Part shown: positions 1 to 64,000 of the stretch, one piece after another
Layout of the letters: each line of letters begins with the position of its first letter
Numbering within the stretch: position 1 is the first letter of the stretch
Assembly: GCA_017991635.1 (NCBI GenBank)
Contig: JAGOQE010000001.1
Location: 65,008 to 129,007 of the forward strand
Origin: Minisyncoccota bacterium
GTDB taxonomy: Bacteria; Patescibacteriota; Minisyncoccia; Phycocordibacterales; Phycocordibacteraceae
Length of the DNA stretch: 64,000 nucleotides
Reading direction: 5' to 3'
Program-made: the position numbers and the translations under genes
The notes under the pieces: generated by a model
The model's input: only the letters and a program-made list of their open reading frames with translations
Databases searched by the model: none
Told to the model about the DNA's origin: nothing

Positions 1-115
1 TGTGGCAGGCACGTGCCCACGTCTTAATAACCCCAGCTTCAGCTGGTCGCTTGCCCTCAAGTTTCTTGAGAAGCTTGACGTCCACGTAGGGACCTTTCTT
101 AAGTGATCGAGACAT
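1..115 (-). CDS. rpsS: 30S ribosomal protein S19, N-terminal part (gene runs off window start)
   Basis: Reverse complement of 1-115 translates [38 protein letters not shown], the canonical S19 N-terminus; ATG (revcomp) at 113-115. Confidence 0.85.
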
Positions 116-237
116 GAGAATTAAAAGCCCGCCAGAAGCGGTTAGGTAGAATCTATAGGAAAGTAGGCTCCGTGTCAAATCTTTGAGGTCGTGGTAGGGT
201 CATTTCGGAATGAGTCATGGTCATTTGGGAGGTTCCA

Positions 238-756
238 ATGAACCAGAATGAACAAAACATCGTCCAAGCTGAGTTTTTCCTGACCAAAAGCGATGAGTTG
301 AGTGACGTAGTCAAAGAAGTCTTTGAGCGGACGATTGATGGCGTTCCGGCCATTATTGTTGTGCGTTTTAGGGATGTCAGTGGCTCCGTTACTCGATTTA
401 CGAGAAAGTTATCTCTTCTGGCTGAGGCTTCGGACGAAAATACCAAACAGTTCGCATCCTCTCGTGGAATTCTGAGGAGCTACCACTTGTGGCGTTCTCG
501 GAAAATTACTCGTGAGCACAATACTCTGGAGGAGCAGCGCGCCAAGGTGGCGCGCCAAGGTTTCATACAGGCTATTGTTGCTCGAAGCGAAATCATGATT
601 GAAACTCGCCCTGAGCGGGACTTTCGTCCCATCGCTAAGAATGAAATTCACGAGACGCTTGAGGCCCTGAACAATGCCAGACATGCGTGGATATTTGTTT
701 TTCCACCGAACAAATCTTTGGATGCTGACGGTGTGAAAGTGCGCTGGTCGGCGTGA
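238..756 (+). CDS. hypothetical protein (172 aa), opposite orientation to the ribosomal operon
   Basis: ORF 217..756; GGGAGG RBS 7 nt upstream of ATG at 238; no family recognised. Confidence 0.4.
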   Translation: MNQNEQNIVQAEFFLTKSDELSDVVKEVFERTIDGVPAIIVVRFRDVSGSVTRFTRKLSLLAEASDENTKQFASSRGILRSYHLWRSRKITREHNTLEEQRAKVARQGFIQAIVARSEIMIETRPERDFRPIAKNEIHETLEALNNARHAWIFVFPPNKSLDADGVKVRWSA

Positions 757-809
757 AGTCGGGCCCTACGGAAACGTAGGGCCCGCTGTTTTAGCGCTAT
801 ACTAGAAGC

Positions 810-1580
810 ATGAACAAAGCACCCCTCTATATTCTCGCAGTTGGCATTCTCGTCGGTGCTGTTGGCGGATTAGTGTATTGGTACAAAACAAAGGCTCCTG
901 CAGTTGAAGCTCCTGTCGACACGGTTCTGGTACCAGGCGCAAAAGATGACTCAAGGACCATTTCTGAAGCAGGTCAGTATTTTAAAATTAAAGCGAGAGT
1001 CCCTGTAGAGTCCACGCTTGCTTCTACAGCAGGCACTGAAGCCTCAAATAAGGCCGTGGCGCTTATGGAAACCTCTATTGAGGCCCAAGTAGCAGAATTC
1101 AAAAAACAGGATATTTCTTGGCTTACAGACCGTCCCGAGAGCGAAAGCTATCCCCTTGAATTTGATGCGAATTACTCAATAACGGAGAACTCTCACCTTA
1201 TCTCCTATGATTTCCAGATATACCAGTTCGCTGGTGGCGCACATGGAGGAACCGTAGCGGAGACGTACACGTTTGATAAGAAAACCGGGAAGCGTGTTCA
1301 ACTCGCCGACCTATTCGTTTCAGGAAGTCCGTATCTTGAGCGAATAAGTGCGCACGCAAAAGCGCGCTTGCTTGCAACACTTGGTGAATACAAAGATGAG
1401 AAATGGATTACGGAGGGAACCACCCCAACGGAGAAGAATTTTCAGAGCTTCCTTGTCGATGGCGACAATCTCACGATTATCTTCGGACAGTACCAGGTTG
1501 GGCCGTATGTCCTTGGCATGCCTGAGATTCAAGCACCCCTCTCTACCCTCTCCGATATACTTAAGCCTGAGTATCGCTAG
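810..1580 (+). CDS. membrane-anchored DUF3298/DUF4163-like (RsiV/PdaC-like) protein
   Basis: N-terminal TM helix (LYILAVGILVGAVGGLVYWY); C-terminal FQIYQFAGGAHGGT...LTIIFGQYQVGPYVLG resembles DUF3298. Confidence 0.5.
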   Translation: MNKAPLYILAVGILVGAVGGLVYWYKTKAPAVEAPVDTVLVPGAKDDSRTISEAGQYFKIKARVPVESTLASTAGTEASNKAVALMETSIEAQVAEFKKQDISWLTDRPESESYPLEFDANYSITENSHLISYDFQIYQFAGGAHGGTVAETYTFDKKTGKRVQLADLFVSGSPYLERISAHAKARLLATLGEYKDEKWITEGTTPTEKNFQSFLVDGDNLTIIFGQYQVGPYVLGMPEIQAPLSTLSDILKPEYR

Positions 1581-1591
1581 TTAGCGCAAAC

Positions 1592-1624
1592 GAAAAACCG
1601 CCCTTTCGGGCGGTTTTTCTTTGT
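1592..1624. terminator. bidirectional rho-independent terminator
   Basis: aaaaaccgccctttcgggcggttttt hairpin with A/T runs on both sides; sits between convergent 810..1580(+) and rplB(-). Confidence 0.7.
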
Positions 1625-1632
1625 AAAAATTC

Positions 1633-2475
1633 TTAACGCTTCTTTCCAACCTTTCGGCGAGAAACAATGAAGACGTTTGAGTACTTCTTTGGAGTACGGG
1701 TCTTCTGTCCCTTTCCAGTTGGCTTACCCCACATGCTCTTAGCACGGCGGAGACCGCGTCCCTGCTTACCTTCACCACCACCGTGTGGGTGATCAACAGG
1801 GTTCATGGCAGTACCACGAACTGTTGGGCGCTTGCCCATCCAACGTGAACGTCCTGCCTTACCAATGTTTACGAGACGGCTGTTCTCGTTTCCAACTGCA
1901 CCAATAGATGCGAAACAGAGATCAGACACCTTGCGAATTTCAGTTGAAGGAAGTTTAAGCTGAGCGTAGCCTGCGTCATGCGCTACGATTTCTGCGTAGT
2001 TACCTGCAGAACGAGCGAGACGAGCACCAGCTCCGACCTTAAGCTCAACGTTGTACACGAAGGTTCCTGAAGGAATCTTGCCGAGAGGAAGACGGTTTCC
2101 AGGCTTTACTGGAGCATTGTCTCCTACGAGGAAGGTATCTCCCACCTTCACATCCTTTGGAGCGAGCACGTATCGGCGCTCACCATCGGCATACACCACA
2201 CGAGCAATAAATCCTGTTCGGTATGGATCGTACTCAATAGTTTCAACACGTGCAGGAATGTCCTTCTTGTTGTAGGTGAAGTCAACGTTACGAAGTCGGC
2301 GCTTGTGGCCACCACCCTGGTGACGAACGGTAATGCGTCCTGCATTGTTACGTCCAGCCTGACGCTTCTTGCTCTTCAAGAGAGACTTCATTGGCTTGTC
2401 GCCAGAAAGAAGCTCCTTGTATGGAAGCGTCGTCATGTGGCGTCGGCTCTTTGTTGTTGGTTTGTAGGTCTTCAT
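1633..2475 (-). CDS. rplB: 50S ribosomal protein L2
   Basis: 280 aa; MNPVDHPHGGGEGK and RGTAMNPVDHP motifs typical of L2. Confidence 0.95.
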   Translation of the reverse strand: MKTYKPTTKSRRHMTTLPYKELLSGDKPMKSLLKSKKRQAGRNNAGRITVRHQGGGHKRRLRNVDFTYNKKDIPARVETIEYDPYRTGFIARVVYADGERRYVLAPKDVKVGDTFLVGDNAPVKPGNRLPLGKIPSGTFVYNVELKVGAGARLARSAGNYAEIVAHDAGYAQLKLPSTEIRKVSDLCFASIGAVGNENSRLVNIGKAGRSRWMGKRPTVRGTAMNPVDHPHGGGEGKQGRGLRRAKSMWGKPTGKGQKTRTPKKYSNVFIVSRRKVGKKR

Positions 2476-2486
2476 ATACGTAGGGC

Positions 2487-2831
2487 TTAGGCAAAGGCAA
2501 TGGTGTCACCCTTCTTAAGGAAAACATATGCCTTGTGTCGGCGGGCACGAGTTCCCACACCGCGACGAGTCTTAAGTGCAACCTTCTTTGCAGGAAGATT
2601 CACCACGTTTACTTTCTTAGGAGTAACTCCGTAGAAAGCCTGTACTGCGTCCTTGACCTGGAACTTAGTAACCTCTGGTGGTACAGCAAATACGTAGACA
2701 CCATTCTCAGTTCCAAGAAGTGCCTTCTCAGAGAGCCATGGGTGCTTAAGAACATGCGCAACGCTGTTCTTTTCAACGGTCTTGGTTGCGACCGTTAGCT
2801 TTGTTTTCTTGTGTTTGGTGAAGATAGCCAT
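2487..2831 (-). CDS. rplW: 50S ribosomal protein L23
   Basis: 114 aa; HVLKHPWLSEKAL...VNVVNLPAKK; position between L4 and L2. Confidence 0.85.
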   Translation of the reverse strand: MAIFTKHKKTKLTVATKTVEKNSVAHVLKHPWLSEKALLGTENGVYVFAVPPEVTKFQVKDAVQAFYGVTPKKVNVVNLPAKKVALKTRRGVGTRARRHKAYVFLKKGDTIAFA

Positions 2832-2842
2832 ATGCGTCAGGG

Positions 2843-3571
2843 TTATGCGGCTTTAGCCGGAGTAGTTACGCGGGCACTCAACACCTTAAGTGAATCGGTT
2901 GGATTCTCAATGATGAGGTACTTCTTAGCAAGCAAATCCACAGGATTGAGGTTTCGAGTCTCCTCAATCATGAGGCTTCCAATGTTACGGAGTGACTTCT
3001 CAGTGTTCATGTCCTTCTTTGAAAGAAGTACGATAGCTGCGTTCTTGCGCTTAGTTGCAAGTGTGTCATTTCCTGAACCCTTTGCGATTGCAAGAAGAAC
3101 AGTCTTTGCAAGCGCTGTCTTTGGCTCCTTAAATGATAGAGAGTCAACAAAGATGATTTCTCCGTGTGCAAACTTCTTTGAAAGTACTGATGCGAGTGCA
3201 GCAGCACGTTGCTTACGGTTGATTTTAACAGCGTATACCTTCTCGGTGCGTGGACCGTGAGTTACACCTCCACCCTTCCAAATTGGTGAGCGGTTAGAAC
3301 CGTGACGAGCGCGTCCTGTTCCCTTTTGCTTCCAAGGCTTCTTACCACCTCCAGCAACTTCGCTACGGAACTTTGTGTGTGCTGTAGAAGTGCGGGCATT
3401 TGCCTGCATACCTACAACTACCTGATGTACCAAATCTGCCTTCCAAGTAGCACCGAAGACTTCTGAAGGAAGGGCGATTGAGCCTGATTCCTTGCCATCC
3501 ATAGTGAAAACCGGTGCGGAAAGTCCGTCCTTGGTGGTCTTCTTTACTACTTTTTTAGTTGCGGTTGCCAT
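2843..3571 (-). CDS. rplD: 50S ribosomal protein L4
   Basis: 242 aa; KPWKQKGTGRARHGSNRSPIWKGGGVTHGP motif. Confidence 0.9.
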   Translation of the reverse strand: MATATKKVVKKTTKDGLSAPVFTMDGKESGSIALPSEVFGATWKADLVHQVVVGMQANARTSTAHTKFRSEVAGGGKKPWKQKGTGRARHGSNRSPIWKGGGVTHGPRTEKVYAVKINRKQRAAALASVLSKKFAHGEIIFVDSLSFKEPKTALAKTVLLAIAKGSGNDTLATKRKNAAIVLLSKKDMNTEKSLRNIGSLMIEETRNLNPVDLLAKKYLIIENPTDSLKVLSARVTTPAKAA

Positions 3572-3582
3572 ACAAAAATAAA

Positions 3583-4203
3583 TTACTTGGTGGCTACTAC
3601 TTCAATAAGTCCACCGCGTGCGCCAGGAACAGCTCCTGAAACGATGATTTCGCCGCGAGAAGCGTCCACGTGAAGCACCTTGAGACCTTTTACGGTCACG
3701 CGATCTCCACCCATACGTCCAGCCATGCGAAGACCCTTCGCAACACGGCCTCCTGCGCGGCCTCCACCACCGATAGAACCAGCCTCACGCTCAGAGTGCT
3801 TCTGACCGTGTGAACGGCGTCCTCCATGGAAACCGTGACGCTTAACCACGCCAGCAAATCCCTTACCCTTTGTGGTTCCCACAACCTCGATGTCGTCACC
3901 TACAGTGAAGGTGTCGATACCAATTTCACCTCCGAGTGCGTAGGTGCTTGAGTCATCAACACGAAATTCCTTAATTACCTTGAAGCCACGCCCCTTGGTG
4001 TGTCCAAGAACTGACTTACTAATACGAGAAGGCTTCTGCTCTTCAAATCCAACCTGCACGGCACTGTATCCGTCCTTACTCTCAGGGGTTTTTACCTGAG
4101 TAACGACAAGCGGACTGGTCTTAAGGACCGTTCCAACAGCAACAACACCGTCCTCACCCCAAATCTGGGTCATGCGGTCTTTGCGAGCAAGAATGAATTT
4201 CAT
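3583..4203 (-). CDS. rplC: 50S ribosomal protein L3
   Basis: Start trimmed to MKFILARKDRMTQIW (L3-like N-terminus); the listed ORF has a 46-aa junk extension; GKGFAGVVKRHGF motif. Confidence 0.9.
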   Translation of the reverse strand: MKFILARKDRMTQIWGEDGVVAVGTVLKTSPLVVTQVKTPESKDGYSAVQVGFEEQKPSRISKSVLGHTKGRGFKVIKEFRVDDSSTYALGGEIGIDTFTVGDDIEVVGTTKGKGFAGVVKRHGFHGGRRSHGQKHSEREAGSIGGGGRAGGRVAKGLRMAGRMGGDRVTVKGLKVLHVDASRGEIIVSGAVPGARGGLIEVVATK

Positions 4204-4345
4204 AGAAAAAGTAAAAGCGCTGATTGCAACAGCGCGAGATCCACCAAACATGGATTTCGGCCATTGGTACCTAGAACTCCAGAACATCTGGTAGGTACGT
4301 AGCGATAGGGAGACTCTACCGTATAGCCATCTAAAATGCAAGAAG

Positions 4346-4376
4346 GGCCTGGAATCGCGGTGCGATTCCAGGCCCT
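4346..4376 (-). terminator. hairpin terminator after inserted ORFs
   Basis: Perfect 14-bp stem gggcctggaatcgc-ggt-gcgattccaggccc followed on the minus strand by a T-rich tract. Confidence 0.6.
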
Positions 4377-4395
4377 TTCCCTACCGAAACAGGGA

Positions 4396-4899
4396 CTAAT
4401 CGACGAAAAGGACAAGATCTCTTGAGTCAGGCTTTTTCGAGAGTGTGACGAAGGGGTTCGGGAACCTCTGGAGAAGCTCGTACACCTCTTCACGCGAGGC
4501 GAGACCAAGAGCAACGGCAATTCTAAGGCACAGCATCTCGCAGATGTGCGCCGAAGGACCAGAGACCGCAAGCAAAAACTCACCGAGCCTGACCCCTGCC
4601 GCGAATTTGTCCGCATCTTCACCTTCCCTGGCAAGGACAAGGTCCTTGTTATAGGTAAGGCGGTAGATACGCTCCAAACCTCTTCCGTATACGGAATTGG
4701 TGTTCGTGGCCGAATCTCCAAATTCGTGAGAACGCTGCACAGCACCAAAAGAGTCCGAGACAATAACCGTGCCATAGAGCGGTTGCCCATACAGAGCACT
4801 GACCACCTTCGGATGCACTTTGAACGCCTCGACTGCCTGCAACACCACTTGCGGAAGTTTGGCATGCAATTTCGACACTTCAAGAGAACTACTGTTCAT
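4396..4899 (-). CDS. hypothetical protein (167 aa), inserted between rpsJ and rplC
   Basis: ATG within catatg at 4897-4899 with AAGGGG RBS; overlaps upstream ORF by 11 nt; weak HEFGDSATN motif only. Confidence 0.4.
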   Translation of the reverse strand: MNSSSLEVSKLHAKLPQVVLQAVEAFKVHPKVVSALYGQPLYGTVIVSDSFGAVQRSHEFGDSATNTNSVYGRGLERIYRLTYNKDLVLAREGEDADKFAAGVRLGEFLLAVSGPSAHICEMLCLRIAVALGLASREEVYELLQRFPNPFVTLSKKPDSRDLVLFVD

Positions 4900-5245
4900 A
4901 TGTTTGCCCCTTGCCTGTCTTGCCAATGTACGGCGCGAGTTCGCGCCTACGAAACCATACTGCTTCACGCTGTCTTCCAAGAATTTGAGCCCTGAAAACG
5001 CAGTACTGCGCTTTTTCAGCCTCATGCTGAATTTCAGCAATAGTCATGGACGTGTTGCCTGCCGTATACTCACCCAAAAGCTTGTCGCTTTTAATGAGGT
5101 CACGTTTGATACGCAGGATTCCCCGCCCAACGATTACCAGCTTTGCGCGAAGCGCGCGGTCTTCCTTTTGAAGCGACTCTTCACTTCGCCACGAAAGCGG
5201 AATGAAGGAGTGGAAGAACCACCGATCAAGCGAAATGACACGCAT
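4889..5245 (-). CDS. hypothetical protein (118 aa)
   Basis: GGGAGGG RBS 5 nt upstream of ATG at 5245; overlaps the downstream ORF (co-translated pair). Confidence 0.4.
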   Translation of the reverse strand: MRVISLDRWFFHSFIPLSWRSEESLQKEDRALRAKLVIVGRGILRIKRDLIKSDKLLGEYTAGNTSMTIAEIQHEAEKAQYCVFRAQILGRQREAVWFRRRELAPYIGKTGKGQTYEQ

Positions 5246-5343
5246 GGTGCCCTCCCTATTTTATTGTTCCGCTCTAGACACTACGCCTTAATCACTAAAA
5301 AGCAATGTAACCACGCACCGAAACGACGCGTGGTTACCACGAA

Positions 5344-5553
5344 CTACCCATAGGTCGGAATCTTACAAAACTGACCTGTCACTCTATTTCTCCAGTAGCC
5401 ATACCTATCGATGTGATCATTCTTTCCTTTTGTATGAAACGGACGCTTAAGACTTCTCTCATACGCTTCTTGACCACCAGTAGCCTCAACAATGAGACCC
5501 TGCACCTTACGCTTCTTCTTTATGGCGTCAGGAACGAACTTTATTTCTCTCAT
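5344..5553 (-). CDS. small protein (69 aa) with weak RelE/YoeB-like motif
   Basis: GGGAGG RBS; KRPFHTKGKNDHIDRYGYWRNRV resembles YoeB [25 protein letters not shown] but lacks the C-terminal catalytic H/Y. Confidence 0.35.
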   Translation of the reverse strand: MREIKFVPDAIKKKRKVQGLIVEATGGQEAYERSLKRPFHTKGKNDHIDRYGYWRNRVTGQFCKIPTYG

Positions 5554-5599
5554 GTGAACCTCCCAAAGAGCCGACTGTGAATCCTACACTAGGATACAC

Positions 5600-5637
5600 A
5601 AAAGCAAAACCGCCCTTGCGGGCGGTTTTGCTTTTCA
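5600..5637. terminator. rho-independent terminator after rpsJ
   Basis: aaaaccgcccttgcgggcggtttt hairpin flanked by A/T runs. Confidence 0.7.
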
Positions 5638-5649
5638 AGTTCTTGCGAA

Positions 5650-6006
5650 CTAGATCATCTTCACGTCAATCGTCACTCCAGATGGAAGTGAGAGGTTCGT
5701 AAGAGCCTCAATCACTTTCGGATTTGGAGAGAGGATATCAATCAAGCGCTTATGGATACGCATTTCGAACTGCTCACGTGCGTCCTTGTGAACGAACGTT
5801 GAGCGGTTCACGGTCCAACGCTTGATTTCAGTTGGAAGCGGAACAGGGCCTACTACTTTCGCATCGAAGCGAGCTGCAGTATCCATAATCTGCTTTACTG
5901 AGACATCAAGAATCTTGTGCTCGTAGGCGCGTACACGGATACGAAGCTTTGGCTCCGCCGCCCCGTCTGCCTGAGCTCCTTTCTTCGCTTTCGTTTGAGT
6001 TGCCAT
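5650..6006 (-). CDS. rpsJ: 30S ribosomal protein S10
   Basis: 118 aa; KLRIRVRAYEHKILD...HKDAREQFEMRIHKRLIDI matches the S10 core. Confidence 0.9.
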   Translation of the reverse strand: MATQTKAKKGAQADGAAEPKLRIRVRAYEHKILDVSVKQIMDTAARFDAKVVGPVPLPTEIKRWTVNRSTFVHKDAREQFEMRIHKRLIDILSPNPKVIEALTNLSLPSGVTIDVKMI

Positions 6007-6029
6007 ACGAGTAAGAGTTAGGAGATTGC

Positions 6030-7232
6030 TTACGCAACAATCTTAGTTACCACGCCGGCACCCACAGTCTTACCACCCTCGCGGATAGCAAAACGCATCT
6101 GGTCTTCCATAGCTACAGGAGCGGTGAGCTTTACCTTGAAGGTAACAGTATCACCTGGCATAACCATTTCCTTTCCTTCTGGAAGGGTTACTTCTCCAGT
6201 AACGTCAGTTGTACGAACGTAGAACTGAGGCTTGTAACCAGTGAAGAATGGGGTGTGACGTCCACCCTCGTCCTTAGAGAGGATGTATACCTCTGCTTCG
6301 AAGTCAGTGTGAGGCTTCACAGAACCCATCTTTGCGAGAACCTGACCACGGTGCACGTCTTCCTTCTTCGTACCACGGAGAAGAATACCTGCGTTGTCGC
6401 CAGCCTGTCCCTCTGAGAGTTGCTTGTTGAACATCTCAATACCGGTAACAGTCGTCTTTGCTGTGTCCTTGATACCGACGATTTCAACTTCGTCACCTAC
6501 CTTTAGGATACCGCGCTCAATACGACCGGTTACTACCGTACCGCGACCTTCAATTGAGAAGATGTCCTCAATAGGCATGAGGAAAGGCTTCTCAACATCA
6601 CGCTCTGGCTGTGGGAAGTATGAGTCCATCGTGTCGACGAGCTCCTTCACCTTAAGTGCCCACTGGTCATCAGCTGAAGTTGCTTCAAGCGCCTTCAAAC
6701 CTGAACCCTTGATAACTGGAGTATTTGCTCCGTCAAAGCCCTGCTTGGTGAGAAGTTCACGGATTTCCTCTTCAACGAGGTCAACCATGTCTGCATCGTC
6801 TACCATGTCTACCTTGTTTAGGAAGACGATAAGACGAGGCACACCAACCTGCTTTGCAAGAAGAATGTGCTCGCGGGTCTGAGGCATAGCGCCGTCGGTC
6901 GCGGCAACTACGAGTACGGCGCCGTCCATTTGGGCAGCTCCCGTAATCATGTTCTTAATGTAGTCGGCGTGACCTGGAGCGTCGATGTGAGCGTAGTGTC
7001 GGTTTGGACTCTCGTACTCTGAGTGGTGGAGCGCAATAGTAATACCGCGCGCCTTCTCTTCAGGAGCGTTGTCAATGTTTTCAACCTTCTCAACACGAGC
7101 CTTGTAGCCTGCGCCTGAGTTAAGGCTAAGAACGTTCAAAATAGACGCCGTGAGGGTCGTCTTGCCGTGGTCAACGTGGCCAATGGTGCCTACGTTCATG
7201 TGCGGCTTGCTGCGATCAAATGCATCTGCCAT
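6030..7232 (-). CDS. tuf: elongation factor Tu
   Basis: 400 aa; [24 protein letters not shown] motifs. Confidence 0.97.
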
Positions 7233-7442
7233 ACGTTTTTAAATTACTGGTAGTTAAGCAATAACTGTTTAATGTGCTTATTCCTGCCAGCGACTGTTTA
7301 GGAAACTGGCGACCAAGGTCTAAGCGGGTACCCGCGCAGCGCCTTCTACCAGTTCCTTATAGGGGAACAGTTAAAAAGAGCGCCGTTTCGCGTTATAGGT
7401 AAGGTACCGTCTCCTGAATCAAAGGTCAAGCGGTAGTAAGGA

Positions 7443-8045
7443 CTAAGCTCCCTGAAGAACGTACTGGCAGGTCGACGTTGCGACCTGATAGCCAACAACA
7501 TACTTCATTGAAGCGCCTTGAGCGTTCACTGGGCTCAGCACCTTGAAGCTTTCTTCCTTTTCATCGATAACAACTTCAACCTTACTTGAGCGGAACTTAG
7601 GAGTTTTCCAGAACTGATAGAAATACACCCTATTTTTGTCTGCATAGTAGGCGTATTCACCCTTTCCTCCACAGCGATCAACCACATCCTGGTCAGGATA
7701 GGTCATGAAATCAGTAATTCTGTGGAACGTCTTAGCGTTAGCGCCTGGAATAGCCAGTGTCGAGGTGCTCGTTACCGACTTAAAATAGACAGCGTCATTG
7801 TCAGTATATGAGTAGGCATCGATTTCCTGTCCAGTTTCTGGAGTTACGGCCATCTCAGGCACGGTAGGCTTTTGTGTACCTTCCGTAGTAGTCTCGCCTT
7901 CAAGAAGTGCCTCCCCTTCACTCTCAAGGTTAGAAAGAGTCTCGGAGACGTCCACACGTACAAAGAACCAATATGAGAGGAAGCCGGCAATAAGAATAAT
8001 CGCCCCAACGATTCCGCCGATAAGTGCTTTTTGCTTTGTGGTCAT
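7443..8045 (-). CDS. membrane-anchored DKNYY-repeat protein, inserted between fusA and tuf
   Basis: N-terminal TM; AYYADKNRVYFYQ resembles the DKNYY repeat family. Confidence 0.5.
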   Translation of the reverse strand: MTTKQKALIGGIVGAIILIAGFLSYWFFVRVDVSETLSNLESEGEALLEGETTTEGTQKPTVPEMAVTPETGQEIDAYSYTDNDAVYFKSVTSTSTLAIPGANAKTFHRITDFMTYPDQDVVDRCGGKGEYAYYADKNRVYFYQFWKTPKFRSSKVEVVIDEKEESFKVLSPVNAQGASMKYVVGYQVATSTCQYVLQGA

Positions 8046-8058
8046 GAAGGCTAGAATA

Positions 8059-8094
8059 CCACAAAACCCGCGTCCTAGGACGCGGGTTTTGTGG
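8059..8094 (-). terminator. 17-bp perfect hairpin downstream of fusA
   Basis: ccacaaaacccgcgtcc-ta-ggacgcgggttttgtgg between the fusA stop (8115) and the next start (8045). Confidence 0.55.
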
Positions 8095-8114
8095 TATGTG
8101 CACTCACCCCCTGT

Positions 8115-10262
8115 CTATTTGCGTGATGCAATAATGTCATTTGCTACGTTTGTAGGAACCACTTCGTAGTGGTCAAACTCCATAGTCATAGAACCGCGTC
8201 CCTCTGTCATAGAACGAAGGGTTGTGGTGTAACCAAACATTTCTGAGAGAGGCACCTTAGCGTGAATTGCCTTGTTCATTCCACGCTCTTCCATACCCTC
8301 AATAGAACCGCGCTTTCCAGCGAGAGAACCATTGATGTCTCCCATGAACTGCTCTGGAACAACGACCTCAACGCTCATGATTGGCTCAAGAATGGCTGGC
8401 TTAGCTTTCTTGGCGGCCTCAACGAATGCCATAGACGCAGCGATCTTAAAGGCGATTTCTGATGAGTCCACATCGTGGAAGGAACCATCGTAGAGATCGA
8501 TAGACACGTCCACCATTGGGAAGCCGGCCAACGTACCGCGTGCCATAGACTCGCGGAATCCCTTTTCAATAGGATTGATGTACTCACCTGGAATGGCACC
8601 TCCCTTGATGTTGTTGATGAACTCGAAGTGCGCTTCGCGGGTAACGTTCTTTGGAAGTTTTGCCTCTGGGTCAATTTCCTCAAGACGCTTCATCTTAATC
8701 TTCACGTGTCCGTACTGACCCTTACCTCCTGACTGCTTGATGTACTTACCTTCAGCGTCAGATGAGCCAAGAATGGTCTCGCGGTATGCCACCTGTGGCT
8801 TACCAACGTTTGCCGTCACGTTAAACTCGCGCTTCATACGGTCCACAAGAATCTCAAGGTGAAGTTCACCCATACCAGAGATGATAGTCTCCATGGTCTC
8901 GTCGTCCGTGGTCACACGGAAGGTTGGATCCTCATCTGAAAGTTTCTTAAGAGCGATACCCATCTTCTCCTGGTCAGCCTTAGTAGCTGGCTCAATGCGA
9001 AGCGATACCACTGGCTCAGGGAACTTAATAGACTCAAGAATAATTGGATTAGCTTCGTCACAAAGCGTGTGAGCAGTCTTGGTGTCCTTGAGTCCCACCA
9101 TCGCAGCGATTTCTCCTGTGAACACCTGCTCCACCTCTTCGCGCTTATCAGCCTGAAGACGAACGATACGTCCAACACGCTCCTTCGTGCCAGTGTTTGC
9201 GTTGTATACGTATGAACCTGCAGTTACAGAACCAGCGTATACACGGAAGAAGGTAAGCGCTCCCACGAATGGGTCGGTCTGAAGTTTGAAAGCTAGCGCA
9301 GTAAATGGCTCGCTATCAAGTCCCTGTCGAGTAACCTCTTCACCAGTCTTTGGATTGATTCCCTTCACTTCAGGAATATCGAGTGGAGATGGAAGGTAGT
9401 CCACCACAGCATCAAGTACGAGCTGAACGCCCTTGTTCTTAAGAGCTGAACCGGTGTACACAGGGAAGATTTCGTTTGCAATAACGGCCTTGCGAAGTGT
9501 TGCTTTCAGCTCTTCAAGTGAAGGCTCATTTCCTTCAAAGAAGGCAGTCATCATCGCATCATCGTGCTCCACAATACGCTCAAGAAGCTCGCCACGGTAG
9601 AGTTTTGCATCCTCGAGCATGTTTGCTGGAATGTCTCCTTCATGTACCTCGTCTCCCATCTTTCCTGAGAAGGTGTATGCCTTCATGGTGAGTAGGTCTA
9701 CAACACCCTCAAAGTCACCTTCTGCGCCAATAGGAAGTTGCATGCGAACGGCCTTCTTTGAAAGACGATCAAGAATTGACTTGTATGAGTTCTCAAATGA
9801 AGCACCTGTTCGGTCGAGCTTGTTGATGAAACATACGCGAGGTACGTTCGCCTCGTCAGCGTAGCGCCAGTTAGTCTCTGACTGAGGCTCCACACCAGCA
9901 ACACCATCAAACACCACAACAGCGCCGTCCAAGACACGCATTGAGCGCTTCACCTCGGCTGTGAAGTCAATGTGTCCTGGAGTGTCGATAACGTTGAAAC
10001 GGTACTTCTTGGAAGGATCCTTCTTGTCTGGCTCATTAGTGCGAGTCCAGAAACAGGTAATAGCCGCCGCAGTAATGGTGATACCGCGTTCGCGCTCCTG
10101 CTCCATCCAGTCAGTAGTGGTCTCACCTTCGTGAACCTCACCAATTTTGTGTTGAGAACCAGTGTAATAAAGCACGCGCTCTGAGGTCGTTGTCTTACCA
10201 GCGTCCACGTGAGCCACGATGCCGAAGTTGCGCACTTTTTCTAGGGGATAGTCGCGTTGCAT
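8115..10262 (-). CDS. fusA: elongation factor G
   Basis: 715 aa; [23 protein letters not shown] motifs. Confidence 0.97.
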
Positions 10263-10509
10263 ATATAAGGTAAATAAATAAAAAGCCGCCGAGGCGTTAT
10301 GTACAAGATACGAAATAAGGGGACAAAAAGCAAACAGGGCTTTTGTGCACCGTTTATGAAAATTGACTCATTGATTCAGCAAAGACGGCGACTAATTTGA
10401 AAATGTTAAGCGAGAGGGCAAAAACACTAATTTCAATGAGAATAAGAGCGAGACCAAACCATGTTGGAATGCGTTTCATACGGAAAATAGTAGCACGGAG
10501 AAGCAGTGA

Positions 10510-10539
10510 GGGCGCGAATCAGCTAGCTGATTCGCGCCC
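10510..10539 (-). terminator. 30-bp perfect palindrome, putative terminator of the NlpC/P60 gene
   Basis: gggcgcgaatcagct|agctgattcgcgccc located 7 nt downstream of the stop at 10546. Confidence 0.45.
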
Positions 10540-10545
10540 TCTTGC

Positions 10546-11388
10546 CTACCCCATGAGAGGCAGGCGAATGATACTAGTGATTCCGCCCTCTGCCTTTGCA
10601 AGGCGACGTTCCACCAAGTTTTCAAGCAATTCGTCACTCGCCTTCCGATGGTACTCAGACGCATGCAGAATCGTTGCCGAATCTGACATGATGCCCACGT
10701 GACCACGGAAGTTAATGATGTCTCCCCTCCTTGGTCGTTCGTCTTTCGAGACGGTGAACTCCGGAAAGGCTTGAGCAATTTGGTCACTATCGCGAGGGCA
10801 CCTGATTCCGCACACATCAAGCGCGTGCTGAACATAGGCCGAACAATCAACGCCGACCGTGGTGTCTCGACCCGCCCAATAGTAGGGCGTATCGAGGAGT
10901 GTCTCAGCGACCACAACGGGGTCATCTGCAAGCCGACTCAAACTCCACAGGCACTCTATGTGCACAAACCCAAGCAAAGGAATGCGCGCAAAGTCGCCCT
11001 GCACACCGTCAGACGACACAAGGGCATTAAAGCCAAGCTGAGTGACCATGCCCGACTTGATATCAGCGCGACGATAGACAATCGTACGCGGATTAATCAC
11101 TCGATGTGTGGGTGGGTATCCACGTGACGCAAGGGCGCGCATGTCGATATATCCCACATACCCGTCTCGCTCAGATTGAGCAAGGACCGTACCAGCCTGA
11201 ATCAGGCTTCCGAAGGTTTTGACGTTCTCTCCGTAGAGAAAGTACGTCTCGACCGGAGCGGAGCTTGCAGGGTCATGGAGAACCGGGACCGAAGCCCTGG
11301 TAATCACCTGTTCATCAAACACCTTGGGATCTGCGCCAAAGAGCGCAGGCGATAGACGCCTGTCGCGTGTTCGTTCCTTCAACATCAC
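10546..11388 (-). CDS. NlpC/P60 (C40) cell-wall peptidase with SH3b-like N-domain
   Basis: YYWAGRDTTVGVDCSAYVQHAL...RRGDIINFRGHVGIMSD matches the Cys/His catalytic core; visibly GC-rich versus flanks. Confidence 0.75.
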   Translation of the reverse strand: MMLKERTRDRRLSPALFGADPKVFDEQVITRASVPVLHDPASSAPVETYFLYGENVKTFGSLIQAGTVLAQSERDGYVGYIDMRALASRGYPPTHRVINPRTIVYRRADIKSGMVTQLGFNALVSSDGVQGDFARIPLLGFVHIECLWSLSRLADDPVVVAETLLDTPYYWAGRDTTVGVDCSAYVQHALDVCGIRCPRDSDQIAQAFPEFTVSKDERPRRGDIINFRGHVGIMSDSATILHASEYHRKASDELLENLVERRLAKAEGGITSIIRLPLMG

Positions 11389-11600
11389 TTACCTCCTTCA
11401 GGAGTTTCAAAGATTCGCTTGAGAGCAACGGCAATGACAGTAAGACCAAGCAGGGCTTCGCCGGCCGAAACAGCCACACTTCCGGGCATGGTCTTGTCGG
11501 TGACGACCGTCGAGGTAAACCTCAGATAACCGTCAAAGACGACGTAACCCCCGACCAGCATAGCGAAACCGTGGTAGAGATAGTGCGAAAGCTTTTTCAT
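11385..11600 (-). CDS. small membrane protein (71 aa), overlaps NlpC/P60 start
   Basis: Two predicted TM helices; 4-nt ATGA-type overlap with the downstream gene. Confidence 0.4.
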   Translation of the reverse strand: MKKLSHYLYHGFAMLVGGYVVFDGYLRFTSTVVTDKTMPGSVAVSAGEALLGLTVIAVALKRIFETPEGGK

Positions 11601-11661
11601 GAGACGTTCTCCGTAAACAACAGTCTAATTCGTACCTTACGCTTTTTTTATTTCACGTCAA

Positions 11662-11694
11662 AGAAAAACCGCCCAGAAGGGCGGTTTTTCTTTG
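11662..11694. terminator. rho-independent terminator after rpsG
   Basis: aagaaaaaccgcccagaagggcggtttttcttt. Confidence 0.7.
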
Positions 11695-11796
11695 ATTCAG
11701 TTGTAACGAGGACTACTACCAAGTGAGTGAGGAAAGAAGAAATTCTGATTTCTTAATTTCCGAGCGAACGCAGGGAGAAAGATTTGTAAACAAATC

Positions 11797-12261
11797 TTAC
11801 CAAGCGAAGTGAGCAAAAGCCTTGTTGCTTTCTGCCATGCGGTGCATGTCGTCCTTCTTCTTGATTGCAACTCCTTCGTTCTTCACCGCAAGGAGAATCT
11901 CAGCAGCAAGCTTGTCGGCCATAGGCTTTCCCTTACCTGAACGTGCAGCGTTGATAATCCAACGGTACGCGAGAGAAACACGGCGCTGTTGAGGAACTTC
12001 ACGAGGCACCTGGTAGTTTGCACCACCGACACGACGTGAACGAACTTCCATGAGAGGAGCAACGTTTCGAATTGCAGTATCAAAGGTCTCAAGTGGGTCC
12101 ATTCCCTCAGCCTTAATCTTCTCAAGAGCTGCGTACACTACCTTGCGAGCAGTGTCCTTCTTTCCATCCCACATAACCGTGTTGATGAATCGAGAAATAG
12201 CGTCTGAATTGTATACAGAGTCAGGACGGCGAACGGGCTTATTTTTGATTGGTCGGCGCAT
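11797..12261 (-). CDS. rpsG: 30S ribosomal protein S7
   Basis: 154 aa; typical S7 including NVAPLMEVRSRRVGGANYQVP. Confidence 0.95.
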   Translation of the reverse strand: MRRPIKNKPVRRPDSVYNSDAISRFINTVMWDGKKDTARKVVYAALEKIKAEGMDPLETFDTAIRNVAPLMEVRSRRVGGANYQVPREVPQQRRVSLAYRWIINAARSGKGKPMADKLAAEILLAVKNEGVAIKKKDDMHRMAESNKAFAHFAW

Positions 12262-12276
12262 AGTAGATTAATGAAA

Positions 12277-12687
12277 TTATGCCTTAGGCTTCTTAGCTCC
12301 GTAGCGAGAACGTCCACGACGACGCTTGTCGAGTCCTGCAGTATCGAGCTTACCGCGCACGATAGTGTACTGCACACCGATGTCCTTCACGCGACCACCG
12401 CGTAGAAGTACCACTGAGTGCTCCTGGAGGTTGTGTCCTTCACCTGGGATGTAGGCAGTAACTTCCATACCGTTAGTAAGGCGAACACGGGCAATCTTAC
12501 GGATAGCTGAGTTAGGCTTGCGGGGAGTCTTGGTAGTTACCTTTACACAAACACCGCGCTTGAATGGAGATGGGTAGAACTCGGGGCGGTTCTTAAGCGT
12601 ATTGAATCCACGAGAAAGAGCCACCACTTTTGATTTGCGGGTCTTGTTCTTTCGTGACGTCTTGGTCAATTGGCTGATTGTTGGCAT
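12277..12687 (-). CDS. rpsL: 30S ribosomal protein S12
   Basis: 136 aa; [15 protein letters not shown]...[16 protein letters not shown]; Arg at the K43-equivalent position and loss of the P91-equivalent residue. Confidence 0.95.
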
Positions 12688-12722
12688 TTGAAATGAAAAC
12701 TCCCCCGAGGGAAGCTCCGTGA

Positions 12723-12751
12723 ACTATATAGAATGTAGTCAAAAAATGCAA
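12723..12751 (-). promoter_or_regulatory. putative sigma70-type promoter of the str operon
   Basis: Minus strand TTGCAT-17 nt-TATAGT about 35 nt upstream of the rpsL ATG. Confidence 0.35.
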
Positions 12752-12767
12752 CTACCGGTGTCTCCTA

Positions 12768-15700
12768 TTAGCTCTGAACGAAGGTGTTTCGTGGGTCCAC
12801 CTTACCATTTTTGAAGCCTATCACCATTTCGAGCTTCTGATTTCTACGCTTCTTTTGAAGTGCCACAAAGGCATATTTCTGGAAATCCTTGTTTTCACAG
12901 GCTGATTTGATGGTTTGGTACGCCTCCCCAGAGACCTCTTCCTGACCTCCAGTTAGGGTAATGCCAAGCATTTGGTCAGGATTGCTCGTTAGTTCAAAAG
13001 AGAGCTCACCCGTAAATGGGCGCCCGTTTCTTCCGAAGACCTCTATTTTATTACCCACTTCATAGGCCAAAAGAGGTGAAAGAAGGCGAATTTCGTTTGT
13101 AATGTTGTTTGGAATGGCTATATTCTCAGGATTTACGGTTCTCGTAAGCCACTTTGTCTCACCCTCCTTAATACCTTCACCAAGACCAACCGTTAGTGGC
13201 ACCTCCCTTCGAGCAGTCATTTCCCCCTCTGGAAGAAGTACTTCCTTTGAGTTGAGCCAGATGTTCACCGCTGCCTGAGTGTCCGGAGCTCTAAAACCAA
13301 TAGCAACAGCGTTTTCCGCTCCGTTTCGAAGCAAGGCATCACGAGGTTCTTTAGGAAGTTGGGAGAGTTTTGCAAGCTGATCGAACTGAGGACGAGACGC
13401 CGTTCCTAGTATGAGGACATTAGGGTCAGTGGAGAGCGTATCAGCAACAGGCACAGCTTTGTTCGTTGGAAGATTGAGTGGCGTTCGTAGCGTTGGTGCA
13501 GTTTCTGCCTTCTTCATGGCATACGCATCAAGAATTGTATCGAGTTCTGAGCGGAACCCAGTCGCCGCGATAACACTGTTTGCGAGAATTGGTTTTCCTT
13601 CCCTATCCCTTATAGGTTGCCCAGCGGTATCAAGAACAACAAGCTGACGGTCCTCAGGTGCCGACTCTAACGTTGCATACCCGACATCAGCCACACGACC
13701 AGGGATTTGTTCAATCAAGTTTCCGCGACCGTTTCGTGGACGAAGGTCGTTAATTTGTGCGTAGCGAGGACGAGCAGAAAGTTCACCCTCAGCAATGACA
13801 TAGATTTTTGTAACATCACGCACGCGTGGGTTGTCTCCTTGAAACACGCTTCCAATGTATTCAATCAGAGTGTCAGCAGAGTTTCCCTTTCCGTAAATTA
13901 CGAGTGTCTCTCCAGGTGAAAGATCTTCGCCACTTCTGTTTGCGAGCGCTTCAAACGCTTCAAGCGTCTGACTAATCTTTGGAAAGCCCTCTGAATCTTT
14001 TGTGTCGCGAATAATTTGTTCTGCTTTAGAGCCTTCAAGTTTGAAACCAAAGCCTGGCTCACCAAGTCCAGTGGACGCGAAGATTGCATCAGTTTTTATT
14101 TTCAGTTGATACCCCTCTTTTCCACCCACCTGAAGTGTTACGATTTTGTCTCCTGCATCTTCTTCGTTTGGATTCGGGTCAACAGAAACAACACGCGTCT
14201 CTAGAGCCAGATTTTTTACAAGCATTGCAGTTTGTAGTGAAAGTACTGATTGCAATTCTTCATTTGTTGGATACCGCGCACTAGAAAGATCATCAGGTGT
14301 TGGCAGATAATCTACGGTCGTATTGATACTTCCCTGACGAATGTCGCCGTTATCTTTTCGCTCTCCCGGGTACCAGCGAAGCGGACTACCGTATGCACGT
14401 ACCGTTTTAATTTCATCTCCATTGGGTTGGTCGGGAAGAGTGGGTGCTCCGTTTCCGCGCTTGTTTGCACTATTCAATTCCCACGCAGCGCCTTTTGGAA
14501 TTGCGAATGGTCCACCAGGTTGTTCACCTGCGTCAACTACAAGAGCATTCTCTGCAAGCGCCGGATTATTTCGCACAAGTTCACCAAAGGCAGCGATGCC
14601 GTTTGGTCCAGTACCAATTTGAAGAAGGGGGATGTAGTCGCCGTCACGAAGATTCGCAAGGGTGTTTTCTGAAAGTGTATCAAAGTGATGACGGAGAAAT
14701 TCATTCGTTGTTCCTGGGTCAGCAGTAATTGCCGCAATAAGGTATGGATTAAAGACTGAGAGAAGTTCAACGGACTCCAAGTACGCGCGTTCGGTATCAG
14801 TGAGTGGACGCTGTTCTTCAAATGCACTCACGCGCTGTTCAAATTTTCTTCGAGGACTCACCACCTCTCCATTCATCTTTGTTGGCCTATCAAGTACAGA
14901 TGCGACATCGTCTGCAGTAGTACCATCAGCACGAAGTGATTCCACAAGCGGAAATACCGTTTCAATAAATCGCTCGCGCATATAATTAAATGCTCGTTTA
15001 TTCCTTCCTAACTCAGGACACGCGAAACGCTCTTTGAGTCCTTGAATTTCTCGCTCACGAATCTCTCCTGCAAAACGCTCATCAAATATTTCAGGACGAT
15101 TACCCGCCACATAACTTCGGTACAGAGTGAAGAGTTCTCGTCGTATCGCTTGGTCCTCTGCAGTCTCTCCTGGGAAATTATCAATCTCCGCGAGTATTGT
15201 GTCGGGTGAGCCAGTTGCGAAACTTTCTCGGAGTACAGTCGCACGTTCAATACGTCTGAAATTTTGAATGTCTTGGATATCTTGTGATACGCGCTCACGA
15301 ATTTCATTCACCGCATTCACATAATCAAACTCTCCAAACGAAGGACGAAGTGGAATAGTATCTAAATAAAGACGCAGGTCATCTTCAGTTGCGTCGAGCT
15401 TCACCAAATCTTGTGCACCCTTACTAAAGTCAGCGAGCTCGGCCTTGTATGCAGTGTTCACCAAGACAGCGCCGGCCTGTCTGTCCTTATCATCTCCCGA
15501 GCGAAGAAGCTCGCCAGCACTTGCAAGGACTGCTTCAATATTTCTGCTTTGTGGCGGGAGACTCTTTACTGCCTCTCGCACAATATTTTCACGGCGTTTT
15601 GCGCGAAGCACATCTTGAAGTTCACCAACAACTTCAAGACCTTCAAGATTTCCTTGCTCGAATGTAGCGAGAAGTGGTGCAAGCTCTTCAGGTTTTCTGC

Positions 15701-16820
15701 CTTCTGCAAGTCCTCCGTATATCTCCTTTCGCAAGTTTGCGCTTCGCTTTTCTGCATCAAGTTCTTTCAGGAGAGAGACAACTTCTGTTCGCAGTTCTTC
15801 TGAAGAAGACATCGCCATCACTGCTTCCATGCGCTCAACCATCCCCGAATTTTGGGTGAGCGCTCCCCTGATACTTGTTTTAACTTCGTCTGGAACCTTA
15901 GGATTATCCAGTATCTTTGTGATTCTTTTGATTATTGTCCCTTGCGCTGATGAGAGAGTTCCTCCTTCTGTAACTCTTTTGGTTAGTATTTCTTGTCGTA
16001 ACCCAAATTTTATAGCGTAACCATTTAATCTGTAGATACCACTGCTTTCGTCAATGGTTAAGTTCGGATTTGTGAATGCATTCACAACTCTCTCATCCAA
16101 ATCTCCAGAAAGAATGCCTTTTGTAACGAAATTAATTCCTGCAATTTGTGACTCCGCATTCGCTTTGCCACCTTCCAATAGTGCCTTGGACTTTGCAATC
16201 TCACGAAGCAGTAAAGATTGCTCCTTCGTTATGACCCCACCGCCGGTCACTCTTGTAGTTAGAACCTCCTCGCGTGGTCCATATTTGATGGCGTAGCCAT
16301 TCAACCTATAGATGCCATTATCCCCTTCTGTAGTTATGTTTGGGTTAGCAAGTGCGTTGATTACTTTTTCATCAAAATCTCCAGTAACGGCTTTATTAAA
16401 AACGCTCTGAAAGCCAACAGTTTCATTGTCTGAACTACTCTTCTTTAGATTCTCTCTTGTGGCGTCAACAGAGAGGCGGGCAAGTATCCTTGCGTTCTCT
16501 TTCGTGAGAACACCTCCGCCGGTCACTCTTGTAGTTAGAACCTCCTCGCGTGGTCCATATTTGATGGCGTAGCCATTCAACCTATAGATGCCATTGCCTT
16601 CATCTATTTTCAGATTTGGATTTGCGAGTGCATTGATTACTCGTTCTTCTAAAATACCCGTTGACGCTTTCCCAAAAACGAATTTAAACCCATTCACCTC
16701 AGCGCGGTCTTGCTCCACGCTTTTGAGCGGACTCTCCACCGCGCCTTCGGCGCGGTCATTCACTCCCTCTTTAGGCGCCTTCGGGCGAAATGCTCGCTCC
16801 ATATATATGCAGTATCGCAC
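12768..16820 (-). CDS. giant protein (1350 aa): N-terminal tandem repeats plus embedded two-dinucleotide-binding flavoprotein-like core
   Basis: Three ~92-aa repeats (GIYRLNGYAIKYGPREEVLTTRVTGGG); later LLQIGTGPNGIAAF (GxGxxG), LVIYGKGNSADTLIEY (GxGxxA), VIAATGF (ATG motif), as in N-hydroxylating monooxygenase or pyridine-nucleotide-disulfide oxidoreductase folds. Confidence 0.7.
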   Translation of the reverse strand: MRYCIYMERAFRPKAPKEGVNDRAEGAVESPLKSVEQDRAEVNGFKFVFGKASTGILEERVINALANPNLKIDEGNGIYRLNGYAIKYGPREEVLTTRVTGGGVLTKENARILARLSVDATRENLKKSSSDNETVGFQSVFNKAVTGDFDEKVINALANPNITTEGDNGIYRLNGYAIKYGPREEVLTTRVTGGGVITKEQSLLLREIAKSKALLEGGKANAESQIAGINFVTKGILSGDLDERVVNAFTNPNLTIDESSGIYRLNGYAIKFGLRQEILTKRVTEGGTLSSAQGTIIKRITKILDNPKVPDEVKTSIRGALTQNSGMVERMEAVMAMSSSEELRTEVVSLLKELDAEKRSANLRKEIYGGLAEGRKPEELAPLLATFEQGNLEGLEVVGELQDVLRAKRRENIVREAVKSLPPQSRNIEAVLASAGELLRSGDDKDRQAGAVLVNTAYKAELADFSKGAQDLVKLDATEDDLRLYLDTIPLRPSFGEFDYVNAVNEIRERVSQDIQDIQNFRRIERATVLRESFATGSPDTILAEIDNFPGETAEDQAIRRELFTLYRSYVAGNRPEIFDERFAGEIREREIQGLKERFACPELGRNKRAFNYMRERFIETVFPLVESLRADGTTADDVASVLDRPTKMNGEVVSPRRKFEQRVSAFEEQRPLTDTERAYLESVELLSVFNPYLIAAITADPGTTNEFLRHHFDTLSENTLANLRDGDYIPLLQIGTGPNGIAAFGELVRNNPALAENALVVDAGEQPGGPFAIPKGAAWELNSANKRGNGAPTLPDQPNGDEIKTVRAYGSPLRWYPGERKDNGDIRQGSINTTVDYLPTPDDLSSARYPTNEELQSVLSLQTAMLVKNLALETRVVSVDPNPNEEDAGDKIVTLQVGGKEGYQLKIKTDAIFASTGLGEPGFGFKLEGSKAEQIIRDTKDSEGFPKISQTLEAFEALANRSGEDLSPGETLVIYGKGNSADTLIEYIGSVFQGDNPRVRDVTKIYVIAEGELSARPRYAQINDLRPRNGRGNLIEQIPGRVADVGYATLESAPEDRQLVVLDTAGQPIRDREGKPILANSVIAATGFRSELDTILDAYAMKKAETAPTLRTPLNLPTNKAVPVADTLSTDPNVLILGTASRPQFDQLAKLSQLPKEPRDALLRNGAENAVAIGFRAPDTQAAVNIWLNSKEVLLPEGEMTARREVPLTVGLGEGIKEGETKWLTRTVNPENIAIPNNITNEIRLLSPLLAYEVGNKIEVFGRNGRPFTGELSFELTSNPDQMLGITLTGGQEEVSGEAYQTIKSACENKDFQKYAFVALQKKRRNQKLEMVIGFKNGKVDPRNTFVQS
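15940..16770 (-). repeat. in-frame tandem repeats (~276-bp unit, 3 copies) in the 5' part of the giant gene
   Basis: 83-bp stretches at 16240-16322 and 16516-16598 are identical, offset 276 bp; a third copy near 15960-16040 is diverged. Confidence 0.65.
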
Positions 16821-16883
16821 GCACTGTCGCTAAAACTGCACTTATTTGCGTTTTGAGTTGGGGAATTGTGCTACGATTTTTCT

Positions 16884-19800
16884 ATGTCGAGGGTGGTGTG
16901 GCAATTCTCCGCACTTCTCATCTTGCTTACTGCAGGACTTCCTTTCTTGGTGCTTGCTGATGAAGTTGCAGAGCCGTCTGAACCAGAGATCCTTCCTGTT
17001 GAAACTCCCGCCCCAGAGGAAGTGATAGTGGAGACGACACCTGAGCAGACTGAAGCCACGACAACTATTGAAACTGTTCTTATACCTGAGGAAGAGACTG
17101 GGACGAGTACTGAGGAAACCTTGTTTAAGACTGCAGACATAGAATCTACCGAAGTTTCTATGACGACGGGCGTTGAGGCGCCAGAAACAATTAATGGAGG
17201 TGAGACTGTTACATGGATCAAGGCTGGTGGACCATATCTGGTAACCAATACTTATATATATGGTGGTGGCACACTTATTATTGAGCCAGGAACGGTAGTT
17301 AAAATCAGAAAAGATGGAGATATAGGTGTTGCGGGCACGCTTCAAGTCGGTGCGAGTGGTAGCGAAGATGTAATCTTTACCTCAATTGCAGATGATTCGT
17401 ATGGCGGTGACTCTGATGGCGTTGTTGCAAATCCTGAGGATTATCGATGGATGCGTATTAATTTCAGCTGGAATGGTGGGTCCGGAACTTTTAATAATGC
17501 ACGCTTCCGACACGGCGGGAGTGAAGCGACAGTAGTCGCCTGTGCCGGAACGGTTTCGATTTCTAATACTGTGTTCGAAGCAATTTCTGGTGATCAACTG
17601 CGACTCTGCAACGGGAACGACATCACTGTTGACCATGCGGACTTTCAAGGACAACGAACCATTGCCTATTTCTCAGGTGGCTCACTCAACGTTACGAACT
17701 CGGCCTTTAGGAACGTTTCTTACACGCCATTTGAATTCTTTGGTCCTCACCCATGGACCATTTCAGCACTAAATAATTGGTGGAACGACGCAAGCGGTCC
17801 TTCATATTCCCTAAATCAAACAGGTCTGGGTCATGTAGTGCCTGACAGCGCAGATGTTGTGCCGTGGCTTACAGAGGACCCTTTCCTTACACCTCCTCCA
17901 GTAGAGACAGGTCCGTCAAACGTATTGTTCTTGCCTGGAATTAAAGGAAGCTATCTCTATAAGGAGCGTGAGGATTGTGTACTGTTTTCGCTTGAGTGCG
18001 AAGATACACTTTGGCTTCCCTCTCTCTTTGAGCAAGTGACGGAACTTTTCTTAGATAGTGACGGAAAAAGTATTAATGAAGTGTATGTAAAGAAAGGCTC
18101 TGACGGTGTATTGGAAAGTGCGTTTGGAATGAAATTCTATGCCTCGTTTGTGGAAGATATGGACGCTCTTGTTACAGATAGCACGATCAACGACTGGGAA
18201 GCAGTACCCTATGATTGGCGCCTCTCACTCCCCGACCTACTTTCTAATGGCGTTGAGGACAATGGTCGTATTTTCTACGGACAGGCCAGTTCAACACCAT
18301 ATATTGAACAGACACTCCGCGAACTAGCCCGCACGTCTAAATCAGGCAAGGTAACTATAGTTGCCCACTCAAATGGTGGACTAGTTGCAAAAGCCTTAAT
18401 GCAAAAACTCGGTGAAACTGAGACAGTCAAACTTGTTGATGATGTTATTTTCGTAGGTGTCCCGCAACTCGGAGCACCTCAAGCGCTTGGTGCGCTTTTG
18501 TACGGAGACCGCGAAGCTCTTCCGACAAAGTTTACGGGTGGACTATTAGTGGACCAGAAAAAAGCGAGGCAACTCGCTGAGAATACACCAATGGCGTATC
18601 ACCTTCTTCCCTCTCAAACCTATTTTGAAACAACACAAGACGGCGCTCATCCTGTAGGAAAGTTTGCCAATGAAGAAATGTACGCGAGTGAAATATCCGC
18701 GCATGGAAAGCTGATTGGAAACTCTGATGAGCTTTATAACTTTCTTCTCGCGAAAGATGGTGGAAGAACGAAGCCTCCGCCTGAAGAGATTGATATTGCG
18801 AATATTCTCAATTCAACGCTCATCACATACGCAAAAGACACTCATGAAACATTAGACAGCTGGGTCCCGCCTTCTGGTGTGACTCTCTACCAGTTTGCAG
18901 GCTGGGGCGCGGACACCGTCGCCGGTGTTGAATTTAATGGCTGGTGCAACCAGCTTGTTGGATGCACGCAAACATACAAACCTATTCTGGTTGAAGATGG
19001 CGACAAGGTGGTCCCTGCTCCAAGCGCTCTCCACACATCAAGTGATGAAGCTACAGTGAACAGATACTGGATTGATTTAAGCATCCTCCCCGGCCCATTT
19101 AAACCAAATCATGGAAATTTATTTGAAATTACTGAGGTAAAAAACGCACTAGTCAGCATTATAGGTGGAACCGAAATACGAACAGGTACGATATTGAACT
19201 CAACTCAGCCCGCCAGTCGCTCAGCTGAAAAGAAGTTACGTTTCTACTTGCACTCACCACTTACACTTGGAGTCTATGATGAGAACGAAAACTACACAGG
19301 GCAAAATGAAGACGGCTCTGTTTCATTTGAGGTTGATGGAGTGGATTACGGAACATTCGGTGAAACTCAGTATCTTACGGTCTCTGGTGATGAAAACTAT
19401 ACACTGGCTCTCGACGGACTTGATGACGGGACATTCACTCTCGAGATAGAGGATATCGTTGGTGAAGAAGTTACCGCATCAACGACCTTCGTGGGTATTC
19501 CAACAACTGCTGACACACAAGTCACTATGCAGATATCCAACAGAGAGTACACGGAAACGACACTGAATATTGATGAGGACGGGGACGGGACTCAAGACAC
19601 GCAGATTCCCGTAAGCGCCGGTGATGTCTACTTCTACGAAGTACCCCAAACAATTGAAAACTTTGGTGGTGGCGGACGCTCAAACAATGAAGGAACAGGC
19701 ATTGTGTTTGGGACTTCCACTGAGGCTGTTCCTGAGGCAATTATTTCACCCCCTCTAGTCACTAAAGCAACTTCGGTACTCACCGAACCGGTAACTCTCT

Positions 19801-19943
19801 ACTCAGGCACTGAAGTCACCGCACATCCTGAAGTATCCGAGCAGTCTCAACAGCTAGAGAAAGACCCTCTGTTGACTCTCATATACAATTTACTAAGTAA
19901 CTTTCTGAATTTTTTCCTAGAACTCTTTGGAATCAAAACTTAA
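16884..19943 (+). CDS. secreted protein with right-handed beta-helix domain and GxSxG lipase/alpha-beta-hydrolase domain
   Basis: Signal peptide; NGGSGTFNNARFRHGGSEATVVACAGTVSISNTVF beta-helix-like repeats; VLFLPGIKGS and TIVAHSNGGLVA (GxSxG); second Met at 16884 preferred over the ORF start at 16866. Confidence 0.6.
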   Translation: MSRVVWQFSALLILLTAGLPFLVLADEVAEPSEPEILPVETPAPEEVIVETTPEQTEATTTIETVLIPEEETGTSTEETLFKTADIESTEVSMTTGVEAPETINGGETVTWIKAGGPYLVTNTYIYGGGTLIIEPGTVVKIRKDGDIGVAGTLQVGASGSEDVIFTSIADDSYGGDSDGVVANPEDYRWMRINFSWNGGSGTFNNARFRHGGSEATVVACAGTVSISNTVFEAISGDQLRLCNGNDITVDHADFQGQRTIAYFSGGSLNVTNSAFRNVSYTPFEFFGPHPWTISALNNWWNDASGPSYSLNQTGLGHVVPDSADVVPWLTEDPFLTPPPVETGPSNVLFLPGIKGSYLYKEREDCVLFSLECEDTLWLPSLFEQVTELFLDSDGKSINEVYVKKGSDGVLESAFGMKFYASFVEDMDALVTDSTINDWEAVPYDWRLSLPDLLSNGVEDNGRIFYGQASSTPYIEQTLRELARTSKSGKVTIVAHSNGGLVAKALMQKLGETETVKLVDDVIFVGVPQLGAPQALGALLYGDREALPTKFTGGLLVDQKKARQLAENTPMAYHLLPSQTYFETTQDGAHPVGKFANEEMYASEISAHGKLIGNSDELYNFLLAKDGGRTKPPPEEIDIANILNSTLITYAKDTHETLDSWVPPSGVTLYQFAGWGADTVAGVEFNGWCNQLVGCTQTYKPILVEDGDKVVPAPSALHTSSDEATVNRYWIDLSILPGPFKPNHGNLFEITEVKNALVSIIGGTEIRTGTILNSTQPASRSAEKKLRFYLHSPLTLGVYDENENYTGQNEDGSVSFEVDGVDYGTFGETQYLTVSGDENYTLALDGLDDGTFTLEIEDIVGEEVTASTTFVGIPTTADTQVTMQISNREYTETTLNIDEDGDGTQDTQIPVSAGDVYFYEVPQTIENFGGGGRSNNEGTGIVFGTSTEAVPEAIISPPLVTKATSVLTEPVTLYSGTEVTAHPEVSEQSQQLEKDPLLTLIYNLLSNFLNFFLELFGIKT

Positions 19944-19944
19944 T

Positions 19945-20355
19945 ATGAAAAAACTCATTACACAGTCAATCCCGCTAATCATTTCATTTGCAGGTATTTT
20001 GCTTTGGTATTTTTCATTTGAATGTGTAAAGAACGCCTGCTCGCTTGGTGCACTTATGAGAAACGGAATCTACCTTGACCTTGTCAGGATTATTGGCGCC
20101 TTATGTCTTCCTCTTATTGTCTCCACAGTTTTTCTTCCAGTAGTTTCTAAGGAGGCCTTTAAGATGTGGACGAAAGCAATGCTTATATTTTTCCCGATCA
20201 TCCTCATCTTAATTGTTTTTGTCTCTGATAGTTCTATGGGAGCTTCACCACTATTTAGTTACGGAAAGTCTGAAGTCGCTCTACTGGGAGGAACATTGTT
20301 AACGCTTGTGGGGCTTGTTGTAGTCGCTAAAAAATCATTCTTCGCTAAGAAATAG
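19945..20355 (+). CDS. polytopic membrane protein
   Basis: ATG 1 nt after the upstream TAA; about 4 TM helices. Confidence 0.45.
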   Translation: MKKLITQSIPLIISFAGILLWYFSFECVKNACSLGALMRNGIYLDLVRIIGALCLPLIVSTVFLPVVSKEAFKMWTKAMLIFFPIILILIVFVSDSSMGASPLFSYGKSEVALLGGTLLTLVGLVVVAKKSFFAKK

Positions 20356-20413
20356 TTGCAAACATTCTTTCTCGTAGTAGTCTCGAGGGCAGACCAACAG
20401 AGGGAGGCTTGCA

Positions 20414-20623
20414 ATGCGCAAGTTTGCAAAATGGACTGGAGACTGGGAATACCGGAATCACACCGACCCCAGATTCAGTGGAAAGCGTGGCACACTCACC
20501 GTTAATGCGACCTCGAGCAATGACGCTGAGGATGAAATTAAGCGAGCAGTGTCTCGCGACATCATCGGCACCACGTCCTTTGTTTCGTTCGTGCACGTCA
20601 CGAACATCCGTAAAGAAGGCTAG
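20414..20623 (+). CDS. small protein (69 aa), paralog 1
   Basis: GGGAGG RBS; shares W-TG-W-xRN...T-A(T/S)S...GTT...N(I/L)R(K/E)EG pattern with the next ORF; faint resemblance to the DUF1508/YegP domain. Confidence 0.45.
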   Translation: MRKFAKWTGDWEYRNHTDPRFSGKRGTLTVNATSSNDAEDEIKRAVSRDIIGTTSFVSFVHVTNIRKEG

Positions 20624-20631
20624 GAAAAGTT

Positions 20632-20841
20632 ATGGGCACCTGGACTGGAAGCTGGACGTTCCGTAACGTCATGCACCACTTGCATAACTCGACAGGCACA
20701 AAAACAGTGACTGCTTCAAGCGAGCAGGGTGCTAAGTCCAAAATCAAGGATGAAGCATCGCGCGAACTTTTCGGCACCACCGGCATGCATACCTACATCG
20801 ATGTCTCAAACCTTCGAGAAGGTAATGGTCGCAGGTGGTGA
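20632..20841 (+). CDS. small protein (69 aa), paralog 2
   Basis: Tandem duplicate of the 20414..20623 ORF, about 30% identical. Confidence 0.45.
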   Translation: MGTWTGSWTFRNVMHHLHNSTGTKTVTASSEQGAKSKIKDEASRELFGTTGMHTYIDVSNLREGNGRRW

Positions 20842-20884
20842 AAAGCTTCCTTTGAAATAATTTGTTCGGCGCATAGCGCACGTA

Positions 20885-20926
20885 CCCACCAGCGGAAAGC
20901 CCCCGCACTGGTGGGTTTTCTGTTTT
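20885..20926 (+). terminator. rho-independent terminator
   Basis: cccaccagcgg...ccgcactggtggg followed by ttttctgtttt. Confidence 0.6.
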
Positions 20927-20959
20927 ACTACCTCCTCAGATTTCGAGTATGCTACATGC

Positions 20960-21592
20960 ATGAAGTTTGAAGAAAGAGACATCTATCTAATCGCCGGTCT
21001 ACACGGAAATGAAAGAGCTCCTGTGCGCGCACTCACGTCAGCCTCTGTTGATTTTGTTCTCGGCAACCCTGAGGCTCATTCTCAGAATCTACGCTTTACT
21101 GAGTCAGACCTTAACGCCTCATTTGGCATAGAGCATTCAACACGTGAGGGAGAGCTTGCTCGCGAGATTCTGAACAAGATACCTGTTGAGGGACTTGTTG
21201 TTGATTTTCATACCACATCTGCAAAAGGTCCCCCGTTTGTCATACTTACAGACATACGCATGCTTCCCTTTGCCGAAACTACAGGACTTAAGCACGCAGT
21301 TTTAATGAGTCACAATATAAAGGAAGGTCACGCGCTCATTAATATGAGAGACGGAATTTCTATCGAAATGTCGGGATACGATTCTGAAGAAAGTGTTCTT
21401 ACAACATTGGCAGTTCTGGAATCTGTCCGCAACGGAACGAGAAATCAGCTTGAGGTTTATGAAGTGTACGAAAAAATAACTAAGCCGGGCACATACGAAA
21501 ACTTTGCAGAACACACAGAAGGCTTCTTCCCAGTCCTTGTTGGAGAAGATGCCTATGACTTTATTGGCCTCAAGGCGAGAAGGCTGAACTAG
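20960..21592 (+). CDS. succinylglutamate desuccinylase/aspartoacylase (AstE/AspA) family zinc hydrolase, short form
   Basis: IAGLHGNERAP, ESDLNASFG and DFHTT motifs. Confidence 0.65.
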   Translation: MKFEERDIYLIAGLHGNERAPVRALTSASVDFVLGNPEAHSQNLRFTESDLNASFGIEHSTREGELAREILNKIPVEGLVVDFHTTSAKGPPFVILTDIRMLPFAETTGLKHAVLMSHNIKEGHALINMRDGISIEMSGYDSEESVLTTLAVLESVRNGTRNQLEVYEVYEKITKPGTYENFAEHTEGFFPVLVGEDAYDFIGLKARRLN

Positions 21593-21625
21593 TTCTAATA
21601 ATTAGACCGAAGCCCTCATGAGTTC

Positions 21626-22021
21626 TTGTATACTAAGGAAAGCATGCACCGAACACTCTGGCTCACAATTGCGCTTACTATCATCACAGGAATCATATTG
21701 AAAGAACTCAATATAGGTACGCCCTTTCCTGCCGAGCCGATGATTATCTATGGATTCTCTATTCTCCTTTCTGCACTTATCGCGCAGATTTCAGGTGACC
21801 ACATTATGAAAACCTGGATTCGCTTTGCGAAATGGGCAATTCCTGCAATTTTTATTTCATACCTCCTCACACCTCACTACGGACAGACCGGCGTATACCA
21901 CTTTGAGCAAGACGGCATTCTCTGGCTCACCGCCATTTCTTTTGTAGTACTTAGTCTCGGTATTGTGGAGCTTCAGCTCGTGCGTGGACGAAAGCGAAAG
22001 CTACGCAAATTCAATAAATAG
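21626..22021 (+). CDS. membrane protein, hypothetical
   Basis: Four hydrophobic segments. Confidence 0.4.
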   Translation: MYTKESMHRTLWLTIALTIITGIILKELNIGTPFPAEPMIIYGFSILLSALIAQISGDHIMKTWIRFAKWAIPAIFISYLLTPHYGQTGVYHFEQDGILWLTAISFVVLSLGIVELQLVRGRKRKLRKFNK

Positions 22022-22756
22022 TGGTGAGTGGTCTGAGACTTCGTCGTCGAGAACTTTAAACTCACTCACTTCAACACCATCACTCACGAAAGCGTAGTCG
22101 GCGAATTTCTCTGGCTTGGTGTAGTAACTCGTGCGCGTTGAGGTGATGCCACATTCCTTAATCATGTTGCGAAGGCCTGCGTCTTCAAGCTTCTGCACAC
22201 TCATCGTTGTAGGAAGTAAGTTGAAATCACCCAGGATAACTGACGGGAGTGCGTGCTGATTCACGAGTTCAATAATCTTTTCTGACTGCAAAAGTCGTTC
22301 CTCGGTATCAGTCTTCCCTCGCCCATTCCAAAGTCCGTGCAAATTAACAACGAGTTTCTTTCCACGTTCAGTTTCAACAACGACATACTGCAAATTGCGT
22401 GAGTGATTTCCCATCTCATCAGGCGAAACAAATCCTCGCTCACCATAAATAAACAACTCACCCTCTTCATGTACGGTAATTCCTTTCTTCACAAACATCG
22501 CGAGTCCATAGAAATCAAAGAAGTGCGGACGGAAGTAGGAGTCATGGTCAGGCAATGCTTCGCACAACTGCGGAAATAAATCCGTGACACGATTTTCAAG
22601 CCACGAGCCACCAGCCTTTTCAGTTTTCATATGTTCACCTCCATTCCAAATTTCCTGAAGACAAAAAATATCTACATCATCGTGTTGTCTAAAAAATGAG
22701 AGGAGTTTGGGAAGTCCTGCTTCTCCGCCCCACGTATTGAGTGAAATGACTTTCAT
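22001..22756 (-). CDS. endonuclease/exonuclease/phosphatase (EEP) family protein
   Basis: MKVISLNTWGG...LQE...GDFNLLP...SDHSPL. Confidence 0.7.
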   Translation of the reverse strand: MKVISLNTWGGEAGLPKLLSFFRQHDDVDIFCLQEIWNGGEHMKTEKAGGSWLENRVTDLFPQLCEALPDHDSYFRPHFFDFYGLAMFVKKGITVHEEGELFIYGERGFVSPDEMGNHSRNLQYVVVETERGKKLVVNLHGLWNGRGKTDTEERLLQSEKIIELVNQHALPSVILGDFNLLPTTMSVQKLEDAGLRNMIKECGITSTRTSYYTKPEKFADYAFVSDGVEVSEFKVLDDEVSDHSPLFIEFA

Positions 22757-22862
22757 ACCTTATATAGTAGCGCACCCAAGTAAAGAAAAAGGGCGCCCGC
22801 TGAAATGAATCAGGGGCGCCCAGAAGGTACTACGCGTTACTTAAAAAGCTACATGCCGAGGA

Positions 22863-24845
22863 TTACTCCCCCGACGTACGCCGGCGCGAGCGCGGAGCGT
22901 CAGCCGCGTCGTCACCACCATCATCCGTTTCCGGAGTGACGGCGGGTTCGGACGCGACCGAAGCGGGTTCCGCGGCCTTCGGGGTTTCAGGCGTGGCCGA
23001 AGCCGAAGTGCCATCACCCTGTTTGCCCTTGCGGTCGCCAGCCATCATGTTGCCGAGGAAGGCGTCGACCATGCCGCCACCGCCCGAACCGTTGCCATTT
23101 GCGGCGCCGGTGACGAGGATGTCGGGCACAATCTTGATGCCGTTCTTCGACAGGTGGTCGGCGATCGTCATCATCGCATAGCCTTCGGCGCCGACGCTTT
23201 CGACCTTCTGCTTGATGACGTTGGCTTCAGCGCCACCGACAGCGAGCGTATTGGCCGCTTGAGCTTCACCCACGGTCTTGAGGACCATGGCGTCGGCCGT
23301 AGCGTTGATTTCCTTCGACTGAGCGACACCCTTCGCGTTGGCGACGGCGGCGTTGGCCTCGAAGGTCTGGATCTCGACCTGACGTTCCGCCGCGACCACC
23401 TGGGCCTGCGTATCGGCAGTAGCCCGGGCGTTCTCCAGGTCTTTACGAGCGTCTTCTGCGCTCTTCTGAGCCCTGTACGTATCCATCATGCGCTCGGCGA
23501 GTTTCTTCTCCGAGAGCGTGGCCATCAGTTCAGGCGGAGGCACGATGTCACCGATGAGGGTGTCGACGGCTTGCACATCGTAGTTGCCCTGAAGACCTTC
23601 TTCGATGTGCGTCTTCGCGTCCTTCTGGCGTTCAGCGCGTTTCGACAGGAACTCGATGGCGTCATGCGCTTGCGCGGAGTTCCGGAAGTAGTTCCCGATG
23701 AGGGGTTCCAGAACCTGACTGACCAGATTGAGCATCGAACCGAAGCGTGCGATGACGGCCGAAGCCTTGTCGCGCGAGACGTGGATGATCTGACTCACGT
23801 CGAGGTTATAGGTGAAGCCGTCGGACGAACGGGCCGTAATGGTCGAGAGGTGCGAGTCGAGGTCGTGAGACGCCGTCTTACCATTCGCCCAGTTCAGCAC
23901 AATGTTCGTCGTCGGAACGAGCTCGACCTTCGTCGTCAACGGGTTGATGGGGTACATGCCCGGATCCAGAGGATCCTTCCACACACCCTTTTGACCACGA
24001 TCAACGAGTTTGCCGTGCTTGAACGCTTCTCCGGTGCCGGTGACATTTTCACCGACATAGGACACCACAACACCGACCGAGCCGATGGGTACGGCAGTCA
24101 TCGGCACCGATTCAACAGCGACGAAGAGCGGATTCAGGTAGTAGGTGCCGGCCAGAATGACCTCTTCCTGCTGACCTTTGAAACCGCCACCGCGCACGAA
24201 GGCGTCGCCGTCCTGGAAGGAGTTGTGACCATCGATTTTCTTGCCGGCGATCTCGCCGGCAAGAAGCGCTTGGCCTTCCTTCGTGGTAACGACGCCGACC
24301 GTGTTGTCGGGAATCGAAATGGCTTTTTCAAGCCTGACAGCAAACAACTTGGTGTTGATACGGTACACACCCGGCGGGATGATGGCGATTTGCGAACCGC
24401 GCTCACCACCGTTGGTGAGGAAGGCACGCGCATCCTGGAAGGAGTCGCAGTTAACGCTTTGCGCGAGAATACGACCAGCCGGAATGGCGTTACCGTCCTG
24501 AGCCTCGACGATGCCCACCTGCCCTTGCGGGATGGTGGTGAATTTCGTGATGGTGACCGTGTACTGCCACGGCCATTTCCAGAAATGCAGGCCGGGCGCG
24601 AGCGCGTCAGCCTGCAGACCAGCTTCGCCCTGGAGGGCGACGATACGGCCGTCGGGCAAGGTCTTGTTCTTACCGAACAGGACGAACTTCTTCTCGACGA
24701 GACCAATGGAGTCTTCGGGGATAAACCAGATGCCGAAGAGACGGAACCACCACTTGGCCGTGAAGCCGAGCACGATGAGCACAATGAGGCTCCCGAGCAC
24801 CGGCGACGCGATCAAGCCACCGAGAAATCCAAGGATTCCTTCCAT
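22863..24845 (-). CDS. flotillin-like SPFH/band-7 protein (YqiK-like)
   Basis: N-terminal TM, SPFH domain, long Ala/Glu-rich coiled coil, Gly-rich tail; start set at MEGILGFLGG (GAAAGG RBS); gene is visibly very GC-rich. Confidence 0.8.
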   Translation of the reverse strand: MEGILGFLGGLIASPVLGSLIVLIVLGFTAKWWFRLFGIWFIPEDSIGLVEKKFVLFGKNKTLPDGRIVALQGEAGLQADALAPGLHFWKWPWQYTVTITKFTTIPQGQVGIVEAQDGNAIPAGRILAQSVNCDSFQDARAFLTNGGERGSQIAIIPPGVYRINTKLFAVRLEKAISIPDNTVGVVTTKEGQALLAGEIAGKKIDGHNSFQDGDAFVRGGGFKGQQEEVILAGTYYLNPLFVAVESVPMTAVPIGSVGVVVSYVGENVTGTGEAFKHGKLVDRGQKGVWKDPLDPGMYPINPLTTKVELVPTTNIVLNWANGKTASHDLDSHLSTITARSSDGFTYNLDVSQIIHVSRDKASAVIARFGSMLNLVSQVLEPLIGNYFRNSAQAHDAIEFLSKRAERQKDAKTHIEEGLQGNYDVQAVDTLIGDIVPPPELMATLSEKKLAERMMDTYRAQKSAEDARKDLENARATADTQAQVVAAERQVEIQTFEANAAVANAKGVAQSKEINATADAMVLKTVGEAQAANTLAVGGAEANVIKQKVESVGAEGYAMMTIADHLSKNGIKIVPDILVTGAANGNGSGGGGMVDAFLGNMMAGDRKGKQGDGTSASATPETPKAAEPASVASEPAVTPETDDGGDDAADAPRSRRRTSGE

Positions 24846-24948
24846 GGGATTGTAGCCTTTCTGTAACGAGCAACGGGACGAATTCCCGTGCATCCGGAGC
24901 ATAACAACATTTTATTGTCACAAAGTCAACACTATAGTGAAACCCCGC

Positions 24949-24975
24949 TTAGACCACAGGTCTAAGCGGGGTTGT
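24949..24975. other. perfect 13-bp inverted repeat
   Basis: ccccgcttagacc-aca-ggtctaagcgggg; the ggtctaagcggg 12-mer also occurs at about 7311 (upstream of tuf). Confidence 0.4.
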
Positions 24976-25002
24976 CTCACGAATTACAATACTGGCGAGT
25001 TG

Positions 25003-25785
25003 CTACGTCGCCGAAGCTTTGTTCGCCTTGATGATTTCACCAGCACGAAGGATGGCAAGCTCGCCGAGCTCGGAATCAACGTCATATTCATCCCAAAGGG
25101 ACTGACACGACTCAACATCTTCAACAAAGGTAAGCATCCTCATGAACGCCAGAAGCTCCAGATCAGATTCACTGTCGCACTTTTCGAAGACGGCTAGAGC
25201 CTCGTCGTAATCAGTGGTAAGCGTGAGAGCGAGTTTGAGCGCGCGCTCAGTCTCGTCTTCAATGCCATCGTTCCAGCGGCGCGCGAGCTCGTCGATAATT
25301 GAGAGCGCATCATCAGTCGTGGTCGTGAGCGTAAAGATTTTCTCAATCGCTTCGTCCGCGACCTTGATACTTTCTTCAGAATCGAAGTTACGCATCACGT
25401 CAACGAGCTCCCAACACCGATCGATGTCATCAGCCGTGGTGAGCTCAGCACGCAGAAGCGTCACAGCCTTTTCATAGGCCTCGACCTCGACTGGGCTTCC
25501 AGCATCCACGGAACTGAAAACGTCGTAGCACTCCTCGGGACTTTCGGCCGACTCAAGTTCGTCGCGACGCTCCTGAAGAAGCTCGGCTTCCGTCTTTTGC
25601 GGCACGAAAACAGGTGGGGCAGTTTCAACCACCGGTGCATGCACCGGTGAGAACACTTCACCATATCCACGCGAATCCTGATACGTGTCATTCGAGCGCT
25701 TACGAAGCGAACGAAGGACAAAGAAACCGATGCCGACAAGGGCAAGCAATGAGACGAGCAGAATGTTAATCGTCTTGGCGTCCAT
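25003..25785 (-). CDS. membrane-anchored acidic helical-repeat protein, hypothetical
   Basis: N-terminal TM then Glu/Asp-rich repeats. Confidence 0.45.
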   Translation of the reverse strand: MDAKTINILLVSLLALVGIGFFVLRSLRKRSNDTYQDSRGYGEVFSPVHAPVVETAPPVFVPQKTEAELLQERRDELESAESPEECYDVFSSVDAGSPVEVEAYEKAVTLLRAELTTADDIDRCWELVDVMRNFDSEESIKVADEAIEKIFTLTTTTDDALSIIDELARRWNDGIEDETERALKLALTLTTDYDEALAVFEKCDSESDLELLAFMRMLTFVEDVESCQSLWDEYDVDSELGELAILRAGEIIKANKASAT

Positions 25786-25847
25786 ATGGACCTCCCTTTA
25801 AAAAACCTCTGTTCGGAATTTAAAACAAAAACAACCTTTTGTCAAAA

Positions 25848-26483
25848 CTACTGCCCCAACAGGAACATGAAGATGGAGATGACGAAGTTTGAGAACGGTG
25901 CGGAGAGGAACTGCGTGAAGACAAAGAGGAAGATGATAAGGAAGATGATGCTGTTTTGCTGAATCTTCTCTTCTATAGCTCGAATGGTAAGTGTGTACTT
26001 GGGAGGAATAAGCCCTCGAAGGATACCGAAACCATCGAGTGGAGGTATTGGGATGAGGTTAAACATACCCAGGAAGAGGTTGGTGAGTGAAATAGCAGCC
26101 GCAAGTTCTGCGAAATCTGGCACCGAATCAAACGTGTAACGTGCCACAAGCGCAAACACCACTGCAAGAAACAGGTTCACTAGAACGCCCGCCGAAGAGA
26201 CAATCGACTCGCCCCATCGTTGATTCTTCAGATTATAGGGATTGTAGGGCACTGGCTTTGCCCAGCCGAACATAATTCCGGCATTCGTGAGGACCAAAAT
26301 ACCTGGAATAATGACGGATCCGAACAAATCAATGTGCGGAAGTGGGTTTAGGGTGAGCCTACCAGCGTCCTTTGCTGTTCTATCGCCTAGATAAAAGGCC
26401 GCATAGCCGTGGGCGACCTCGTGAACAATAATTGAGAAGATAAGGGCGATAATCGTGAAGACTGAGAAGGGGTCTAGTTGCAT
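25848..26483 (-). CDS. site-2 protease family (M50) zinc metalloprotease
   Basis: HEVAHG HExxH motif and NLIPIPPLDG. Confidence 0.75.
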   Translation of the reverse strand: MQLDPFSVFTIIALIFSIIVHEVAHGYAAFYLGDRTAKDAGRLTLNPLPHIDLFGSVIIPGILVLTNAGIMFGWAKPVPYNPYNLKNQRWGESIVSSAGVLVNLFLAVVFALVARYTFDSVPDFAELAAAISLTNLFLGMFNLIPIPPLDGFGILRGLIPPKYTLTIRAIEEKIQQNSIIFLIIFLFVFTQFLSAPFSNFVISIFMFLLGQ

Positions 26484-26516
26484 ATATGTACCTAGCTATG
26501 CTAGCATGCTCTAACT

Positions 26517-26768
26517 ATGCCAAGAATGTGTGCAGTAACAGGAAAGACAACTCAAGTAGGCGGACGGTACTCAAACCGTACGCGTGCTACGCAATTTAAC
26601 CCAACTGGAAAGGTTCGCCGTCACGCAAACCTCCAGAAGCGTCGTATTTTCGTAGCTGAGCTTGGAAAGAGCATTCTTGTGGACATCTCCACTAAGGGAA
26701 TGCGTCACATCAAGAAGAACGGCGCGTTTGCCACCCTTACAAAGGCTGGCGTCATTAAGACCAAGTAG
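26517..26768 (+). CDS. rpmB: 50S ribosomal protein L28
   Basis: MPRMCAVTGKTTQVGGRYSN...KGMRHIKKNG. Confidence 0.85.
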   Translation: MPRMCAVTGKTTQVGGRYSNRTRATQFNPTGKVRRHANLQKRRIFVAELGKSILVDISTKGMRHIKKNGAFATLTKAGVIKTK

Positions 26769-26781
26769 TCTTACTACTAAA

Positions 26782-26809
26782 AACCCGCGAGCCTTAGGCT
26801 CGCGGGTTT
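26782..26809. terminator. rho-independent terminator
   Basis: aaacccgcgagccttaggctcgcgggttttt. Confidence 0.7.
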
Positions 26810-27664
26810 TTACTTTTCGACTACCGTCTTTCCATCACTCACTAGTGTAATCGTCCCTTCCTTTGAGGTTTCAAGCATGGTCGCGCCAGTATTCTGTATC
26901 TTCTCAACAACCTCCTTATGGGGATGTCCGTACGAGTTATCCTTTCCTGCAGAAATCACAACCATCTTTGGCTTAGCTACGGCGAGAAGTTCGTCACTTG
27001 TAGAAGTGTGCGAACCATGATGCCCCGCTTTCAAGACATCACTCTCCAACCTCTCTCCCTCAAGGTACACAACATACTTCTCGACACTTACGGGCGCGTC
27101 TCCTGAGAGGAAAAATTCTGTCTCGCCATACACTACATGAAGCACTACCGACGCATCATTAGTTTCACTATGTGTTACCTCTCTATCTGGATAGAGTACG
27201 TCCGCATATGCTCCAGCACCAAGGAGAATGCGCTGACCTCTTCGAGCGAGCGTATGCTCAACGTCCTTCTCCTTTCCCACAGCCTCAAGGAGAGCGTGAG
27301 TGACTCCCGTATCGTTTTCGACGCCAGGCTCCATGTAACGCAAAACGCGATAGCGCTTAAAGACATCAACCAAGCCTTCAATATGATCAGCGTCTGGATG
27401 TGTTGCCACCACCATATCTAGAGACCTATCAAAGAAACCCATTTCTTTAGGAAGGGTGCGCAACACAGCTCTTCCGCGTCCACCGTCTACCAACACATCT
27501 ATTCCTGTTGGACCTTCTATATAAATTGCGTCGCCCTGCCCCACATCGAGAAACGAAACCGTGAGCACGTACGGTCTCTCTTTGAATACAAAAAATAACG
27601 TAAACGCCGTGAGTGGAATTAGTAGAGCAAGCGCACCCCACAATACAGCACGGCCTTGAGACAT
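26810..27664 (-). CDS. ComEC-type metallo-beta-lactamase-fold protein (ComEC C-terminal domain as a stand-alone gene)
   Basis: N-terminal TM; FLDVGQGDAIYI...ATHPDADHIEGL...AGHHGSHTS. Confidence 0.7.
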   Translation of the reverse strand: MSQGRAVLWGALALLIPLTAFTLFFVFKERPYVLTVSFLDVGQGDAIYIEGPTGIDVLVDGGRGRAVLRTLPKEMGFFDRSLDMVVATHPDADHIEGLVDVFKRYRVLRYMEPGVENDTGVTHALLEAVGKEKDVEHTLARRGQRILLGAGAYADVLYPDREVTHSETNDASVVLHVVYGETEFFLSGDAPVSVEKYVVYLEGERLESDVLKAGHHGSHTSTSDELLAVAKPKMVVISAGKDNSYGHPHKEVVEKIQNTGATMLETSKEGTITLVSDGKTVVEK

Positions 27665-27666
27665 GG

Positions 27667-28011
27667 CTAATGTGTTGTTTCTTCCTCTCCCTTGAGCACA
27701 TCTTCAAGGAGTTTTGCGAGGAGTTCCTCATCACTTGTATCAATGATGTCTTCTCCATGAGCTCCTACATAGGCACGATAATCAGCCGAGAGAGAACGAT
27801 TGCTCATATCCCCCACCCACGCTTCCATGGCGAGATTCTTGGTCTCACGACTCACTTGCTCTGGGTGGAGGAAGTCAACGGTAAGATTGTTCTGTTTTCC
27901 ATACCACATAAGGGCCAGTATGGCCTGCACGCGCGCGTCGTCTACGGGTAATTTGAATGATTCTAAGTTTGATTTTGGAGCACCAGACTCGTGTGAAAAG
28001 GAAGCTTCCAT
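27667..28011 (-). CDS. hypothetical protein
   Basis: ORF only; start chosen at MEASFSHESG. Confidence 0.3.
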   Translation of the reverse strand: MEASFSHESGAPKSNLESFKLPVDDARVQAILALMWYGKQNNLTVDFLHPEQVSRETKNLAMEAWVGDMSNRSLSADYRAYVGAHGEDIIDTSDEELLAKLLEDVLKGEEETTH

Positions 28012-28402
28012 ATGCCACCAAGCATAGCACCCATGCGGGCACATCTTGCATTTTATGTGTATTTGTGGTATTATATATAGTACGCGCTTCGGTGCGAAAC
28101 TAGTACAAAAACAAAAGTGTGGTGGTGTTTCTCATGCACAAACGGGGACGAGCTATTCCGATTGCTCGCGCGATGCGAGCGAGAAGGGACAAGGATGAAG
28201 TCAGAAAGACGGTCGCGTGTGAAGTTGTCGAGCTTGAAAGCATCAGGCGAGATAACTTCCTCGGCGATGACGTCGAAGACCAGATCAGGAATCGTGAGCT
28301 TCCTATCGGGCGCGAGCTCGCCATGAGGAAACTCATCATCCACTTCGCGGGCCAAGGCCCGCGCACGAAAAAGGTCGCCTAAGCGCGACGAAAAGGGCGC
28401 TT

Positions 28403-28436
28403 GCGAACATCAGTTCGCAAGCGCCCTAATCCTTTT
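28403..28436. terminator. hairpin gggcgcttgcgaac...gttcgcaagcgccc
   Basis: 14-bp inverted repeat followed by taatccttttt on the plus strand. Confidence 0.4.
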
Positions 28437-28450
28437 TCTATACTTAACGA

Positions 28451-28852
28451 CTATGACTCCAGATTTCGCTGATCTTCAACAAAATGCTGAGCGTCAGCTG
28501 TACCTTCTACGCGGTGCACTACTCCCTGAGAATCAGTAACGGTTGCAGGTGCTCCCCCTTTAGCAGAGAGACGTTCAATGATGGTGGCGCCAATTTCCTC
28601 GGGAAGTCCCTCATCAAAATCAGTAAGTGACTGAATTGTGTATGGCTCGCCCGTCTTCTCCTGCATAACTGCTAGAGCGTTTACTACCATGTTTACATCC
28701 TCTTCAGTTAGGGCACTGAAAGACGGATCTTGCGCAACAACAGCGTCTACCTTCTCTCGAAGAAGCTCGAGAGCATCCTCGTCAGTCTTCCCTGGATGAG
28801 ACTTCTCATTAGAGGGTGCTGGTTTTGGGGCTCGGTTAAAGTTTCCAAACAT
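28451..28852 (-). CDS. hypothetical protein (133 aa)
   Basis: ORF; acidic, no motif recognised. Confidence 0.35.
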   Translation of the reverse strand: MFGNFNRAPKPAPSNEKSHPGKTDEDALELLREKVDAVVAQDPSFSALTEEDVNMVVNALAVMQEKTGEPYTIQSLTDFDEGLPEEIGATIIERLSAKGGAPATVTDSQGVVHRVEGTADAQHFVEDQRNLES

Positions 28853-28943
28853 AGATTGTACGTCTTAGTAATATGCAAATATTGTCTCACCAGAAGGATA
28901 ATCCGCAAGAGCGCATCAACGGCGAGTGGTATCATGCCGATAT

Positions 28944-29522
28944 ATGGAATACACCCCAAAAACGTTCGCCCTTCCGGAGCTAGAAGGATTGTCACAAGAA
29001 CAGATTGATGTGCACCTCGGCCTATACCAAGGCTACGTGAAGCACGTAAATCTTATCCGCTCGAAAATTAAGGACCTCACGGAGCGCGGAGAGGAAGCGT
29101 ATGTCATTAACGAGCTTCGTAGACGTTTTGCCTTTGAGTTTGATGGCATGCGCATGCATGAGTACTACTTTGAACAATTTGAAGGAGGAGCAACTACCTC
29201 AAGTTCTGGCACCATACTTGAAAAACTCGCTACAGAAAAGTACGGAAGTGTGGACGGACTCATCAAGCACGCAACGGAAGTTTCTGGCACACGCGGAATT
29301 GGATGGACCGTCGTCTATCTCGACCCTAAGGCAAACACCCTTCACACGACCTTCGTGATGGACCACGAACTTGGACAACTTGCTGGGCTTCCTATTATTC
29401 TTGCAATTGATTTGTGGGAGCACGCCTACATGGTTGACTATGTTCCTTCTCAAAAGAATCTCTACGTTGAGGCATTTTTCAAAAACCTCAATTGGGAAGT
29501 TGTAGAGTCTCGTCTTTCGTAA
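28944..29522 (+). CDS. Fe/Mn superoxide dismutase family protein, divergent N-terminus
   Basis: C-terminal DLWEHAYMVDY...NLNWEVV, GIGWTVVYL, MHEYYFEQF; the four metal ligands appear present but the HHxKHH region is replaced by HLGLYQGY. Confidence 0.6.
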   Translation: MEYTPKTFALPELEGLSQEQIDVHLGLYQGYVKHVNLIRSKIKDLTERGEEAYVINELRRRFAFEFDGMRMHEYYFEQFEGGATTSSSGTILEKLATEKYGSVDGLIKHATEVSGTRGIGWTVVYLDPKANTLHTTFVMDHELGQLAGLPIILAIDLWEHAYMVDYVPSQKNLYVEAFFKNLNWEVVESRLS

Positions 29523-29542
29523 TTACAAATTTCATCAAACAA

Positions 29543-31000
29543 TCACGCGCGAGTGCTCGCACTCGCGCGTGATTGTTTGTATACAAAAAGAAACAGTAGG
29601 AGGTACGCGAAGATAACCATCCAAAACGGAAACGTGCCGAGTGTCACTTGTGCAAATGGAATCATGCTTCCATACGTAGCCACACTCGTAATGTACGCAA
29701 GCACTGCGTACGCCGGAAATCCTAAAAGTGCGGCGAGTGGCGGGATGAGCATTCCAACAACTCCCGAAAAAAATGACAACATCATTGCAAGTGGTATCAC
29801 CGGAAGAACGAGCACGCTTACAGGAAGTGTGATGAGAGATAAGTTTCCTGTTTCGTACAACAGTAGTGGTAGCACAAAGAGCTGTGCGCTAAGTGTAGTG
29901 CTCAATACTTCGCGAAGAGTTTTCCATTTCACAAACAGTAACCTTTTTTCAATAAACGGAACTCCAAGTATGAGTCCGAGTGTTGCCATAACAGACAGAC
30001 CAAATCCCGGATCATGTACGAGGAGAAGTGGATTTACAAGCAACATAAGAAACACCACAACTGCAAGCGCGCGTAGTGCCCCGTATGTTTTTCCGGTGTA
30101 CCGCGCAACAAGCGCGATGAGTGCCATCAACAGTGCGCGCAGTGCTGCAGACCCTCCGCCTGCCATCACTACAAACAGGACGAGTACAACTCCTGAGATT
30201 ACAAGTGCAGTACGTTTACCAAAGCGCTTCAGTGCGCGAAGCACTGTCTCTGCAACGACCATAACGTTGTATCCAGACAGCACCACGATGTGAAGAAGAC
30301 CGACAGCGGTGAAGGCATTAAGAAGTTCACTCCCTAGTCCCTGCTTCCCACCAAGAAGCATGCCGAGCGCAAGTGACGCTTCAGGCTCGGGGACGGCAAG
30401 CGCAATTCCGTCTTCAAGCATGTTGCGAATATCCGAAAGTACTCCGCGCAGACGGTACCAACCTTCGCGTGGATGTACTTCTTCCACCGAAGCATACGAA
30501 AGCAGGCTTCCTATACCGCGTGCCCGTAGATATTCATCGTATCGAAATACTCGACCACTCTCCGTTTCAAATGCTTCAGGACGTGTTCGTGTTCCAGACA
30601 CCAGCACACGCTCACCATATGAGAGTTCTGGATATCGAGGAAGCACAGCAAGCGTTCTTTCTTCTTTACCGTCTTTCACTAACACACGCTGATGTGTTTC
30701 GCGCACATCTGGCTCGTCCACCACCACTCCTTCTATTGTTATCTCATTACCAATTTCTCTCTGACTCTCTTCAGACAGTACGTGTGGAACAACATGCACA
30801 CGCAGATACCCAAGCGAAAGGAATACGAGGGCGAAAGCAAAAAGCACATACCGGCGATCTTTAGTGAAATAAAAACTGCCCCCAAGCAAGGAGGCGAGAA
30901 ACAAACCAAAGACGACTACATACCACGAGAAACCAAACACCGAGCCCGCACCCACTCCCACCACCGCCCCACAGACGAGGATGATGAGTGCGTGCTTCAT
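29543..31000 (-). CDS. ComEC/Rec2 N-terminal competence membrane-channel domain protein
   Basis: 485 aa polytopic; DUF4131-plus-Competence-domain-like; LLHIVVLSGYNVMVV. Confidence 0.75.
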   Translation of the reverse strand: MKHALIILVCGAVVGVGAGSVFGFSWYVVVFGLFLASLLGGSFYFTKDRRYVLFAFALVFLSLGYLRVHVVPHVLSEESQREIGNEITIEGVVVDEPDVRETHQRVLVKDGKEERTLAVLPRYPELSYGERVLVSGTRTRPEAFETESGRVFRYDEYLRARGIGSLLSYASVEEVHPREGWYRLRGVLSDIRNMLEDGIALAVPEPEASLALGMLLGGKQGLGSELLNAFTAVGLLHIVVLSGYNVMVVAETVLRALKRFGKRTALVISGVVLVLFVVMAGGGSAALRALLMALIALVARYTGKTYGALRALAVVVFLMLLVNPLLLVHDPGFGLSVMATLGLILGVPFIEKRLLFVKWKTLREVLSTTLSAQLFVLPLLLYETGNLSLITLPVSVLVLPVIPLAMMLSFFSGVVGMLIPPLAALLGFPAYAVLAYITSVATYGSMIPFAQVTLGTFPFWMVIFAYLLLFLFVYKQSRASASTRA

Positions 31001-31003
31001 ACG

Positions 31004-31426
31004 CTAGCTTCCTCTGTCCATCGCTCGGTTAGCAAGGGCGTCTGCATCTTTATTCTTCTCCCGTGGAACATGTTCGAAGATAACCTTGCCATAGTGCCGA
31101 CTGATAAGGTTCACCAAGGCCAAGTAGCGTGGAACAAGGTTTGGATGACGCACCTTATACGCGCCCTTCAATTGCTCAATAACAAGCTTACTGTCCATAC
31201 GAATAGTGAGCACTGACATTTTCAGATGCTCTTCGGGAAACACTTCGGCAAGCTTTGTAAGTCCACGAATCACGGCCTCGTACTCAGCGATGTTATTTGT
31301 GGCAACACCGAGGTAATCGTCCACCTCAACAACGCGCTTTCCGAGGGCATCAAAAACGACCGCGCCCGCACCAGCAGGTCCTGGGTTTCCGCGAGCACCA
31401 CCGTCGGCATAAAGTGTATAATCCAT
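31004..31426 (-). CDS. rnhA: ribonuclease HI
   Basis: MDYTLYADGGARGNPGPAGAG...NNIAEYEA...NKDADALA; start trimmed to avoid overlap with recJ. Confidence 0.8.
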   Translation of the reverse strand: MDYTLYADGGARGNPGPAGAGAVVFDALGKRVVEVDDYLGVATNNIAEYEAVIRGLTKLAEVFPEEHLKMSVLTIRMDSKLVIEQLKGAYKVRHPNLVPRYLALVNLISRHYGKVIFEHVPREKNKDADALANRAMDRGS

Positions 31427-31451
31427 TTTTTCTAGTATACCTGAGAACAAC

Positions 31452-33224
31452 TCAAGTAATTGAGACCACCCGAAGTCGGACTTTTTGCCTTCGAGTAAAC
31501 TGATCTTTTTCAACATGAACTGCGAGTGTTGCGCGCCCCTCCTCTTTTGCTCGCGTTGCAGAATTATGAAACGTTCCCTTGGCAAAGAACGCAATCGCCT
31601 CGAGCACTGGCTCGCGTCGCTGATTACTCTCAATACTCATACGCAAGTGTTCGCCCTCTTTTCCAAACCAACTCACTTCGCGAACAACAACATCACGAAG
31701 TACAAATAGTGGCTTTGGATTTCCCATACCAAACGGAGTCATGCGCTCAAGAGAATTAAGGAGTGCGTACGAAATCTCTTCAGCTTTAATTTCTGAATCA
31801 GCAAGAACTGAAAGTGAAACCGCTTCTCGTGGAGGAAGTTTTGCGTACGCATCATTAAGGCGTTTTGGTAGATCAAAGACAGACTCACCCTTCACTGAGA
31901 AACCTCCAGACGCACGATGTCCACCAAACTCGATGAAGGTTCCCACGTCGCACAGACTCATAATCTCCACGACATCGAGTTCTTTCCTTCCAGCTCTGCA
32001 TGAGCCTTTTGCTTCGCGACTACCTTCACGTCCCCATAAATACACCGGGCGCTGATGCTCTTCCGCAATAGTGTTCGCGACGAGTCCCAAGAGTCCTGGA
32101 CGCCACTCAGGATCTCCCATGACAATCACGTTCGGAATTATTCCGTTAAATTCTTGAAGCCGCTCGCGCACGGCCTTTGTCACTGCACCACTACTGGCAC
32201 GTCTTGAGCGGTTAATTTTTTCTAATTCTTTTGCAAGCGCTTCTGCGCGCACCGGATCGTCTGTGGTGAAAAGTTCAAAAGCAATTCGAGGATCACTCAT
32301 TCGCGACGCAGCATTCACACGAGGCCCGATGGTGAAACCGACATCATCCTCGGTGATGAGTCTCTGCTCAACACGACCAACGCGACAGAGCGCTTGAAGC
32401 CCGAGCCTGCGCGACTTACGCATGACCATAAGTCCGTAACGCGCGATAACTCTGTTCTCGCCTGTTAAGGGAACCATGTCAGCAATCGTGGCGAGCCCTG
32501 CCATATCGAGAAGCCACTTCTCCCACCCAACAGGAATTTCTTCTCTTCCTTTGAAACCGTGACTCAAAAGTGCGCACACCAATTTCCACGCGAGTCCAGC
32601 TCCACAAAAATCTCGGTATGGATATGTCTCATCACTTCTCTTTGGATCAACTACCGCAACAGCTTCTGGAAGTATGTCTCCCACACTTCCATCACTTCTG
32701 ACTCCTTGTACTGGAAGGTGGTGGTCGGTAACAATTAAATCAATATCGAGTGACTTCACGTACGTGGCCATGGCCACATCTGCAATACCACAATCAACCG
32801 TGATGATGAGCGAGACATCGTCGCGCTTGAGTGCATCGATACCGCCCTCATTCATACCAAAACCTTCTTCGTGTCGGTGTGGAATGTAGTTGGTAAAGTT
32901 TGCACCAACTTTTTTAAAAAAGTCATGAAGAATAGTTCCGCCTGGAATACCATCACAGTCATAATCACTCCACACACAGATGCGCTCCTTACTCTCAATC
33001 GCTTCTACGATTCTTTCCACGGCCTTCTCCATATCAGTAATCTGGAGTGGATTGCCTAGATGGAGGTCATACGAAGGAGCTAGAAATGCCTCAGCCTCTT
33101 CCTTTGTTGAAATACCTCTTCGAATCAAGAGTGCTGAAGTAAGATCATCAAGATGTTTGAGCTCTTCGCGGTGGTCGTCTGAAATGGGTTTATGAAGAGC
33201 GGTCATGTTTGTCGATTGTAGCAA
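31452..33224 (-). CDS. recJ: single-stranded-DNA-specific exonuclease RecJ (DHH family)
   Basis: WSDYDCDGIPGGTIL, IVTDHHLP, DHH/DHHA1 architecture. Confidence 0.85.
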   Translation of the reverse strand: MLQSTNMTALHKPISDDHREELKHLDDLTSALLIRRGISTKEEAEAFLAPSYDLHLGNPLQITDMEKAVERIVEAIESKERICVWSDYDCDGIPGGTILHDFFKKVGANFTNYIPHRHEEGFGMNEGGIDALKRDDVSLIITVDCGIADVAMATYVKSLDIDLIVTDHHLPVQGVRSDGSVGDILPEAVAVVDPKRSDETYPYRDFCGAGLAWKLVCALLSHGFKGREEIPVGWEKWLLDMAGLATIADMVPLTGENRVIARYGLMVMRKSRRLGLQALCRVGRVEQRLITEDDVGFTIGPRVNAASRMSDPRIAFELFTTDDPVRAEALAKELEKINRSRRASSGAVTKAVRERLQEFNGIIPNVIVMGDPEWRPGLLGLVANTIAEEHQRPVYLWGREGSREAKGSCRAGRKELDVVEIMSLCDVGTFIEFGGHRASGGFSVKGESVFDLPKRLNDAYAKLPPREAVSLSVLADSEIKAEEISYALLNSLERMTPFGMGNPKPLFVLRDVVVREVSWFGKEGEHLRMSIESNQRREPVLEAIAFFAKGTFHNSATRAKEEGRATLAVHVEKDQFTRRQKVRLRVVSIT

Positions 33225-33245
33225 AGATACGCTACTCTAGGTCAT

Positions 33246-33659
33246 ATGACCGACACCGTATTTTCAAAGATTATTTCCAGAGAAATTCCCGCCGAGATTG
33301 TGTACGAAGACGAGAAGACTCTCGCTTTTCTCGACATAGCCCCAAACACACCTGGGCACGTGCTCGTTATTCCAAAGAAACACTTTAGAAACATCTTTGA
33401 CATTGATGACGAGACACTTGCTCACGTGATGCATACCGTACGAAAAATAGCTCCTGTGGTCCGTGACGCCGTTGGTGCTAAGGGCGTGCACATAAACTCA
33501 AACCACGAGCATGAAGGTGGCCAAGAGGTCTTTCACTTACACTTTCACATTATCCCTCGCGTGAGTCGTGAGGAATTTGAGTTTTGCTGGCCAAAGTACA
33601 CGCTCGAGGAATTCGGTGGAGCAGATATTGCGACACGGATTCGCGAAACAATTTCCTAA
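33246..33659 (+). CDS. HIT-family hydrolase
   Basis: HVLVIPKKH...HLHFHIIPR histidine triad. Confidence 0.85.
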   Translation: MTDTVFSKIISREIPAEIVYEDEKTLAFLDIAPNTPGHVLVIPKKHFRNIFDIDDETLAHVMHTVRKIAPVVRDAVGAKGVHINSNHEHEGGQEVFHLHFHIIPRVSREEFEFCWPKYTLEEFGGADIATRIRETIS

Positions 33660-33660
33660 C

Positions 33661-34818
33661 TTACCAGAGGCGACGGGCTTTCTTGTGTCCGAGCGCTTGA
33701 AGACCAGGAAGCGTTCCGTGTGCAAGGAAATCAAGCATGGCCCCTCCTCCTGTAGAAATAAAGGAAATACCCTTCTCTAGATGTAGCTCCTCAATAGCAG
33801 CAACCGTATCACCTCCGCCAACAATAGAAATTGCTTTTGACTGTGCAATTGCTTTTGCCAGTTTCTTTGTGGATTCAGTAAATCCGTTTTCGTAGTTACC
33901 AAGAGGACCGTTCCAAAGCACGGTACCCGCCTTGCCGATTGTCCGTGTTAGGAAGGTTACCGTCTTTGGTCCATCGTCTAGAATCGCTTCGTCTAGCGGA
34001 ATGTCTGAAAGTTCACGGGAAGTACCTATACCTGTCTTTGTCCCAGGAACAGCAGTAATAACATCAAGTGGTGCGGAAAGATGCTTGTTTTTGAGTAACT
34101 TCTGAATTGCTATAGGTTCTGCATGCGACACGAGTGACTTCCCCACGCCAAAACCAAGAGCTCCAATAAAATCATTGCCAAGGGCGCCGCCCACAAATAC
34201 CTTGTCATACCGCTTGAGAAGCGTCTTAACTACAGGCTCCTTAGTTGAAAACTTTGCACCACCAATAATAGCGAGCGATGGCTTCTTAGGACGAAGTGCC
34301 TTAGTAAGTGCCTTCACTTCTTCTTCCACTAAAAATCCAGCAACCGAAGGAAGAAACTTTGGAACACCCACAACTGAAGCGTGTTCGCGATGACACACAT
34401 CAAAAGAGTCCTGTACAAAATAGGTGGCAAGAGAAGCGAGTGACTTAGCAAACGAACTATCATTCTCCTTTTCTCCCTTGTGCCGACGGAGATTCTCGAG
34501 CACGAGTACTTTTCCTGGGAGCAGTTCCCCGACGGCACGGTGCACTTCAGCACCAGTTGAGACGGGGACATACTGGATATCAGGAATCCACTCTCGGAGC
34601 GCTTCCACCACAGGTAACAGTGACTCTGTTCCTGAGTCGCCCAAGTGACCAATTAAAATGACTCTTGCGTCACGCTTTTGTAAGTAGTGAATAGTAGGAA
34701 GTGCCCGACGAAGTCTAAAGGTGTTCGCAACCTTCCCACCCTCAACAGGAACATTCAGTGCTGCACGCACAAGAACAGGGACATTCTCTAAATTTCGTAA
34801 ACTACGTACTGTCTTCAT
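33661..34818 (-). CDS. pgk: phosphoglycerate kinase
   Basis: 385 aa; VLVRAALNVP, ILIGHLG, GGGAMLDFL motifs. Confidence 0.95.
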   Translation of the reverse strand: MKTVRSLRNLENVPVLVRAALNVPVEGGKVANTFRLRRALPTIHYLQKRDARVILIGHLGDSGTESLLPVVEALREWIPDIQYVPVSTGAEVHRAVGELLPGKVLVLENLRRHKGEKENDSSFAKSLASLATYFVQDSFDVCHREHASVVGVPKFLPSVAGFLVEEEVKALTKALRPKKPSLAIIGGAKFSTKEPVVKTLLKRYDKVFVGGALGNDFIGALGFGVGKSLVSHAEPIAIQKLLKNKHLSAPLDVITAVPGTKTGIGTSRELSDIPLDEAILDDGPKTVTFLTRTIGKAGTVLWNGPLGNYENGFTESTKKLAKAIAQSKAISIVGGGDTVAAIEELHLEKGISFISTGGGAMLDFLAHGTLPGLQALGHKKARRLW

Positions 34819-34820
34819 AG

Positions 34821-35564
34821 TTAGAGCAGTGCCTCAACGAGCGCCTTATATGATGCGACCTCAGCACTCGCGTGCCCAATTAGAAATCCGTCGACTCCTG
34901 TACCTCCAGCAAGACTTCGGATAATGCTGGCTTCCACTGAACCACCATACAAAACACGGGTCTTTTCAGAAGCTTTGCCTGGAAGAAATTCACTCAACAC
35001 CTTCCGTATATAGAGAACCATTTCAGTTAAATCCTCTTCCTGAATTGCATCAGCTCCGCTTTTACCAATCGCCCACACTGGCTCGTACGCAAATATAAGT
35101 TGTGTCCTCTCTTTTGGACTTAAAGGTGCAAGCACTAACTCAATCATTCTGCGAACCACACCAAGATACATACCCTGTTCGTCACGAACACTTTCTCCAA
35201 TGCACACGATAGGTGTCATACCGAGAGCAAGTACACGGCGAACTTTCTCGAGCACCACTTCATCAGTCTCGCCGAGAGCGCGACGCTCTGAGTGCCCTAC
35301 GAGCACATATGCAACACCAAGGTTATGCAATGTTCCTGCAGTTATTTCCCCTGTATGCGCGCCGGCGGTCTCCAATGAGACATCCTGTGCTCCCAAATGC
35401 ACGTCACTCTTTTTTGTGGCCGTAGAGAGAAGTCCTACATGAGGCGCGGAAGGCACAATGACTAGGTCATGTCCCTTACGTGAAAGCTTGAGCGAGAGCG
35501 CGTAAAGCTTTTTGGCTTCCTCAGGACTCTCAACGTAGGCCTTCCAATTTGAAACGATAAGCAT
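34821..35564 (-). CDS. tpiA: triosephosphate isomerase
   Basis: VSNWKAY..., VLVGHSERR, IAYEPVWAIG. Confidence 0.9.
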   Translation of the reverse strand: MLIVSNWKAYVESPEEAKKLYALSLKLSRKGHDLVIVPSAPHVGLLSTATKKSDVHLGAQDVSLETAGAHTGEITAGTLHNLGVAYVLVGHSERRALGETDEVVLEKVRRVLALGMTPIVCIGESVRDEQGMYLGVVRRMIELVLAPLSPKERTQLIFAYEPVWAIGKSGADAIQEEDLTEMVLYIRKVLSEFLPGKASEKTRVLYGGSVEASIIRSLAGGTGVDGFLIGHASAEVASYKALVEALL

Positions 35565-35662
35565 AGCTCTATCATACAAGAGATACGGACTTCGCCATCC
35601 CCTTTACTGTGTAACGAAAAGGGCGACCTCGCATGAGGCCGCCCAACACGAACGGTATTACC

Positions 35663-36040
35663 CTACTGCACCACAGGGTGCACAGGATCAAAACCAAGGA
35701 TTCTCGCCACTTCGCCATAAACGCGCGCTTTACATTCATCGTGGTTCTTCCCGCGGGGAATATCGAATGCGCGATTGGCATCGCGGTCAATAATGAGCAC
35801 ACGTTCACCAGAGAAGATTATTGACGCCATAGTTCTGACACGCTCGCGCGTATTCACGATGTCACAGCAGGCATCCGTGAGATCACTTCGAACTTCCGGA
35901 TACTGCGCGACCTGCACAGGACGAGGAGCCTTCGGCTTCAAATGACGAAATGCTCCCGCCGTATGGAATATGCGCTCGAGCCAAAGTCCGAGCTCTTCAG
36001 CTTCTAGAAAACGTGCGGTCTTCGCTAGTCCTGACAGCAT
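35663..36040 (-). CDS. hypothetical protein (faintly NUDIX-like C-terminus)
   Basis: ORF only. Confidence 0.25.
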   Translation of the reverse strand: MLSGLAKTARFLEAEELGLWLERIFHTAGAFRHLKPKAPRPVQVAQYPEVRSDLTDACCDIVNTRERVRTMASIIFSGERVLIIDRDANRAFDIPRGKNHDECKARVYGEVARILGFDPVHPVVQ

Positions 36041-36105
36041 GCCTATTACCCCTTTGTGTGCACTCTAGTGAGAAGTAGTACCGCTAAATCAGCACACGGT
36101 CAACA

Positions 36106-37530
36106 CTATTCTTCTCGCCAATCAACAAACTCGTAATCTGATGAGACCGTGGGTGTAAATGGAGGTGGGTCTGTTGCGAGTTTTCTATCAAAGGCATCCA
36201 CTCGAGTCTGGTACCCAGCATCACTCCACCCGCATCCATTAACCCACTTTGTACCTGTTCGCTTGTTGGAAACGGTAGTTCCGAGAATAGTGAGTGATGT
36301 TCTCGGTTCATACGTTCCTGGGCAGGAATACAGATTTCTTCCGAACGCTCCGCCTTGAGCAATGAAGACTCCGTTTAAAGTCATGGTTTGCGGTGAATCC
36401 GGCGTAATCAAAATATTGTTCTCCGCAATCAAGGTAAGACCGTCAGTGCCGTCGCTTGCACCATACGTAATATTATTTTTAAGGTACGCGTTTGGTGCGA
36501 CTCCTGTGGTGGTAATGTTTGCAGCAACTAAGGTCACCTTTGTGGGCACAACTCCCTCAACCCATACGTTGTCTTCAACAAATATGAGACCGCACGTCGC
36601 AGGAATTGTGTAGGTGCTGTAGTTTGTTTCGTTTTGAATAAGTGCTCTGTCAGTGTTGCCGTCACTACTATTCACAGGTGACACTGAAAGTTGAGTTGTT
36701 GAAGTTACGCGACGCACCGTGACTGTTCCGTTTGCATTGAAAATAAGGTGGTATCCCTTCCAGTACGCAGCACCATTACTATTTCCCGAACTGTAGCGTG
36801 GAAGATAGAGACCACTTGACTGAGCGACGCCCTTCAACGTTGTAAAGTCTGCCGCGATTCCAGCAAAATCAACTTGAGGTTCTGGGAAGCTCCACAAGCT
36901 TTGATTAGGACCCGCGCCGAACACTCCGTTTTTTGTACTGTTTGGTGAACACCCGAACGATGACGTACATTGCCACGACGTGAGCGAGCTCGTCACTGGT
37001 GCGTTTGCCGTACCGTCCATACGGATACCCCCATTAGAGTGATAGGGACCATTTATGATGCGATCATCTCCCGCCCATACACTGTCATTTAGAATGTATG
37101 AAAAAATTGCCACGGTTGGTTGCGCATACCTACCCACCACCGTTTTTCTTCCACCTGAACCATCATTTGGAATACCTGTGGACTCAATATCAATTGATGT
37201 CGTTTGTCCGCACGAAGTGTTTCCCGTAATTTCAAGTGACACATCACCAATTACTCCACCTTCTGGGTCCGAGTACGGAATTACGTAGGGCCCAGCAACA
37301 CCGGTACCGTGGGTGATGTTACCTGGATTGTGGGCGAGAAACCATTTGTAGTATTCAAGTCCCGCCTCAGCAAGTGCAAACGCTTTTGACTCTCCTGTGG
37401 AACGTCGCTGTAGATGGTTTTGAGACAAAATGAAACCAGCGAGCGCGGCGAGAACGGTGAAAAAGATTGCGCCGAACACAAGAGCAAGGAGCATGAGGTA
37501 GCCTCGATGAGGAAGAGAGGTGGGGCGCAT
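36106..37530 (-). CDS. PilX-like type IV pilus-associated large protein
   Basis: N-terminal hydrophobic PilX-like segment LMLLALVFGAIFFTVLAALAGFIL followed by a Ser/Thr/Gly-rich beta-rich region. Confidence 0.5.
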   Translation of the reverse strand: MRPTSLPHRGYLMLLALVFGAIFFTVLAALAGFILSQNHLQRRSTGESKAFALAEAGLEYYKWFLAHNPGNITHGTGVAGPYVIPYSDPEGGVIGDVSLEITGNTSCGQTTSIDIESTGIPNDGSGGRKTVVGRYAQPTVAIFSYILNDSVWAGDDRIINGPYHSNGGIRMDGTANAPVTSSLTSWQCTSSFGCSPNSTKNGVFGAGPNQSLWSFPEPQVDFAGIAADFTTLKGVAQSSGLYLPRYSSGNSNGAAYWKGYHLIFNANGTVTVRRVTSTTQLSVSPVNSSDGNTDRALIQNETNYSTYTIPATCGLIFVEDNVWVEGVVPTKVTLVAANITTTGVAPNAYLKNNITYGASDGTDGLTLIAENNILITPDSPQTMTLNGVFIAQGGAFGRNLYSCPGTYEPRTSLTILGTTVSNKRTGTKWVNGCGWSDAGYQTRVDAFDRKLATDPPPFTPTVSSDYEFVDWREE

Positions 37531-37539
37531 AGCTCTATC

Positions 37540-38139
37540 TTACTCTGTCTGACTGTTTCGTAGCGTTGCTGTACCGGTAAGTGTGTAGATATCGGGTGCT
37601 CTACTTGGATTCAAGTCAATCATGAGCGTCATTTGCATGGAACGAATATCTGCGACGTTTACCGTACCCGTCAGTTCAGTGCCTGCACTATTAAAGTATT
37701 TGAAGAGAGGCGTGGATGTTCCATTTCTAAGATTAATGGCAAGTGTGGTAGTTGCCTCTGACTGTCCCGTGTAGCTAGCAGGACTTCCAACAGCATTCAC
37801 GACACCACGATACAAGTTCGTGCCCACTCGATAAATCCGTACCTTCTCTACACCGCCGTCTTTGTCCACGTCTGCATAAAACGTAAGTGTTGAAGTGCCT
37901 GCCAGAGCTATAGGGTATGCGCCATCATCAGCGTAGAGCGCCTCTCGGAAGTTTGAGGAAATGTACGAAACACTACGCCGCGCCTCAGCAACAGCCTGAC
38001 TTCCTTGAAGCACGTAGGTATTTGCGCGATAGAAGTACAGAATCGTACTTGAGAGCACAACGCCAACCACACCCACAATAGAAATAACCACCAAGGTCTC
38101 TACTAAGGTAAATCCGCGTTTACTCGAAAGAGGTTGCAT
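37540..38139 (-). CDS. prepilin-type N-terminal cleavage/methylation domain protein (minor pilin/pseudopilin)
   Basis: KRGFTLVETLVVISIVG class-III signal; start set at MQPLSSKRG. Confidence 0.6.
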   Translation of the reverse strand: MQPLSSKRGFTLVETLVVISIVGVVGVVLSSTILYFYRANTYVLQGSQAVAEARRSVSYISSNFREALYADDGAYPIALAGTSTLTFYADVDKDGGVEKVRIYRVGTNLYRGVVNAVGSPASYTGQSEATTTLAINLRNGTSTPLFKYFNSAGTELTGTVNVADIRSMQMTLMIDLNPSRAPDIYTLTGTATLRNSQTE

Positions 38140-39841
38140 AAAAAGTTGTCGTTCCTGTAGTGACTGAAACACCAGTGTATACCGCTGTAGTGTAGCCTGT
38201 CTTTGAAATAGTAATGGTGTACGTTCCACTACTTAGATTTCCAAAGTGTCCTGTTCCACACGTATTGGTCGTTACAGTGCTTGAGTATCCTGACTTCGTG
38301 AGTTGTACCGTGGCACCACTCACAACGGCACCAGTCGCGTCCTTAACAGAGACCAGGACCTGCCCCACCACGCCACTTGGGACCATATATAAGGAATACG
38401 TATCCGTAATGCCCGGCGCAATAGTATATGGAGGCGGCGAGCACGAGTCAGTAACATCGTATCCGCTAATAGTTAATGTGTAGATATCCCACTCAAGAGA
38501 GAGTGCACGTACACCTGTACTGTCAGTTGTAGTTGCAATGGTGTTTTTTATGATAGGCGCACCCGCTCCAGTAGTTCCTTTAGTTTTTGCACCCGTGAGC
38601 GTGAATGGAATGTTTGGAAGTGGAGTCGGTCCTGTTTCATACGACAAACTCCAATCGAGCACTTGTGGCGTGTACATCGCGTCGACACTACCAAGATCGG
38701 CTTCAAGCATGAGCGAAGAGTACGTGGTTGTCGAAACGCCAGACAGTGAAACTGGAAACGCGGTAAATCCTGCACTGTTTCCAGAAAGCACTGCGTCTGG
38801 AAGACGTGTACCAGAACTATCAAGAACCCTTATCTTTGCAGTAGTGCTTGCTGTCGTCTGACGCGTTGCGGTCACTGATTTCCAAGAGTAAAGGTACGAA
38901 GGACTTACCACTACCTGACGCGCGCTTCCAGAACTTGGGTACGTGCCAGAAGCGCCGCTTAGAGTAAGAGCACCGCCCGTGACAGCTGATTGCGCCATGT
39001 TCGTAAGTGATGCAGATGATGCAAACGTGTCAGTAGTTGTTGCTGTCTGTATAGGACTGTACGTGCGCATGGTCACTGCGGAGAGCACGTCTATAGAAAA
39101 TGTTCCTGTCGTGGTTTGATCTTTAGCGACCGTGAGATAGCCGGGGTTTGGATTCTGGTTAGTTGCATCGCGCGTGTATGTTTGTGCACTTGAGTAGCCC
39201 GATTTACTTACATACACCTGATACTCCGATGAGGTGGCTGCTCCCGGCAAATACACAACGCCGATGTCACTTGAAAAAGTAGTTACGTCTACTGTCGGCG
39301 CAGTGCTCGCGTTAACGATACGCACACTTGCGCCTGAAACAGGAAGGCCTCCTGCGTCAATCACATTGATACGTAATGTTCCGCCTCCTGTTGTAGTCTC
39401 CAAGCCCGGCGGCACCACGTTAGTAACCAGAGACACCTCCTTATCCTTACCGCCCACACTATAGGAGACCGAAATCTTTACTCGCTTATAGTCAGTAGTG
39501 ATGCCATTACTATCAGCAAGACCCACTCCATCTTTTGCGTCATCCTCGTACTGAATGTAGGTGCGTGTAGTAAATGCAATACCATCGAGTGTACTCGTTG
39601 CTGTTTGCGCAATAGTTCCAGGAGGAATTCCGCCTAAGGTACCCACAGCATCGTAATCAAGTGAACGAATGAACTCAACCTTACTCTGCGCAAGGGACGT
39701 TGCTGCAGCTTCAGCTTTTGCGAGAGCCGATACTTGAAGCGTGACGCGAAGGACGCCGAAGAGTGCAAGAAAAATAATCAGTATGAGCGCCGTGCCCACA
39801 ATGACATCGATAAATGAAACGCCGCGTAGGGGTTTCTGCAT
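38120..39841 (-). CDS. large pilin-like protein with CarboxypepD_reg-like domains
   Basis: N-terminal GVSFIDVIVGTALILIIFLALFG; GTLRINVIDAGGLPVSGASVRIVN and VGQVLVSVKDATGAVVSGATVQLT. Confidence 0.5.
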   Translation of the reverse strand: MQKPLRGVSFIDVIVGTALILIIFLALFGVLRVTLQVSALAKAEAAATSLAQSKVEFIRSLDYDAVGTLGGIPPGTIAQTATSTLDGIAFTTRTYIQYEDDAKDGVGLADSNGITTDYKRVKISVSYSVGGKDKEVSLVTNVVPPGLETTTGGGTLRINVIDAGGLPVSGASVRIVNASTAPTVDVTTFSSDIGVVYLPGAATSSEYQVYVSKSGYSSAQTYTRDATNQNPNPGYLTVAKDQTTTGTFSIDVLSAVTMRTYSPIQTATTTDTFASSASLTNMAQSAVTGGALTLSGASGTYPSSGSARQVVVSPSYLYSWKSVTATRQTTASTTAKIRVLDSSGTRLPDAVLSGNSAGFTAFPVSLSGVSTTTYSSLMLEADLGSVDAMYTPQVLDWSLSYETGPTPLPNIPFTLTGAKTKGTTGAGAPIIKNTIATTTDSTGVRALSLEWDIYTLTISGYDVTDSCSPPPYTIAPGITDTYSLYMVPSGVVGQVLVSVKDATGAVVSGATVQLTKSGYSSTVTTNTCGTGHFGNLSSGTYTITISKTGYTTAVYTGVSVTTGTTTFYATSFE

Positions 39842-39865
39842 TCCTTATATGATAGCGTGCTTGTC

Positions 39866-41077
39866 TTAAATCTTTGAAGAGAGCGAGTAGATAGGTGCAA
39901 TCATTGCCATTGCAAAAATACCAACGAACAATCCGATAAAGAGCATGAGTACTGGCTCAATAATAGTAGAGAGGTCTTTTGTTCTGTCTTCAACATCGGT
40001 TTCGTAATACGTTGCGACTTGCCCGAGCATGTCTGAAACTTTTCCTGTCTCCTCTCCAACTGAAATCATGTCAGTTACAAAAATTGGATAGAGCTTTGGA
40101 TAATCATTAAATGCTGCTGAAAGCGCTTCACCTGCACGCACGCGCTCTTCAGCTTCTTTTAAAACGTTTGCAAACAATGGCGCGCCCACCACCTCGCGTG
40201 TAATTGAAATTGCGGTAAGCATTTCAACACCTGAAGAAAGTAGCGAGGAGAGTGAGCGACAGGCACGCGCGCTCATCGTCTCTCGTACCAGGTCCCCAAT
40301 AGCAGGAAGCATGAGTGAGGTTCTCAAAATTACTCCTGCACCAAATTTTGAGCGAATAAATACAGCGCCACTAATTACAATTACGGCAATGATAGACAGT
40401 GTTGCAATCATGTTATTCACCATAAAATCGGAGATGCCGACAATGACCTTTGTCGCCATAGGCAAATCAACACCAAGTGAGGCAAAGGTGCTTGAGAGCG
40501 TAGGCACCACAAACATCATCATCAAAATAGCAATGACCACGATAGCTCCCAAAATAATGCTTGGGTAAATCATAGCGCCCTTAACCTTCTTTTGAAGCGT
40601 GAAGGAACGGTCCATCTGATGTGCCACTGCTGCCAAGGTTTCTGAAAGCTTACCTGACTCCTCGCCCGCCTTCGTCATCGCAATAAAGAGTGTTGAAAAT
40701 ACTTGCGGGTGAGTTGCAAGCGCTTCGTGAAAAGACCCGCCTTGTTTAATACGCGTCTCGAGATCAACAACGGTCTCTTTAAGATATTTATTCTTAGTCT
40801 GACGTTCAATCACAGACAGCGCTCTCGAGAGCGTCAGACCTGCTGAAAGCATGGCAGCAAGATTCTTCGTAAAGGTGATTCTCTGTTCAATATTTATGCC
40901 ACTACCAATACGAATATTTGCCCACTTGGGCACACCGCCTCCCCCACCTTCTTCAAGGGACATGACCGTCGCACCCTCCTTTTCAACAGCGGAGTACACT
41001 GCAAAACGTGTTGGCGCGTCAATAACTCGCTTCTCTTCAGTTCCGTCTTCTTTTTTAATGACGACGCGATATTTCAT
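39866..41077 (-). CDS. pilC: type IV pilus assembly protein PilC (GspF family)
   Basis: 403 aa; two GspF repeats and three TM segments. Confidence 0.85.
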   Translation of the reverse strand: MKYRVVIKKEDGTEEKRVIDAPTRFAVYSAVEKEGATVMSLEEGGGGGVPKWANIRIGSGINIEQRITFTKNLAAMLSAGLTLSRALSVIERQTKNKYLKETVVDLETRIKQGGSFHEALATHPQVFSTLFIAMTKAGEESGKLSETLAAVAHQMDRSFTLQKKVKGAMIYPSIILGAIVVIAILMMMFVVPTLSSTFASLGVDLPMATKVIVGISDFMVNNMIATLSIIAVIVISGAVFIRSKFGAGVILRTSLMLPAIGDLVRETMSARACRSLSSLLSSGVEMLTAISITREVVGAPLFANVLKEAEERVRAGEALSAAFNDYPKLYPIFVTDMISVGEETGKVSDMLGQVATYYETDVEDRTKDLSTIIEPVLMLFIGLFVGIFAMAMIAPIYSLSSKI

Positions 41078-41102
41078 GCTGTATGTACTCTAGCACGTGT
41101 GA

Positions 41103-42854
41103 CTATTCTGAAACGGCACGCAACACCTCTTCAACTGAAGTGATTCCGCGAGAGGCTTTGTAGAGCCCATCTTCAAGCATAGTGAGCATGCCCTCTTGTC
41201 TTGCGAGCTCTTCAATCTTGTCTCCTGACGCATTATGCAAAATAAGATCGCGAAGTGTTGAGGTAAGCGTGAGCACTTCGTGAATACCAATACGACTCTT
41301 ATATCCATCTTCACACTGTGTGGATGGCTTTGGTTTATAGAACGGCAATTCATCAAGCTTGGTACCTGGCTTCACCATCTTCTCATCCGTTAGTGCCTTA
41401 AGTGCCACGTTGAAATGCTCCTCAAGAGCGACGCCTGTGCGTGCTTTTTTATCGAGTTGATACTGCTCTTTTTCATCACAGAGTCTTCGCACAAGTCGCT
41501 GACCCACAACAACACGGAGCGTTGACGCCAAAAGAAACGGTTCAACTCCCATATCAATCAAACGTGGAATAGCGCCCACGGCTGAGTTCGTGTGAATCGT
41601 TGAAAGCACAATGTGTCCCGTAAGCGCAGCATTAATCGCAAGTGATGCTGTTTCTTCATCTCGAATCTCACCGACCATGATGATGTTTGGATCCTGACGC
41701 AAGAGGGCACGGAGTCCCGCAGCAAACGTTAATCCAATACCAGGATTAACTTGCGTTTGATTCACACGCTTCATCTGGTACTCGATTGGGTCTTCAATCG
41801 TTGAAATGTTTACGTCGGGCGTATTCAACATATCGAGAATCGTGTAGAGCGTTGTCGTCTTTCCTGAACCAGTCGGACCAGAAACAAGAATGATTCCTGT
41901 CGTTTGCTTTACTGCATGATGAATGCGCTCTAAGTTCTCACCATGGAAACCAAGGACATCGAGTGTGAAGCCGTCTCCACTCTCGCGAAGAAGACGCATA
42001 ACAATTTTTTCACCGTAGTACGTTGGGAGAAGTGAGACACGGAACGACACCTTATCGCTATCAGTCTCCATCTTAAATCGTCCATCTTGCGGAAGACGCT
42101 TTTCATCAAGCTTTAGATTTGAAAGCACTTTAATACGCGCAGTGATACCTGAGCCTGCGGCCTTGGGGAGCGTCATAGCGTCATGCAAGATACCGTCGAT
42201 GCGATACCGCACCACTACCTCTGCTTCCATAGGTTCAATATGAATGTCAGAAGCGTCTTGAATGATGGCGTGACGAAGAAGCGTGTCGACGATACGCACA
42301 ATCGGCAAATCTTCTGCCATCTTTTTCAAATCTTCACCACTCGCCTCTTCCAGAAGACCATCCTTAACAAGGGTGAGCCGTCCCGCTTCCGTCGAAATCA
42401 AATCACCAAACTCTTCCTTGAGTGATTTTTGATACTGAAGTAGTACGTGGCGAATAGAATCTTCGTCAGTCAAACGCGGAAGAATTTTAAGTCCCGTCTT
42501 CTTCTTCATTGAATCAATTGCGGGAAGGTCTTCCGTATCAAGCATCGCCACTTCAAGTTCAGTGTCTCCCTTTCTAAAGGCAATGATGTTGTGTGTGCGC
42601 GCAATCGGTTCAGGAATCAGTGAGAGCACTTCAAACGGAATCTTTTTATCTTTGAGATTTACAAACGGAATACCAAGCACGTATGCCTTAATACGACGCA
42701 GTGCGTCTTCAGTCATCTGTCCTTGCGAAATGAGAATGTCACCGATAGATTGCTTTCGCTTTTTTGCTTCTATTTCAGCAAGATCAACGTCCTTGCGTGC
42801 GACAAGGCCGGAGTCAATGATGAACTCTTTAAGATCACGTTCTGTCACTTGCAT
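41103..42854 (-). CDS. pilB: type IV pilus assembly ATPase PilB (GspE family)
   Basis: VSGPTGSGKTTTLYT Walker A; start set at MQVTERDL with AAGGAAG RBS. Confidence 0.9.
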   Translation of the reverse strand: MQVTERDLKEFIIDSGLVARKDVDLAEIEAKKRKQSIGDILISQGQMTEDALRRIKAYVLGIPFVNLKDKKIPFEVLSLIPEPIARTHNIIAFRKGDTELEVAMLDTEDLPAIDSMKKKTGLKILPRLTDEDSIRHVLLQYQKSLKEEFGDLISTEAGRLTLVKDGLLEEASGEDLKKMAEDLPIVRIVDTLLRHAIIQDASDIHIEPMEAEVVVRYRIDGILHDAMTLPKAAGSGITARIKVLSNLKLDEKRLPQDGRFKMETDSDKVSFRVSLLPTYYGEKIVMRLLRESGDGFTLDVLGFHGENLERIHHAVKQTTGIILVSGPTGSGKTTTLYTILDMLNTPDVNISTIEDPIEYQMKRVNQTQVNPGIGLTFAAGLRALLRQDPNIIMVGEIRDEETASLAINAALTGHIVLSTIHTNSAVGAIPRLIDMGVEPFLLASTLRVVVGQRLVRRLCDEKEQYQLDKKARTGVALEEHFNVALKALTDEKMVKPGTKLDELPFYKPKPSTQCEDGYKSRIGIHEVLTLTSTLRDLILHNASGDKIEELARQEGMLTMLEDGLYKASRGITSVEEVLRAVSE

Positions 42855-42942
42855 GCTTCCTTTAGTATATCGTGCGTGCGTTATAAATGTACGTTCATGC
42901 ACGCACACAAACAGGGGAAAAGAATTGACGTATACTTACAAC

Positions 42943-43707
42943 ATGGACATGGAACGACTACACCGAAGACTTCGTAACGGCGCAACCGATATTCTTGATA
43001 ACGTTCCTTCAACACGTCCTCCTGCAAAGATTGAACGTGCGCGTGAATCAGCAAGTGACAATGCGCTTGCTCACAGTTTTTTCTCACCCGAACTTCAATC
43101 TGAAACACGTGCGTCAACTGAATCACTGCCAGAGGGTTATCACCTTGCGCACCTTATTGCAGGAAGCAAAAAGGAAGGAACTCTGCACGCTCACGACTAC
43201 ATCATCAAAAAAGATGAGGCGGGTGTGACGCTCTTATATGTAGATGCGGAACACACCATGGGTAAAGGTAAGCGCGAAGGGGTGCTTCCTCGCATGGGTG
43301 ATATTCGTCCTAAGATTGCAAACCTCCTTGCCCTTACCATACCGAACGAGGACGGACCTCTTGAGGCAGTATGTTTGCGCTACCGAACAGAGCGTCTTGG
43401 ACAAGACAGTGAGTTTTTCATGCCCCACCAGCAACTTGCCCTTCTTGAGGAAATGCTTAAAGAGCAGGCACTCCCAGAATCACTTCGCACCAAGGAAGAA
43501 GAGATTGTCTTTAGGGTGCAGATTGGCCCAAACACCAACCTTGTACAAAGTAGGTACACGAGCAGTAAGGACCTTGAGACATTACTTACTGGCAAAGCAA
43601 ACACTCCTTTCTTGAGAGGCAAAACACAGGCATACAGCACTATTGCGAGCAAATTCGCCAGACATATGCGTGACGGAAAGTTCAAACCCATGCGTTCGCC
43701 GGTGTAG
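42943..43707 (+). CDS. hypothetical protein (254 aa)
   Basis: 3' in-frame part of ORF 42562..43707; the 5' part is antisense to pilB and discarded. Confidence 0.4.
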   Translation: MDMERLHRRLRNGATDILDNVPSTRPPAKIERARESASDNALAHSFFSPELQSETRASTESLPEGYHLAHLIAGSKKEGTLHAHDYIIKKDEAGVTLLYVDAEHTMGKGKREGVLPRMGDIRPKIANLLALTIPNEDGPLEAVCLRYRTERLGQDSEFFMPHQQLALLEEMLKEQALPESLRTKEEEIVFRVQIGPNTNLVQSRYTSSKDLETLLTGKANTPFLRGKTQAYSTIASKFARHMRDGKFKPMRSPV

Positions 43708-43829
43708 TCCACTGTCCCCACACCATATTGACAGAACGCTCTCCCTGTCGTACCTTATATATACCTGAAATGTCCGCACCCGCGGGCCTTTCTTTTTAAA
43801 AAACGTGCGCACAACTAAATACAGAAGGT

Positions 43830-45254
43830 ATGCTGGACCTGAAAACCATCAATTCAGTTTTGGGAGAATTTGAAGACCGGGGTATTACCAAGGAGACTAT
43901 GCTCGATGCTATCGAGCAGGCCATGGCTACTGCCTACAAGAAAGAATACGGAAAGCGCGGACAGGTCGTCCGTGCGATGGTTGATATGAATTCAGGCACC
44001 GTTTCCTTCGAACAGGTAAAGACTGTCGTTGACGAGACGATGGTACGTTTTCCTACAAAAGAAGAGGAAGAGGCAGACAATGCCCTTCCTGAGCAGGCAC
44101 ATCACCACGAGCACCACGAGGAATTGCCTGAGGGCGAATTGCCTCGTTACGATGCTGAAAAGCACATGCTTTTGGAGGACGCCAAGCGCATTAAGCGTGG
44201 TGTTGAGCTTGGAGAAGAAATTATCTTCCCTCTTGAGCCACAGGACGACTTTGGTCGTATTGCAGCACAAACTGCTAAGCAGGTAGTTATCCAGAAGATT
44301 CGTGAGGCCGAAAAGCTTTCACTTCTTGCTGAATTTGACCATAAGAAGGGTGAAGTTGTTTCTGGTGTCGTACAGCGCGTTGAGCGTGGGTCTATTTTTG
44401 TTGACCTTGGACGTGCAACCGGCATCATTCCTTACGAGGAGCAGATTCCTGGTGAGCGTTACCGTATGGGAGAGCGCATTTCAGCCTACCTCTACGCTGT
44501 AGATGAAGGATTCCGTGGCGTCTACCTACGCCTTTCACGAAGCCACCCTCGCTTTGTCGTGAAACTCTTTGAAGCTGAAGTACCTGAACTTACATCAGGC
44601 GCTATCGAAATTAAAGGGATTGCTCGCGAAGCAGGTTCACGCACAAAGATTGCCATTGCTTCAACGGACCCTCATGTAGACCCAGTTGGTGCCCTTGTGG
44701 GCCAGCGCGGTGTTCGTGTATCTACCGTTATGGGTGCTCTTGGAGGTGAGCGCATCGATATTATCGAGTGGTCAGACAACCAAGAAAACTATATTAAAGA
44801 GAGCCTTTCACCAGCAACCGTGCTTGAGGTTGAGCTCAAGGAAGCAGATCACCGTGCAACCGTGACGGTGTCAGCTGACCAACAGTCACTTGCAATTGGC
44901 CGCGGCGGACAAAACGTACGCCTGGCTGCAAAACTCACCGGATGGAATATCGATATTCTTTCTGTGGGTGGCGAGAGTGTTGCTGAAGGTGAATCAAAAG
45001 AAGAGGAAGTGGCTTCAGACGAGCCAAAAGCTTCTGAAGTCCACGTAGCTGAGGCCGAGGAGGCGCTTGAAGCGGCTGAAGAGGCAGAGGAGACCAATCC
45101 AGCTCACGAGATGGGACTTGATGAAGGCGCATCTGACTCTATTGTCGTTACTGACGACGCAGAATCTGGCGCACTCTCTGTTGAAGACGAGACCACACTC
45201 ACTGATGAAGGTGTTTCAGAAGGTGAGGCAAAGGACGCTCGCGATACCGTGTAA
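43830..45254 (+). CDS. nusA: transcription termination/antitermination factor NusA with acidic C-terminal tail
   Basis: NusA N-domain; S1 domain GEVVSGVVQRVERGSIFVDLG; two KH domains. Confidence 0.9.
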   Translation: MLDLKTINSVLGEFEDRGITKETMLDAIEQAMATAYKKEYGKRGQVVRAMVDMNSGTVSFEQVKTVVDETMVRFPTKEEEEADNALPEQAHHHEHHEELPEGELPRYDAEKHMLLEDAKRIKRGVELGEEIIFPLEPQDDFGRIAAQTAKQVVIQKIREAEKLSLLAEFDHKKGEVVSGVVQRVERGSIFVDLGRATGIIPYEEQIPGERYRMGERISAYLYAVDEGFRGVYLRLSRSHPRFVVKLFEAEVPELTSGAIEIKGIAREAGSRTKIAIASTDPHVDPVGALVGQRGVRVSTVMGALGGERIDIIEWSDNQENYIKESLSPATVLEVELKEADHRATVTVSADQQSLAIGRGGQNVRLAAKLTGWNIDILSVGGESVAEGESKEEEVASDEPKASEVHVAEAEEALEAAEEAEETNPAHEMGLDEGASDSIVVTDDAESGALSVEDETTLTDEGVSEGEAKDARDTV

Positions 45255-45275
45255 CCACCGTAACTACGTACAATC

Positions 45276-45797
45276 ATGAACTTACTTCACGATATTGAAT
45301 CAGGAAGTGCGGAAAAGATGAACGTCATCATTGAGATTCCAAAAGGCTCAAAGAACAAGTACGAGATTGATAAGGAGACCGGCATCATTGCTCTAGACCG
45401 TGTACTTCACTCAGCTCAGGACTATCCGTTTGACTACGGATTTGTTCCACAGACACTTTGGGATGATGGTGACGCCCTTGATGTGGTGGTACTTACCACC
45501 TACCCGCTCATGCCAGGCATTCTCGTGCGCGTTCGTCCTGTGGCTATCTTGCCTATGGTTGATGGTGGTGAGTCTGACGCCAAGGTGCTTGCTGTTCCTA
45601 CAGATGACCCTCGTTTCGCTGACATCAAGGATCTTTCTGACGTAAACAAGCACACGCTTAAGGAAATCGCTCACTTTTTCTTGACCTACAAGCAAATTCA
45701 AAACAAAGAAGTGTCACTTGGAGAATGGGGCGGACGCGCTGATGCAGAAGCAGCATTCACTCGCTCTCGCGAACTCTACACAAACAAAGGTGCGTAA
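45276..45797 (+). CDS. ppa: inorganic pyrophosphatase
   Basis: KNKYEID...DYGFVPQTLWDDGDALDVVVL. Confidence 0.9.
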   Translation: MNLLHDIESGSAEKMNVIIEIPKGSKNKYEIDKETGIIALDRVLHSAQDYPFDYGFVPQTLWDDGDALDVVVLTTYPLMPGILVRVRPVAILPMVDGGESDAKVLAVPTDDPRFADIKDLSDVNKHTLKEIAHFFLTYKQIQNKEVSLGEWGGRADAEAAFTRSRELYTNKGA

Positions 45798-45812
45798 ACA
45801 TTTGCACATATA

Positions 45813-45843
45813 AAAAACCGGAGGCGCTGTCCTCCGGTTTTTT
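45813..45843 (+). terminator. rho-independent terminator
   Basis: aaaaccggaggcgctgtcctccggtttttt. Confidence 0.7.
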
Positions 45844-45879
45844 GTATGTACTACAGGCACTTAGGTATACTTTACCTAT

Positions 45880-46071
45880 ATGGAAGATACAAAACCTTTT
45901 AGTGGAGGCCAGCCACTTGATGCAGACGCGGCGCGAAACGCTTCTTGGGGCACCATGATTGTCATTGTTGTTATTCTCACGATGATTGTAACGGCAGCAC
46001 TCTATTCTTGGGGAAAGCGCATTGCGGAAGAGAAAGCGCTACAGGCGGAGTACGAAAGTCAGCGCTACTAG
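45880..46071 (+). CDS. small membrane protein, hypothetical
   Basis: 63 aa with one TM. Confidence 0.25.
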   Translation: MEDTKPFSGGQPLDADAARNASWGTMIVIVVILTMIVTAALYSWGKRIAEEKALQAEYESQRY

Positions 46072-46115
46072 TTCAAACTTTCGTTTGAACTAGTTTCTGA
46101 TAGGATAGCTAGACT

Positions 46116-46727
46116 ATGGAGTACAAAAAACTATCCGCGAAGTCATCGATGCTCGTCCCTATGGTGGTTGAAAAGACCCAGTTTGGAGAGCGTGCCTACG
46201 ATATTTACTCACGCCTTTTGAAGGAACGCATTGTGTTTCTTGGAGGCCCTATTGATGACGATGTTGCTAACCTCATCATCTCTCAACTTCTCTTTCTTGA
46301 GGCTGAAGACCCCAAAAAGGATATTTACCTATACGTAAACAGTCCTGGCGGACACGTTCACTCAGGACTTGCCATTGTGGACGCAATGAATCACGTGAAG
46401 CCTGACGTGGCGACCGTTGCTGTTGGTATGGCCGCATCTATGGGCTCTATCATTCTTGCCTCAGGAGCTAAAGGAAAGCGCTTTGCTCTTCCAAACGCAG
46501 ATATCATGATTCACCAGCCTCATGGTGGTGCTGAAGGACAGGCAACAGACATTGAAATCAGCGCACGTCGTATTCTCTCCCTTCGTGAGCGCTTGAATAA
46601 GATTCTCGCAAAGCAGTCAGGGCAAAAGCTTGAGAAAGTTGCCCTTGATGTTGATCGTGACTTCTATCTTTCTGCAGAAGAAGCAAAGAAGTACGGCATC
46701 ATCGACCAGGTATACAAGGTTAAATAG
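46116..46727 (+). CDS. clpP: ATP-dependent Clp protease proteolytic subunit
   Basis: [18 protein letters not shown]...[15 protein letters not shown]...MIHQP. Confidence 0.9.
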
Positions 46728-46740
46728 TGAAACCTCTCAA

Positions 46741-46775
46741 AAGCCCCGAAAGCCTACGGCTTTCGGGGCTTTTGT
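46741..46775 (+). terminator. rho-independent terminator
   Basis: 13-bp stem agccccgaaagcc-tac-ggctttcggggct followed by tttgtg. Confidence 0.75.
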
Positions 46776-46867
46776 GTACCTAACAGGCCAAATATGGTCT
46801 AATGACCCCGTTCCCTTACTTATTACCTTTGGGCGCATTTTGCGCGCTTAGGCTTTCAAAAACGTGT

Positions 46868-48397
46868 ATGTCTATAAAACTAGTGTTGGTATTACTCGCA
46901 TTTTCCGGCATGGCCGGTATTGCTCTTGGATACGTCCTTCGTCTCTTAATTGCTCTCGGTCAGCGAGGCTCTATTGAGCTTGAAGTAAAGAAACGTCTCC
47001 TTGATGCAAAAGAAAAAGCTGATCGCATCTTGGAAGAGGCGCGAGCAGAAGCTATCGAAATTCAAGACGAGAAGCTTGACCCGCTTCGCGAACGTGAAGA
47101 ACGTCTTGAAAAGATGGAGGACCGTCTCCTCAAGCGTGAAGAATTTCTTGATGACCGTGAGCGCTCACTCACCAATGAGAGTGATGAAGTTAAAAATCGT
47201 GAAAACGAAGTTGCGAACATTCGCAAAGAAGCGGAAGCGGTGCTTCGTGAACGCAGAGAAAAGCTTTCCGATATTGCGCACTTAAGTGAAGACGAGGCAC
47301 GAGGAATGCTTCTCAAGGAAATTGAGAAGGCATATGAAACGTCGTTCCTCTCTCGCATGCAAAAGCTTGAAACTCATGGAAAGAAACAACTTGAGGCTAA
47401 AGCTAAAAGTGTTTTGCTTTCGGTAATTCACCGCATGGCAGGTGCGGTAAACGCTGAAGTAATGACGCTCACCGTACAGATTCCAAGCGAAGAGATAAAA
47501 GGAAAGGTTATTGGAAAAGACGGACGAAACATTAAAGCGTTTGAACGTGCTACGGGTGTTGATGTTTTGATTGATGACATTCCTGACCGCATTACTCTTT
47601 CTTCCTTTGATCCGCTTCGTCGTCACATCGCAAAGATTGCTCTTGATAAGTTGATTGCTGACGGACGTATTCAACCTGCAAAGATTGAAGAGACCGTTGA
47701 AAAAACTAAGGAAGAAGTGCAAGCACTTATCAAACAGAAGGGCGAGGAAGCAGCGTATGAAGTTGGTATTGTGGACCTTGATCCAAAGCTGATTGCCTTA
47801 CTTGGTCGCCTGCACTTCCGCACAAGCTACGGCCAGAGCGTGCTACAACACTCAGTTGAAATGGCACACCTTGCGGGGATGCTTGCTGAAGAGCTTGGTG
47901 CAAATCCTGAAGTTGCGAAGAAGGGTGCCCTCCTTCACGACATTGGTAAGGCAGTTGACCATGAAGTGTCAGGAACTCACGTTGAGATTGGCCGTCGCAT
48001 CCTTGAAAAGTTTGGTGTTGAAACACCAGTCATTCAAGCAATGCAGTCACACCACGAAGAGTATCCGTATGAAACACCTGAATCAGTCATCGTTCAGACC
48101 GTGGACGCAATCTCTGCAGGACGACCTGGAGCACGTCGTGACACGATTGAACGTTATCTTGAGCGCTTGTCGGATTTGGAGCGCCTTGCAAGCTCATTTC
48201 CGGGCGTTGAGAAGGTATACGCCATCTCTGCAGGTCGTGAAATTCGCATCTTTGTGAATCCAGGGAAGGTAAATGATCTTGCCGTACACAAACTCGCGCG
48301 TGATATCGCCGAGCGAGTGCAGGAAGAACTTAAATATCCAGGAGAAATTAAGGTGAATGTGATTCGTGAGAATCGTGTAGTTGAGTTCGCTCGCTAA
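46868..48397 (+). CDS. rny: ribonuclease Y
   Basis: N-terminal TM, coiled coil, KH (IGKDGRNIKAFERATGVD), HD (HSVEMAHLAG...LLHDIGK); start set at MSIKLVL. Confidence 0.85.
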   Translation: MSIKLVLVLLAFSGMAGIALGYVLRLLIALGQRGSIELEVKKRLLDAKEKADRILEEARAEAIEIQDEKLDPLREREERLEKMEDRLLKREEFLDDRERSLTNESDEVKNRENEVANIRKEAEAVLRERREKLSDIAHLSEDEARGMLLKEIEKAYETSFLSRMQKLETHGKKQLEAKAKSVLLSVIHRMAGAVNAEVMTLTVQIPSEEIKGKVIGKDGRNIKAFERATGVDVLIDDIPDRITLSSFDPLRRHIAKIALDKLIADGRIQPAKIEETVEKTKEEVQALIKQKGEEAAYEVGIVDLDPKLIALLGRLHFRTSYGQSVLQHSVEMAHLAGMLAEELGANPEVAKKGALLHDIGKAVDHEVSGTHVEIGRRILEKFGVETPVIQAMQSHHEEYPYETPESVIVQTVDAISAGRPGARRDTIERYLERLSDLERLASSFPGVEKVYAISAGREIRIFVNPGKVNDLAVHKLARDIAERVQEELKYPGEIKVNVIRENRVVEFAR

Positions 48398-48415
48398 TCA
48401 AGCACCACCAGAACA

Positions 48416-48455
48416 CAAAAACCGCGCAAGGCAATAGCCTTGCGCGGTTTTTGGC
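48416..48455 (+). terminator. rho-independent terminator
   Basis: aaaaaccgcgcaaggcaatagccttgcgcggttttt. Confidence 0.7.
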
Positions 48456-48557
48456 TTATCCCCGACATATGTTAAAGGGTATTGCTAAATATGGCTCATT
48501 TTCTATACTTTCTGACGTACCCTCCTGTAGGGTGTTCATTAGCCCTAATCGTCCCCT

Positions 48558-48830
48558 ATGAATAAATCAGACATCGTTTCAAAGGTGCAGGACGTTCTCG
48601 GAAGCACAAAGGCTGACGCAGAGCGCGCCGTAGAGTGTGTAATTGATTGTGTTACTTCAGGTCTTAAGTCAGGCGATGAAGTATCAATTGCAGGACTCGG
48701 CATCTTTAGCGCAAAGGCTCGTCCTGCGCGCACCGGTCGCAACCCTCGCACCGGAGAGACCATCAAGATTGCAGCTACTCGAACTCCTAAGTTCCGCGCA
48801 GCTAAGGCCTTGAAGGACGCTGTTAAGTAG
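48558..48830 (+). CDS. hup: DNA-binding protein HU
   Basis: 90 aa; GLGIFSAKARPARTGRNPRTGETIKI. Confidence 0.85.
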   Translation: MNKSDIVSKVQDVLGSTKADAERAVECVIDCVTSGLKSGDEVSIAGLGIFSAKARPARTGRNPRTGETIKIAATRTPKFRAAKALKDAVK

Positions 48831-48846
48831 TTTTCTGTTCGTGCGC

Positions 48847-48877
48847 AAAATGCCCTGCATCTGCAGGGCATTTTGCT
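48847..48877 (+). terminator. rho-independent terminator
   Basis: aaaatgccctgcatctgcagggcatttt. Confidence 0.7.
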
Positions 48878-49026
48878 TTGTGTAGAACCAGCCAGCGGGT
48901 TGACATTTAACATAATAATGCGTATAGTCCCACTGGAACAAAAGGTCCCAATATTGCGCCTCGGTGAGGCTCCTAGTGCAAGCGTACAACCCAAAAATCC
49001 TGAACTTAGGAAGGTTACGCCTACAA

Positions 49027-49547
49027 TGGTTAGCAAGCAGAGCAAGAAAAAGAAGGTTGAAGCTCCGGCTCCCGACCGCAACCCTGAGGCCGACATCTTT
49101 GTCGTCCTCAGCTACGAGATTCTTCGTGGTGACGGCAAGGGTGGACAATATCCCTTTCTTCACGCTGTTTGGAGCGGTTTCAACACCGCTTTCAAGCGTG
49201 TCTTCGAGGGAACGAACCCTGTCGACTACATGCAGATGCTCGCCGCCGAGAAACTGATTGAGCTCCGCCCCTTCAAGGGCGGCGTCACGATCAAGCCTCT
49301 CCCGCCCATGCTGAAGAAGCTCTCGCCCGACGAGCAGGCCATCTCGGCTCGCCTTCGCGTCTATCTCAACGATTTCCACGATGAGTGGGCCGAAGAGAAG
49401 AAGCGCCGTGCTGCCGCGAAGGAAGCCGCCAAGCTGGCGCTCCCGCCCAAGCCTGAAGCTCCCAAGCCCACCGCTGCCGAAACGGCTGCTGGCAAGCTCT
49501 GGGCCAAGGGTGATACGGCGAAGGCCCTCGACAAGCTCGGCTACTAG
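49027..49547 (+). CDS. hypothetical protein on GC-rich, GC3-biased DNA
   Basis: AGGAAGG RBS; codon usage clearly different from neighbouring hup and rny. Confidence 0.4.
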
Positions 49548-49609
49548 AGCGCGATGTCGCCCGAGGAGAGTGAACTCTCTCCTCGGGCGCTCGAAATCGG
49601 GAGAACACC

Positions 49610-49765
49610 ATGAAACGAAGGGGCACCGAACTCTGTCTCGAAGCGAAACGGCTCATCGCTGAAATTCGCAAACGGACTGAAGAAGGTCTTCTCATCATCA
49701 AGGAGGCGAAAGAACACCTCAAACAACATGCGCGGCCAAGGCCAATTGCATCGAACGACCCATAG
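49610..49765 (+). CDS. small basic ORF (51 aa); its 3' end lies inside direct repeat 1
   Basis: GGGAGA RBS; MKRRGTELCLEAKRLIAEIRKRTEEGLLIIKEAKEHLKQHARPRPIASNDP; translated by hand, too short for the ORF track. Confidence 0.25.
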   Translation: MKRRGTELCLEAKRLIAEIRKRTEEGLLIIKEAKEHLKQHARPRPIASNDP

Positions 49766-49791
49766 CTCACGCGGGGTCGTTTTGCTTTATA
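49749..49791 (+). repeat. 43-bp direct repeat, copy 1
   Basis: catcgaacgacccatagctcacgcggggtcgttttgctttata; identical to 52463-52505; contains a small hairpin plus T-run. Confidence 0.8.
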
Positions 49792-49814
49792 TATGATAAA
49801 AGACGTAACTTTCG

Positions 49815-50009
49815 TTACGTCTCCCTCCTAATTGAAATCCAAATCGCGGCAGCGCCAACGAAGAGAGCGATAGTGCCCCCCTCCCACATCCCTTCAGGGT
49901 ATCTCTTCCCTGCCTCCATGAGGAAGTACGCTCGGAACATGCCGGACGCCCCCATAAAGGTCAGAAACGAGCCGAGTAGAAAGAGGCCAATCCGATTGAG
50001 TTTATCCAT
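49815..50009 (-). CDS. small membrane protein (64 aa)
   Basis: Two hydrophobic helices. Confidence 0.3.
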   Translation of the reverse strand: MDKLNRIGLFLLGSFLTFMGASGMFRAYFLMEAGKRYPEGMWEGGTIALFVGAAAIWISIRRET

Positions 50010-50030
50010 GAAAGAGCGTCCCTTGTGAGC

Positions 50031-50213
50031 TCACGACGTGATTGTCCCGAGTCTCAATAAGAGGGGTAAGTCGTGTCGTTCGTGATCGTACTTACCCTGT
50101 TTGAGTTTCGCCTTCACGCATTTGCGAGTGTGCAGTTTCTTTTTGTCTGCGACTACTCGCTGGTGAAGCGACGGCGACCGAAGCGCTTTCGCAATCGGAT
50201 TTCTATTCTTCAT
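50031..50213 (-). CDS. small basic protein with ArfA-like (alternative ribosome-rescue factor) motif
   Basis: AKALRSPSLHQRVVADKKK resembles E. coli ArfA [20 protein letters not shown]; 4-nt overlap with the upstream gene. Confidence 0.3.
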   Translation of the reverse strand: MKNRNPIAKALRSPSLHQRVVADKKKLHTRKCVKAKLKQGKYDHERHDLPLLLRLGTITS

Positions 50214-50810
50214 GACTTTTCCTTTCTTGAGGAGACGGGAATCCTGCCGGCTTTAACGTCTTCAAGGAAATCCCTAAAGGCAAGACGTGCGGTATTTACT
50301 GCAGCGCGGACACCCTTTGGAACCTTGCAGAAATACACGTACCTTGAGGAAGTGGTGTATTTCTTCAGACGCTCAGCCGACTCTCGAAGATCTGCCTCAA
50401 GCTTTTGAAGCTTGCAGGCATCCGAAATTGGTCTCGTAGAGTCTGGCGCGTAAAGCGCTGGAATCACGAGCATATTTGCTAGCTCTGCGAGTCTCTCGAG
50501 GTCTCGGAACACAGCGAAGGTTGTTTGAAACGGTGTATCTTCATACAGCATGAGTAGCTTCCCTATCAGCCCACGAACCATTTCACGGGCTGAATAGAGT
50601 GGGTAAGCTTGTGACTTACCCTCCGCACCACCGATCGAGAAACTCGTCGGCCGCCTCCGGGGAGACATTGCGCGCGAGGTAAAGCGCGTGTGCGAGAGCC
50701 TCTTTATCGGAGAGGCGTCCGGCCGGCCGGGGCGGGGTGAGGGGTTTGAAACCCTCGGTCCACGAATGGACACCTACGACTCGGCCCGTAGGATTTTTTA
50801 TAATATGCAT
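50210..50810 (-). pseudogene. frameshifted gene (about 200 aa if restored), hypothetical
   Basis: ORF 50616..50810 (protein-like) ends at GGAGGGTAA; ORF 50210..50773 continues in the +1 frame from the same region and its own N-terminus is Pro/Arg-rich junk. Confidence 0.35.
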
Positions 50811-51114
50811 GGTGTTTCTCCTGTTGCACCTTGAAATCGTTTCTTTCTTTGACCTCTGTCAGGCCACATCACAAAGACGACTCTACGCAACAGAAGAGAG
50901 TCCTGAACGTTACGTGTGGGCACTAATCCACACGTAACGTTCTTTTGCAGATTTGAGAGGTGGATCATGACTCCACATCCTACTCACTGCCTAGCACGGA
51001 TCTTGCTAGTAAGCTCTGTCAGTCCGCAAATTGCTTTCCGGACTGAATAGAGAGGAGGACATTGCCAGTGTCCTCCTTGGTGATTTCTGTTGCCAGGTTC
51101 ACCAACCCCGAATC

Positions 51115-51480
51115 CTATTCAAACGCGCCGATGAAGCCGAGATGGCGGAAGATTTGCGTCTTCCTCACACCTCCCTGCCCGTCCGGTTCCTCGACACTCA
51201 CCCGTTGGGCGAATGCGTGGTCCGGTTGGACTTCCGACCTCATGAGCACTCTCTCGAGTGGACTCATGAAGAACGGAGCTCCCCCGATCATGGCGCGAGA
51301 TGCGCCATGCCGCTTGGCGACTTCCGCAAGAGCACGAGCCCTCGCGAAAACCTCCTCACGGGTGGGCAGGGTGTCGAACGTCAGCAGGCGCTGAACGTCC
51401 GACTTGTCCGCAGGCTCAAACACGCCGGCGGCGATTTGATCGGCCGTGGCAGCATGCTGCGTCAGGTTGAGAATGTTCAT
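51115..51480 (-). CDS. hypothetical protein (121 aa), GC-rich
   Basis: ORF; the long opposite-strand ORF 51031..51519 is judged a GC artefact. Confidence 0.4.
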   Translation of the reverse strand: MNILNLTQHAATADQIAAGVFEPADKSDVQRLLTFDTLPTREEVFARARALAEVAKRHGASRAMIGGAPFFMSPLERVLMRSEVQPDHAFAQRVSVEEPDGQGGVRKTQIFRHLGFIGAFE

Positions 51481-51645
51481 GTCTTATGCCTCTTTGGCGT
51501 TGACTTCCTATGTATATAATAGCACAATTCAGGACTGTGTCAATCACTGTAATTGTAATCTGACACTGTTTGAGTTACTTTTTATGTCATGTGTGCTATA
51601 TTTTAAAAGTATTTCTGCTTGCCTCTCCATTTTGTAAACAACTTC

Positions 51646-52455
51646 ATGACACCAAATTTTGACAGCTTACACGCACACGCACTTACAGGAGCTGGCCTAA
51701 CGCAAGAACAGGCACACGTATACGAGCTTCTTTTGAAACGTGGTCCTCGCCAGGCAGGACAGCTTCCCCGTACGCTCGGACTCTCAAGACCTTATGTATA
51801 TAAATTGCTGTCTGAGCTTGAAGGATTGGGGCTTGTCACCAAGGAAGAACCTCCTGGCAAGCCGGCTCAGTTTGTTCCAGCTCACCCTTTCGCTATTCAA
51901 GAGCTTATTCGCAAGCGGCAATCTGAGCTTTCCGTCACTGACCAGACCATTAAAGCGGTAATGAGTTCTCTCATCTCTGACTACTCGACCTCCTCGCGAA
52001 CTCCCGGCGTACGCATTATTCCAGGAATTGAGGGTATACAAGAGCTCTATCAAGACATCCTCCAGGAAGGGAAACCTGTTTCTTTACTTCGCTCAGTACG
52101 AGACGACGACACACCAGAACTTCTTGAACTTGTTCTTGAACAAATAAAAAAGCAAGTCAAACGCGGCATTACAGCAAGAATTTTGAGTCCACTTCCAACT
52201 GACATATCGCTTCCTGCACTTTACGAGAGAGACAAGGAACGTTTAACTGCGCGAAAGACCATAGATAGAGAGCGTTTCACACTTCCTGCTCAAATTATTA
52301 TGTATGGTGATAAAACAGGAATTACCGCATACCAGGAAACACACATGACCACAATCATTGAGAACACTGCAATCACTGCAACGTTTCGTGCTGTTTTTGA
52401 AATACTATGGACAAGTGTTGGTGTTGATCCCTATGACACAAATACGAAAGCATGA
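51646..52455 (+). CDS. TrmB-family winged-helix transcriptional regulator
   Basis: LTQEQAHVYELLLKRGPRQAGQLPRTLGLSRPYVYKLLSELEGLGLVT. Confidence 0.55.
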   Translation: MTPNFDSLHAHALTGAGLTQEQAHVYELLLKRGPRQAGQLPRTLGLSRPYVYKLLSELEGLGLVTKEEPPGKPAQFVPAHPFAIQELIRKRQSELSVTDQTIKAVMSSLISDYSTSSRTPGVRIIPGIEGIQELYQDILQEGKPVSLLRSVRDDDTPELLELVLEQIKKQVKRGITARILSPLPTDISLPALYERDKERLTARKTIDRERFTLPAQIIMYGDKTGITAYQETHMTTIIENTAITATFRAVFEILWTSVGVDPYDTNTKA

Positions 52456-52462
52456 TTAATTA

Positions 52463-52505
52463 CATCGAACGACCCATAGCTCACGCGGGGTCGTTTTGCT
52501 TTATA
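52463..52505 (+). repeat. 43-bp direct repeat, copy 2
   Basis: Identical to 49749-49791. Confidence 0.8.
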
Positions 52506-52514
52506 CTGTCGAAG

Positions 52515-53312
52515 ATGGAAGGACTTCCCCGCAAAGAAAAAATGGTTTCAAGAAGTGAAACGTGGGTAGAACGCACTGAGAAACCTATCAGTAAAGACTT
52601 CTTTAGGTTGCAGCATGATTTTGCACTCACTCTTGCAAGCCAAGATGGCATTTCAAAAGCACGGTCGCTCAAGAGATTTGCTCCGTTTGTGTTTAAGAAC
52701 CTGTTTACACTCGACACTGATGCAGGCACATGGAAGAAGCTCCCTGGAGTCAGTCTTGATAGCGCTCTTGATACTGCGTACGAGAACTATCTGAAGAAAG
52801 TAGATACGGAGCCAGTTCCCTACAACGAAGGAACGCGTTTCGGGTGCTCAAGCTACACCTACGATGAAGACAAGAAAGCTGCATGGGTTCATTTTGTAAA
52901 TGCTGAATACGATGAAACAGGCCCTCTAGACCGTTCAAAAATTTCATTACGAAGACAGGAAGTCGCTGATGTAGTGCGTAGCTTGAAAGAACGGTACCCC
53001 GACGTGGAGACCATTAATGGAAATTCTTGGCTCTACAGCCTTGAAGCCTATAGAAGAATCTATCCTGAAGAGTACACAAGAACGCTAACGCCCGACCTGC
53101 GTAAGGTGGTGTGGCAACAAGGCACGCGTATGTGGGGACAATTTTTAACTAGTGAAGGAACGGTGAAAACGGAGCTTGCTGATGTGTTGCTCTCACGCGC
53201 AAAGACACTTCCTAAAGATGCGTTTTTGTTTAGTCTACTCACTGACCCACTCACCCCTCCTTTGAGAGTATCTGCACCAGCTGAAGTGTTTTGTAGGGAG
53301 TACGGAGTTTAG
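52515..53312 (+). CDS. hypothetical protein
   Basis: Start set at MEGLPRKEK, downstream of the repeat; the ORF track start at 52452 reads through the repeat. Confidence 0.45.
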   Translation: MEGLPRKEKMVSRSETWVERTEKPISKDFFRLQHDFALTLASQDGISKARSLKRFAPFVFKNLFTLDTDAGTWKKLPGVSLDSALDTAYENYLKKVDTEPVPYNEGTRFGCSSYTYDEDKKAAWVHFVNAEYDETGPLDRSKISLRRQEVADVVRSLKERYPDVETINGNSWLYSLEAYRRIYPEEYTRTLTPDLRKVVWQQGTRMWGQFLTSEGTVKTELADVLLSRAKTLPKDAFLFSLLTDPLTPPLRVSAPAEVFCREYGV

Positions 53313-53476
53313 TGCGGGATAGGAGAAGTTCCGCTTCTCTAACTCGTGACGACACAAGTGGAATTGGTGCCGGTTCCGGCTTTGACCAATTTCCAAGGAG
53401 TGAAACGACTATGAAAATGGAAACACCCTTGTGGTGCGATTCTCCACGGACAGTGCACAGGCACTGTCCTTATCCC
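53312..53476 (-). ncRNA. tRNA-acceptor-mimicking structured element E1 (about 165 nt)
   Basis: Minus strand begins TGCGGGATAA then 9-bp hairpin GGACAGTGC-CTGT-GCACTGTCC; ends hairpin GAGAAG-CGGAA-CTTCTC then CTATCCCGCA, matching both acceptor-stem strands of the adjacent tRNA-Gly(UCC); not foldable as a tRNA. Confidence 0.35.
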
Positions 53477-53515
53477 GCAAACAACAAAAGCCCCTTGTGG
53501 GGCCTTTGTTTCGTG

Positions 53516-53586
53516 TGCGGGATAGGAGAATCGAACTCCTGCTCACAGTTTGGAAAACTGTTGTTCTACCATTAAACTAATCCCGC
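53516..53586 (-). tRNA. tRNA-Gly (anticodon UCC)
   Basis: Revcomp GCGGGATTAGTTTAATGGTAGAACAACAGTTTTCCAAACTGTGAGCAGGAGTTCGATTCTCCTATCCCGCA; 7-bp acceptor, D-arm, anticodon loop TTTCCAA, T-loop TTCGATT; no encoded CCA. Confidence 0.8.
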
Positions 53587-53671
53587 GTGTTTCGGAGAAT
53601 ACCATACTTCACCCCATTTCGTCTAAGGGTCCTCTACTGACTTTTTCCCCACTCTCACGTACCATTCCCCT

Positions 53672-54913
53672 ATGAATGAACGATTCTCTGCCTACGCAGG
53701 TATGGGTGCTGCTCTCGTTGCAGTCGCGCTTATTGTGGTTATATTCTTTTCCCCGGCAAAGCCTGAGCCTATCGGACCTATTGAAGTTGCCACCCTGGAA
53801 ACCGTTTCAACTCCGAAGAACTTTTCTGACCAATTGGAAGGACTCATTCCTGAGTCATTCACAGCATCTTCAACATCATTTGAAGAACTGTTTGTTGAAC
53901 CTATCGTTAATCCAGGCAAAAAGCCCTCCCCAGCAAAGCCTGAGGCCAAGACAGCCCCTGAAGCGACAGCACCTGTACTTACCCCACCTACTGTCACAAC
54001 ACCGAGAGCTGAAGTCATTAAAGAAGAAGTTGTCCCAGTAGCAACACCAAAAACTCCAGAACCTGAGGAGGAAGAACCTGTTGCGGCGCTCTCAGTGCAA
54101 GACGCGAGTGTAAACATTCTCTGCTCTGCAAAGGACAAATCCCTGCCATCTGTTTCAGGAAGCGGTGTAATCATTGACTCAAGCGGTGTCATCATTACTG
54201 TTGCACACATTGCTCAGCTTTTTTTGCTTGAAGATTATCCCAAGGAAGACAATGTCACTTGCGCCATTCGCACAGGAAGTCCTGCCAAAAATGCTTATTC
54301 AGCAAAGCTCATATATATTTCTCAAAACTGGGTAAAAAATAATCCAAACACGCTCACTGTCACTAACCCTTCAGGCACCGGAGAATACGATGTTGCACTG
54401 CTTGTGATTACCGGCTCACTCACCAGCACTCCCCTGCCAAAATCCTTCCCTGCCGTACCCCTCACACACAAAGACCCGAAGAAAGAAGAGTCAGCGATTA
54501 TTGGAGCATATGGCGCGCAGACACTTTCTTCAAAAGAAGTGCGTGACTCTCTAAATGAAATTATGGTGGGAACAACCGTTAAGAAGCTCTTCACCTTTGG
54601 CGATCACACCTACGACCTCATTTCTTTTGGTGGGAACGAAGCTGCGCAGAGTGGCTCGTCTGGAGGTGGTGTCGTGAATCTCTCAGGTGAGGTTATTGCT
54701 ATCATCACCACAAGCACTATTAAAGGCGACTTTGCCACAAGAAACGTGAGCGGAATCACACCAAACTACATTAGGAGAATTTTCACTCAAGAGACCGGAA
54801 AGAATTTGGATAGCTACATCACAAGCGCATCCCCTGCATCCCTTGCGAGTGCTTTTGCTGAGGACGCTAAAGAGCTCGCTAATGTCATTATCCAGGTAAT
54901 TGAAAAAGACTAG
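53672..54913 (+). CDS. trypsin-like (S1) serine protease, membrane-anchored
   Basis: N-terminal TM; SGSGVIIDSSGVIITVAHIA (His) and GSSGGGVVNLSGEVIAIITT (Ser) motifs; Pro/Thr-rich linker. Confidence 0.7.
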   Translation: MNERFSAYAGMGAALVAVALIVVIFFSPAKPEPIGPIEVATLETVSTPKNFSDQLEGLIPESFTASSTSFEELFVEPIVNPGKKPSPAKPEAKTAPEATAPVLTPPTVTTPRAEVIKEEVVPVATPKTPEPEEEEPVAALSVQDASVNILCSAKDKSLPSVSGSGVIIDSSGVIITVAHIAQLFLLEDYPKEDNVTCAIRTGSPAKNAYSAKLIYISQNWVKNNPNTLTVTNPSGTGEYDVALLVITGSLTSTPLPKSFPAVPLTHKDPKKEESAIIGAYGAQTLSSKEVRDSLNEIMVGTTVKKLFTFGDHTYDLISFGGNEAAQSGSSGGGVVNLSGEVIAIITTSTIKGDFATRNVSGITPNYIRRIFTQETGKNLDSYITSASPASLASAFAEDAKELANVIIQVIEKD

Positions 54914-54930
54914 GTTTCCCTAGTCTTTTT
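54903..54930 (+). terminator. rho-independent terminator
   Basis: aaaaagactaggtttccctagtcttttt. Confidence 0.6.
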
Positions 54931-54951
54931 CAATCTCTCACATTTAGGTAG

Positions 54952-55022
54952 TCGGGGTGCAGAGAATTGAACTCTGTCATCATCCTCCCAAAGGATGCGT
55001 ACTACCGGTATACGACACCCCG
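54952..55022 (-). tRNA. tRNA-Pro (anticodon UGG)
   Basis: Revcomp CGGGGTGTCGTATACCGGTAGTACGCATCCTTTGGGAGGATGATGACAGAGTTCAATTCTCTGCACCCCGA; C1-G72 pair typical of tRNA-Pro; anticodon loop TTTGGGA. Confidence 0.7.
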
Positions 55023-55042
55023 GTTCAGGCATACTACCAGAT

Positions 55043-55438
55043 TTATAGAATTTGTGGGAGATGTACAACCAAGGACTCAAAATCCCGCTTTCGGAGCCAG
55101 ACCAAAACAGCATCTACCTGAATATCACCTTCAAAATCTATTGAGGCCGAATACCACTCAAGCGTCCTCCCCACCCTTCTAATCTTTGCCTCATGCAGGT
55201 TTGCTGACGGATCATACCTGTCCTTTACCTCCCCCTCTCTTGGCAGTTCGTTCACAAGGATCGTCTTTACTTCAACAGCGATAAGAACTCCCTGCTTCTT
55301 GGCCACAATATCTAGTTCACCCGTTTTTCGAGCTACGTTTCGCGCAACAATGGTGTATCCGTGCGCACGAAGCCAGTCAGAAGCAAGCGCTTCTCCCCTA
55401 TTTCCAATGTCTTTACGTGAATAATCGACAGGTTCCAC
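55043..55438 (-). CDS. YraN-family (UPF0102) endonuclease-like protein
   Basis: GEALASDWLRAHGYTIVARNVARKTGELDIVA...LIAVEVKT. Confidence 0.75.
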   Translation of the reverse strand: MEPVDYSRKDIGNRGEALASDWLRAHGYTIVARNVARKTGELDIVAKKQGVLIAVEVKTILVNELPREGEVKDRYDPSANLHEAKIRRVGRTLEWYSASIDFEGDIQVDAVLVWLRKRDFESLVVHLPQIL

Positions 55439-55596
55439 GGCTTTTACTATTGTGGCGTATTTACTAGGTATTTTACAGACAGAAGGTGTGTACTACCCAT
55501 AAAGACACGTCCTTTATCCCCACTACCCCCAGGGTTGTCCACAGTTATTCACACGTTGACCGAGAGGAGTTTTTGGGAGGATTGGCGGACAGGCAG

Positions 55597-55817
55597 GAGA
55601 GGATAGGGAGAAGTTCCCGATTTCTAACTCGCTACGCTCGTAACAAATCTAGGTCACGCATCGGTCACCCGATTTGTTCGTCGTCACTCACAAACCGCTC
55701 GACGCCGGGAAACGGTTTTGCTTGCTAGCAAAACAGCCGTTTCCCTTTCGCACCCCTCCGGGTATTCCGATGCATCATTCTCCACGGACAGTGCGCAGGC
55801 ACTGTCCTCTATCCGCA
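55597..55817 (-). ncRNA. tRNA-acceptor-mimicking structured element E2 (about 220 nt), homologous to E1
   Basis: Minus strand begins TGCGGATAGA then GGACAGTGC-CTGC-GCACTGTCC-GTGGAGAAT (as E1); ends ...GAGTTAGAAATCGGGAACTTCTCCCTATCC; termini match tRNA-Gly(GCC) acceptor strands. Confidence 0.35.
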
Positions 55818-55833
55818 CACGATTTTTAACGCA

Positions 55834-55857
55834 AAAGAGCGCTTTCGCGCTCTTTTG
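55834..55857. terminator. hairpin between tRNA-Gly(GCC) and E2
   Basis: aaaagagcgctttcgcgctctttt. Confidence 0.55.
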
Positions 55858-55867
55858 CTGAATCGTG

Positions 55868-55938
55868 TGCGGATAGGGAGAATCGAACTCCCGACTGGTC
55901 CTTGGCAAGGACCCGTTTTACCACTAAACCATATCCGC
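55868..55938 (-). tRNA. tRNA-Gly (anticodon GCC)
   Basis: Revcomp GCGGATATGGTTTAGTGGTAAAACGGGTCCTTGCCAAGGACCAGTCGGGAGTTCGATTCTCCCTATCCGCA; canonical cloverleaf. Confidence 0.8.
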
Positions 55939-55985
55939 TAACCGAGGCATCATAGCACAAACCATTATAATCTTTCCAGTGAATT

Positions 55986-56125
55986 GTGCCCCTCCCAGGA
56001 CCGCGATTACGCTTCTCGGTCATTACATGACCAGTACACCTTACGGGCAGTACTCGCTTCGCTTCATCCTGCGCTCGTAAGGTTTTCGAGTCCTGTACGC
56101 ACGCTCCCCGAGCGTGCTGAGGAGC
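55986..56125 (-). ncRNA. tRNA-acceptor-mimicking element E3 (about 140 nt)
   Basis: Minus strand begins GCTCCTCAG then hairpin CACGCTC-GGG-GAGCGTG; ends hairpin GACCG...CGGTC then CTGGGAGGGGCA; 5' GCTCCTC pairs fully (with G-U) with 3' GAGGGGC, matching the adjacent tRNA-Arg acceptor; the 3' 14 nt are identical to the tRNA-Arg 3' end. Confidence 0.3.
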
Positions 56126-56150
56126 ACATTAATGCGCTCCGCTTTTAATG

Positions 56151-56222
56151 TGCCCCTCCCAGGACTCGAACCTAGAATGACTGTTCCGAAGACAGTAGTG
56201 ATATCCATTTCACCAAAGGGGC
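56151..56222 (-). tRNA. tRNA-Arg (anticodon UCG)
   Basis: Revcomp GCCCCTTTGGTGAAATGGATATCACTACTGTCTTCGGAACAGTCATTCTAGGTTCGAGTCCTGGGAGGGGCA; anticodon loop CTTCGGA. Confidence 0.75.
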
Positions 56223-56294
56223 ATCTGCGCACCAATACATTACGAGAATACTACGTCACTAGGAGAATGACCACCCTCATACTAGTATTTCAAT

Positions 56295-57758
56295 ATGAAA
56301 TTTGAGGTGCCTATCGAAGTTAAAACAGTGTCTGAAGCACTCCGCCGTGAAGGCTTTGACGCCTATCTAGTTGGGGGCTGTGTGCGCGACCTCCTTATCG
56401 GAAGAGCTCCCAAGGATTGGGATGTGACCACAAACGCCAAGCCAGAAGATATTCAGAGAATCTTCCCTGATTCCTTCTATGAGAATGATTTTGGCACTGT
56501 AGGCGTCAAAACTGGCTCAGAAGACGCGAAACTTGCCATAGTTGAGGTAACACCCTACCGAACTGAAACTGGGTACTCAGACAAGCGCAGGCCGGATAGT
56601 GTTTCCTTTGGAGAATCCCTTGAAGAAGATCTTGCCCGAAGAGACTTCACTATTAACGCCATTGCCTACGATGAGTCTAAAGGACAATTAGTAGACCCTT
56701 ATAAAGGACAAAAGGACATTGAGCACAAAGTGTTGAGAACTGTAGGTTCCCCTACCCTACGCTTTGAGGAGGACGCGCTTCGACTCATGCGCGCAGTGCG
56801 TCTTGTTGCTGAACTTAGTTTTGCCCTTGATGCTGAGACTGCAGCGGGGATTCAAGAGAAAGCATCTAACTTGAGCCATGTTTCACGTGAAAGAGTTCGT
56901 GACGAGCTGGTGCGTATCTTGAACTCCAAGGAGCCAATGGCTTCCCTCACCCTAGCTCAGCAGTTGGGACTCTTGGTCTACATATCTCCTGAACTTCCTC
57001 GTGGTATCGGAATTGAGCAAAACCAGGCTCACAGCTTTGACGTATTTGGGCACCTCATGCGTTCTCTTCAGCACGCTGCGGATAAGGATTGGCCTTTTGA
57101 AATTCGCCTTGCCGCTCTATTTCACGACATTTCTAAGCCTGAAACACGTAGATGGGCGCCAGAGAAGAATGACTGGACATTTCATGGCCACGAAGTAGTT
57201 GGAGCTAGAGTGACCCGCAAAGCTCTAGAGGACCTTAAGTTTTCACGTGAAACTATTGAGAGAGTGAGCAAACTAGTGCGCTGGCACATGTTTTTCTCTG
57301 ATCCAGACCAAATCACCCTTTCAGCGGTGCGTAGGATGATTCAAAATGTTGGCGAGGAAAACATTTGGGACCTTCTAAACCTCCGTATTTGTGACCGAAT
57401 TGGCACAGGACGTCCAAAGGAACAGCCGTTTCGCTTTAGAAAGTACAAAGCAATGGTGGAACAAGCGCTTAGAGACCCTATTTCCGTACAAATGCTCAAT
57501 ACCGATGGCTCACGCATCATGGAGCAGTTTCATGTGAAACCAGGACCTCGATTGGGCTGGACTCTCAACGCCCTCTTGGAAGAAGTTCTAGAGGACCCCA
57601 GAAAGAACACTATTGACTGGCTGGACGAACGAACCAAGGAGCTTCTTGAACTTTCGGATGAGGAACTTAAGGAACTTGGAGATTCTGGAAGAAAAAAGAA
57701 GGAAGAGGCGGAAGAGGCGGAAATAAAGAAGATACTTAGTAAACACAACGTTGTATAA
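56295..57758 (+). CDS. cca: CCA-adding tRNA nucleotidyltransferase with HD domain
   Basis: LVGGCVRDLLIGRAPKDWDVTT...RRDFTINAIA head domain; HD motif LAALFHDISKP. Confidence 0.85.
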   Translation: MKFEVPIEVKTVSEALRREGFDAYLVGGCVRDLLIGRAPKDWDVTTNAKPEDIQRIFPDSFYENDFGTVGVKTGSEDAKLAIVEVTPYRTETGYSDKRRPDSVSFGESLEEDLARRDFTINAIAYDESKGQLVDPYKGQKDIEHKVLRTVGSPTLRFEEDALRLMRAVRLVAELSFALDAETAAGIQEKASNLSHVSRERVRDELVRILNSKEPMASLTLAQQLGLLVYISPELPRGIGIEQNQAHSFDVFGHLMRSLQHAADKDWPFEIRLAALFHDISKPETRRWAPEKNDWTFHGHEVVGARVTRKALEDLKFSRETIERVSKLVRWHMFFSDPDQITLSAVRRMIQNVGEENIWDLLNLRICDRIGTGRPKEQPFRFRKYKAMVEQALRDPISVQMLNTDGSRIMEQFHVKPGPRLGWTLNALLEEVLEDPRKNTIDWLDERTKELLELSDEELKELGDSGRKKKEEAEEAEIKKILSKHNVV

Positions 57759-57778
57759 GAAAGGCCCCAAAAGGGGCT

Positions 57779-58026
57779 TTTCACGTGAAACACGCCTAAA
57801 ATGGCTTATTTGCTTACTTATAGATGTTTCACATGAAACGATCAGGTATTTGTTGTTCCACATGAAACAATAAATACGGCCTATAATATGAGTTTCACGT
57901 GAAAAGTATTAAAAAACCGCCTAGACGGGTATTTTGGAAAGCGGAAAAGGGAGCGAGGGCAAATGTTGGTGCTTTCCAGGAGAAATTTCGTCCTGGCGGT
58001 TTTTATGTGGCGTTTCGCATGAAACT
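57779..58026. repeat. array of 5 palindromic 12-mers TTTCAC(G/A)TGAAA in a convergent intergenic region
   Basis: Copies at 57779-57791 (perfect), 57827-57840, 57856-57869, 57893-57906 (perfect), 58013-58026; two further perfect copies inside cca at 56880-56893 and 57239-57253. Confidence 0.7.
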
Positions 58027-58271
58027 ATTCCGACCCCTCGTATGTTTGTTGGGGATACGCCCCGATTTCGTAGGGCGGGATAGTAAGGAATGCTAGACGC
58101 GAATGATGTGAAAGAGCAAGAAAGAGCTTCGTTTTCGAACTCCAGTGGAGACCCTCTCCCGAGTACTTCTCCCTGGTCTCTACGTATAGTACTCCCTCTA
58201 GGACAAGCGTAAAGGACACTATGTGGATAAGTGTCCTTTACGCTTGTCCTATATATTCTAAGCCTTTTATT

Positions 58272-59036
58272 CTAAAGCGTTATGGAAATGGGGCAGTGGT
58301 CGGAGCCAAAAATGTCGCTGTGGATATCTACCTTCTTAACTTTCTTTGCAAGATCCTGAGACACAAAAACGTAGTCAATACGCCATCCCACGTTACGGTC
58401 ACGCGCCTTAGTGAACAAATCCCAGTAAGTATAGGCGTCTTTTCTTAGAGGGTAGGCGTTACGCCACGTATCCACGTAGCCTTGGGCCACCACTTCATCG
58501 AGCCAAGCACGCTCCTCAGGCAGGAATCCTGTTGTTTTCTCATTCTCTTTTGGTCGTGCCAAATCTATTTCTTCATGTGCCGTGTTTACATCACCCATGA
58601 AGATTACGGGCTTTGTTTTCCTTAGCTTTTCACAATACTCAAGAAAGGCATCATAGAAACGCATCTTGTAATCAAGCCGGTGCGGACCTTGGCCACCGTT
58701 AGGGAAGTACACGTTCAAAAGCCAAAAATCCTCATATTCTGCGCCAATTATGCGCCCTTCATCGTCAAATTCGGGTATACCAATACCGTATATAACCTTT
58801 AGCGGTTCAATCTTTGAGTAGAGAGCGACACCGCTGTATCCTTTCTTTATTTTGCAGGGATTAAAAAAGGCACTGTATCCCGGAACATTCACCACATCTT
58901 CGGGAAGCTGGTCGGGCTCTGCCTTAATTTCCTGAAGCCCAAATATGTCAGGCTTTACGCCAAGGAGAAACTCTTTCCAGTAGCCGTTCTTTGCAGTGGC
59001 GCGCAAACCATTGGTGTTCCACGACACGATTTTCAT
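58272..59036 (-). CDS. xth: exodeoxyribonuclease III
   Basis: MKIVSWNTNGLRA...QEIK...MGDVNTAHEEIDL...SDHCPI. Confidence 0.9.
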   Translation of the reverse strand: MKIVSWNTNGLRATAKNGYWKEFLLGVKPDIFGLQEIKAEPDQLPEDVVNVPGYSAFFNPCKIKKGYSGVALYSKIEPLKVIYGIGIPEFDDEGRIIGAEYEDFWLLNVYFPNGGQGPHRLDYKMRFYDAFLEYCEKLRKTKPVIFMGDVNTAHEEIDLARPKENEKTTGFLPEERAWLDEVVAQGYVDTWRNAYPLRKDAYTYWDLFTKARDRNVGWRIDYVFVSQDLAKKVKKVDIHSDIFGSDHCPISITL

Positions 59037-59092
59037 ATCTTTATTCTACGTGGAACTTTTGTTTTTTACTAAAGGAGACTACTGTATGAACA

Positions 59093-59536
59093 ATGAATGC
59101 CTCACTCAAAAAGGGAAGTGACTTCACTGGTGTTACCGTTGTGTTCATGTGTCACGACGGAGAAGGGAACTATCTGCTCGCAAAACGAGGAAATGCGTGC
59201 AGGGATGAACACGGCACATGGGACCCAGGCGGGGGAGGACTTGAATTTGGTGACACGGTAGAGGAAACGCTTCGAAAGGAAATTCGCGAAGAATACTGTA
59301 CTGACGTACGTTCGTTTGAGTTTATGGGCTTTCGTGATGTACATCGCACGCACGAAGGGAAGTCTACGCACTGGATTGCACTTGATTTCAAAGTCCTTAT
59401 TGATAGGGAACAGGTGCAAAATGGTGAACCTCACAAACTTGATGAGATTGGGTGGTTTGTACTCAGTAGTTTTCCACAACCACTTCACTCGCAGTTTCCC
59501 TACTTCCTAGAGAAATACAAAAATCATCTTATATAG
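59093..59536 (+). CDS. NUDIX hydrolase
   Basis: Nudix box GGGLEFGDTVEETLRKEIREEYC. Confidence 0.8.
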   Translation: MNASLKKGSDFTGVTVVFMCHDGEGNYLLAKRGNACRDEHGTWDPGGGGLEFGDTVEETLRKEIREEYCTDVRSFEFMGFRDVHRTHEGKSTHWIALDFKVLIDREQVQNGEPHKLDEIGWFVLSSFPQPLHSQFPYFLEKYKNHLI

Positions 59537-59555
59537 AGAGGTATACTATTTTCAT

Positions 59556-60110
59556 ATGTACCGAAGAGGCTTTACCTTGGTAGAACTTCTGATTGTAATC
59601 GCAATAATTGGCATACTCTCTTCCGTAGTGATGAGTTCGCTTAACTCTGCGCGCGCCAAAGCGCGCGACGCAAGCAGAGTTGCCTCTATTCAAGAAATGC
59701 AAAAGGCACTTGAAAACTACTACCTTGATAACGGCAGGTATCCTGGCGCAACTCTCGGAAGCTATGCAAAAACAATAGACACCCCAAACGGAGGGGAGTG
59801 TGGGTACCAGAATAACTGGTGTAACTTAGAGACAGCCCTCGCACCATACATTCGCTCCATTCCAAGAGATAACCTCGGAGGACCTGCAATGGAGGGTCGC
59901 TTTTTATACAAATCGAACAGCCCGTATTCAATGTATGCTCTTAGCGTGACTTTGGAGCAACAAAGTAATGCCAGTATTAATGACGGGGGATATTTTCCGA
60001 CTTTATACGAAGTTGGTTCACTCCCTCGATACTGCACTCAGACCTATACAGGCACAGGAGCTAACTGGAACACATGGAACGGTGCTTTGAACTGTGTCGG
60101 AGGAAACTAA
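59556..60110 (+). CDS. type IV pilin (prepilin-type N-terminal cleavage/methylation domain)
   Basis: MYRRGFTLVELLIVIAIIGILSSVV class-III signal; Cys-containing C-terminus. Confidence 0.75.
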   Translation: MYRRGFTLVELLIVIAIIGILSSVVMSSLNSARAKARDASRVASIQEMQKALENYYLDNGRYPGATLGSYAKTIDTPNGGECGYQNNWCNLETALAPYIRSIPRDNLGGPAMEGRFLYKSNSPYSMYALSVTLEQQSNASINDGGYFPTLYEVGSLPRYCTQTYTGTGANWNTWNGALNCVGGN

Positions 60111-61003
60111 GTTCGCTTTGAGTGAAATTTTTTGTGCACCTCACGTAAATGTGAGTCAGTAACATGCGTATAAATCTGAGTTGTATTAATAGAAGCGTGC
60201 CCTAAAAGAGCTTGCACAGAGCGAATATCTGCGCCATTTGAAAGTAGGTCAGTCGCAAATGAGTGCCGAAGTACGTGCGGTGTGACTTTTTTGGTTATGC
60301 CAGCTTTTGCTGAGTAGATTTTAATCATGCGCTCCACTGAGCGGGGAGTGATGCGCTCGTTCTTCTTTTTCCCTTGCGCATGATTCACGAACAGTGCCTC
60401 GTGCATATCCTTGCGCGCCTTGAGATACGCTCGCACAGCATCCTTTGCGGCGTCTGAAATAAACACCACACGTACTTTGTCACCCTTACCGCGCACAGAA
60501 AGCTCGTCTCGGGAGAGGTCTATATCACTATCAAGTCCACACAATTCTGAAACACGCAGACCTGTGGAGAATAATAATTCCAGAATGGCTCTGTCTCGCA
60601 ACGCCTTTTCGCTTGCACCATCTGCAGCCTTCATGAGCCTGTCGAGTTCTGCATCATTAATAAGATCAAGAGAGCGCTCAGGCACTTTTGCAAGTTCAAT
60701 CTTTTCAGGAGAGAGTCCCGGAATGTCGCGCTTCCTTAGGAACTTAAGAAAGGCACGCATTGCAATCAAGTAATAGTTTTGTGTGCGACGTTTGAGCGTA
60801 TCTTTTCCTGTTCCTGGCTGACGGTTAAGCCATAGACGAAATTCGCGAATTTTCTCTTCGGTAATTTGATTTGTGTCAGCTATCGCGGCCCATTGAAAAA
60901 AACGTGTGAGGTACCGGTCGTAGTTCTCAATAGTTTTAACCGCACGGCCTCGTTCAATTTCAGTATGCTCGAGAAATTGACGCTTAGCATCTTCAACCTT
61001 CAT
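60107..61003 (-). CDS. tyrosine site-specific recombinase (XerC/XerD family)
   Basis: HVLRHSFATDLLSNGADIRSVQALLGHASINTTQIYTHV; Arg-His-Arg-Tyr catalytic region; ORF start is GTG at 61030, ATG at 61003 chosen. Confidence 0.8.
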   Translation of the reverse strand: MKVEDAKRQFLEHTEIERGRAVKTIENYDRYLTRFFQWAAIADTNQITEEKIREFRLWLNRQPGTGKDTLKRRTQNYYLIAMRAFLKFLRKRDIPGLSPEKIELAKVPERSLDLINDAELDRLMKAADGASEKALRDRAILELLFSTGLRVSELCGLDSDIDLSRDELSVRGKGDKVRVVFISDAAKDAVRAYLKARKDMHEALFVNHAQGKKKNERITPRSVERMIKIYSAKAGITKKVTPHVLRHSFATDLLSNGADIRSVQALLGHASINTTQIYTHVTDSHLREVHKKFHSKRT

Positions 61004-61082
61004 ACAAATAGTGTAGCACTGGCGTCGCACAATATATGAAGACGATATTTACTTGAGTAGGGAACTGTTACAATGCGGATAT

Positions 61083-61844
61083 ATGGAAATACTTTTTGTA
61101 CTCATGCCGTTTCTTCTTCCGTTTTGCGTTGTCTTCTTGATCTCAATTATTAAACAGATTAACCAATACGAGAGGGGAGTGCGTTTCACGACGGGTCGTT
61201 TCTCAGGAATTATGGAGCCTGGATGGAGAATTATCATTCCTGTGTTCCAGTCATATCAAAAAGTTGACGTGCGTACTAAGGCCGTTGATGTGCCTGATCA
61301 AAACGCCATTACTAAAGACAATGTGCCTGTTCGCGTGAATGCTGTTATCTACTACCACGTGTCAGATGCCGAAAAAGCCATTATTGGCGTTGAAGACTTC
61401 CGCCATGCCATTTCACAATATGCACAAACCACGATGAGAAACATTGTGGGTGAGGTGACTCTCGACGAGCTCCTTTCAAGCCGAGACCGTATTGCCGACA
61501 GAATTCGTGAAATTGTTGACCAGGAGACGGACGCCTGGGGCCTAAAAGTTCAAAATGTGGAGCTTAAAGACGTGAGCTTGCCTGAAAACATGGAGCGAAC
61601 CATCGCCAAGCAGGCTGAGGCTGAGCGTGAGAAGCGTGCCGTCATCATTACCTCAGAAGGAGAGCTCGCCGCCTCACAAAACATGGCCCAGGCGGCTCAA
61701 ATGCTTGCTGCAGTGCCTGGAGCGCTCCATCTTCGCACCCTCCAAGCCATCAATGACGTGTCCTCAGACCAGTCAAATACCATTATATTTACTGTTCCGA
61801 TGGAGCTTTTGAAGGCATTTGAGGGCTTTTCTCCTAAGCCGTAG
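61083..61844 (+). CDS. SPFH/band-7 (stomatin/HflK-like) membrane protein
   Basis: N-terminal TM; SPFH core NVPVRVNAVIYYHVSDAEKAII...KVQNVELKDVSLPENMERTIAKQAEAERE. Confidence 0.75.
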   Translation: MEILFVLMPFLLPFCVVFLISIIKQINQYERGVRFTTGRFSGIMEPGWRIIIPVFQSYQKVDVRTKAVDVPDQNAITKDNVPVRVNAVIYYHVSDAEKAIIGVEDFRHAISQYAQTTMRNIVGEVTLDELLSSRDRIADRIREIVDQETDAWGLKVQNVELKDVSLPENMERTIAKQAEAEREKRAVIITSEGELAASQNMAQAAQMLAAVPGALHLRTLQAINDVSSDQSNTIIFTVPMELLKAFEGFSPKP

Positions 61845-61905
61845 GGGAGTAGAGCAGACTACACCACCCTTGCAAAAATAATCAAGGTGTGGTAGGATGC
61901 ATCTA

Positions 61906-62172
61906 ATGCTTACAAAACGAGTAAAAACGGCCGTCATCAAAGAGGTGGCCCGCCACGACACTGACACCGGTTCTGCCGATGTGCAGGTTGCGGTCCTATC
62001 CCGAAAAATTGACGAGCTTACTCGCCACCTTAAGAAGAATCCTAAGGATTTCCACTCACGACGTGGTCTCCTTCAAATGGTTGCTGACCGTCGCGCGCAC
62101 CTTCGCTACCTAGAGCGAAACGACAAGCGTCGCTACAGCGCAGTCCTCAAGAAGGTTGGACTCAAGAAGTAA
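61906..62172 (+). CDS. rpsO: 30S ribosomal protein S15
   Basis: DTGSADVQVAVLSRKIDELTRHLKKNPKDFHSRRGLLQMV; start aligned to the S15 N-terminus (alternative ATG at 61897). Confidence 0.85.
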   Translation: MLTKRVKTAVIKEVARHDTDTGSADVQVAVLSRKIDELTRHLKKNPKDFHSRRGLLQMVADRRAHLRYLERNDKRRYSAVLKKVGLKK

Positions 62173-62282
62173 GGTAAAGCAGTCACTCGACTGCTTTTTC
62201 CTTTTGGGTGCTTTCTAGGTGCTACTATTAAGCAGTTCGTCCTTGTGACGAAATTTTACATACGTTTCTAATTGAATACTTT

Positions 62283-62798
62283 ATGGCTGTGATTAAACAT
62301 CCGGCGCAACGAGTGGGAGTCTTTATAGACACACAAAACCTCTACCACAGCGCCAAACACCTTTATAAGACGCGCGTTAACTTCGCCAAGGTCCTCGAAG
62401 AGGCCGTGGGAGGACGTATCCTCGTTCGCGCTATCGCATACGTTATCTCAACCGATAGCGGAGACGAGAGCAACTTCTTTGAAGCACTTACAAAGATTGG
62501 AATTGAGACTAAGGTTAAAGGTCTCCAAATCTTCTCAGACGGTGCCAAAAAAGCTGACTGGGATGTCGGTATTGCTATTGATGCTGTGAAGCTCGCACCA
62601 AAACTTGATACCGTCATCCTCGCGACAGGGGACGGGGACTTTGTGCCACTCATTGAATACTTAGATATGAATGAGGGTTGCCAGGTGGAAGTGATTTCAT
62701 TTGGAAAATCTTCTTCACAAAAACTGAAAGAAGCTGCTCATGCCTTCACTGACATGTGTGATGATCCTAAGAAGTTTTTGATTAGCGGAAGAGGGTAG
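62283..62798 (+). CDS. NYN-domain (LabA-like) protein
   Basis: VGVFIDTQNLY...ILATGDGDFVPL. Confidence 0.7.
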   Translation: MAVIKHPAQRVGVFIDTQNLYHSAKHLYKTRVNFAKVLEEAVGGRILVRAIAYVISTDSGDESNFFEALTKIGIETKVKGLQIFSDGAKKADWDVGIAIDAVKLAPKLDTVILATGDGDFVPLIEYLDMNEGCQVEVISFGKSSSQKLKEAAHAFTDMCDDPKKFLISGRG

Positions 62799-62870
62799 TG
62801 CGTTTTACACGAAGCGCGCGCACGAAGGTGCGCGCGCTTCTTCGTATATGCGGTTATAATTATATGACCT

Positions 62871-64000
62871 ATGGCACCGCTCCCTACAGACGCAACTGAG
62901 GAACTTGCAGACTCATCACGCTACATCCGCACCTTTGCGTCTGATATGGCGAAAGTCTCAGGAAAGGCGAGTACACCAGCACCAATTCCTACACCCCCCA
63001 CACCAAAAGCGACACAACCGAAAACTGAAACAAATGACGGCGTAACCACTGCCGAAGTTGATGAGTCACTTATCACGCAAGACAGTTTTAACAAGAGCGA
63101 GCAACCACTTAATCTAGATACACCAAGTGAAGGCGATTCTGTTTCCGTATTTGAACAACAGGTTCCTGTTTCGCCACCACAACCACAACAAGTCTCTCTT
63201 GCTCCAAACCTATCAAGTGATCGGGAAGCGGTTCTTGCACGACTTAAAGCGCGTGCCAGTGGTGTGCCATCTCAACTAGTCGTAACACCTTCTCTACCAC
63301 AAGAGGTTCCACCTCCTCCTACGGAAAGTCTTATACCTACAGCGCCCGCAAACATTCCACTACCAGAACCAAGAAAAACTTTTGCTGACACATTTACAGC
63401 TCCGCGTATTAATTACCGCGAACCTCTTCCTGAAATACCCGCAACTCCTCCCACTCCTGCTCCCCAAATGGCTCCGCCAACGCTACCACAAGTCCCGGCA
63501 AATGAAGTTCCTGAGAGATTCCACAGCTACACCACTGATTTTGCAGGACAGTTTGATACCAAAAAAGCTTCCACCTTTTCAGTTCTTGCTGCAGAAGCTG
63601 ATAGCGGAAGGAAACCTGTTACGCGCATCGCATCACGCCGTAGCTCTCAGAGTCAACTTTCTGTCATTGTAGTCTCTGTCCTTCTTGTTGTTCTCGGTGC
63701 TGGAGGTGTGTTTGGTGCATGGATGTACTTCACCAACAGCACTCCTGACATTACGCCAGTGGTAAGCGTTACATCACTCATAAGCTACGACGAGAAAAAA
63801 GAACTCACTGGGCGCACTGGTCAGGAGCTCATGACTGAACTTGCTGACCTGTCTTCTGAACCTCTTGTTTCAGGAAATGTACTGGTCGCTTATATAAGTA
63901 CTGCAAGCACGACGACGAAAGGTCTGCCATTTAGCACTCCAGCACCTGGCGGAGACCTCATCAAAGCGCTACCACTACTTGCGCCTGATATTCTCATGCG
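62871..64000 (+). CDS. Pro-rich membrane-anchored protein, 5' partial (runs off window end)
   Basis: Open frame from ATG 62871 to the window end, translated by hand; TTATAAT -10-like box at 62853; Pro-rich N-region, TM (LSVIVVSVLLVVLGAGGVFGAWMYF), then extracytoplasmic region. Confidence 0.5.
   Translation, partial: MAPLPTDATEELADSSRYIRTFASDMAKVSGKASTPAPIPTPPTPKATQPKTETNDGVTTAEVDESLITQDSFNKSEQPLNLDTPSEGDSVSVFEQQVPVSPPQPQQVSLAPNLSSDREAVLARLKARASGVPSQLVVTPSLPQEVPPPPTESLIPTAPANIPLPEPRKTFADTFTAPRINYREPLPEIPATPPTPAPQMAPPTLPQVPANEVPERFHSYTTDFAGQFDTKKASTFSVLAAEADSGRKPVTRIASRRSSQSQLSVIVVSVLLVVLGAGGVFGAWMYFTNSTPDITPVVSVTSLISYDEKKELTGRTGQELMTELADLSSEPLVSGNVLVAYISTASTTTKGLPFSTPAPGGDLIKALPLLAPDILM

Follow-up and report, generated by a model that had tools for sequence, protein, structure and literature searches.

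Genes of the str/S10 cluster and its four interrupted junctions

The window analyzed here, a 64-kb stretch of DNA from an ultra-small, Kaiserbacteria-like bacterium of the CPR/Patescibacteria, begins with the str/S10 genes, which lie on the minus strand in the order rpsL-rpsG, fusA, tuf-rpsJ, rplC-rplD-rplW-rplB and rpsS. The ORF listing and the translation agree on this order, which is the canonical one, as an earlier note on this DNA had claimed. The genes rpsL (12277-12687) and rpsG (11797-12261) are 15 nt apart and form a first putative transcription unit (11797..12687); their orthologues in the congener L082 match the Pfam families S12 and S7. The gene fusA (8115-10262), which encodes an EF-G of 715 aa, stands as a unit alone. 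A further unit (5650..7232) is formed by tuf (6030-7232) and rpsJ (5650-6006), separated by 23 nt, and another (1633..4203) by rplC (3583-4203), rplD (2843-3571), rplW (2487-2831) and rplB (1633-2475), with gaps of 11 nt between genes. The start codon of rpsS is at 115, and the gene continues beyond the window edge. Inserts had been reported at rpsG|fusA, fusA|tuf, rpsJ|rplC and rplB|rpsS, and ORFs were found at all four of these junctions, which together hold ten to eleven unrelated genes.

The rpsG|fusA junction carries a minus-strand cargo unit (10546..11661) consisting of a promoter-like element, TTGACG-16-TAAGGT (11661-11634), and two genes. These are a 71-aa hydrophobic ORF (11385-11600) and a peptidoglycan peptidase with NlpC/P60 and SH3_16 domains (10546-11388; Pfam, 1e-12), identified as RipC-like by NCBIfam. 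The two overlap by 4 nt, and each has a GGAG-type Shine-Dalgarno site. The peptidase gene is GC-rich, as had been noted (0.548 against a mean of 0.49). The same pair is present in L082, with 61% identity and dN/dS of 0.12 for the 71-aa ORF and 85% and 0.075 for the peptidase. A small hydrophobic ORF of 41 aa on the same strand (10344-10469), absent from the earlier list, keeps its frame and length in L082, with many differences at third codon positions as judged by eye. At fusA|tuf, a minus-strand gene (7443..8045) encodes a 200-aa protein described previously as a DKNYY-repeat membrane protein. A hydrophobic N-terminal stretch and two DKNYY-like motifs can be read from the translation; the Pfam DKNYY match itself is below threshold (E = 0.0022; 19.1 bits against a cut-off of 25). 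Identity to the orthologue in L082 is 89.5%, and dN/dS is 0.054.

Three minus-strand ORFs occupy rpsJ|rplC (4396..5553), namely o69 (69 aa; 5344-5553), o118 (118 aa; 4889-5245) and o167 (167 aa; 4396-4899), all with a GGAGG-type Shine-Dalgarno site. The overlap described for the last two is 11 nt long, with the ATG of o167 at 4899 and the stop codon of o118 ending at 4889. None of the three has a match in Pfam, NCBIfam or PADLOC, and the proposed likeness of o69 to YoeB found no support in these databases even at E <= 10. A predicted structure model of o167 suggests a generic GAF/roadblock/DUF336-like fold. Homologues of o167 fall into five clusters with 66-96% identity, each directly upstream of rplC; o118 is carried by some congeners and missing from others. 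The dN/dS of this cargo is 0.15-0.16. At rplB|rpsS, two plus-strand genes and a hairpin (217..1580) oppose the operon, as first described: an orphan 179-aa ORF (217-756) and a gene for a DUF3298/PdaC-domain protein (810-1580; Pfam). The position and orientation of the DUF3298 gene are identical in L005, L008 and L082; in L082, an unrelated 216-aa ORF stands in for the 179-aa ORF.

Hairpins and promoter-like elements at the unit boundaries

A strong hairpin marks the end of every ribosomal block. The hairpins of the region have folding energies of -20 to -35 kcal/mol and z scores of -4.5 to -9, and none of 200 shuffled sequences folds as stably. The one after rpsG (11658-11695; -28.9 kcal/mol, z = -9.0) has a 17-bp stem with an A tract on one side and a T tract on the other, as in bidirectional terminators, and is kept in L082 with a different loop. 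Its core, AACCGCCC-N4-GGGCGGTT, occurs only 3 times in the 64 kb (0.00 expected) and is common to this hairpin and those at 5600-5635 and 1589-1622. After fusA lies a 42-nt perfect palindrome (8056-8097; -35.2 kcal/mol, z = -8.0), which in RNA folds into a 19-bp stem whose 3' arm is rich in U; in L082 its outer stem is kept and its inner stem is altered and still pairs, and in 22 of 31 relatives fusA is followed by a perfect stem of at least 10 bp. The hairpin after rpsJ (5600-5635; -28.3 kcal/mol) has a 16-bp stem and a GCAA loop, and orthologous hairpins with a CCGCCC/GGGCGG-type core are found in L003-L006. The hairpin at 1589-1622 (15 bp with one mismatch) is a candidate bidirectional terminator for two converging genes, rplB and that of the DUF3298 protein (minus strand, -23.9 kcal/mol; plus strand, -24.7 kcal/mol), and is likewise kept in L082.

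Among the cargo, o167 is followed by a 16-bp stem and then CUUGCAUUUU (4343-4377; -32.3 kcal/mol), and this stem is kept in L082 and L087 through compensatory double changes. A perfect palindrome of 34 nt (10508-10541; -33.4 kcal/mol, z = -6.8), also kept in L082, begins 5 nt past the stop codon of the peptidase gene. The earlier note had placed its hairpins correctly and made them too short, and two were not in its list: one with a U tract 3' of o69 (5307-5337) and one between the 179-aa ORF and the DUF3298 gene (760-785). Its statement that every insert is bracketed holds for most of them, except that no hairpin parts tuf from the 200-aa gene or rpsS from the 179-aa gene. The 64 kb contains 23 perfect stems of at least 11 bp. 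Of these, 19 are intergenic, most of them 4-30 nt downstream of a gene; the first 12.76 kb holds 7 against about 4.6 expected. Hairpins of this type close genes all along the 64 kb and are the ordinary putative terminators of this genome rather than brackets specific to the inserts. A location 4-30 nt beyond a stop codon, a GC stem and a U tract are terminator-like and suggest that these hairpins terminate transcription.

Promoter-like pairs of the form TTGnnn-17-TAnnnT precede four of the five blocks (rpsL, fusA, rplC and rpsS), and their hexamers are conserved across several Kaiserbacteria-like genomes with varying spacers. The pairs are weak matches; a generic promoter scan recovered only that of rpsS and returned fewer sites than shuffles (5 vs 9.0 +/- 3.5). 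All lie on the minus strand. The rpsL-rpsG element (12723..12751) comprises TTGCAT (12751-12746), 17 nt and TATAGT (12728-12723), and is followed by a leader hairpin (12702-12714), which the scan flagged, and then by a stretch rich in U and the AUG. It is conserved as TTGCAT/TTGCGT-17-TATAxT in L082, L001, L003-L008 and L011 with variable spacers, and the leader hairpin varies by compensatory substitutions. The fusA element and leader (10263..10333) consist of TTGCTT (10333-10328), 17 nt and TATCTT (10310-10305), then a mini-hairpin (ACGC-CUCG-GCG), a UUUUUAUUU tract and the AUG, with no Shine-Dalgarno site; this architecture recurs in L001, L002, L003, L008 and L082. For rplC (4204..4341), TTGCAT (4341-4336), 17 nt and TAGAGT (4318-4313) precede a leader, about 105 nt long, with a hairpin (4217-4235), UUUUACUUUUU and the AUG at its end. 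The leader folds with z = -3.1, and the scan flagged a terminator-like site there. TTGC and TAG(A/T)GT are invariant in eight genomes (the window, L082, L083, L087, L003, L004, L005 and L008), again with varying spacers. The rpsS element (1..178) has TTGACA (178-173), 17 nt and TAGATT (155-150) and a leader with a hairpin (129-141) and a U tract, conserved in L082, L004, L005, L008 and L009. For tuf (7233..7429), the hexamers of the candidate, TTGACC (7429-7424), 17 nt and TACCTT (7406-7401), are conserved only in L082, where the spacer differs. The candidate 5' UTR of about 165 nt does not fold significantly (z = -1.07), and the last 177 nt upstream of tuf show about 2 differences from L082, against a tuf pS of 0.108.

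On this sequence evidence, the ribosomal genes would be transcribed as several independent units, as the earlier note proposed, with the promoter-like motifs initiating transcription. Since the terminators of strongly expressed operons are often leaky, long transcripts that cross the hairpins may also be made. Some features speak against separate units: the 10508-10541 palindrome has no U tract, there is no hairpin ahead of tuf, and the 200-aa gene, which has no Shine-Dalgarno site, starts only 11 nt past the fusA hairpin and would therefore need either read-through or a leaderless promoter overlapping that hairpin. The strong hairpins at the ends of all ribosomal blocks and the conserved promoter-like pairs point to independent units.

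Break points and cargo in related genomes

For relatives, the gap sizes at the same junctions come from tblastn hits and a greedy calling of ORFs rather than from curated annotation. In the 30 Paceibacteria-like loci, a group defined by fusA of at least 67% identity and by record titles rather than by phylogeny, the same four junctions are open, by 0.15-7.4 kb, and sometimes fully separated. Gaps exceed 400 nt at rpsG|fusA in 13 of 26 loci, at rpsJ|rplC in 5 of 16 and at fusA|tuf in 16 of 17, with tuf absent within about 10 kb in six more; rplB|rpsS exceeds 150 nt in 8 of 8, with rpsS absent within 2.7-6.3 kb in five more. The remaining five junctions are always tight in this group (<= 203 nt), among them tuf-rpsJ in 17 of 17 loci. 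The rpsL-rpsG junction is tight (<= 203 nt) in all 71 loci showing both genes, and the three junctions of rplC-rplD-rplW-rplB are <= 400 nt in every locus (<= 132 nt in Paceibacteria-like loci). Other CPR bacteria share some of the four breaks but not all, and rplB|rpsS is tight in 17 of 17 of the other, mostly CPR, loci. In loci titled as non-CPR nearly all junctions are tight, with gaps above 150 nt at a few and above 400 nt at two. Having these four break points is a trait of the Paceibacteria-like lineage of CPR bacteria, and the cargo in them differs by genus.

Empty sites also occur. In L004, L005 and L007, rpsJ, its hairpin and rplC follow one another with no intervening gene in gaps of 171-228 nt (promoter and leader checked in L004 and L005), and in L003, rpsG, hairpin, promoter and fusA lie within 112 nt. 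Because such sites keep only terminator, promoter and leader, the boundaries are older than the cargo.

Near-identical relatives (ribosomal proteins 97-100% identical) have the core inserts in common with the window, and congeneric contigs from other samples carry them at identical places. Against L082, the cargo shows dS of 0.8-2.1, near saturation, and dN/dS of 0.05-0.16; it is under purifying selection. Congeneric synteny, near-saturated dS and low dN/dS therefore identify the inserts as old resident genes. Their codon usage is average for the genome (0.01-0.065 against a mean of 0.073, sd 0.062), and a Pfam search found no mobile-element genes among the inserts of the window. The earlier note had read the locus as repeatedly colonized in this genome and had set against this a lineage-typical arrangement spanned by read-through transcripts. 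The synteny comparison it proposed bears out the first half of that alternative: the core inserts are common to congeners. Recent or genome-specific colonization is ruled out by the core inserts in congeners and the lineage-wide break points.

Gene turnover between putative ribosomal transcription units

Most likely, the str/S10 superoperon has been divided, in a way typical of this lineage, into separate transcription units, with gene turnover at the boundaries between them. No description of a break-up of this kind was found in the literature searched. Under this model, the ancestral superoperon would have been split at constant positions into five or more units (rpsL-rpsG, fusA, tuf-rpsJ, rplC-rplD-rplW-rplB and rpsS onwards), each with its own putative sigma-70-type promoter, a short leader lacking a Shine-Dalgarno site and a strong candidate intrinsic-terminator hairpin at its end. 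The DNA from the terminator of one unit to the promoter of the next would then be ordinary intergenic space, in which genes could be gained, lost or swapped with ribosomal gene expression left undisturbed. Because the gaps would tolerate such exchange, accessory genes specific to the lineage would have accumulated at the four boundaries, all of them with a ribosome-binding site and most with a terminator of their own. Those in the window encode a cell-wall peptidase, a DUF3298 protein, orphan proteins and small hydrophobic proteins that probably lie in the membrane.

Most cargo within the genus is of long standing and has been passed on vertically; in the class as a whole it changes from one genus to the next, and cargo turnover is real at the scale of the lineage. 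Almost none of the gap ORFs in other genera are homologous between genomes. The cargo there is heterogeneous and ordinary: a Pfam search of 89 such ORFs returned PG_binding (four), pilin-like (two), asparaginase and P-type ATPase families, as well as purD/purN, Lgt, HepT, a holin and others.

Gene order, open junctions and cargo

The ten ribosomal-protein and elongation-factor genes were placed by ORF listing and translation, with the Pfam labels of the orthologues in L082, a contig of a near-identical congener, and lie on the minus strand in the canonical order rpsL-rpsG-fusA-tuf-rpsJ-rplC-rplD-rplW-rplB-rpsS. rpsL (12277-12687) and rpsG (11797-12261) are followed by fusA (8115-10262), tuf (6030-7232), rpsJ (5650-6006), rplC (3583-4203), rplD (2843-3571), rplW (2487-2831), rplB (1633-2475), and rpsS, which starts at 115 and continues beyond the window edge. 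Five junctions are tight at 11-23 nt and four are open at 882-1534 nt, confirming the claim of the earlier note that the cluster is split by foreign genes at four junctions; the tight junctions of two long polycistronic operons were not found in the window. Within the four open junctions lie 10-11 foreign ORFs and eight hairpins. An assembly or binning artefact, in which the contig would be chimeric, is improbable to the point of being negligible: no point in its favor was found, and the same arrangement occurs on independent contigs from at least three projects (JGI sample 3300063997 and Logan assemblies of SRR, DRR, and ERR runs).

At the rpsG|fusA junction, mem71, a hydrophobic ORF of 71 aa on the minus strand, overlaps by 4 nt the gene for an NlpC/P60 plus SH3_16 peptidase (10546-11388, minus strand; Pfam 1e-12 and 4e-7). 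The scores of this protein place it in the family, with 48.4 bits for PF00877 (cut-off 23) and 30.2 bits for SH3_16 (cut-off 25.8). Overlooked in the earlier note was an unannotated 41-aa hydrophobic ORF (10344-10469, minus strand), placed between the hairpin of NlpC/P60 and the predicted promoter of fusA and conserved in L082, where its frame and length are kept with many differences at third codon positions; the L082 gene calls put an antisense 55-aa ORF at this position. The fusA|tuf junction holds a minus-strand gene (7443-8045) for a protein of 200 aa whose N-terminus includes a hydrophobic stretch; this protein matches Pfam DKNYY below threshold (19.1 bits, cut-off 25, E = 0.0022), and its L082 orthologue has no recorded match. 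Between rpsJ and rplC, ORF reading gave o69, an orphan ORF of 69 aa, and then two orphans with an 11-nt overlap, o118 and o167, all on the minus strand. The two genes between rplB and rpsS are on the plus strand and encode a DUF3298/PdaC-domain protein (810-1580; PF11738 at 59.2 bits and PF13739 at 40.4 bits, both above the cut-offs) and o179, an orphan of 179 aa.

No match to o69, o118, o167, o179, or mem71 was found in Pfam, NCBIfam, or PADLOC. The description of o69 as YoeB-like found no support and was rejected: there was no match to the YoeB/Txe toxin profile, and in Pfam none to any family even at E <= 10. Its homologues in a large protein search amounted to one near-identical cluster and were traced better by tblastn on congener contigs. 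The cluster region contains no tRNA, and an Rfam search at E <= 1 over window 1-17 kb returned only sub-threshold matches to terminator-like parts of unrelated sRNAs. The remaining content of the window is typical of CPR (ComEC, RecJ, type IV pilus PilB/PilC, RNase Y, and CCA-adding enzyme), and its EF-G is 81-85% identical to those of MAGs labelled mostly Candidatus Kaiserbacteria or Patescibacteria. Immediately upstream of rpsL, the usual place of rpoB-rpoC, lies a minus-strand ORF of 1350 aa (12768-16820) without significant Pfam or PADLOC match, in whose translation three tandem N-terminal repeats of ~95 aa each (NGIYRLNGYAIKYGPREEVLTTRVTGGGV...) were seen by eye; L082 has a different gene on the opposite strand at this position.

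Break points in related genomes

The ten cluster genes were placed by tblastn in 80 loci around fusA, one genome per species, and every junction was measured, with loci whose fusA was at least 67% identical forming a Paceibacteria-like group (n = 30). The rpsG|fusA junction exceeded 400 nt in 13 of 26 Paceibacteria-like loci and in 6 of 32 others, which are mostly CPR. For fusA|tuf the corresponding counts were 16 of 17, with six more loci having no tuf within ~10 kb, and 16 of 23. rpsJ|rplC exceeded 150 nt in 9 of 16 and 400 nt in 5 of 16 Paceibacteria-like loci, compared with more than 400 nt in 3 of 20 others. The sharpest division was at rplB|rpsS, which was wider than 150 nt in all 8 Paceibacteria-like loci and always tight in the other, mostly CPR, loci (17 of 17); in five further Paceibacteria-like loci, no rpsS, rplV, or rpsC lies within 2.7-6.3 kb. 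Conversely, the rpsL-rpsG, tuf-rpsJ, and rplC-rplD-rplW-rplB junctions never exceeded 203 nt in the Paceibacteria-like group and were mostly tight elsewhere (tuf-rpsJ more than 400 nt in 3 of 22). Loci titled as non-CPR were tight at nearly all junctions, with a few above 150 nt and two above 400 nt. The open junctions are shared across Paceibacteria-like loci, which makes the four break points characteristic of the lineage. In the sampled loci only this group has the rplB|rpsS break, and the breaks are a potential structural marker of the Paceibacteria-like clade. Relatives have interruptions in the spc part too: between rplE and rpsN lies a 168-aa orphan ORF in L082 (17644-18150) and a 1.5-kb gap in L007, a Kaiserbacteria-like locus.

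In two studies of the rpoBC-str-S10-spc-alpha cluster, break-up by "invasion-separation" is described for Gammaproteobacteria and Bacilli, mostly between operons (Brandis 2021, PMC8046335; Brandis, Cao & Hughes 2019, PMC6735719), and the insertions analysed there fall mostly at rpoBC|str and str|S10, with one inside rpoBC. The canonical cluster of those accounts has the gene order found here, and in the process described a few genes invade a boundary and the flanking blocks may then drift apart. The setting differs from these accounts in that tuf|rpsJ is tight, the cuts are inside the classical str (rpsG|fusA and fusA|tuf) and S10 (rpsJ|rplC and rplB|rpsS) operons, and the breaks are clade-wide and not sporadic. 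Among the relatives studied here, linkage has been lost between fusA and tuf in six or more and between rplB and rpsS in five. The process looks the same as invasion-separation, but the break points, internal to both classical operons and clade-wide, differ; no description of these CPR break points was found in the literature searched, the coverage of which was incomplete, so their novelty is unproven.

In the str clusters of archaea and of cyanobacteria and plastids, S10 follows the elongation factor (rps12-rps7-fusA-tuf-rps10). As in the window, rpsJ is there joined to tuf and apart from rplC, but here rpsJ and rplC are mostly still neighbors with cargo between them. Those lineages are not known to be broken at rpsG|fusA or rplB|rpsS too. 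The str/S10 order is the textbook case of a gene order resistant to change and the backbone of the syntenic ribosomal-protein block used for placing CPR genomes in trees. Clade-wide cuts inside both classical operons would mean that co-transcription is dispensable in a large bacterial radiation, and ribosomal protein stoichiometry in the lineage would depend on several promoters and leaders and not on one transcript.

Predicted terminators, promoters and leaders

The eight hairpins in the open junctions have folding energies of -20 to -35 kcal/mol (z = -4.5 to -9), and none of 200 shuffles folds as stably. Seven lie 4-19 nt beyond stop codons and that of rpsG lies ~100 nt beyond its stop. A U-rich tract is present at or after the 3' arm of seven (11658, 8056, 5600, 5307, 4343, 1589, and 760), the sole exception being that at 10508. 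This last is a perfect 34-nt palindrome after NlpC/P60 (10508-10541), conserved in L082 apart from a single change in its center, and its role may be in processing or protein binding instead of termination. The earlier note had every insert bracketed by such hairpins, but they are not special to the inserts: hairpins of the same style occur throughout the 64 kb, in which 23 have perfect stems of at least 11 bp; 19 of these are intergenic, mostly 4-30 nt past gene 3' ends, and many are flanked by A/T tracts. The first 12.76 kb contains 7 of the 23, a mild excess over the ~4.6 expected. The cluster hairpins thus appear to be the normal terminators of the genome, and the unusual point is that a ribosomal superoperon is as densely supplied with them as the rest of the chromosome.

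Across relatives, a hairpin with A-tract, GC-stem, and T-tract follows fusA in 22 of 31, and every one of the nine Kaiserbacteria-like loci examined (L003-L009, L015, and L018) has a strong hairpin after rpsJ, even where no gene is inserted (L004, L005, and L007); none was found after rpsL or tuf in the relatives surveyed. In L082 and in L087, another congener contig, the terminator stem of o167 is preserved through compensatory double substitutions. The cluster hairpins resemble bidirectional intrinsic (Rho-independent) terminators in their GC-rich perfect stem, loop of 3-4 nt (GNRA in two window hairpins), A and T tracts on either side, and location 4-30 nt past stops or between convergent genes (1589-1622). 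They differ in that the stems in the window are unusually long and perfect (15-21 bp) and in the missing U tract at 10508-10541, and termination is predicted.

Alignment of the region upstream of rplC from eight genomes showed TTGC(A/G)T and TAG(A/T)GT to be invariant and 17 nt apart, with a variable spacer. Promoter-like pairs conserved across several genomes precede rpsL (TTGCAT-17-TATAGT), rpsS (TTGACA-17-TAGATT), and fusA (TTGCTT-17-TATCTT), and a pair before tuf (TTGACC-17-TACCTT) is conserved in L082. At sites without cargo, rpsJ, a predicted terminator, a predicted promoter, the leader, and rplC stand in succession in L004 and L005, as do rpsG, a predicted terminator, a predicted promoter, and fusA in L003. 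Because the boundary occurs without cargo in these three loci, it is the older feature. Together, terminators, promoters, and empty sites support the proposal of the earlier note that the cluster is probably transcribed as several independent units, a reading drawn from sequence comparison.

The hairpins might instead terminate inefficiently and act as attenuators, 3'-end stabilisers, or RNase processing sites, in which case most RNA of the entire region, that of the cargo included, would still come from read-through starting at upstream promoters, and the superoperon would be functionally intact but decorated. Several features fit such a role: the 200-aa gene begins 11 nt past the fusA hairpin, with no space for a classical promoter; no hairpin separates this gene from tuf; the 10508 palindrome has no U tract; and RNase Y is encoded in the window, which makes RNA processing plausible. 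The orientation of cargo can be argued both ways, because 59 of 89 cargo ORFs of relatives are co-oriented with the cluster but the 30 antisense ORFs, two in the window included, are hard to square with obligatory read-through. Weighed with the conserved promoter hexamers directly downstream of hairpins at four boundaries, the separation of units by more than 10 kb or altogether in several relatives, and the same hairpin style terminating unrelated genes genome-wide, these data make read-through unlikely.

Under separate transcription, each unit would have its own leader, and those of rpsL, fusA, rplC, and rpsS (at 12702-12714, 10273-10300, 4217-4235, and 129-141, respectively, minus strand) are alike. 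Close behind the predicted start site comes a short GC hairpin, and then a UUUUnAUUU tract and an AUG without Shine-Dalgarno sequence. This common design, which could be a 5' stabiliser, an attenuator, or a signal for Shine-Dalgarno-independent initiation, is kept across Kaiserbacteria-like genomes, with stems that vary via compensatory substitutions. No Shine-Dalgarno motif was found in the 25 nt upstream of the start of any ribosomal-protein gene, fusA, or tuf within 1-12760. Motifs of the GGAG/GGAGG type are present at mem71, NlpC/P60, o69, o118, and o167, and all co-oriented cargo except the 200-aa gene has strong sites.

The rplC leader (4204-4341, minus strand), ~105 nt long and with a fold of z = -3.1, has a terminator-like hairpin at its end, immediately before the AUG. 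It is far better conserved than the synonymous sites of rplC and is near-identical among congeners, compared with 66-78% identity for the adjoining o167 protein. It had no Rfam match and is possibly an autoregulatory ribosomal-protein leader. A conserved structured leader that finishes with a hairpin and U run before the rplC-rplD unit is reminiscent of the E. coli S10 leader with its attenuation by L4 and of other ribosomal-protein leaders (Fu et al. 2013, PMC3616713), as are the leaders with mini-hairpin and U tract before rpsL, fusA, and rpsS. The leader here precedes rplC and not rpsJ, and the likeness to the E. coli leader is one of layout. The tuf 5' UTR (7233-7400, minus strand; ~165 nt) is also near-invariant, with ~2 differences from L082 in the last 177 positions, compared with pS of 0.108 for tuf itself, although its fold is not significant (z = -1.07). 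Both the shared leader design and the 105-nt leader of rplC may be regulatory RNAs that have not yet been described.

Age, turnover and insertion of the cargo

Homology among the gap ORFs of the 80 loci, or between them and the window inserts, is almost absent, the exception being DUF3298, which is antisense at rplB|rpsS in L005 and L008. A Pfam search of 89 gap ORFs of relatives returned ordinary genes of many kinds, among them PG_binding (four), pilin-like proteins (two), asparaginase, P-type ATPase, purD, purN, Lgt, HepT, an RNA methyltransferase, a holin, and one reverse transcriptase. A hydrophobic segment is present in ~40% of the ORFs. Congener contigs from other samples, reached via o167 homologues, encode ribosomal proteins 97-100% identical to those of the window. 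In L082 these core inserts recur at corresponding positions, with identities of 61% (mem71), 85% (NlpC/P60), 89.5% (200-aa protein), 84% (o69), 66% (o167), and 75% (DUF3298), and o167 is always directly upstream of rplC within the genus. Other cargo varies: o118 is present in L083-L086 and absent from L082 and L087-L090, an unrelated 216-aa ORF takes the position of o179 in L082, and in L083 a DUF2339 gene and an antisense ORF of 145 aa have been acquired after rpsJ. Synteny in relatives, to which the earlier note had pointed, therefore divides, the core inserts being the same in congeners and the cargo differing between genera at common break points. The gaps are bounded by nearly invariant genes and so offer convenient, easily amplified windows on strain-level accessory-gene turnover in unculturable organisms.

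In comparison with L082, dN/dS is 0.05-0.16 and dS 0.8-2.1 for the inserts. Core inserts that keep their synteny in congeners sampled elsewhere at this dS must be ancient, and as judged from these comparisons the inserts are old, real, resident genes and not recent arrivals. Recent, genome-specific colonisation by horizontally acquired or mobile DNA, the reading of the earlier note, is thus largely refuted and very improbable. It draws on the GC content of the NlpC/P60 gene (0.548 against a mean of 0.49), on the strong Shine-Dalgarno sites of cargo beside ribosomal genes that have none, and on the turnover among close relatives just described. The GC3 of NlpC/P60 is, however, only 1.3 sd above the mean, and insert codon usage lies approximately within 1 sd of the genome mean except for o179 (~1.5 sd), so that the inserts lack the atypical composition of mobile elements and the composition check gave no support for recent transfer. 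Five insert ORFs have no Pfam match at all and the other three match non-mobile families; no integrase, transposase, or recombinase was found when all insert ORFs were searched with Pfam, NCBIfam, and PADLOC; no flanking direct repeats occur in the window besides a shared terminator core; and the empty sites of relatives already have terminator and promoter. Of the repeated and unusual colonisation originally proposed, the ongoing turnover of cargo stands, whereas the recent and genome-specific character does not; the junctions of relatives and the dS of the inserts point rather to a lineage-typical, ancient fragmentation.

Positional conservation and purifying selection on the core inserts, and the fixed place of o167 before rplC in the genus, would also suit cargo tied functionally to translation, as novel ribosome-associated or regulatory factors kept in the cluster for that reason. 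Such a tie is hardly probable, because the cargo is hydrophobic and probably membrane-located, cell-wall-related (NlpC/P60, DUF3298/PdaC, and TM proteins), or orphan, is wholly different between genera, and includes two antisense genes.

Divergence between the window and L082 is a mosaic, with dS of 0.12-0.37 in ribosomal-protein genes and tuf, 0.64 in fusA, and 0.84-2.1 in the interleaved cargo. Strong synonymous constraint in highly expressed genes yields low dS too; because this gives an equal pattern, the low ribosomal dS was set aside as evidence of recombination and probably reflects codon-usage constraint.

An identical core, AACCGCCC-N4-GGGCGGTT, is common to the terminators after rpsG, rpsJ, and rplB; it is absent from the rest of the 64 kb (0.00 expected) and recurs at the same three places in L082. 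In L083, the 2.8-kb block of DUF2339 and 145-aa ORF, missing from the window and L082, is flanked by direct copies of the rpsJ terminator: the terminator itself (1058-1093), a second perfect copy (3346-3372; same loop, identity over 26 nt), and a degenerate third (3865-3900). This single case suggests insertion at, or through duplication of, the terminator. As a supplement to lineage-wide division into separate units, terminator hairpins might therefore be the insertion sites, with recombination at or duplication of the shared core adding gene and hairpin like a cassette, and in every case examined the new genes lie downstream of the hairpin of the upstream unit. This is a tentative proposal and rather doubtful, because there is one clear terminator duplication, the sequences of the remaining hairpins in the window (10508, 8056, 5307, 4343, and 760) are unrelated, the insert ORFs yielded no recombinase, integrase, or transposase, and identical cores could stem from selection for one efficient terminator or from gene conversion.

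The terminator duplication and the leader motif are the more novel leads. Only with comparable reserve can the parts be joined into one reading, in which str/S10 of the Paceibacteria class would be permanently broken at fixed points including rplB|rpsS, the pieces would be independently promoted with a common leader of 5' hairpin and U tract without Shine-Dalgarno sequence, and shared-core terminators would be sites of insertion or recombination. If that were true, gaps between ultra-conserved genes would be cassette-like hotspots for accessory genes, largely of envelope or unknown function. Integron gene-cassette arrays, in which short gene units each with an imperfect or perfect hairpin behind are stacked at one locus, are superficially similar. 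No integrase or attI was found among the ORFs examined (1-17 kb and 10 large ORFs elsewhere), and in place of ORF plus attC units the window has hairpins with terminator-type U tracts that occur genome-wide after ordinary genes, and cargo on both strands.

Follow-up and report, generated by a model that had tools for sequence, protein, structure and literature searches.

The window, the whole stretch of 64,000 nucleotides that was analysed, contains a 2.7-kb block of six small genes (C, D, E2, E1, F and G), which is present in part of the strains of an uncultured CPR bacterium represented by a Paceibacteria MAG. The initial annotation had counted four to five genes at this place. The gene block stands, but there are six genes in it, the 64-aa membrane ORF C having been missed. 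They form two divergent transcription units, G and F-E1-E2-D-C, each with a promoter-like site and a terminator. The leftward operon starts with F (51115-51480, minus strand), which encodes a 121-aa member of the MJ1673 family (PF27247) with a Rossmann-like fold and is preceded by a sigma-70-like promoter (51516-51543, minus strand; TTGACA-16-TATTAT with TG, 11/12). It is followed by E1 (50616-50810, minus strand; 64 aa) and the orphan E2 (50210-50551, minus strand; ~113 aa). M40 at 50551 is the probable start codon of E2, whose longest ORF extends to 50773. What had been described as a frameshifted gene of ~200 aa is two genes. Homologues of E1 occur as separate proteins of 63-69 aa in further strains and species; a homologue of E2, 109 aa long, is found in L014. 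The start of D (50031-50213, minus strand) overlaps the stop codon of E2 (ATGA), and its product is a basic peptide of 60 aa, a divergent member of an ArfA-related family with the motif RNPIAKALRS (DUF7230-like). The last gene of the operon, C (49815-50009, minus strand), encodes a predicted membrane protein; a C-like membrane ORF of 58 aa occupies the same position in L045, another species, and a hairpin at 49803-49823 followed by a U-rich sequence is the likely terminator of C. Finally, G (51646-52455, plus strand), which is divergent from F and host-like in composition, encodes a 269-aa TrmB-family winged-helix regulator. Its residues 16-81 match PF01978 with 45 bits, above the gathering score of 25.6, in agreement with the TrmB-like regulator proposed earlier.

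On the left, the block adjoins a GC-rich accessory unit (49026-49765, plus strand) consisting of ORF A (173 aa, GC3 of 0.74) and ORF B (51 aa), with a promoter-like site ahead of it at 48900-48928. L004 and L005 also have this A-B unit, whereas L006, L008 and L010-12 lack it. On the right lies H (52515-53312, plus strand; 265 aa), which has a host-like composition. All of these genes are contained in an interval that extends from the hup terminator to the terminator of tRNA-Gly(tcc) (48880-53436) and varies among strains and species: other strains depart from the window at 48879-48882 and rejoin it at 53437. The island position next to a tRNA cluster, which the initial annotation had pointed out, is real: the variable interval ends beside tRNA-Gly, with tRNAs at 53515, 54951, 55867 and 56150.

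The six genes are bounded by direct repeats. As had been reported, an exact 43-mer occurs at 49749-49791 and 52463-52505; these are its sole two copies in the window, and none of 100 shuffles produced a match. The repeat can be extended to 48 nt (49744-49791 and 52458-52505, plus strand), the copies being 47/48 identical at a spacing of 2714, with a single G/A mismatch at 52462. The left, attL-like copy, the native one of the A-B unit, holds the last seven codons and the stop codon of ORF B, so that the first repeat does overlap the 3' end of a small ORF. The right, attR-like copy begins 3 nt past the stop codon of G and finishes 9 nt ahead of the start of H. The 48-mer resembles a terminator, because it folds into a 9-bp hairpin followed by UUUUGCUUU. 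The 43-mer is not a common repeat: the 64-kb window has two copies, and a 44-nt pattern built from it with five positions free had no exact match in the genome or metagenome collections.

The region from 48880 to 51545 has a GC content of 0.542 (96.7th percentile) and a tetranucleotide distance ~3.9 sd over background. A statistically distinct GC-rich stretch thus starts where it had been said to start, but it is not delimited by the repeats. It straddles the left copy, taking in A-B outside and C-F inside and excluding TrmB, and the inter-repeat segment overall has a GC content of only 0.500 (83rd percentile). Hence, the GC-rich block is real but differs from the repeat-bounded block. GC3 z-scores relative to 50 background genes are +4.6 for A, +4.2 for F, +3.3 for C, +3.0 for E1 and +2.1 for D, versus -1.7 for G and -0.7 for H, the two host-like genes. 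The same contrast between a GC-rich F operon and an AT-rich TrmB gene is seen in three other species, which makes it a property of the genes rather than the mark of an insertion event.

Strain distribution of the module

The segment between the repeats (49792-52457) is missing in two relatives. In L005 (95% identical) window positions 38556-49791 are joined straight to 52458-53311 via one 48-mer, and in L004 (86% identical) a single diverged repeat copy follows A-B, with ~8 nt further also matching the H-side flank. Empty sites with one repeat copy, of the kind anticipated by the initial annotation, thus exist, and because the one in L005 is exact, the 2,714-bp unit is a genuine module that varies between strains. 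The comparisons support a discrete insertion/deletion unit between att-like direct repeats. The direction of the event, a gain, is read from a single outgroup, L004, in which the right flank is different as well; a loss through recombination of one repeat with the other would produce an identical empty site.

In four other metagenome samples the module is present at 97.5-100% identity. In the carriers L001 (100%), L002 (98.5%) and L106 (97.5%) the unitigs end exactly at the repeat boundaries. The divergence of the module in L106 matches that of the flanks of its strain (L007, 97.0-97.8%). Since module and flanks are equally diverged, the module has been inherited vertically since the split from the 97% strain and has not moved recently.

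Unitigs that end in this way raise the question of an assembly artefact or episome, in which a 2.7-kb unit that exists as a free circle or elsewhere, and shares the 43-mer, was threaded into the site between B and H. Every independent contig with the module or its flanks breaks inside the repeat. In the Logan unitigs (k=31) the 43-nt repeat is unresolved, and an integrated copy gives the same graph as a free circle plus an empty site, so that the evidence for the integrated junctions comes from the window assembly and from a single nucleotide of L109. We nevertheless consider this reading very unlikely. Both junctions are crossed by the window contig, and L109 extends one base beyond the right repeat, which is the H-side base. 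Moreover, the profile scans detected no replication gene in the module, and the same breakpoints recur in the four samples at the identities given above, with a divergence that follows the chromosome.

Origin of the module

We favour, as the probable explanation, that an accessory module without a recombinase was inserted into the chromosome in one sub-lineage of this Paceibacteria species, recombination having taken place at a site of 43-48 bp. This site would be the 3' end of ORF B plus its terminator, and the event would have left one copy on each side (attL and attR), as a gain rather than a loss. The donor may have been a circular intermediate with this 48-bp sequence, which recombined with the copy on the chromosome. 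A site-specific recombinase acting in trans or RecA-type homologous (Campbell) recombination could have brought this about, and the module could be lost again if its two repeat copies recombined. As no recombinase was identified, the mechanism is read entirely from the anatomy of the junctions.

Alternatively, the empty site may have arisen by deletion, since it has precisely the structure that recombination of the two repeats would produce. In that case the window arrangement would be ancestral, L005 and L004 would have lost C-G by homologous recombination between terminator copies, and the two copies would stem from an unrelated local duplication or gene conversion. This is consistent with the fact that A-B and C-F form one contiguous compositional block of convergent operons with their promoters placed outward, that an F/D operon lies within the same hup-to-tRNA-Gly interval in L045, and that the module shows no sign of recent movement. 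We regard a deletion as possible but unlikely. It does not account for a second copy of 48 bp at 98-100% identity, the other, ordinary terminators of the window being only ~78% alike, and it needs two losses (L005, L004) against one gain. Moreover, the 48-mer goes with A-B in lineages without the module and was never found after TrmB in any other species. Finally, a homologue of H is located directly downstream of hup in three species (L024, L026 and L035), which marks H as the ancestral right flank.

Entry of a recombinase-less module, the explanation we prefer, agrees with its gene content. Scans with Pfam, NCBIfam, PHROGs and PADLOC detected neither a recombinase nor a transposase in the six ORFs; the only matches were the TrmB HTH, a weak Csx20 and a weak DUF7230. 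As stated in the initial annotation, there is thus no integrase inside the segment. The tyrosine recombinase placed at 60.1 kb does exist (60107-61030) and is the only one found in the window, but we rejected it as the integrase of the island, since it is a conserved housekeeping Xer that is syntenic in 19 related species. Of the features of an integrative islet, the locus has the direct repeats and the single-copy empty site, and it has no integrase of its own.

The lack of a recombinase, a host Xer 8 kb away, a repeat that is a hairpin, and small genes that are each flanked by structured elements and shuffled among species could also point to a transposon, an integron cassette or an Xer-dependent (IMEX / pdif-type) module. 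We consider this reading very unlikely as well. For an IS or transposon, there is neither a transposase nor terminal inverted repeats (the best end-to-end inverted match scores 7), and a duplication of 48 bp is far beyond known target-site duplications. The 48-mer is a plain terminator hairpin and not the single long imperfect hairpin with R''/R' cores of an attC-type site, which argues against an integron cassette, and no IntI was detected among the six ORFs; nor does the RNA element R1 (see below) qualify as an attC, as it has two distinct hairpins and does not occur at the ends of the module. Finally, the 48-mer shows no recognisable 11-6-11 dif layout, and the cumulative GC skew shows no terminus at the module locus.

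Att-flanked islets without an integrase are known as CIMEs (cis-mobilizable elements) in streptococci and as cargo-only tycheposon satellites in Prochlorococcus. The module resembles these elements in being a small cargo block whose direct repeats duplicate the 3' end of a gene, in lacking its own recombinase, in having a precise empty site in relatives, and in its location in a hypervariable island beside tRNA genes. It differs from them in that the repeat comes from the end of an accessory ORF of 51 aa with its terminator and not from a tRNA or housekeeping gene, in that no cognate integrase is seen in the 64 kb around it, in that neither a second context nor a tandem partner element turned up, and in that its host is a CPR bacterium. 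The module is an ordinary kind of islet with an unusual cargo, and it is the cargo that is of more interest. To our knowledge, the mobile DNA of CPR/Patescibacteria is poorly described. The locus provides a clean population-level case of gene gain or loss at a terminator-sized site without a resident recombinase, and all four junction types at the module are predictable.

ORFs D and F and their relatives

ArfA (PF03889) is an RF2-dependent alternative ribosome rescue factor that has so far been reported from beta- and gamma-proteobacteria only (PMC8012679). The initial annotation had likened the 60-aa ORF D to ArfA, which holds in part. The profile search that the initial annotation had named as a possible refutation goes against it: PF03889 matches neither D nor the eight members of its subfamily even at E<=10, in a scan in which E. 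coli ArfA scores 89.5 bits, and ArfA is not among the PDB matches of phmmer or of a D-family profile. Moreover, D is devoid of the invariant KGKGS(Y) turn of ArfA, after which the basic tail that occupies the mRNA channel begins, and has KKKLHTRK with a 2-residue gap opposite GRGSY. Residues 3-28 of D, however, are in register with residues 12-37 of ArfA (N-x-[IL]...S-P-x-[LF]-R-x-x-V...KK). The metagenomic peptide L202 shares 68% identity with D and itself scores 27.1 bits against an ArfA gathering score of 25.5 and reaches an hhalign probability of 95% versus ArfA. Three of the four scanned peptides that combine a D-like N-terminus with KGKGSY pass this score (L202, L209 and L244), and the fourth, L225 (KGRGSY), is just below it at 24.6 bits. 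In hhalign the probability of a match to ArfA is 50% for the D subfamily, and 95.4% (E 1.7e-8) for a wider D family of 21 sequences against the ArfA alignment.

These comparisons make a strong, transitive case that the N-terminal segment of D is homologous to the RF2-contacting half of ArfA, with a different tail. Because PF03889 fails and yet the transitive link is strong, D is a relative within the ArfA superfamily and not a canonical ArfA. Like ArfA it is a small basic peptide with a shared N-terminal register, and an RNA hairpin overlaps the 3' end of its ORF. Unlike ArfA, it has an extra conserved tail (KLKQGKYD) and its gene belongs to the operon of an accessory module in Patescibacteria. 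DUF7230 (PF23876) and phrog_20887, which are small phage proteins of unknown function, share the N-terminal motif of D. DUF7230 is matched by seven of eight D-family members (best E 1.3e-5), and the match to phrog_20887 has an E of 3.9e-5; weak relatives occur in T4-like Acinetobacter phages. D itself, however, reaches only 15.3 bits against a DUF7230 gathering score of 27, and its CPR subfamily has a C-terminal half of its own.

Csx20 is a cA4 ring nuclease of type III CRISPR loci and also occurs in phage anti-defence operons (bioRxiv 10.1101/2024.09.24.614671, 10.64898/2026.07.27.740549). ORF F is similar to it in its size of ~120 aa, its alpha/beta Rossmann-like fold and its C-terminal beta-hairpin. 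Its C-terminal 37 residues match Csx20 profiles in a weak and partial manner (15-17 bits): NF040559 is hit with 15.4 bits (E 0.019) by residues 79-116 only, short of the curated cut-off of 70 bits, and the PADLOC model (PDLC01384) with 16.9 bits (E 0.0015). Fold searches with F returned generic Rossmann matches only. F, which adjoins a transcription regulator, has homologues that are common in phages (180 viral stretches) and also lie in prophages, and a viral structural twin has a TM of 0.94.

The R1 element and a possible role of the cargo

The leftward operon contains three copies of a new RNA element of two hairpins, termed R1, which is found only inside the module. Copy 1 (50017-50105, minus strand) overlaps the 3' end of D, its first hairpin (HP1) beginning at the G-K-Y codons, and the CUCUU of its closing helix is predicted to pair with the Shine-Dalgarno sequence of C. 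Copy 2 (50559-50621, minus strand), outside the training set, lies between E1 and E2 and scores 34 bits (E 1e-6). The stop codon of E1 is in the 5' arm of its HP1, and its 3' strand is the Shine-Dalgarno sequence of E2. Copy 3 (51010-51084, minus strand), downstream of F, is weaker (25 bits, E 2.5e-4) and has no ORF after it. In eight D homologues a conserved hairpin with a compensatory pair begins at the G-K-Y codons, and in two of them the stop codon is within it. In arfA, a stem-loop in the 3' coding part of the gene gives rise to a non-stop mRNA. The hairpin of the D homologues, however, belongs to an element found behind E1 and F as well, and is thus probably no hallmark of arfA genes; it would be a repeated intercistronic structure rather than an arfA-specific RNase III or terminator site. 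Each downstream cistron has an R1 copy in front of it, whose closing helix is predicted to sequester the Shine-Dalgarno sequence of that cistron, which suggests translational coupling or control. With covariation support and ~20 instances in the loci examined, R1 is a candidate for a new cis-regulatory RNA.

As for function, the cargo could be a regulated operon that derives from mobile elements and serves in stress, recovery or anti-defence. The pairing of D with the Csx20-like F hints that ribosome rescue and nucleotide-signalling immunity may be connected. A bolder proposal, which we judge to be rather unlikely, is that D and its relatives are an unrecognised ArfA-type rescue branch of mobile elements and CPR, co-expressed with a Csx20-like protein that degrades cOA under a TrmB-type repressor. 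Together they would make up a portable kit, with R1-gated cistrons, by which collateral RNase activity is countered or its damage overcome. If so, the module would switch off the cyclic oligoadenylate signal and free ribosomes stalled on cut mRNAs, and ArfA-type peptides would occur far outside their beta/gamma-proteobacterial range, trafficked by phages and other mobile elements. No flanking repeats were found around the module in other species, so that nothing points to repeated mobility. TrmB next to the F and/or D operon is a recurring unit, as it is found at different loci in L014, L016, L045 and L248.

Repeat anatomy and the empty site

The 43-mer occurs exactly twice in the whole 64-kb window (49749-49791 and 52463-52505), as the initial annotation had it, and none of 100 shuffles contained any match. 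It can be extended to a direct repeat of 48 nt, whose copies (49744-49791 and 52458-52505) are spaced 2714 nt apart and differ only by a G/A mismatch. The left copy includes the final seven codons and the stop of the 51-aa ORF B, confirming that the first repeat overlaps the 3' end of a small ORF. The right copy starts 3 nt past the stop of the TrmB-like gene G and ends 9 nt ahead of the start of H, the gene to the right of the module. With a 9-bp hairpin and UUUUGCUUU after it, the folded 48-mer has the form of an intrinsic terminator. Since other terminators of the window are only ~78% similar to each other, ordinary convergence of terminators does not account for two copies that are nearly identical over 48 nt. 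The hup terminator was considered as a third att copy and rejected, as its 15/19 similarity to the 48-mer is generic terminator sequence. A 44-nt pattern built on the 43-mer, with five positions left free, had no match in GTDB genomes or JGI contigs.

An empty site with a single repeat is indeed present in two relatives. The contig L005 (95% identical) aligns to positions 38556-49791 and then continues directly at 52458-53311; its only 48-mer is preceded by the sequence found left of the left copy and followed by that found right of the right copy. In L004 (86%), one copy with 6 mismatches follows A and B, and ~8 nt of the H-side flank come next before the sequences diverge. The junction anatomy is that of Campbell-type integration, in which a single site, belonging originally to the 3' end of B, would be duplicated on both sides of the insert, and the reading frame and terminator of B would be restored. 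The main rival concerning polarity, loss of the module by recombination between the repeats, leaves the origin of the duplicate unexplained.

The module is found in other samples at 100%, 98.5% and 97.5% identity, on unitigs whose ends coincide exactly with the repeat boundaries. A free circle or an assembly artefact would be compatible with these k=31 unitigs, but is unlikely, because the window contig crosses both junctions and another locus, L109, carries the H-side base just beyond the right repeat. In SRR22388190 the module is 97.5% identical to that of the window and the chromosomal flanks of the same strain are 97.0-97.8% identical. Since the module is as diverged as its flanks, it has been passed on vertically from that split onwards. 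No flanking repeats were found around the module in L014, L016, L045 and L026. In three other species (L024, L026, L035) hup is immediately followed by a homologue of H, and hence hup-H is likely the ancestral arrangement, to which A-B and C-G were added later.

The six module ORFs lack any recombinase, transposase or replication domain in searches of Pfam, NCBIfam, PHROGs and PADLOC, which agrees with the earlier remark that no integrase lies inside the segment; inverted repeats at the module ends were not found either. The tyrosine recombinase at 60107-61030, named in the initial annotation as the nearest one, is of the Xer type (Phage_integrase and SAM_1) and lies in a cca-xth-xer order that is conserved in 19 related species (67-78% identity). 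It is a housekeeping gene and not the integrase of an island. Because there is no resident recombinase, two routes are conceivable: a site-specific recombinase would act in trans, for which Xer is a formal possibility only and no candidate was found, or RecA-type recombination would involve a circular intermediate carrying the same 48 bp. As a mobile element, the module is an integrase-less, att-flanked islet.

Base composition and genomic setting

Relative to 50 background genes, GC3 z-scores descend from +4.6 for A, +4.2 for F, +3.3 for C, +3.0 for E1 and +2.1 for D through +0.9 for B and +0.7 for E2 to -0.7 for H and -1.7 for G. The stretch 48880-51545 has a GC content of 0.542 (96.7th percentile) and an outlying tetranucleotide profile, whereas the inter-repeat segment overall is unremarkable (0.500). 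The GC-rich block therefore extends across the left repeat and does not take in the TrmB gene. Thus, the GC-richness noted initially is real for the block, but does not delimit the segment bounded by the repeats. Since L014, L016 and L045 also have an F operon that is GC3-rich next to a TrmB gene that is AT-richer, the contrast is inherent to these genes and does not mark this insertion. What holds of the island reading is its discreteness, as seen in the single-copy empty site, but not the GC signal as a segment boundary. A second compositional outlier, and the GC-richest gene in the window, encodes a 679-aa SPFH/Band-7 protein (22863-24902, minus strand; GC 0.58-0.60, GC3 0.74, z +4.7).

The neighbouring genes nusA, ppa, clpP, rny, hup and those for type IV pili, as well as 80 related loci, all belong to Paceibacteria/Patescibacteria, and a "Candidatus Pacebacteria" MAG encodes a protein identical to the 121-aa F. 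Strains diverge right after the hup terminator (48879-48882) and rejoin at 53437, just downstream of tRNA-Gly(tcc), and the distance from hup to cca ranges from 1.6 to 7.5 kb across species. The locus is therefore situated in a hypervariable interval. The entire block 48880-53436 is missing in the related contigs L006, L008 and L010-12. Between 48.8 and 53.6 kb no Rfam family was matched except tRNA, and an exact look-up of protein A gave no match.

Several minor features in and near this interval may be listed here. Directly past the stop of H, 16 nt from the 3' end of tRNA-Gly(tcc) (53515-53530) recur without mismatch at 53312-53327, 203 nt from the tRNA, and the homology of L005 to the window stops at 53311; the copy is probably what remains of an att site used by a tRNA-targeting element. 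Positions 53322-53539 are similar to the flank of tRNA-Gly(gcc) at 55607-55891. In the 97% identical strain L007, a gene for a 296-aa signal-peptide protein (8924-9896, corresponding to window 48397-48452) lies between rny and hup, replaces the rny terminator and has neither a Pfam match nor a flanking repeat. It is a second strain-specific insertion at a terminator. L005 encodes after H (12107-13183) a 358-aa protein with AbiEi-like HTH, HATPase and DUF4325 (STAS-like) domains, which is missing from the window; thus, the interval has further strain-specific content.

Cargo of the module and the relation of D to ArfA

The cargo is more interesting than the islet, as it includes an ArfA-related peptide family, a phage-type MJ1673/Csx20-like protein and a new RNA element. 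G is a TrmB-family winged-helix regulator (45 bits), as had been proposed. Divergent from it, the leftward operon F-E1-E2-D-C runs from a strong promoter-like site to a hairpin terminator of its own adjoining the left repeat. TrmB and the operon recur at differing loci, namely beside sodA (L014), beside clpP (L016) and downstream of hup (L045); L248 has the TrmB arrangement with D and without F. The supposed frameshifted gene of about 200 aa is in fact two genes, E1, with stand-alone homologues of 63-69 aa, and E2, which matches a 109-aa protein. Because this match begins at E2 residue 41, the likely start of E2 is M40, which lies downstream of the E1 stop. A word-index protein search with E2 returned its own cluster only.

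F is a member of PF27247 (MJ1673), with 264 detectable homologues. Its model (pLDDT 95.5) shows a Rossmann-like alpha/beta fold, for which fold searches gave generic matches and no specific PDB relative. F is common in viral contigs (180 stretches) and has a structural twin of viral origin with a TM of 0.94; none of A-E, G and H is present in the F-bearing viral contigs. A general tie of F to RecT/YqaJ recombination modules, as in L019-L022, was dropped, since only 2 of 80 viral loci show it. Profiles of Csx20, a cA4 ring nuclease also found in phage anti-defence operons (bioRxiv 10.1101/2024.09.24.614671, 10.64898/2026.07.27.740549), match F weakly and at the C-terminus only. The link to Csx20 is a lead, which makes F a candidate member at most.

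The 60-aa peptide D had been described as ArfA-like. PF03889 matched neither D nor eight members of its subfamily at E<=10, while E. coli ArfA, the positive control, scored 89.5 bits. ArfA in the PDB was found neither by phmmer with D nor by a D-family profile, and a word-index protein search with D gave no match. Pairwise BLASTP aligned D and ArfA with 9 identities over 21 residues, and when the D subfamily was compared by hhalign with an alignment of nine ArfA sequences, the probability was only 50%. A metagenome scan seeded with the N-terminal motif of D yielded 48 loci whose ORFs form a graded series. Four of their peptides (L202, L209, L225, L244) combine the N-terminus of D (RNP[IV]AKAL[RK]S) with the ArfA hallmark K-G-[KR]-G-S-Y and were scanned against ArfA; L212, a near-identical variant of L209, was left out. 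L202, L209 and L244 exceed the ArfA gathering score of 25.5 bits (27.1, 26.6 and 30.4), and L225 is just under it (24.6). D is 68% identical to the L202 peptide (25/37), this peptide matches the ArfA profile with 95% probability, and a 21-sequence family that includes the D subfamily matches ArfA with 95.4% (E 1.7e-8). On these grounds D is a homologue of ArfA over the stretch with which the E. coli protein contacts RF2, a contact reportedly seen in cryo-EM structures of 2016-17. Thus, the direct profile check of the ArfA-like ORF failed, but remote homology, rescued by intermediate sequences, is indicated by the alignments. D differs from ArfA in that the KGKGS turn is lost through a two-residue deletion and a conserved KLKQGKYD tail is gained.

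We found no paper that mentions DUF7230 or ArfA in Patescibacteria, and ArfA-like peptides may be far more widespread than reported. The metagenome ORFs with both motifs (L202, L209, L212, L225, L244/L245) are 34-48 aa long. The contexts of the peptides above the gathering score look non-proteobacterial or like mobile elements, and the neighbours of L202 are small acidic proteins of anti-restriction-like appearance. In a distant subfamily of this peptide family (L238, L241-L243), a 10-bp GC hairpin with a U-run, an intrinsic terminator, lies inside the annotated ORF after about codon 42, and the 'protein' sequence beyond it is not conserved. This architecture is the one expected of a gene that would be expressed from a non-stop mRNA.

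A recurrent two-hairpin RNA element

The G-K-Y codons mark the exact start of a hairpin, GGGYAAGU...AYUURCCC, in 8/8 CPR homologues of D. In this hairpin the fourth pair alternates between U-A and C-G through paired synonymous changes, and the 3' arm is conserved even where it is untranslated. The stop codon is in the loop in L249 and in the 3' arm in L014, and elsewhere lies far downstream. The hairpin is reminiscent of the arfA stem-loop, which gives rise to non-stop mRNA. This reading was downgraded, since the same element also follows E1 and F. A covariance model that joins the D hairpin to a second one with a closing helix gives three matches in the 64-kb window, which all lie within the module and on the coding strand (minus): one overlaps the end of D (50017-50105), one lies between E1 and E2 (50559-50621, E 1e-6) and one after F (51010-51084, E 2.5e-4). 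The element, R1, is not an arfA-specific device.

R1 is ~85 nt long and consists of the first hairpin followed by CUCCU-AU-second hairpin-AU-AGGAG, in which the anti-SD-like CUCCU pairs with AGGAG and compensatory pairs are present. It has no counterpart in Rfam. Because of this closing helix, and because an ORF of at least 58 aa begins ~4-12 nt past the AGGAG strand in 13 of 19 instances, R1 is best read as a putative intercistronic structure that would sequester the Shine-Dalgarno sequence of the next gene. R1 also occurs in the loci L045, L014, L248, L032, L060, L052, L026, L054 and L027; in related species there are several copies per accessory operon, and copies also lie beside homologues of A and E1 in Paceibacteria loci outside the window. 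Two further features accompany F: a perfect 15-bp hairpin (GAACGUUACGUGUGG...CCACACGUAACGUUC; -26 kcal/mol, z -5.7) at 50905-50942 in the 300-nt spacer between F and E1, and a motif just past the F stop, UGGCAACAGAA, which is common to the window and L016.

Follow-up and report, generated by a model that had tools for sequence, protein, structure and literature searches.

A tRNA-linked family of structured elements carrying copies of tRNA 3' ends in Paceibacteria-type Patescibacteria

Three elements, E1, E2 and E3, found in the window (the whole stretch of 64,000 nucleotides analysed) of a candidate-phyla-radiation bacterium belong to a family of structured non-coding elements that is abundant in Paceibacteria-type Patescibacteria and uncatalogued. 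Their anatomy is that of a conserved multi-helix core clamped between forward and reverse-complement copies of the 3' end of the neighbouring tRNA. Our preferred, still tentative reading is that they are non-autonomous, intron-like selfish elements specialised on tRNA 3' ends, with arms that would be templated from the target and a core that would fold as a single strand.

Three elements and their tRNA genes

Each element follows a minus-strand tRNA gene, as the initial annotation had proposed, but the two are not contiguous: spacers of 36, 51 and 21 nt place E1, E2 and E3 21-51 nt downstream of their tRNAs. The 5' ends previously given for E1 and E2 were off by 1-3 nt. The cca gene adjoins the elements, as reported, and the synteny of its neighbourhood is conserved with or without them. 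The features are as follows.

53312-53479, minus: E1, type A with a degenerate core (model R1 33.4 bits, E 8.6e-07; folding far better than shuffled sequence, z = -6.2)
53471-53479, minus: 5' arm of E1, TGCGGGATA
53448-53469, minus: hairpin P1a of E1
53437-53445, minus: T-stem-like strand of E1, with AATCG
53312-53327, minus: 3' arm of E1, exact 16-nt direct repeat (100% identity; repeat search, family D2)
53480-53515, minus: E1 spacer, 36 nt, with a terminator-like hairpin (A-tract, GGCCCC/GGGGC stem, T-tract)
53516-53586, minus: tRNA-Gly(UCC), neighbour and sequence donor of E1 (ARAGORN; Rfam tRNA 72.2 bits)
54952-55022, minus: tRNA-Pro(UGG), internal control, element-free in the window (ARAGORN and Rfam)
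55597-55816, minus: E2, type A (model R1 43.9 bits, E 7.7e-10; fold z = -5.1 versus shuffled)
55809-55816, minus: 5' arm of E2, GCGGATAG
55786-55807, minus: P1a of E2
about 55656-55783, minus: three-way-junction core of E2, including GUGACCGA
55613-55655, minus: P4 of E2
55601-55612, minus: truncated 3' arm of E2, TTCTCCCTATCC, matching the tRNA for 12 nt only and then diverging
55817-55867, minus: E2 spacer, 51 nt, with a terminator-like hairpin flanked by ACACGATT and AATCGTGT
55868-55938, minus: tRNA-Gly(GCC), neighbour and sequence donor of E2 (ARAGORN and Rfam)
55949-55978, minus: promoter-like site for tRNA-Gly(GCC) (TGGAAA, 18 nt, TG-n-TATGAT), inside the 46 nt after E3
55985-56128, minus: E3, type B (model R2 157.7 bits; consensus fold and covariation; fold z = -5.7 versus shuffled)
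56119-56128, minus: 5' arm of E3, TGTGCTCCTC
56099-56118, minus: P1a of E3
56085-56095, minus: T-stem-like strand of E3, with TCGAA
56039-56082, minus: P2 of E3
56017-56033, minus: P3 of E3
56003-56012, minus: P4 of E3
55985-56001, minus: 3' arm of E3, exact 17-nt direct repeat (100% identity; repeat search, family D9)
56129-56149, minus: E3 spacer, 21 nt, with a small hairpin (ATTAA...TTAAT) that prolongs pairing of the tRNA 3' end with the 5' arm
56151-56222, minus: tRNA-Arg(UCG), neighbour and sequence donor of E3 (ARAGORN and Rfam)

The 5' arms are those described earlier, GCGGGAT in E1, GCGGATA in E2 and GCTCCTC in E3, but the E3 arm does not copy the tRNA 5' strand (GCCCCTT) and instead complements the tRNA 3' strand (GCCCCTC in a sister strain), apart from one C-to-T change. 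The 3' acceptor strand and discriminator, attributed to all three elements, are present in E1 and E3: positions 53312-53327 repeat 53515-53530, from T-loop positions 59-60 of tRNA-Gly(UCC) through the discriminator and a C, and 55985-56001 repeat 56149-56165, spanning the T-stem 3' strand, acceptor 3' strand and discriminator of tRNA-Arg plus CA. In E2, by contrast, which matches for 12 nt, the final acceptor bases and the discriminator are missing. The spacer of E1 and its flanking copies form an imperfect long palindrome, and in E2 the flanks ACACGATT and AATCGTGT add 8 bp to the pairing between tRNA 3' end and 5' arm.

The conserved core noted for E1 and E2 was confirmed, with exact stretches of 31 nt and 25 nt in common (0 matches in 100 shuffles). 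An Rfam scan of E1, E2 and E3 returned no tRNA, tmRNA, group I intron or other family even at E <= 10, in agreement with the initial annotation. The 46 nt past E3 are homologous to the ~40-nt Arg-Gly spacer of relatives that carry no element, and thus mark the right-hand edge of the E3 insertion; in 22 species about 40 nt separate the Arg and Gly genes, versus 211 nt here, with the ancestral spacer intact after E3. No R1 or R2 match adjoins tRNA-Pro(UGG) in the covariance-model search of the window; the same gene bears elements in relatives.

Family size, tRNA linkage and turnover

Covariance models detected more than 100 family copies in Paceibacteria-type genomes and metagenomes; the family has no Rfam match and no description in the literature searched. 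Model R1 found about 34 copies in 80 syntenic Paceibacteria loci, E1 and E2 among the matches, and 83 in 80 metagenome loci; E1 scores 33 bits, compared with up to 144 bits in the best copies. Model R2 (syntenic and metagenome loci) matched E3 and 16 more sequences at E <= 0.01, five of them between 1e-6 and 6e-4, and also an E3 copy in sister strain L233. By blastn, relatives match E2 at 75-82% identity (L018 and L054 align over about 135 nt). Elements of the family are 100-220 nt long and lie about 10-100 nt downstream of a tRNA gene, whatever its specificity, on the tRNA strand.

Consistent tRNA adjacency, raised in the initial annotation together with matched acceptor arms, was largely borne out: 54 of 82 metagenome matches have a tRNA on the same strand no more than 120 nt upstream, across at least 17 specificities, and several matches that have no annotated upstream tRNA are at contig ends, follow visible tRNA 3' ends missed by ARAGORN or belong to a mirror arrangement. 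Viewed from the tRNA side, 45 of 47 tRNAs with an inverted 3'-end copy downstream bear a model match. Occupancy is low (36 of 258 orthologous tRNA genes, ~14%) and patchy among related species, the same site holds different elements in closely related genomes, and both tandem arrays and an internal-deletion derivative occur. Recent jumps are not evident, as the closest copies behind tRNAs of different specificity are at most about 89% identical and differ by compensated stem changes.

In the neighbourhoods of copies examined, no integrase, transposase or reverse transcriptase adjoins the elements and no neighbour gene is strongly recurrent; the viral contigs, phage records and plasmids searched hold no match to them. 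These observations bear on the idea that the elements are attL/attR scars of integrase-type islands or prophages deleted from tRNA 3' ends, which we disfavour as highly improbable. Direct repeats running from the T loop over the tRNA 3' end are indeed what classical tRNA att sites display, and the tRNA is sometimes separated from the distal repeat by small unknown genes. However, a conserved, covarying core in more than 100 copies is not expected of a scar, nor would a scar bear an inverted copy of the att core, and the examined copies show neither integrase remnants nor similarity to phage and plasmid records.

Arms, clamp and core

The 3' arm consists of the tRNA T loop (positions 55-59), the T-stem and acceptor 3' strands, the discriminator and one or two genomic bases; across copies, the repeat starts at T-loop position 59 and extends 0-38 nt past the tRNA end (38 nt in L028). 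Reverse-complemented, the same stretch with its T loop makes up the 5' arm, which therefore resembles the tRNA 5' acceptor strand. Across the spacer this arm can pair with the tRNA's own 3' end, giving a long palindrome that continues past the discriminator for 20-21 bp in L120 and L145 and for 8 bp in E2. The 12-nt T-stem and acceptor 3' strand is identical to that of the neighbouring tRNA in about 47 of 85 copies, and the sequence beside the 5' arm (TCGAA, TCGGA or TTGAA) follows the T-loop variant of the tRNA. At G-U pairs and mismatches of the tRNA, the 5' arm forms Watson-Crick pairs with the 3' strand, and the complement tracks the genomic bases after position 73, not CCA.

The proposal that the two ends pair as the acceptor stem holds for the pairing itself, but the helix goes further: the clamp pairs both the discriminator and the next (+1) base in 11 of 18 reliable copies, versus 18 of 337 real tRNAs. 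Because its discriminator is paired, the clamp is unlike a true acceptor-stem mimic, which would leave this base free. Among 85 copies, only 22 have an intact acceptor part on both arms of the clamp, 23 have it on the 5' arm alone, 29 on the 3' arm alone and 11 on neither; the sister-strain copy of E3 has lost the 3' acceptor part, as has E2. Old copies such as L177 (GGAGGCG/CGCCTCC) and L130 hold the clamp together by compensatory change away from tRNA identity. What had been described as a terminal hairpin in E1 and E2 is better explained by long-range GGAGAA/TTCTCC pairing (a copy of the T stem) plus an optional hairpin, P4. Acceptor-stem mimicry is thus real, and looks like a footprint or by-product of the origin of the element rather than a feature for recognition by RNase P, RNase Z or the CCA enzyme.

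This anatomy also bears on decayed tandem tRNA duplicates, in which an insertion into the T loop would have been followed by loss of the D and anticodon arms, leaving the duplicate's own acceptor and T stems as the clamp. Rare mirror-image copies on metagenome contigs (L130, L147, L164 and L191), in which the core is attached to an exact copy of tRNA positions 1-53, sometimes with upstream flank, and an intact tRNA comes next, are of the kind that such an origin would leave, as are duplicated stretches reaching up to 38 nt beyond the tRNA end. Nevertheless, we consider it improbable, and as originally formulated it is unsupported, the 5' arm being the reverse complement of the 3' end, T loop included, and not derived from the 5' half. 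It is the T-loop complement (AATCGAA), not the T loop, that stands beside the T-stem 5' strand; the 5' arm extends its pairing to the discriminator and the +1 base, and it restores regular pairs where the tRNA has G-U pairs or mismatches; P1a, which would stand in for the D and anticodon arms, carries a conserved loop of its own, common to elements of different tRNAs; and the same cores recur behind at least 17 tRNA types.

Cores are of two types, A in E1 and E2 and B in E3, with P1a and P4 as optional hairpins. In type A, 96.5% of cells are paired, 27 of 27 pairs have changed on both sides and the covariation score is 0.48 (controls: shuffles 0.14, slid partners no more than 0.08); 79 of 85 copies share one fixed G-U pair. 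The type B core is 93.8% paired, with double changes in 41 of 50 pairs, and junction bases are conserved in the cores. Two loop types trade places between P2 and P3 (30 copies versus 22), two of a kind occurring in one copy only. Covariation is thus very strong in both cores, and lends good support to a putative folded-RNA role of the core.

It is accordingly quite possible, if less probable than the reading we prefer, that the family is a host small RNA or cis-acting module, transcribed with the tRNA or by read-through from it, whose core would bind a protein or ligand or act as a ribozyme. The tRNA 3' end, the antisense 5' arm and the 3' arm might then work together as a switch by strand exchange, or as a processing signal, and so influence the upstream tRNA in its maturation, stability or termination, or the product might be a stable RNA with tRNA-like ends. 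Beyond the covariation, the fixed G-U pair and the conserved junction bases, the loop swap suggests a tertiary contact or two binding sites. Orthologous copies of the E2 and E3 types retain their structure at about 75% identity, although their flanks can no longer be aligned; when E3 is compared with its copy in a strain whose cca is 96% identical, every stem change is matched by a compensating one, also in the spacer hairpin, which is swapped for ATAATA...TATTAT. The compensated clamps of L177 and L130, the invariable placement on the tRNA strand and the terminator-free gap between tRNA and element in about half of the copies, E3 included, point the same way. Against a host function stand the patchy ~14% occupancy, degenerate copies such as E1, the poor minihelix mimicry of a clamp that pairs the discriminator and often loses its acceptor part, and the lack of a plausible shared downstream gene to regulate. 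So do terminator-like hairpins, found directly upstream of the element in 37 of 76 spacers, E1 and E2 included, with no room for a promoter, which argue against routine transcription of those copies. The more specific notion of small RNAs matured as minihelices by RNase P, RNase Z and the CCA enzyme is weakened by the paired discriminator, the 22 of 85 intact clamps, the terminators and the synteny of cca, even though covariation supports a folded-RNA role of the core.

Origin and persistence of the elements

Some support was thus found for each of the three options in the initial annotation, and none was fully right; a tRNA-targeting mobile or repeat element fits best, given the range of tRNA specificities, presence and absence at orthologous sites, tandem and deletion forms, and arms that always correspond to the neighbouring tRNA. 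The unit would be an insertion gained and lost at tRNA 3' ends, targeting the universal T arm and 3' end of tRNA genes. Its arms would be made on arrival, with DNA or primary transcript of the target gene, not mature tRNA, as the template, and their acceptor parts would decay afterwards. Persistence or spread would depend on folding as a single strand, most likely as RNA read through from the tRNA promoter, and selection would therefore retain the core and the T-stem portion of the clamp. Insertion at tRNA 3' ends, templated arms and a selected fold would together make it a small, non-autonomous, intron-like selfish element.

Several observations weigh against this selfish-element reading. It offers no account of how each new tRNA would come to dictate both arms; there is no mobilising enzyme near the copies examined and no sign of recent jumps; and the fold kept in diverged orthologues fits function in place at least as well as selfishness. 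The terminator-like hairpins of 37 of 76 spacers, which make routine transcription of those copies doubtful, likewise count against it. GCGAAGC is a very stable DNA mini-hairpin, and some hairpin tips contain this motif, the tips not being the usual GNRA or UNCG RNA loops; non-standard pairs outside two fixed columns are G-U in 36 cases, A-C in 19 and others in 58, so that G-U does not dominate. Both features count against a selfish RNA.

A further reading, which we regard as unlikely, is a miniature integrative cassette that recombines as folded single-stranded DNA. In its free form, the 5' arm and the tRNA-3'-end copy would form a hairpin resembling the double-stranded 3' half of the tRNA gene, on which a recombinase acting in trans would carry out a single-strand exchange at the T loop. 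Replication would then leave, in this order, the tRNA, a hairpin loop (the spacer, in many cases a replacement terminator), the 5' arm, the remainder of the circle (the core) and the old tRNA 3' end. However, no candidate recombinase lies near any copy examined, and viral contigs, phage records and plasmids yielded no match. A jump to a new tRNA type would impose a foreign 3' end, and the spread over at least 17 specificities is therefore unaccounted for. Compensated evolution of integrated orthologues is unexpected for inert DNA, and a core of such elaboration, loop swap included, would be atypical of a DNA recombination site. Yet such a cassette predicts the observed order of parts exactly, as well as the near-perfect palindromes; tandem arrays and genes situated between a tRNA and its structured part would also follow from it, as would decay of the old 3' arm where the spacer holds a terminator. 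It requires no transcription, and is consistent with the GCGAAGC-type loops and with folding specific to the tRNA-sense strand, which GC skew marks here as the lagging-strand template. Its logic of recombination through a folded strand would be that of integron attC sites and of the CTX phage.

Structured elements behind tRNA genes

Three of the four tRNA genes in the window, which is unusually rich in this respect, are followed by a structured element: E1 lies behind tRNA-Gly-UCC, E2 behind tRNA-Gly-GCC and E3 behind tRNA-Arg-UCG.

53516–53586, minus strand: tRNA-Gly-UCC
54952–55022, minus strand: tRNA-Pro-UGG
55868–55938, minus strand: tRNA-Gly-GCC
56151–56222, minus strand: tRNA-Arg-UCG

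Spacers of 36 nt (E1), 51 nt (E2) and 21 nt (E3) separate tRNA and element, those of E1 and E2 forming a terminator-like hairpin. The 3′ end of tRNA-Gly-UCC is repeated exactly over 16 nt at the end of E1, and that of tRNA-Arg-UCG over 17 nt at the end of E3; both repeats start at the end of the T loop and stop 1–2 nt past the discriminator. E2 has 12 nt in common with its own tRNA (TTCTCCCTATCC) and diverges beyond. The exact cores common to E1 and E2 are not expected by chance, and all three elements fold far better than shuffled controls (z = −6.2, −5.1 and −5.7). The initial annotation's observation of structured elements behind tRNAs stands, but its 3′ end for E2 and its account of a ‘terminal hairpin’ required correction. 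It was also right about what the elements are not: ARAGORN and RF00005 return only the four true tRNAs, with none on the elements at E ≤ 10; neither ARAGORN nor Rfam calls a tmRNA anywhere in the window; and, as regards group I introns (P3–P9 catalytic core, RF00028), E1–E3 and their well-conserved relatives give no Rfam match at E ≤ 10 and are located outside the mature tRNA. Across all families of Rfam 15, including self-cleaving ribozymes and riboswitches, nothing above chance falls on E1–E3 or these relatives, the sole weak matches (E 0.3–0.74, ~17–22 bits, far below gathering scores) being on spacers or arm edges.

The CCA-adding enzyme of the window is ~80% identical to proteins of Parcubacteria/Paceibacteria-type genomes of the candidate phyla radiation, and 80 syntenic loci, one genome per species, were fetched with the cca gene as anchor. 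The gene order cca, tRNA-Arg, tRNA-Gly(GCC), tRNA-Pro, tRNA-Gly(UCC) is kept across these loci with very variable spacings; the adjacency of cca, once read as a functional hint, is simply conserved synteny. The distance from tRNA-Gly(GCC) to tRNA-Pro ranges from ~160 nt to >3 kb in relatives, which suggests that the gene for a predicted endonuclease of the UPF0102/YraN family between E2 and tRNA-Pro in the window (55043–55438, minus strand) is variably present at the locus. On the other side of the cluster, a convergent 286-aa open reading frame without a Pfam match (52452–53312, plus strand) reaches the first base of the E1 3′ arm with its stop codon (53310–53312); it is not syntenic in relatives and has one distant match only. 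The tRNA-Gly genes of the window (53515–53586 and 55867–55938) and of relatives have discriminator A73, the usual bacterial tRNA-Gly discriminator being U73. The tRNA genes here do not encode CCA and are typically followed by C or CA, a partial CCA-like end; a full CCA occurs in a minority of relatives.

A simple scan found the last ≥12 nt of a tRNA (typically 16–17) recurring downstream, mostly within 80–320 nt, in 33 cases, three of them from near-identical strain contigs. Covariance model R1, built from nine elements with a consistent fold and representing the core of E1 and E2 (type A), matches ~34 copies in the syntenic loci, E2 (43.9 bits) and E1 (33.4 bits) among them, and 83 further copies on 80 metagenome contigs retrieved by a junction-sequence pattern. 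The exact E1/E2 hairpin-core pattern had no match in reference genomes or metagenomes because it was too specific. Model R2, for the second core type as defined by E3 (type B; 157.7 bits for E3), finds copies at tRNA-Arg in relatives and behind tRNA-Glu, -Ser, -Leu and -Arg in metagenomes; it matches type-A copies weakly, and modules are common to both types. Occupied tRNA genes number 36 of 258 (14%) in the species-level sample. A third, unrelated-looking element type of ~125 nt (CAGGAGACCGTCAG...AATTCTCTACCCCAAGGGTACTTGGAA...), bounded by a tRNA-Pro 3′-end repeat, was seen at two loci of relatives (L018, 2760–3410, minus strand; L047, downstream of tRNA-Pro at 1297–1370, minus strand).

Of 82 metagenome hits, which were not chosen by locus, 54 have a tRNA on the same strand no more than 120 nt upstream, and the tRNAs concerned have at least 17 specificities. 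Several hits without an annotated upstream tRNA are at contig ends, follow visible tRNA 3′ ends missed by ARAGORN or belong to a mirror arrangement; a few remain unexplained. Conversely, an inverted copy (≥9 nt) of a tRNA's own 3′ end is found within 160 nt downstream of 47 of 380 tRNAs, 45 of which coincide with model matches. We propose the name ‘tRNA-tail clamp elements’ for a family defined by an R1 or R2 core inside a helix of the neighbouring tRNA's T-stem 3′ strand and its complement, downstream of that tRNA and co-oriented with it; E1–E3 each have both the core match and arms matching their neighbours.

Some of the surroundings of these elements are observations in their own right. Clear tRNA 3′ halves (for example GGGGGTTCGATTCCCCCCATCTCCA) that ARAGORN does not call stand upstream of elements in L132, L150, L159 (near 8900) and L180 (near 8660), and may belong to intron-containing tRNA-Asn or tRNA-Asp genes such as those described in PMC13011429. 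In the mirror arrangement, exact tRNA positions 1–53, sometimes with upstream flank, are joined to a type-A core, after which come, in order, an antisense fragment of the T arm, a spacer and the intact tRNA:

L130, 560–930, plus strand: mirror arrangement
L164, 6790–7150, minus strand: mirror arrangement
L191, 100–460, minus strand: mirror arrangement
L147, 1–330, plus strand: mirror arrangement

At L130 and L164 the same tRNA has elements on both sides. Separately, the leader and trailer of a tRNA-Ser(GCU) (L152, 6575–6700, plus strand) are perfectly complementary over 14 nt (AAAGAATTCACTGC ... GCAGTGAATTCTTT), a pairing that lengthens the acceptor stem like an rRNA-type processing stem.

No similarity to the elements was found in phage or plasmid records; 27 pattern matches in viral contigs were all due to chance, with none confirmed by model; and a full-text literature search, with most subscription journals outside its coverage, yielded no description and turned up only group I introns of Patescibacteria tRNAs. 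In view of these results and the lack of an Rfam family, the elements are rated new.

Arms, core and folded strand

The two ends of each element pair as a clamp round the core. The 3′ arm is a copy of the neighbouring tRNA gene that begins at T-loop position 55–59, takes in the 3′ strands of the T stem and acceptor stem and the discriminator, and ends 1–2 genomic bases later, or in some copies up to 38 nt further on. The 5′ arm is the reverse complement of the same stretch, as four observations establish. It is followed by a T-loop complement that tracks the tRNA variant (TCGAA with TTCGA, TCGGA with TCCGA, TTGAA with TTCAA). Its pairing takes in the discriminator (T facing A73 or C facing G73) as well as the base after it; both pairs occur in 5 of 12 reliable type-A copies and in every one of the 6 type-B seed copies, compared with 18 of 337 real tRNAs. 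Where the tRNA itself has a G-U pair or a mismatch, the 5′ arm is the Watson–Crick complement of the 3′ strand (window tRNA-Arg position 7; position 2 of a tRNA-Glu, L148; an initiator-type 1:72 mismatch, L154). Finally, it matches the genomic bases after position 73, not CCA, for which reason a retrovirus-like primer-binding site was rejected.

That the element ends mimic the acceptor stem of their own tRNA, as first noticed, is real, and is best read as a footprint: both arms would originate from the neighbouring tRNA gene's 3′ end, either as DNA or as primary transcript. The idea built on it, that the ends serve as handles for RNase P, RNase Z and the CCA-adding enzyme, has lost ground. A minihelix substrate of RNase P or the CCA-adding enzyme would have a 7-bp acceptor helix stacked on the T stem and leave the discriminator unpaired; 8 of 12 type-A and all 6 type-B seed copies pair it, and acceptor halves are intact in both arms in only 22 of 85 copies (5′ arm only, 23; 3′ arm only, 29; neither, 11); the T-stem part of the clamp is nearly universal. 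On this reading only the inner part of the arms is maintained, which weakens the handle idea. Copies with an intact 5′ arm only tend to have terminator-type spacers, and those with an intact 3′ arm only tend to have short ones.

Together, tRNA 3′ end, spacer and 5′ arm make up a long near-perfect palindrome, which past the discriminator extends for 20–21 bp in two other copies (L120 and L145) and for 8 bp in E2. Such palindromes, and the order of the parts, are what a folded-single-stranded-DNA integration cassette predicts, and upstream terminators and DNA-like loops fit it too; however, no recombinase has been found, and integrated copies evolve with compensation, so that we regard this explanation as unlikely, if serious. 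Of the remaining hairpins, P1a is optional, takes the position that the D and anticodon arms would have and carries a conserved loop of its own, and P4, also optional, interrupts the 3′ strand close to the T-loop remnant. The P1a stem of E1 (ACAGT/ACTGT) equals the tRNA-Gly-UCC anticodon stem; an anticodon-arm relic was nevertheless rejected, as this hairpin is also found in E2, whose neighbour is tRNA-Gly-GCC, and other copies mismatch their tRNAs. Related tips GAGCGAAGCGA and GAGCGACGGCGAG cap many hairpins within the elements and would form tandem G-A pairs on a 2-bp stem with a GAA or GACG loop. A short motif, ACGAAG(Y)GAG or CGAGC-NNN-GCGAG, recurs just downstream of tRNAs with or without elements at many loci (for example window 56129–56149 and the spacers of L054, L039 and L008).

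The type-A core forms a three-way junction, and the bases that join its helices are conserved (AAG; GCC-GGAG...CGAG-GC; GGGGUCGCGG...CYGUGACCGA). Its covariation, like that of type B, is far above both kinds of control.

Table. Pairing and covariation in the two core types
Standard pairs, share of cells: type A, 96.5% (86 copies); type B, 93.8% (13 copies)
Pairs changed on both sides: type A, 27 of 27; type B, 41 of 50
Covariation score: type A, 0.48; type B, 0.47
Covariation score, shuffles: type A, 0.14; type B, 0.14
Covariation score, slid partners: type A, 0.04–0.08; type B, 0.05–0.08

The same G-U pair is present in 79 of 85 distinct type-A copies. G-U pairs outnumber A-C pairs by 155 to 19, or by 36 to 19 when two fixed columns are left out, which identifies the tRNA-sense strand as the one that folds. 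In 52 of 86 copies a single C-AGCA-G loop is combined with a single GCGACGGC-type loop, in the order P2/P3 in 30 and P3/P2 in 22, and two of a kind occur in one copy only; this pairing-off is the signature of two cooperating hairpin tips. A hammerhead-like core (CUGAGG...GAAA) seen in some copies was rejected, because it is not conserved and has no Rfam match.

Occupancy, decay and possible origins

In their occurrence at tRNA genes the elements behave like insertions, the outer arms of which decay. In 22 species, the spacer between tRNA-Arg and tRNA-Gly is ~40 nt long and contains the tRNA-Gly promoter; in the window, a homologous stretch of 46 nt directly follows E3. In three closely related genomes the occupant of the tRNA-Pro site varies (different elements, a deletion derivative, or a tandem pair), and the same ancestral flank follows in all three; on one metagenome contig a tRNA-Leu is followed by three tandem copies. 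Decayed duplicates of tRNA genes fit poorly and are very improbable as an explanation.

E3 is present at the same site in a strain whose cca is 96% identical. Its 5′ arm there is a perfect complement, GCCCCTC, so that the GCTCCTC of the window reflects a single recent C-to-T change. The two copies do not differ in P1a, the junctions and P4; all their differences in the spacer hairpin, P2 and P3 are compensated; and the sister strain has lost the acceptor part of the 3′ arm. Orthologous copies conserved in place, together with the swap of loops between P2 and P3, speak for a host RNA or cis-acting switch, whereas patchiness, decay and upstream terminators speak against it; we consider this second serious rival possible but somewhat doubtful. 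The most similar copies at different tRNAs are at most ~89% identical and differ by compensated changes, so no recent jumps are seen.

Large inserts between tRNA-Arg and tRNA-Gly in relatives were rejected as autonomous forms: they carry ordinary or unknown genes (ornithine/DAP decarboxylase, permease, TrmB-type regulator, unknowns) and no recombinase. Among 503 clustered open reading frames of the 80 metagenome loci, no gene cluster occurs in more than five loci, and the idea of a recurrent neighbour gene was rejected. In some genomes but not in others, the spaces between tRNA genes are occupied by a family of ~227-aa proteins (21 of 80 syntenic and 5 of 80 metagenome loci), which might be regulators or homing endonucleases of the free-standing kind; examples in relatives are:

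L044, 5122–5805, minus strand: ~227-aa family member
L078, 3426–4112, minus strand: ~227-aa family member
L121, 5028–5732, plus strand: ~227-aa family member
L116, 841–1512, minus strand: ~227-aa family member
L155, 7015–7704, minus strand: ~227-aa family member

Our tentative preference is for a non-autonomous, intron-like selfish element specialized on tRNA 3′ ends, the core of which must fold single-stranded to persist or spread. How one core family came by perfectly matched sense and antisense arms for at least 17 different tRNAs is explained by none of the models. A bolder proposal, and a rather improbable one, takes two forms. A mobile, possibly catalytic, structured RNA would home to the universal T arm and 3′ end of any tRNA gene and on arrival gain sense and antisense copies of the last 16–21 nt of its target; we know of no precedent for such a target-templated clamp. 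Otherwise, the tRNA 3′ end, the antisense arm, a decoy arm and the aptamer-like three-way junction could together control maturation of the upstream tRNA, a three-strand switch equally unprecedented to our knowledge.

Whichever the origin, this is a well-supported structured nucleic-acid family with more than 100 copies in two core types, and tiny Patescibacteria genomes tolerate dozens of its elements. Its clamp is re-written for each tRNA, which poses the puzzle of how a 150-nt non-coding unit gains both strands of its target's 3′ end. An answer could reveal a new insertion or recombination chemistry aimed at the T arm, which has been called the most conserved sequence in biology, a new ribozyme or RNA–protein complex, or the first RNA switch on tRNA maturation. 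In practical terms, annotation and assembly of candidate phyla radiation genomes can be led astray by the pseudo-tRNA ends and long palindromes that the elements create.

Comparison with known systems

Each of the nearest analogues has one or two features in common with the elements and fails at least one testable defining feature. With P4-type islands and integrase-less att derivatives they share a direct repeat with its start in the T loop, by which the tRNA 3′ end is restored or duplicated; such a repeat flanks the insert in E1 (16 nt), E3 (17 nt) and the 33 scan cases. As with other tRNA-targeting integrative elements, successive elements stack at one tRNA and presence varies between relatives. 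However, they are only 100–220 nt long, add an inverted copy of the att core and a conserved covarying core, and use every kind of tRNA rather than one cognate site. A search for tyrosine or serine recombinases in or beside occupied sites found no integrase domain, the open reading frames being ordinary or unknown. Ordinary att scars fit poorly and are scarcely credible.

Integron attC sites are defined by R″/R′ core sites (RYYYAAC ... GTTRRRY), the IntI integrase and attI. Like attC cassettes and CTX-phage-type folded-single-stranded-DNA elements, the present elements have imperfect inverted repeats that give a strand-specific hairpin, conserve structure above sequence and form arrays, and the order of parts predicted after single-strand integration is the one observed. 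By contrast, no link to IntI or Xer and no GTTRRRY-type core site was found: by inspection the arms are tRNA-derived (for example GGAGAA...TTCTCC), and no integrase was found in the loci examined. The target here is the 3′ half of a tRNA gene, and a conserved multi-helix junction, not a variable spacer, lies between the arms.

Group I introns in Patescibacteria tRNA genes are likewise structured, apparently selfish, tRNA-tied RNAs of the same phylum with a patchy distribution, mostly without an endonuclease gene of their own (PMC13011429). Those introns are self-splicing, with a group I core, and interrupt the anticodon loop at position 35/36 (PMC13011429), whereas the elements here are external to the mature tRNA, are bordered by copies of its 3′ end and give no group I match. 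Minihelix RNAs (the tRNA-like domain of tmRNA, mascRNA, viral 3′ tRNA-like structures and YrlA) share the terminal helix of acceptor on T stem; unlike these, our elements have no T loop or elbow, usually pair the discriminator and frequently lose the acceptor half, and their helix copies a particular neighbouring tRNA rather than a generic tRNA shape.

MITEs and IS200/IS605 hairpin derivatives, finally, are also small, non-coding and multi-copy, with terminal inverted repeats, strong structure and single-strand-specific features. Hairpin elements of the IS200/IS605 type insert 3′ of a fixed tetra- or pentanucleotide and have a conserved cleavage site at the right end. Here, T-loop TYCRA invariably precedes the left junction, and in many copies GACCGA is the last sequence ahead of tRNA position 59; with P4 present, the terminal bases vary and the right end lacks a conserved cleavage tetranucleotide. 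No transposase was found, and no TnpA was seen. The duplicated stretch, which in MITEs has a fixed length, here has a left edge fixed in the T loop and a right edge 0–38 nt past the tRNA end, and the inverted arms, rather than being specific to the element as in MITEs, change with each tRNA and are copied from the target.
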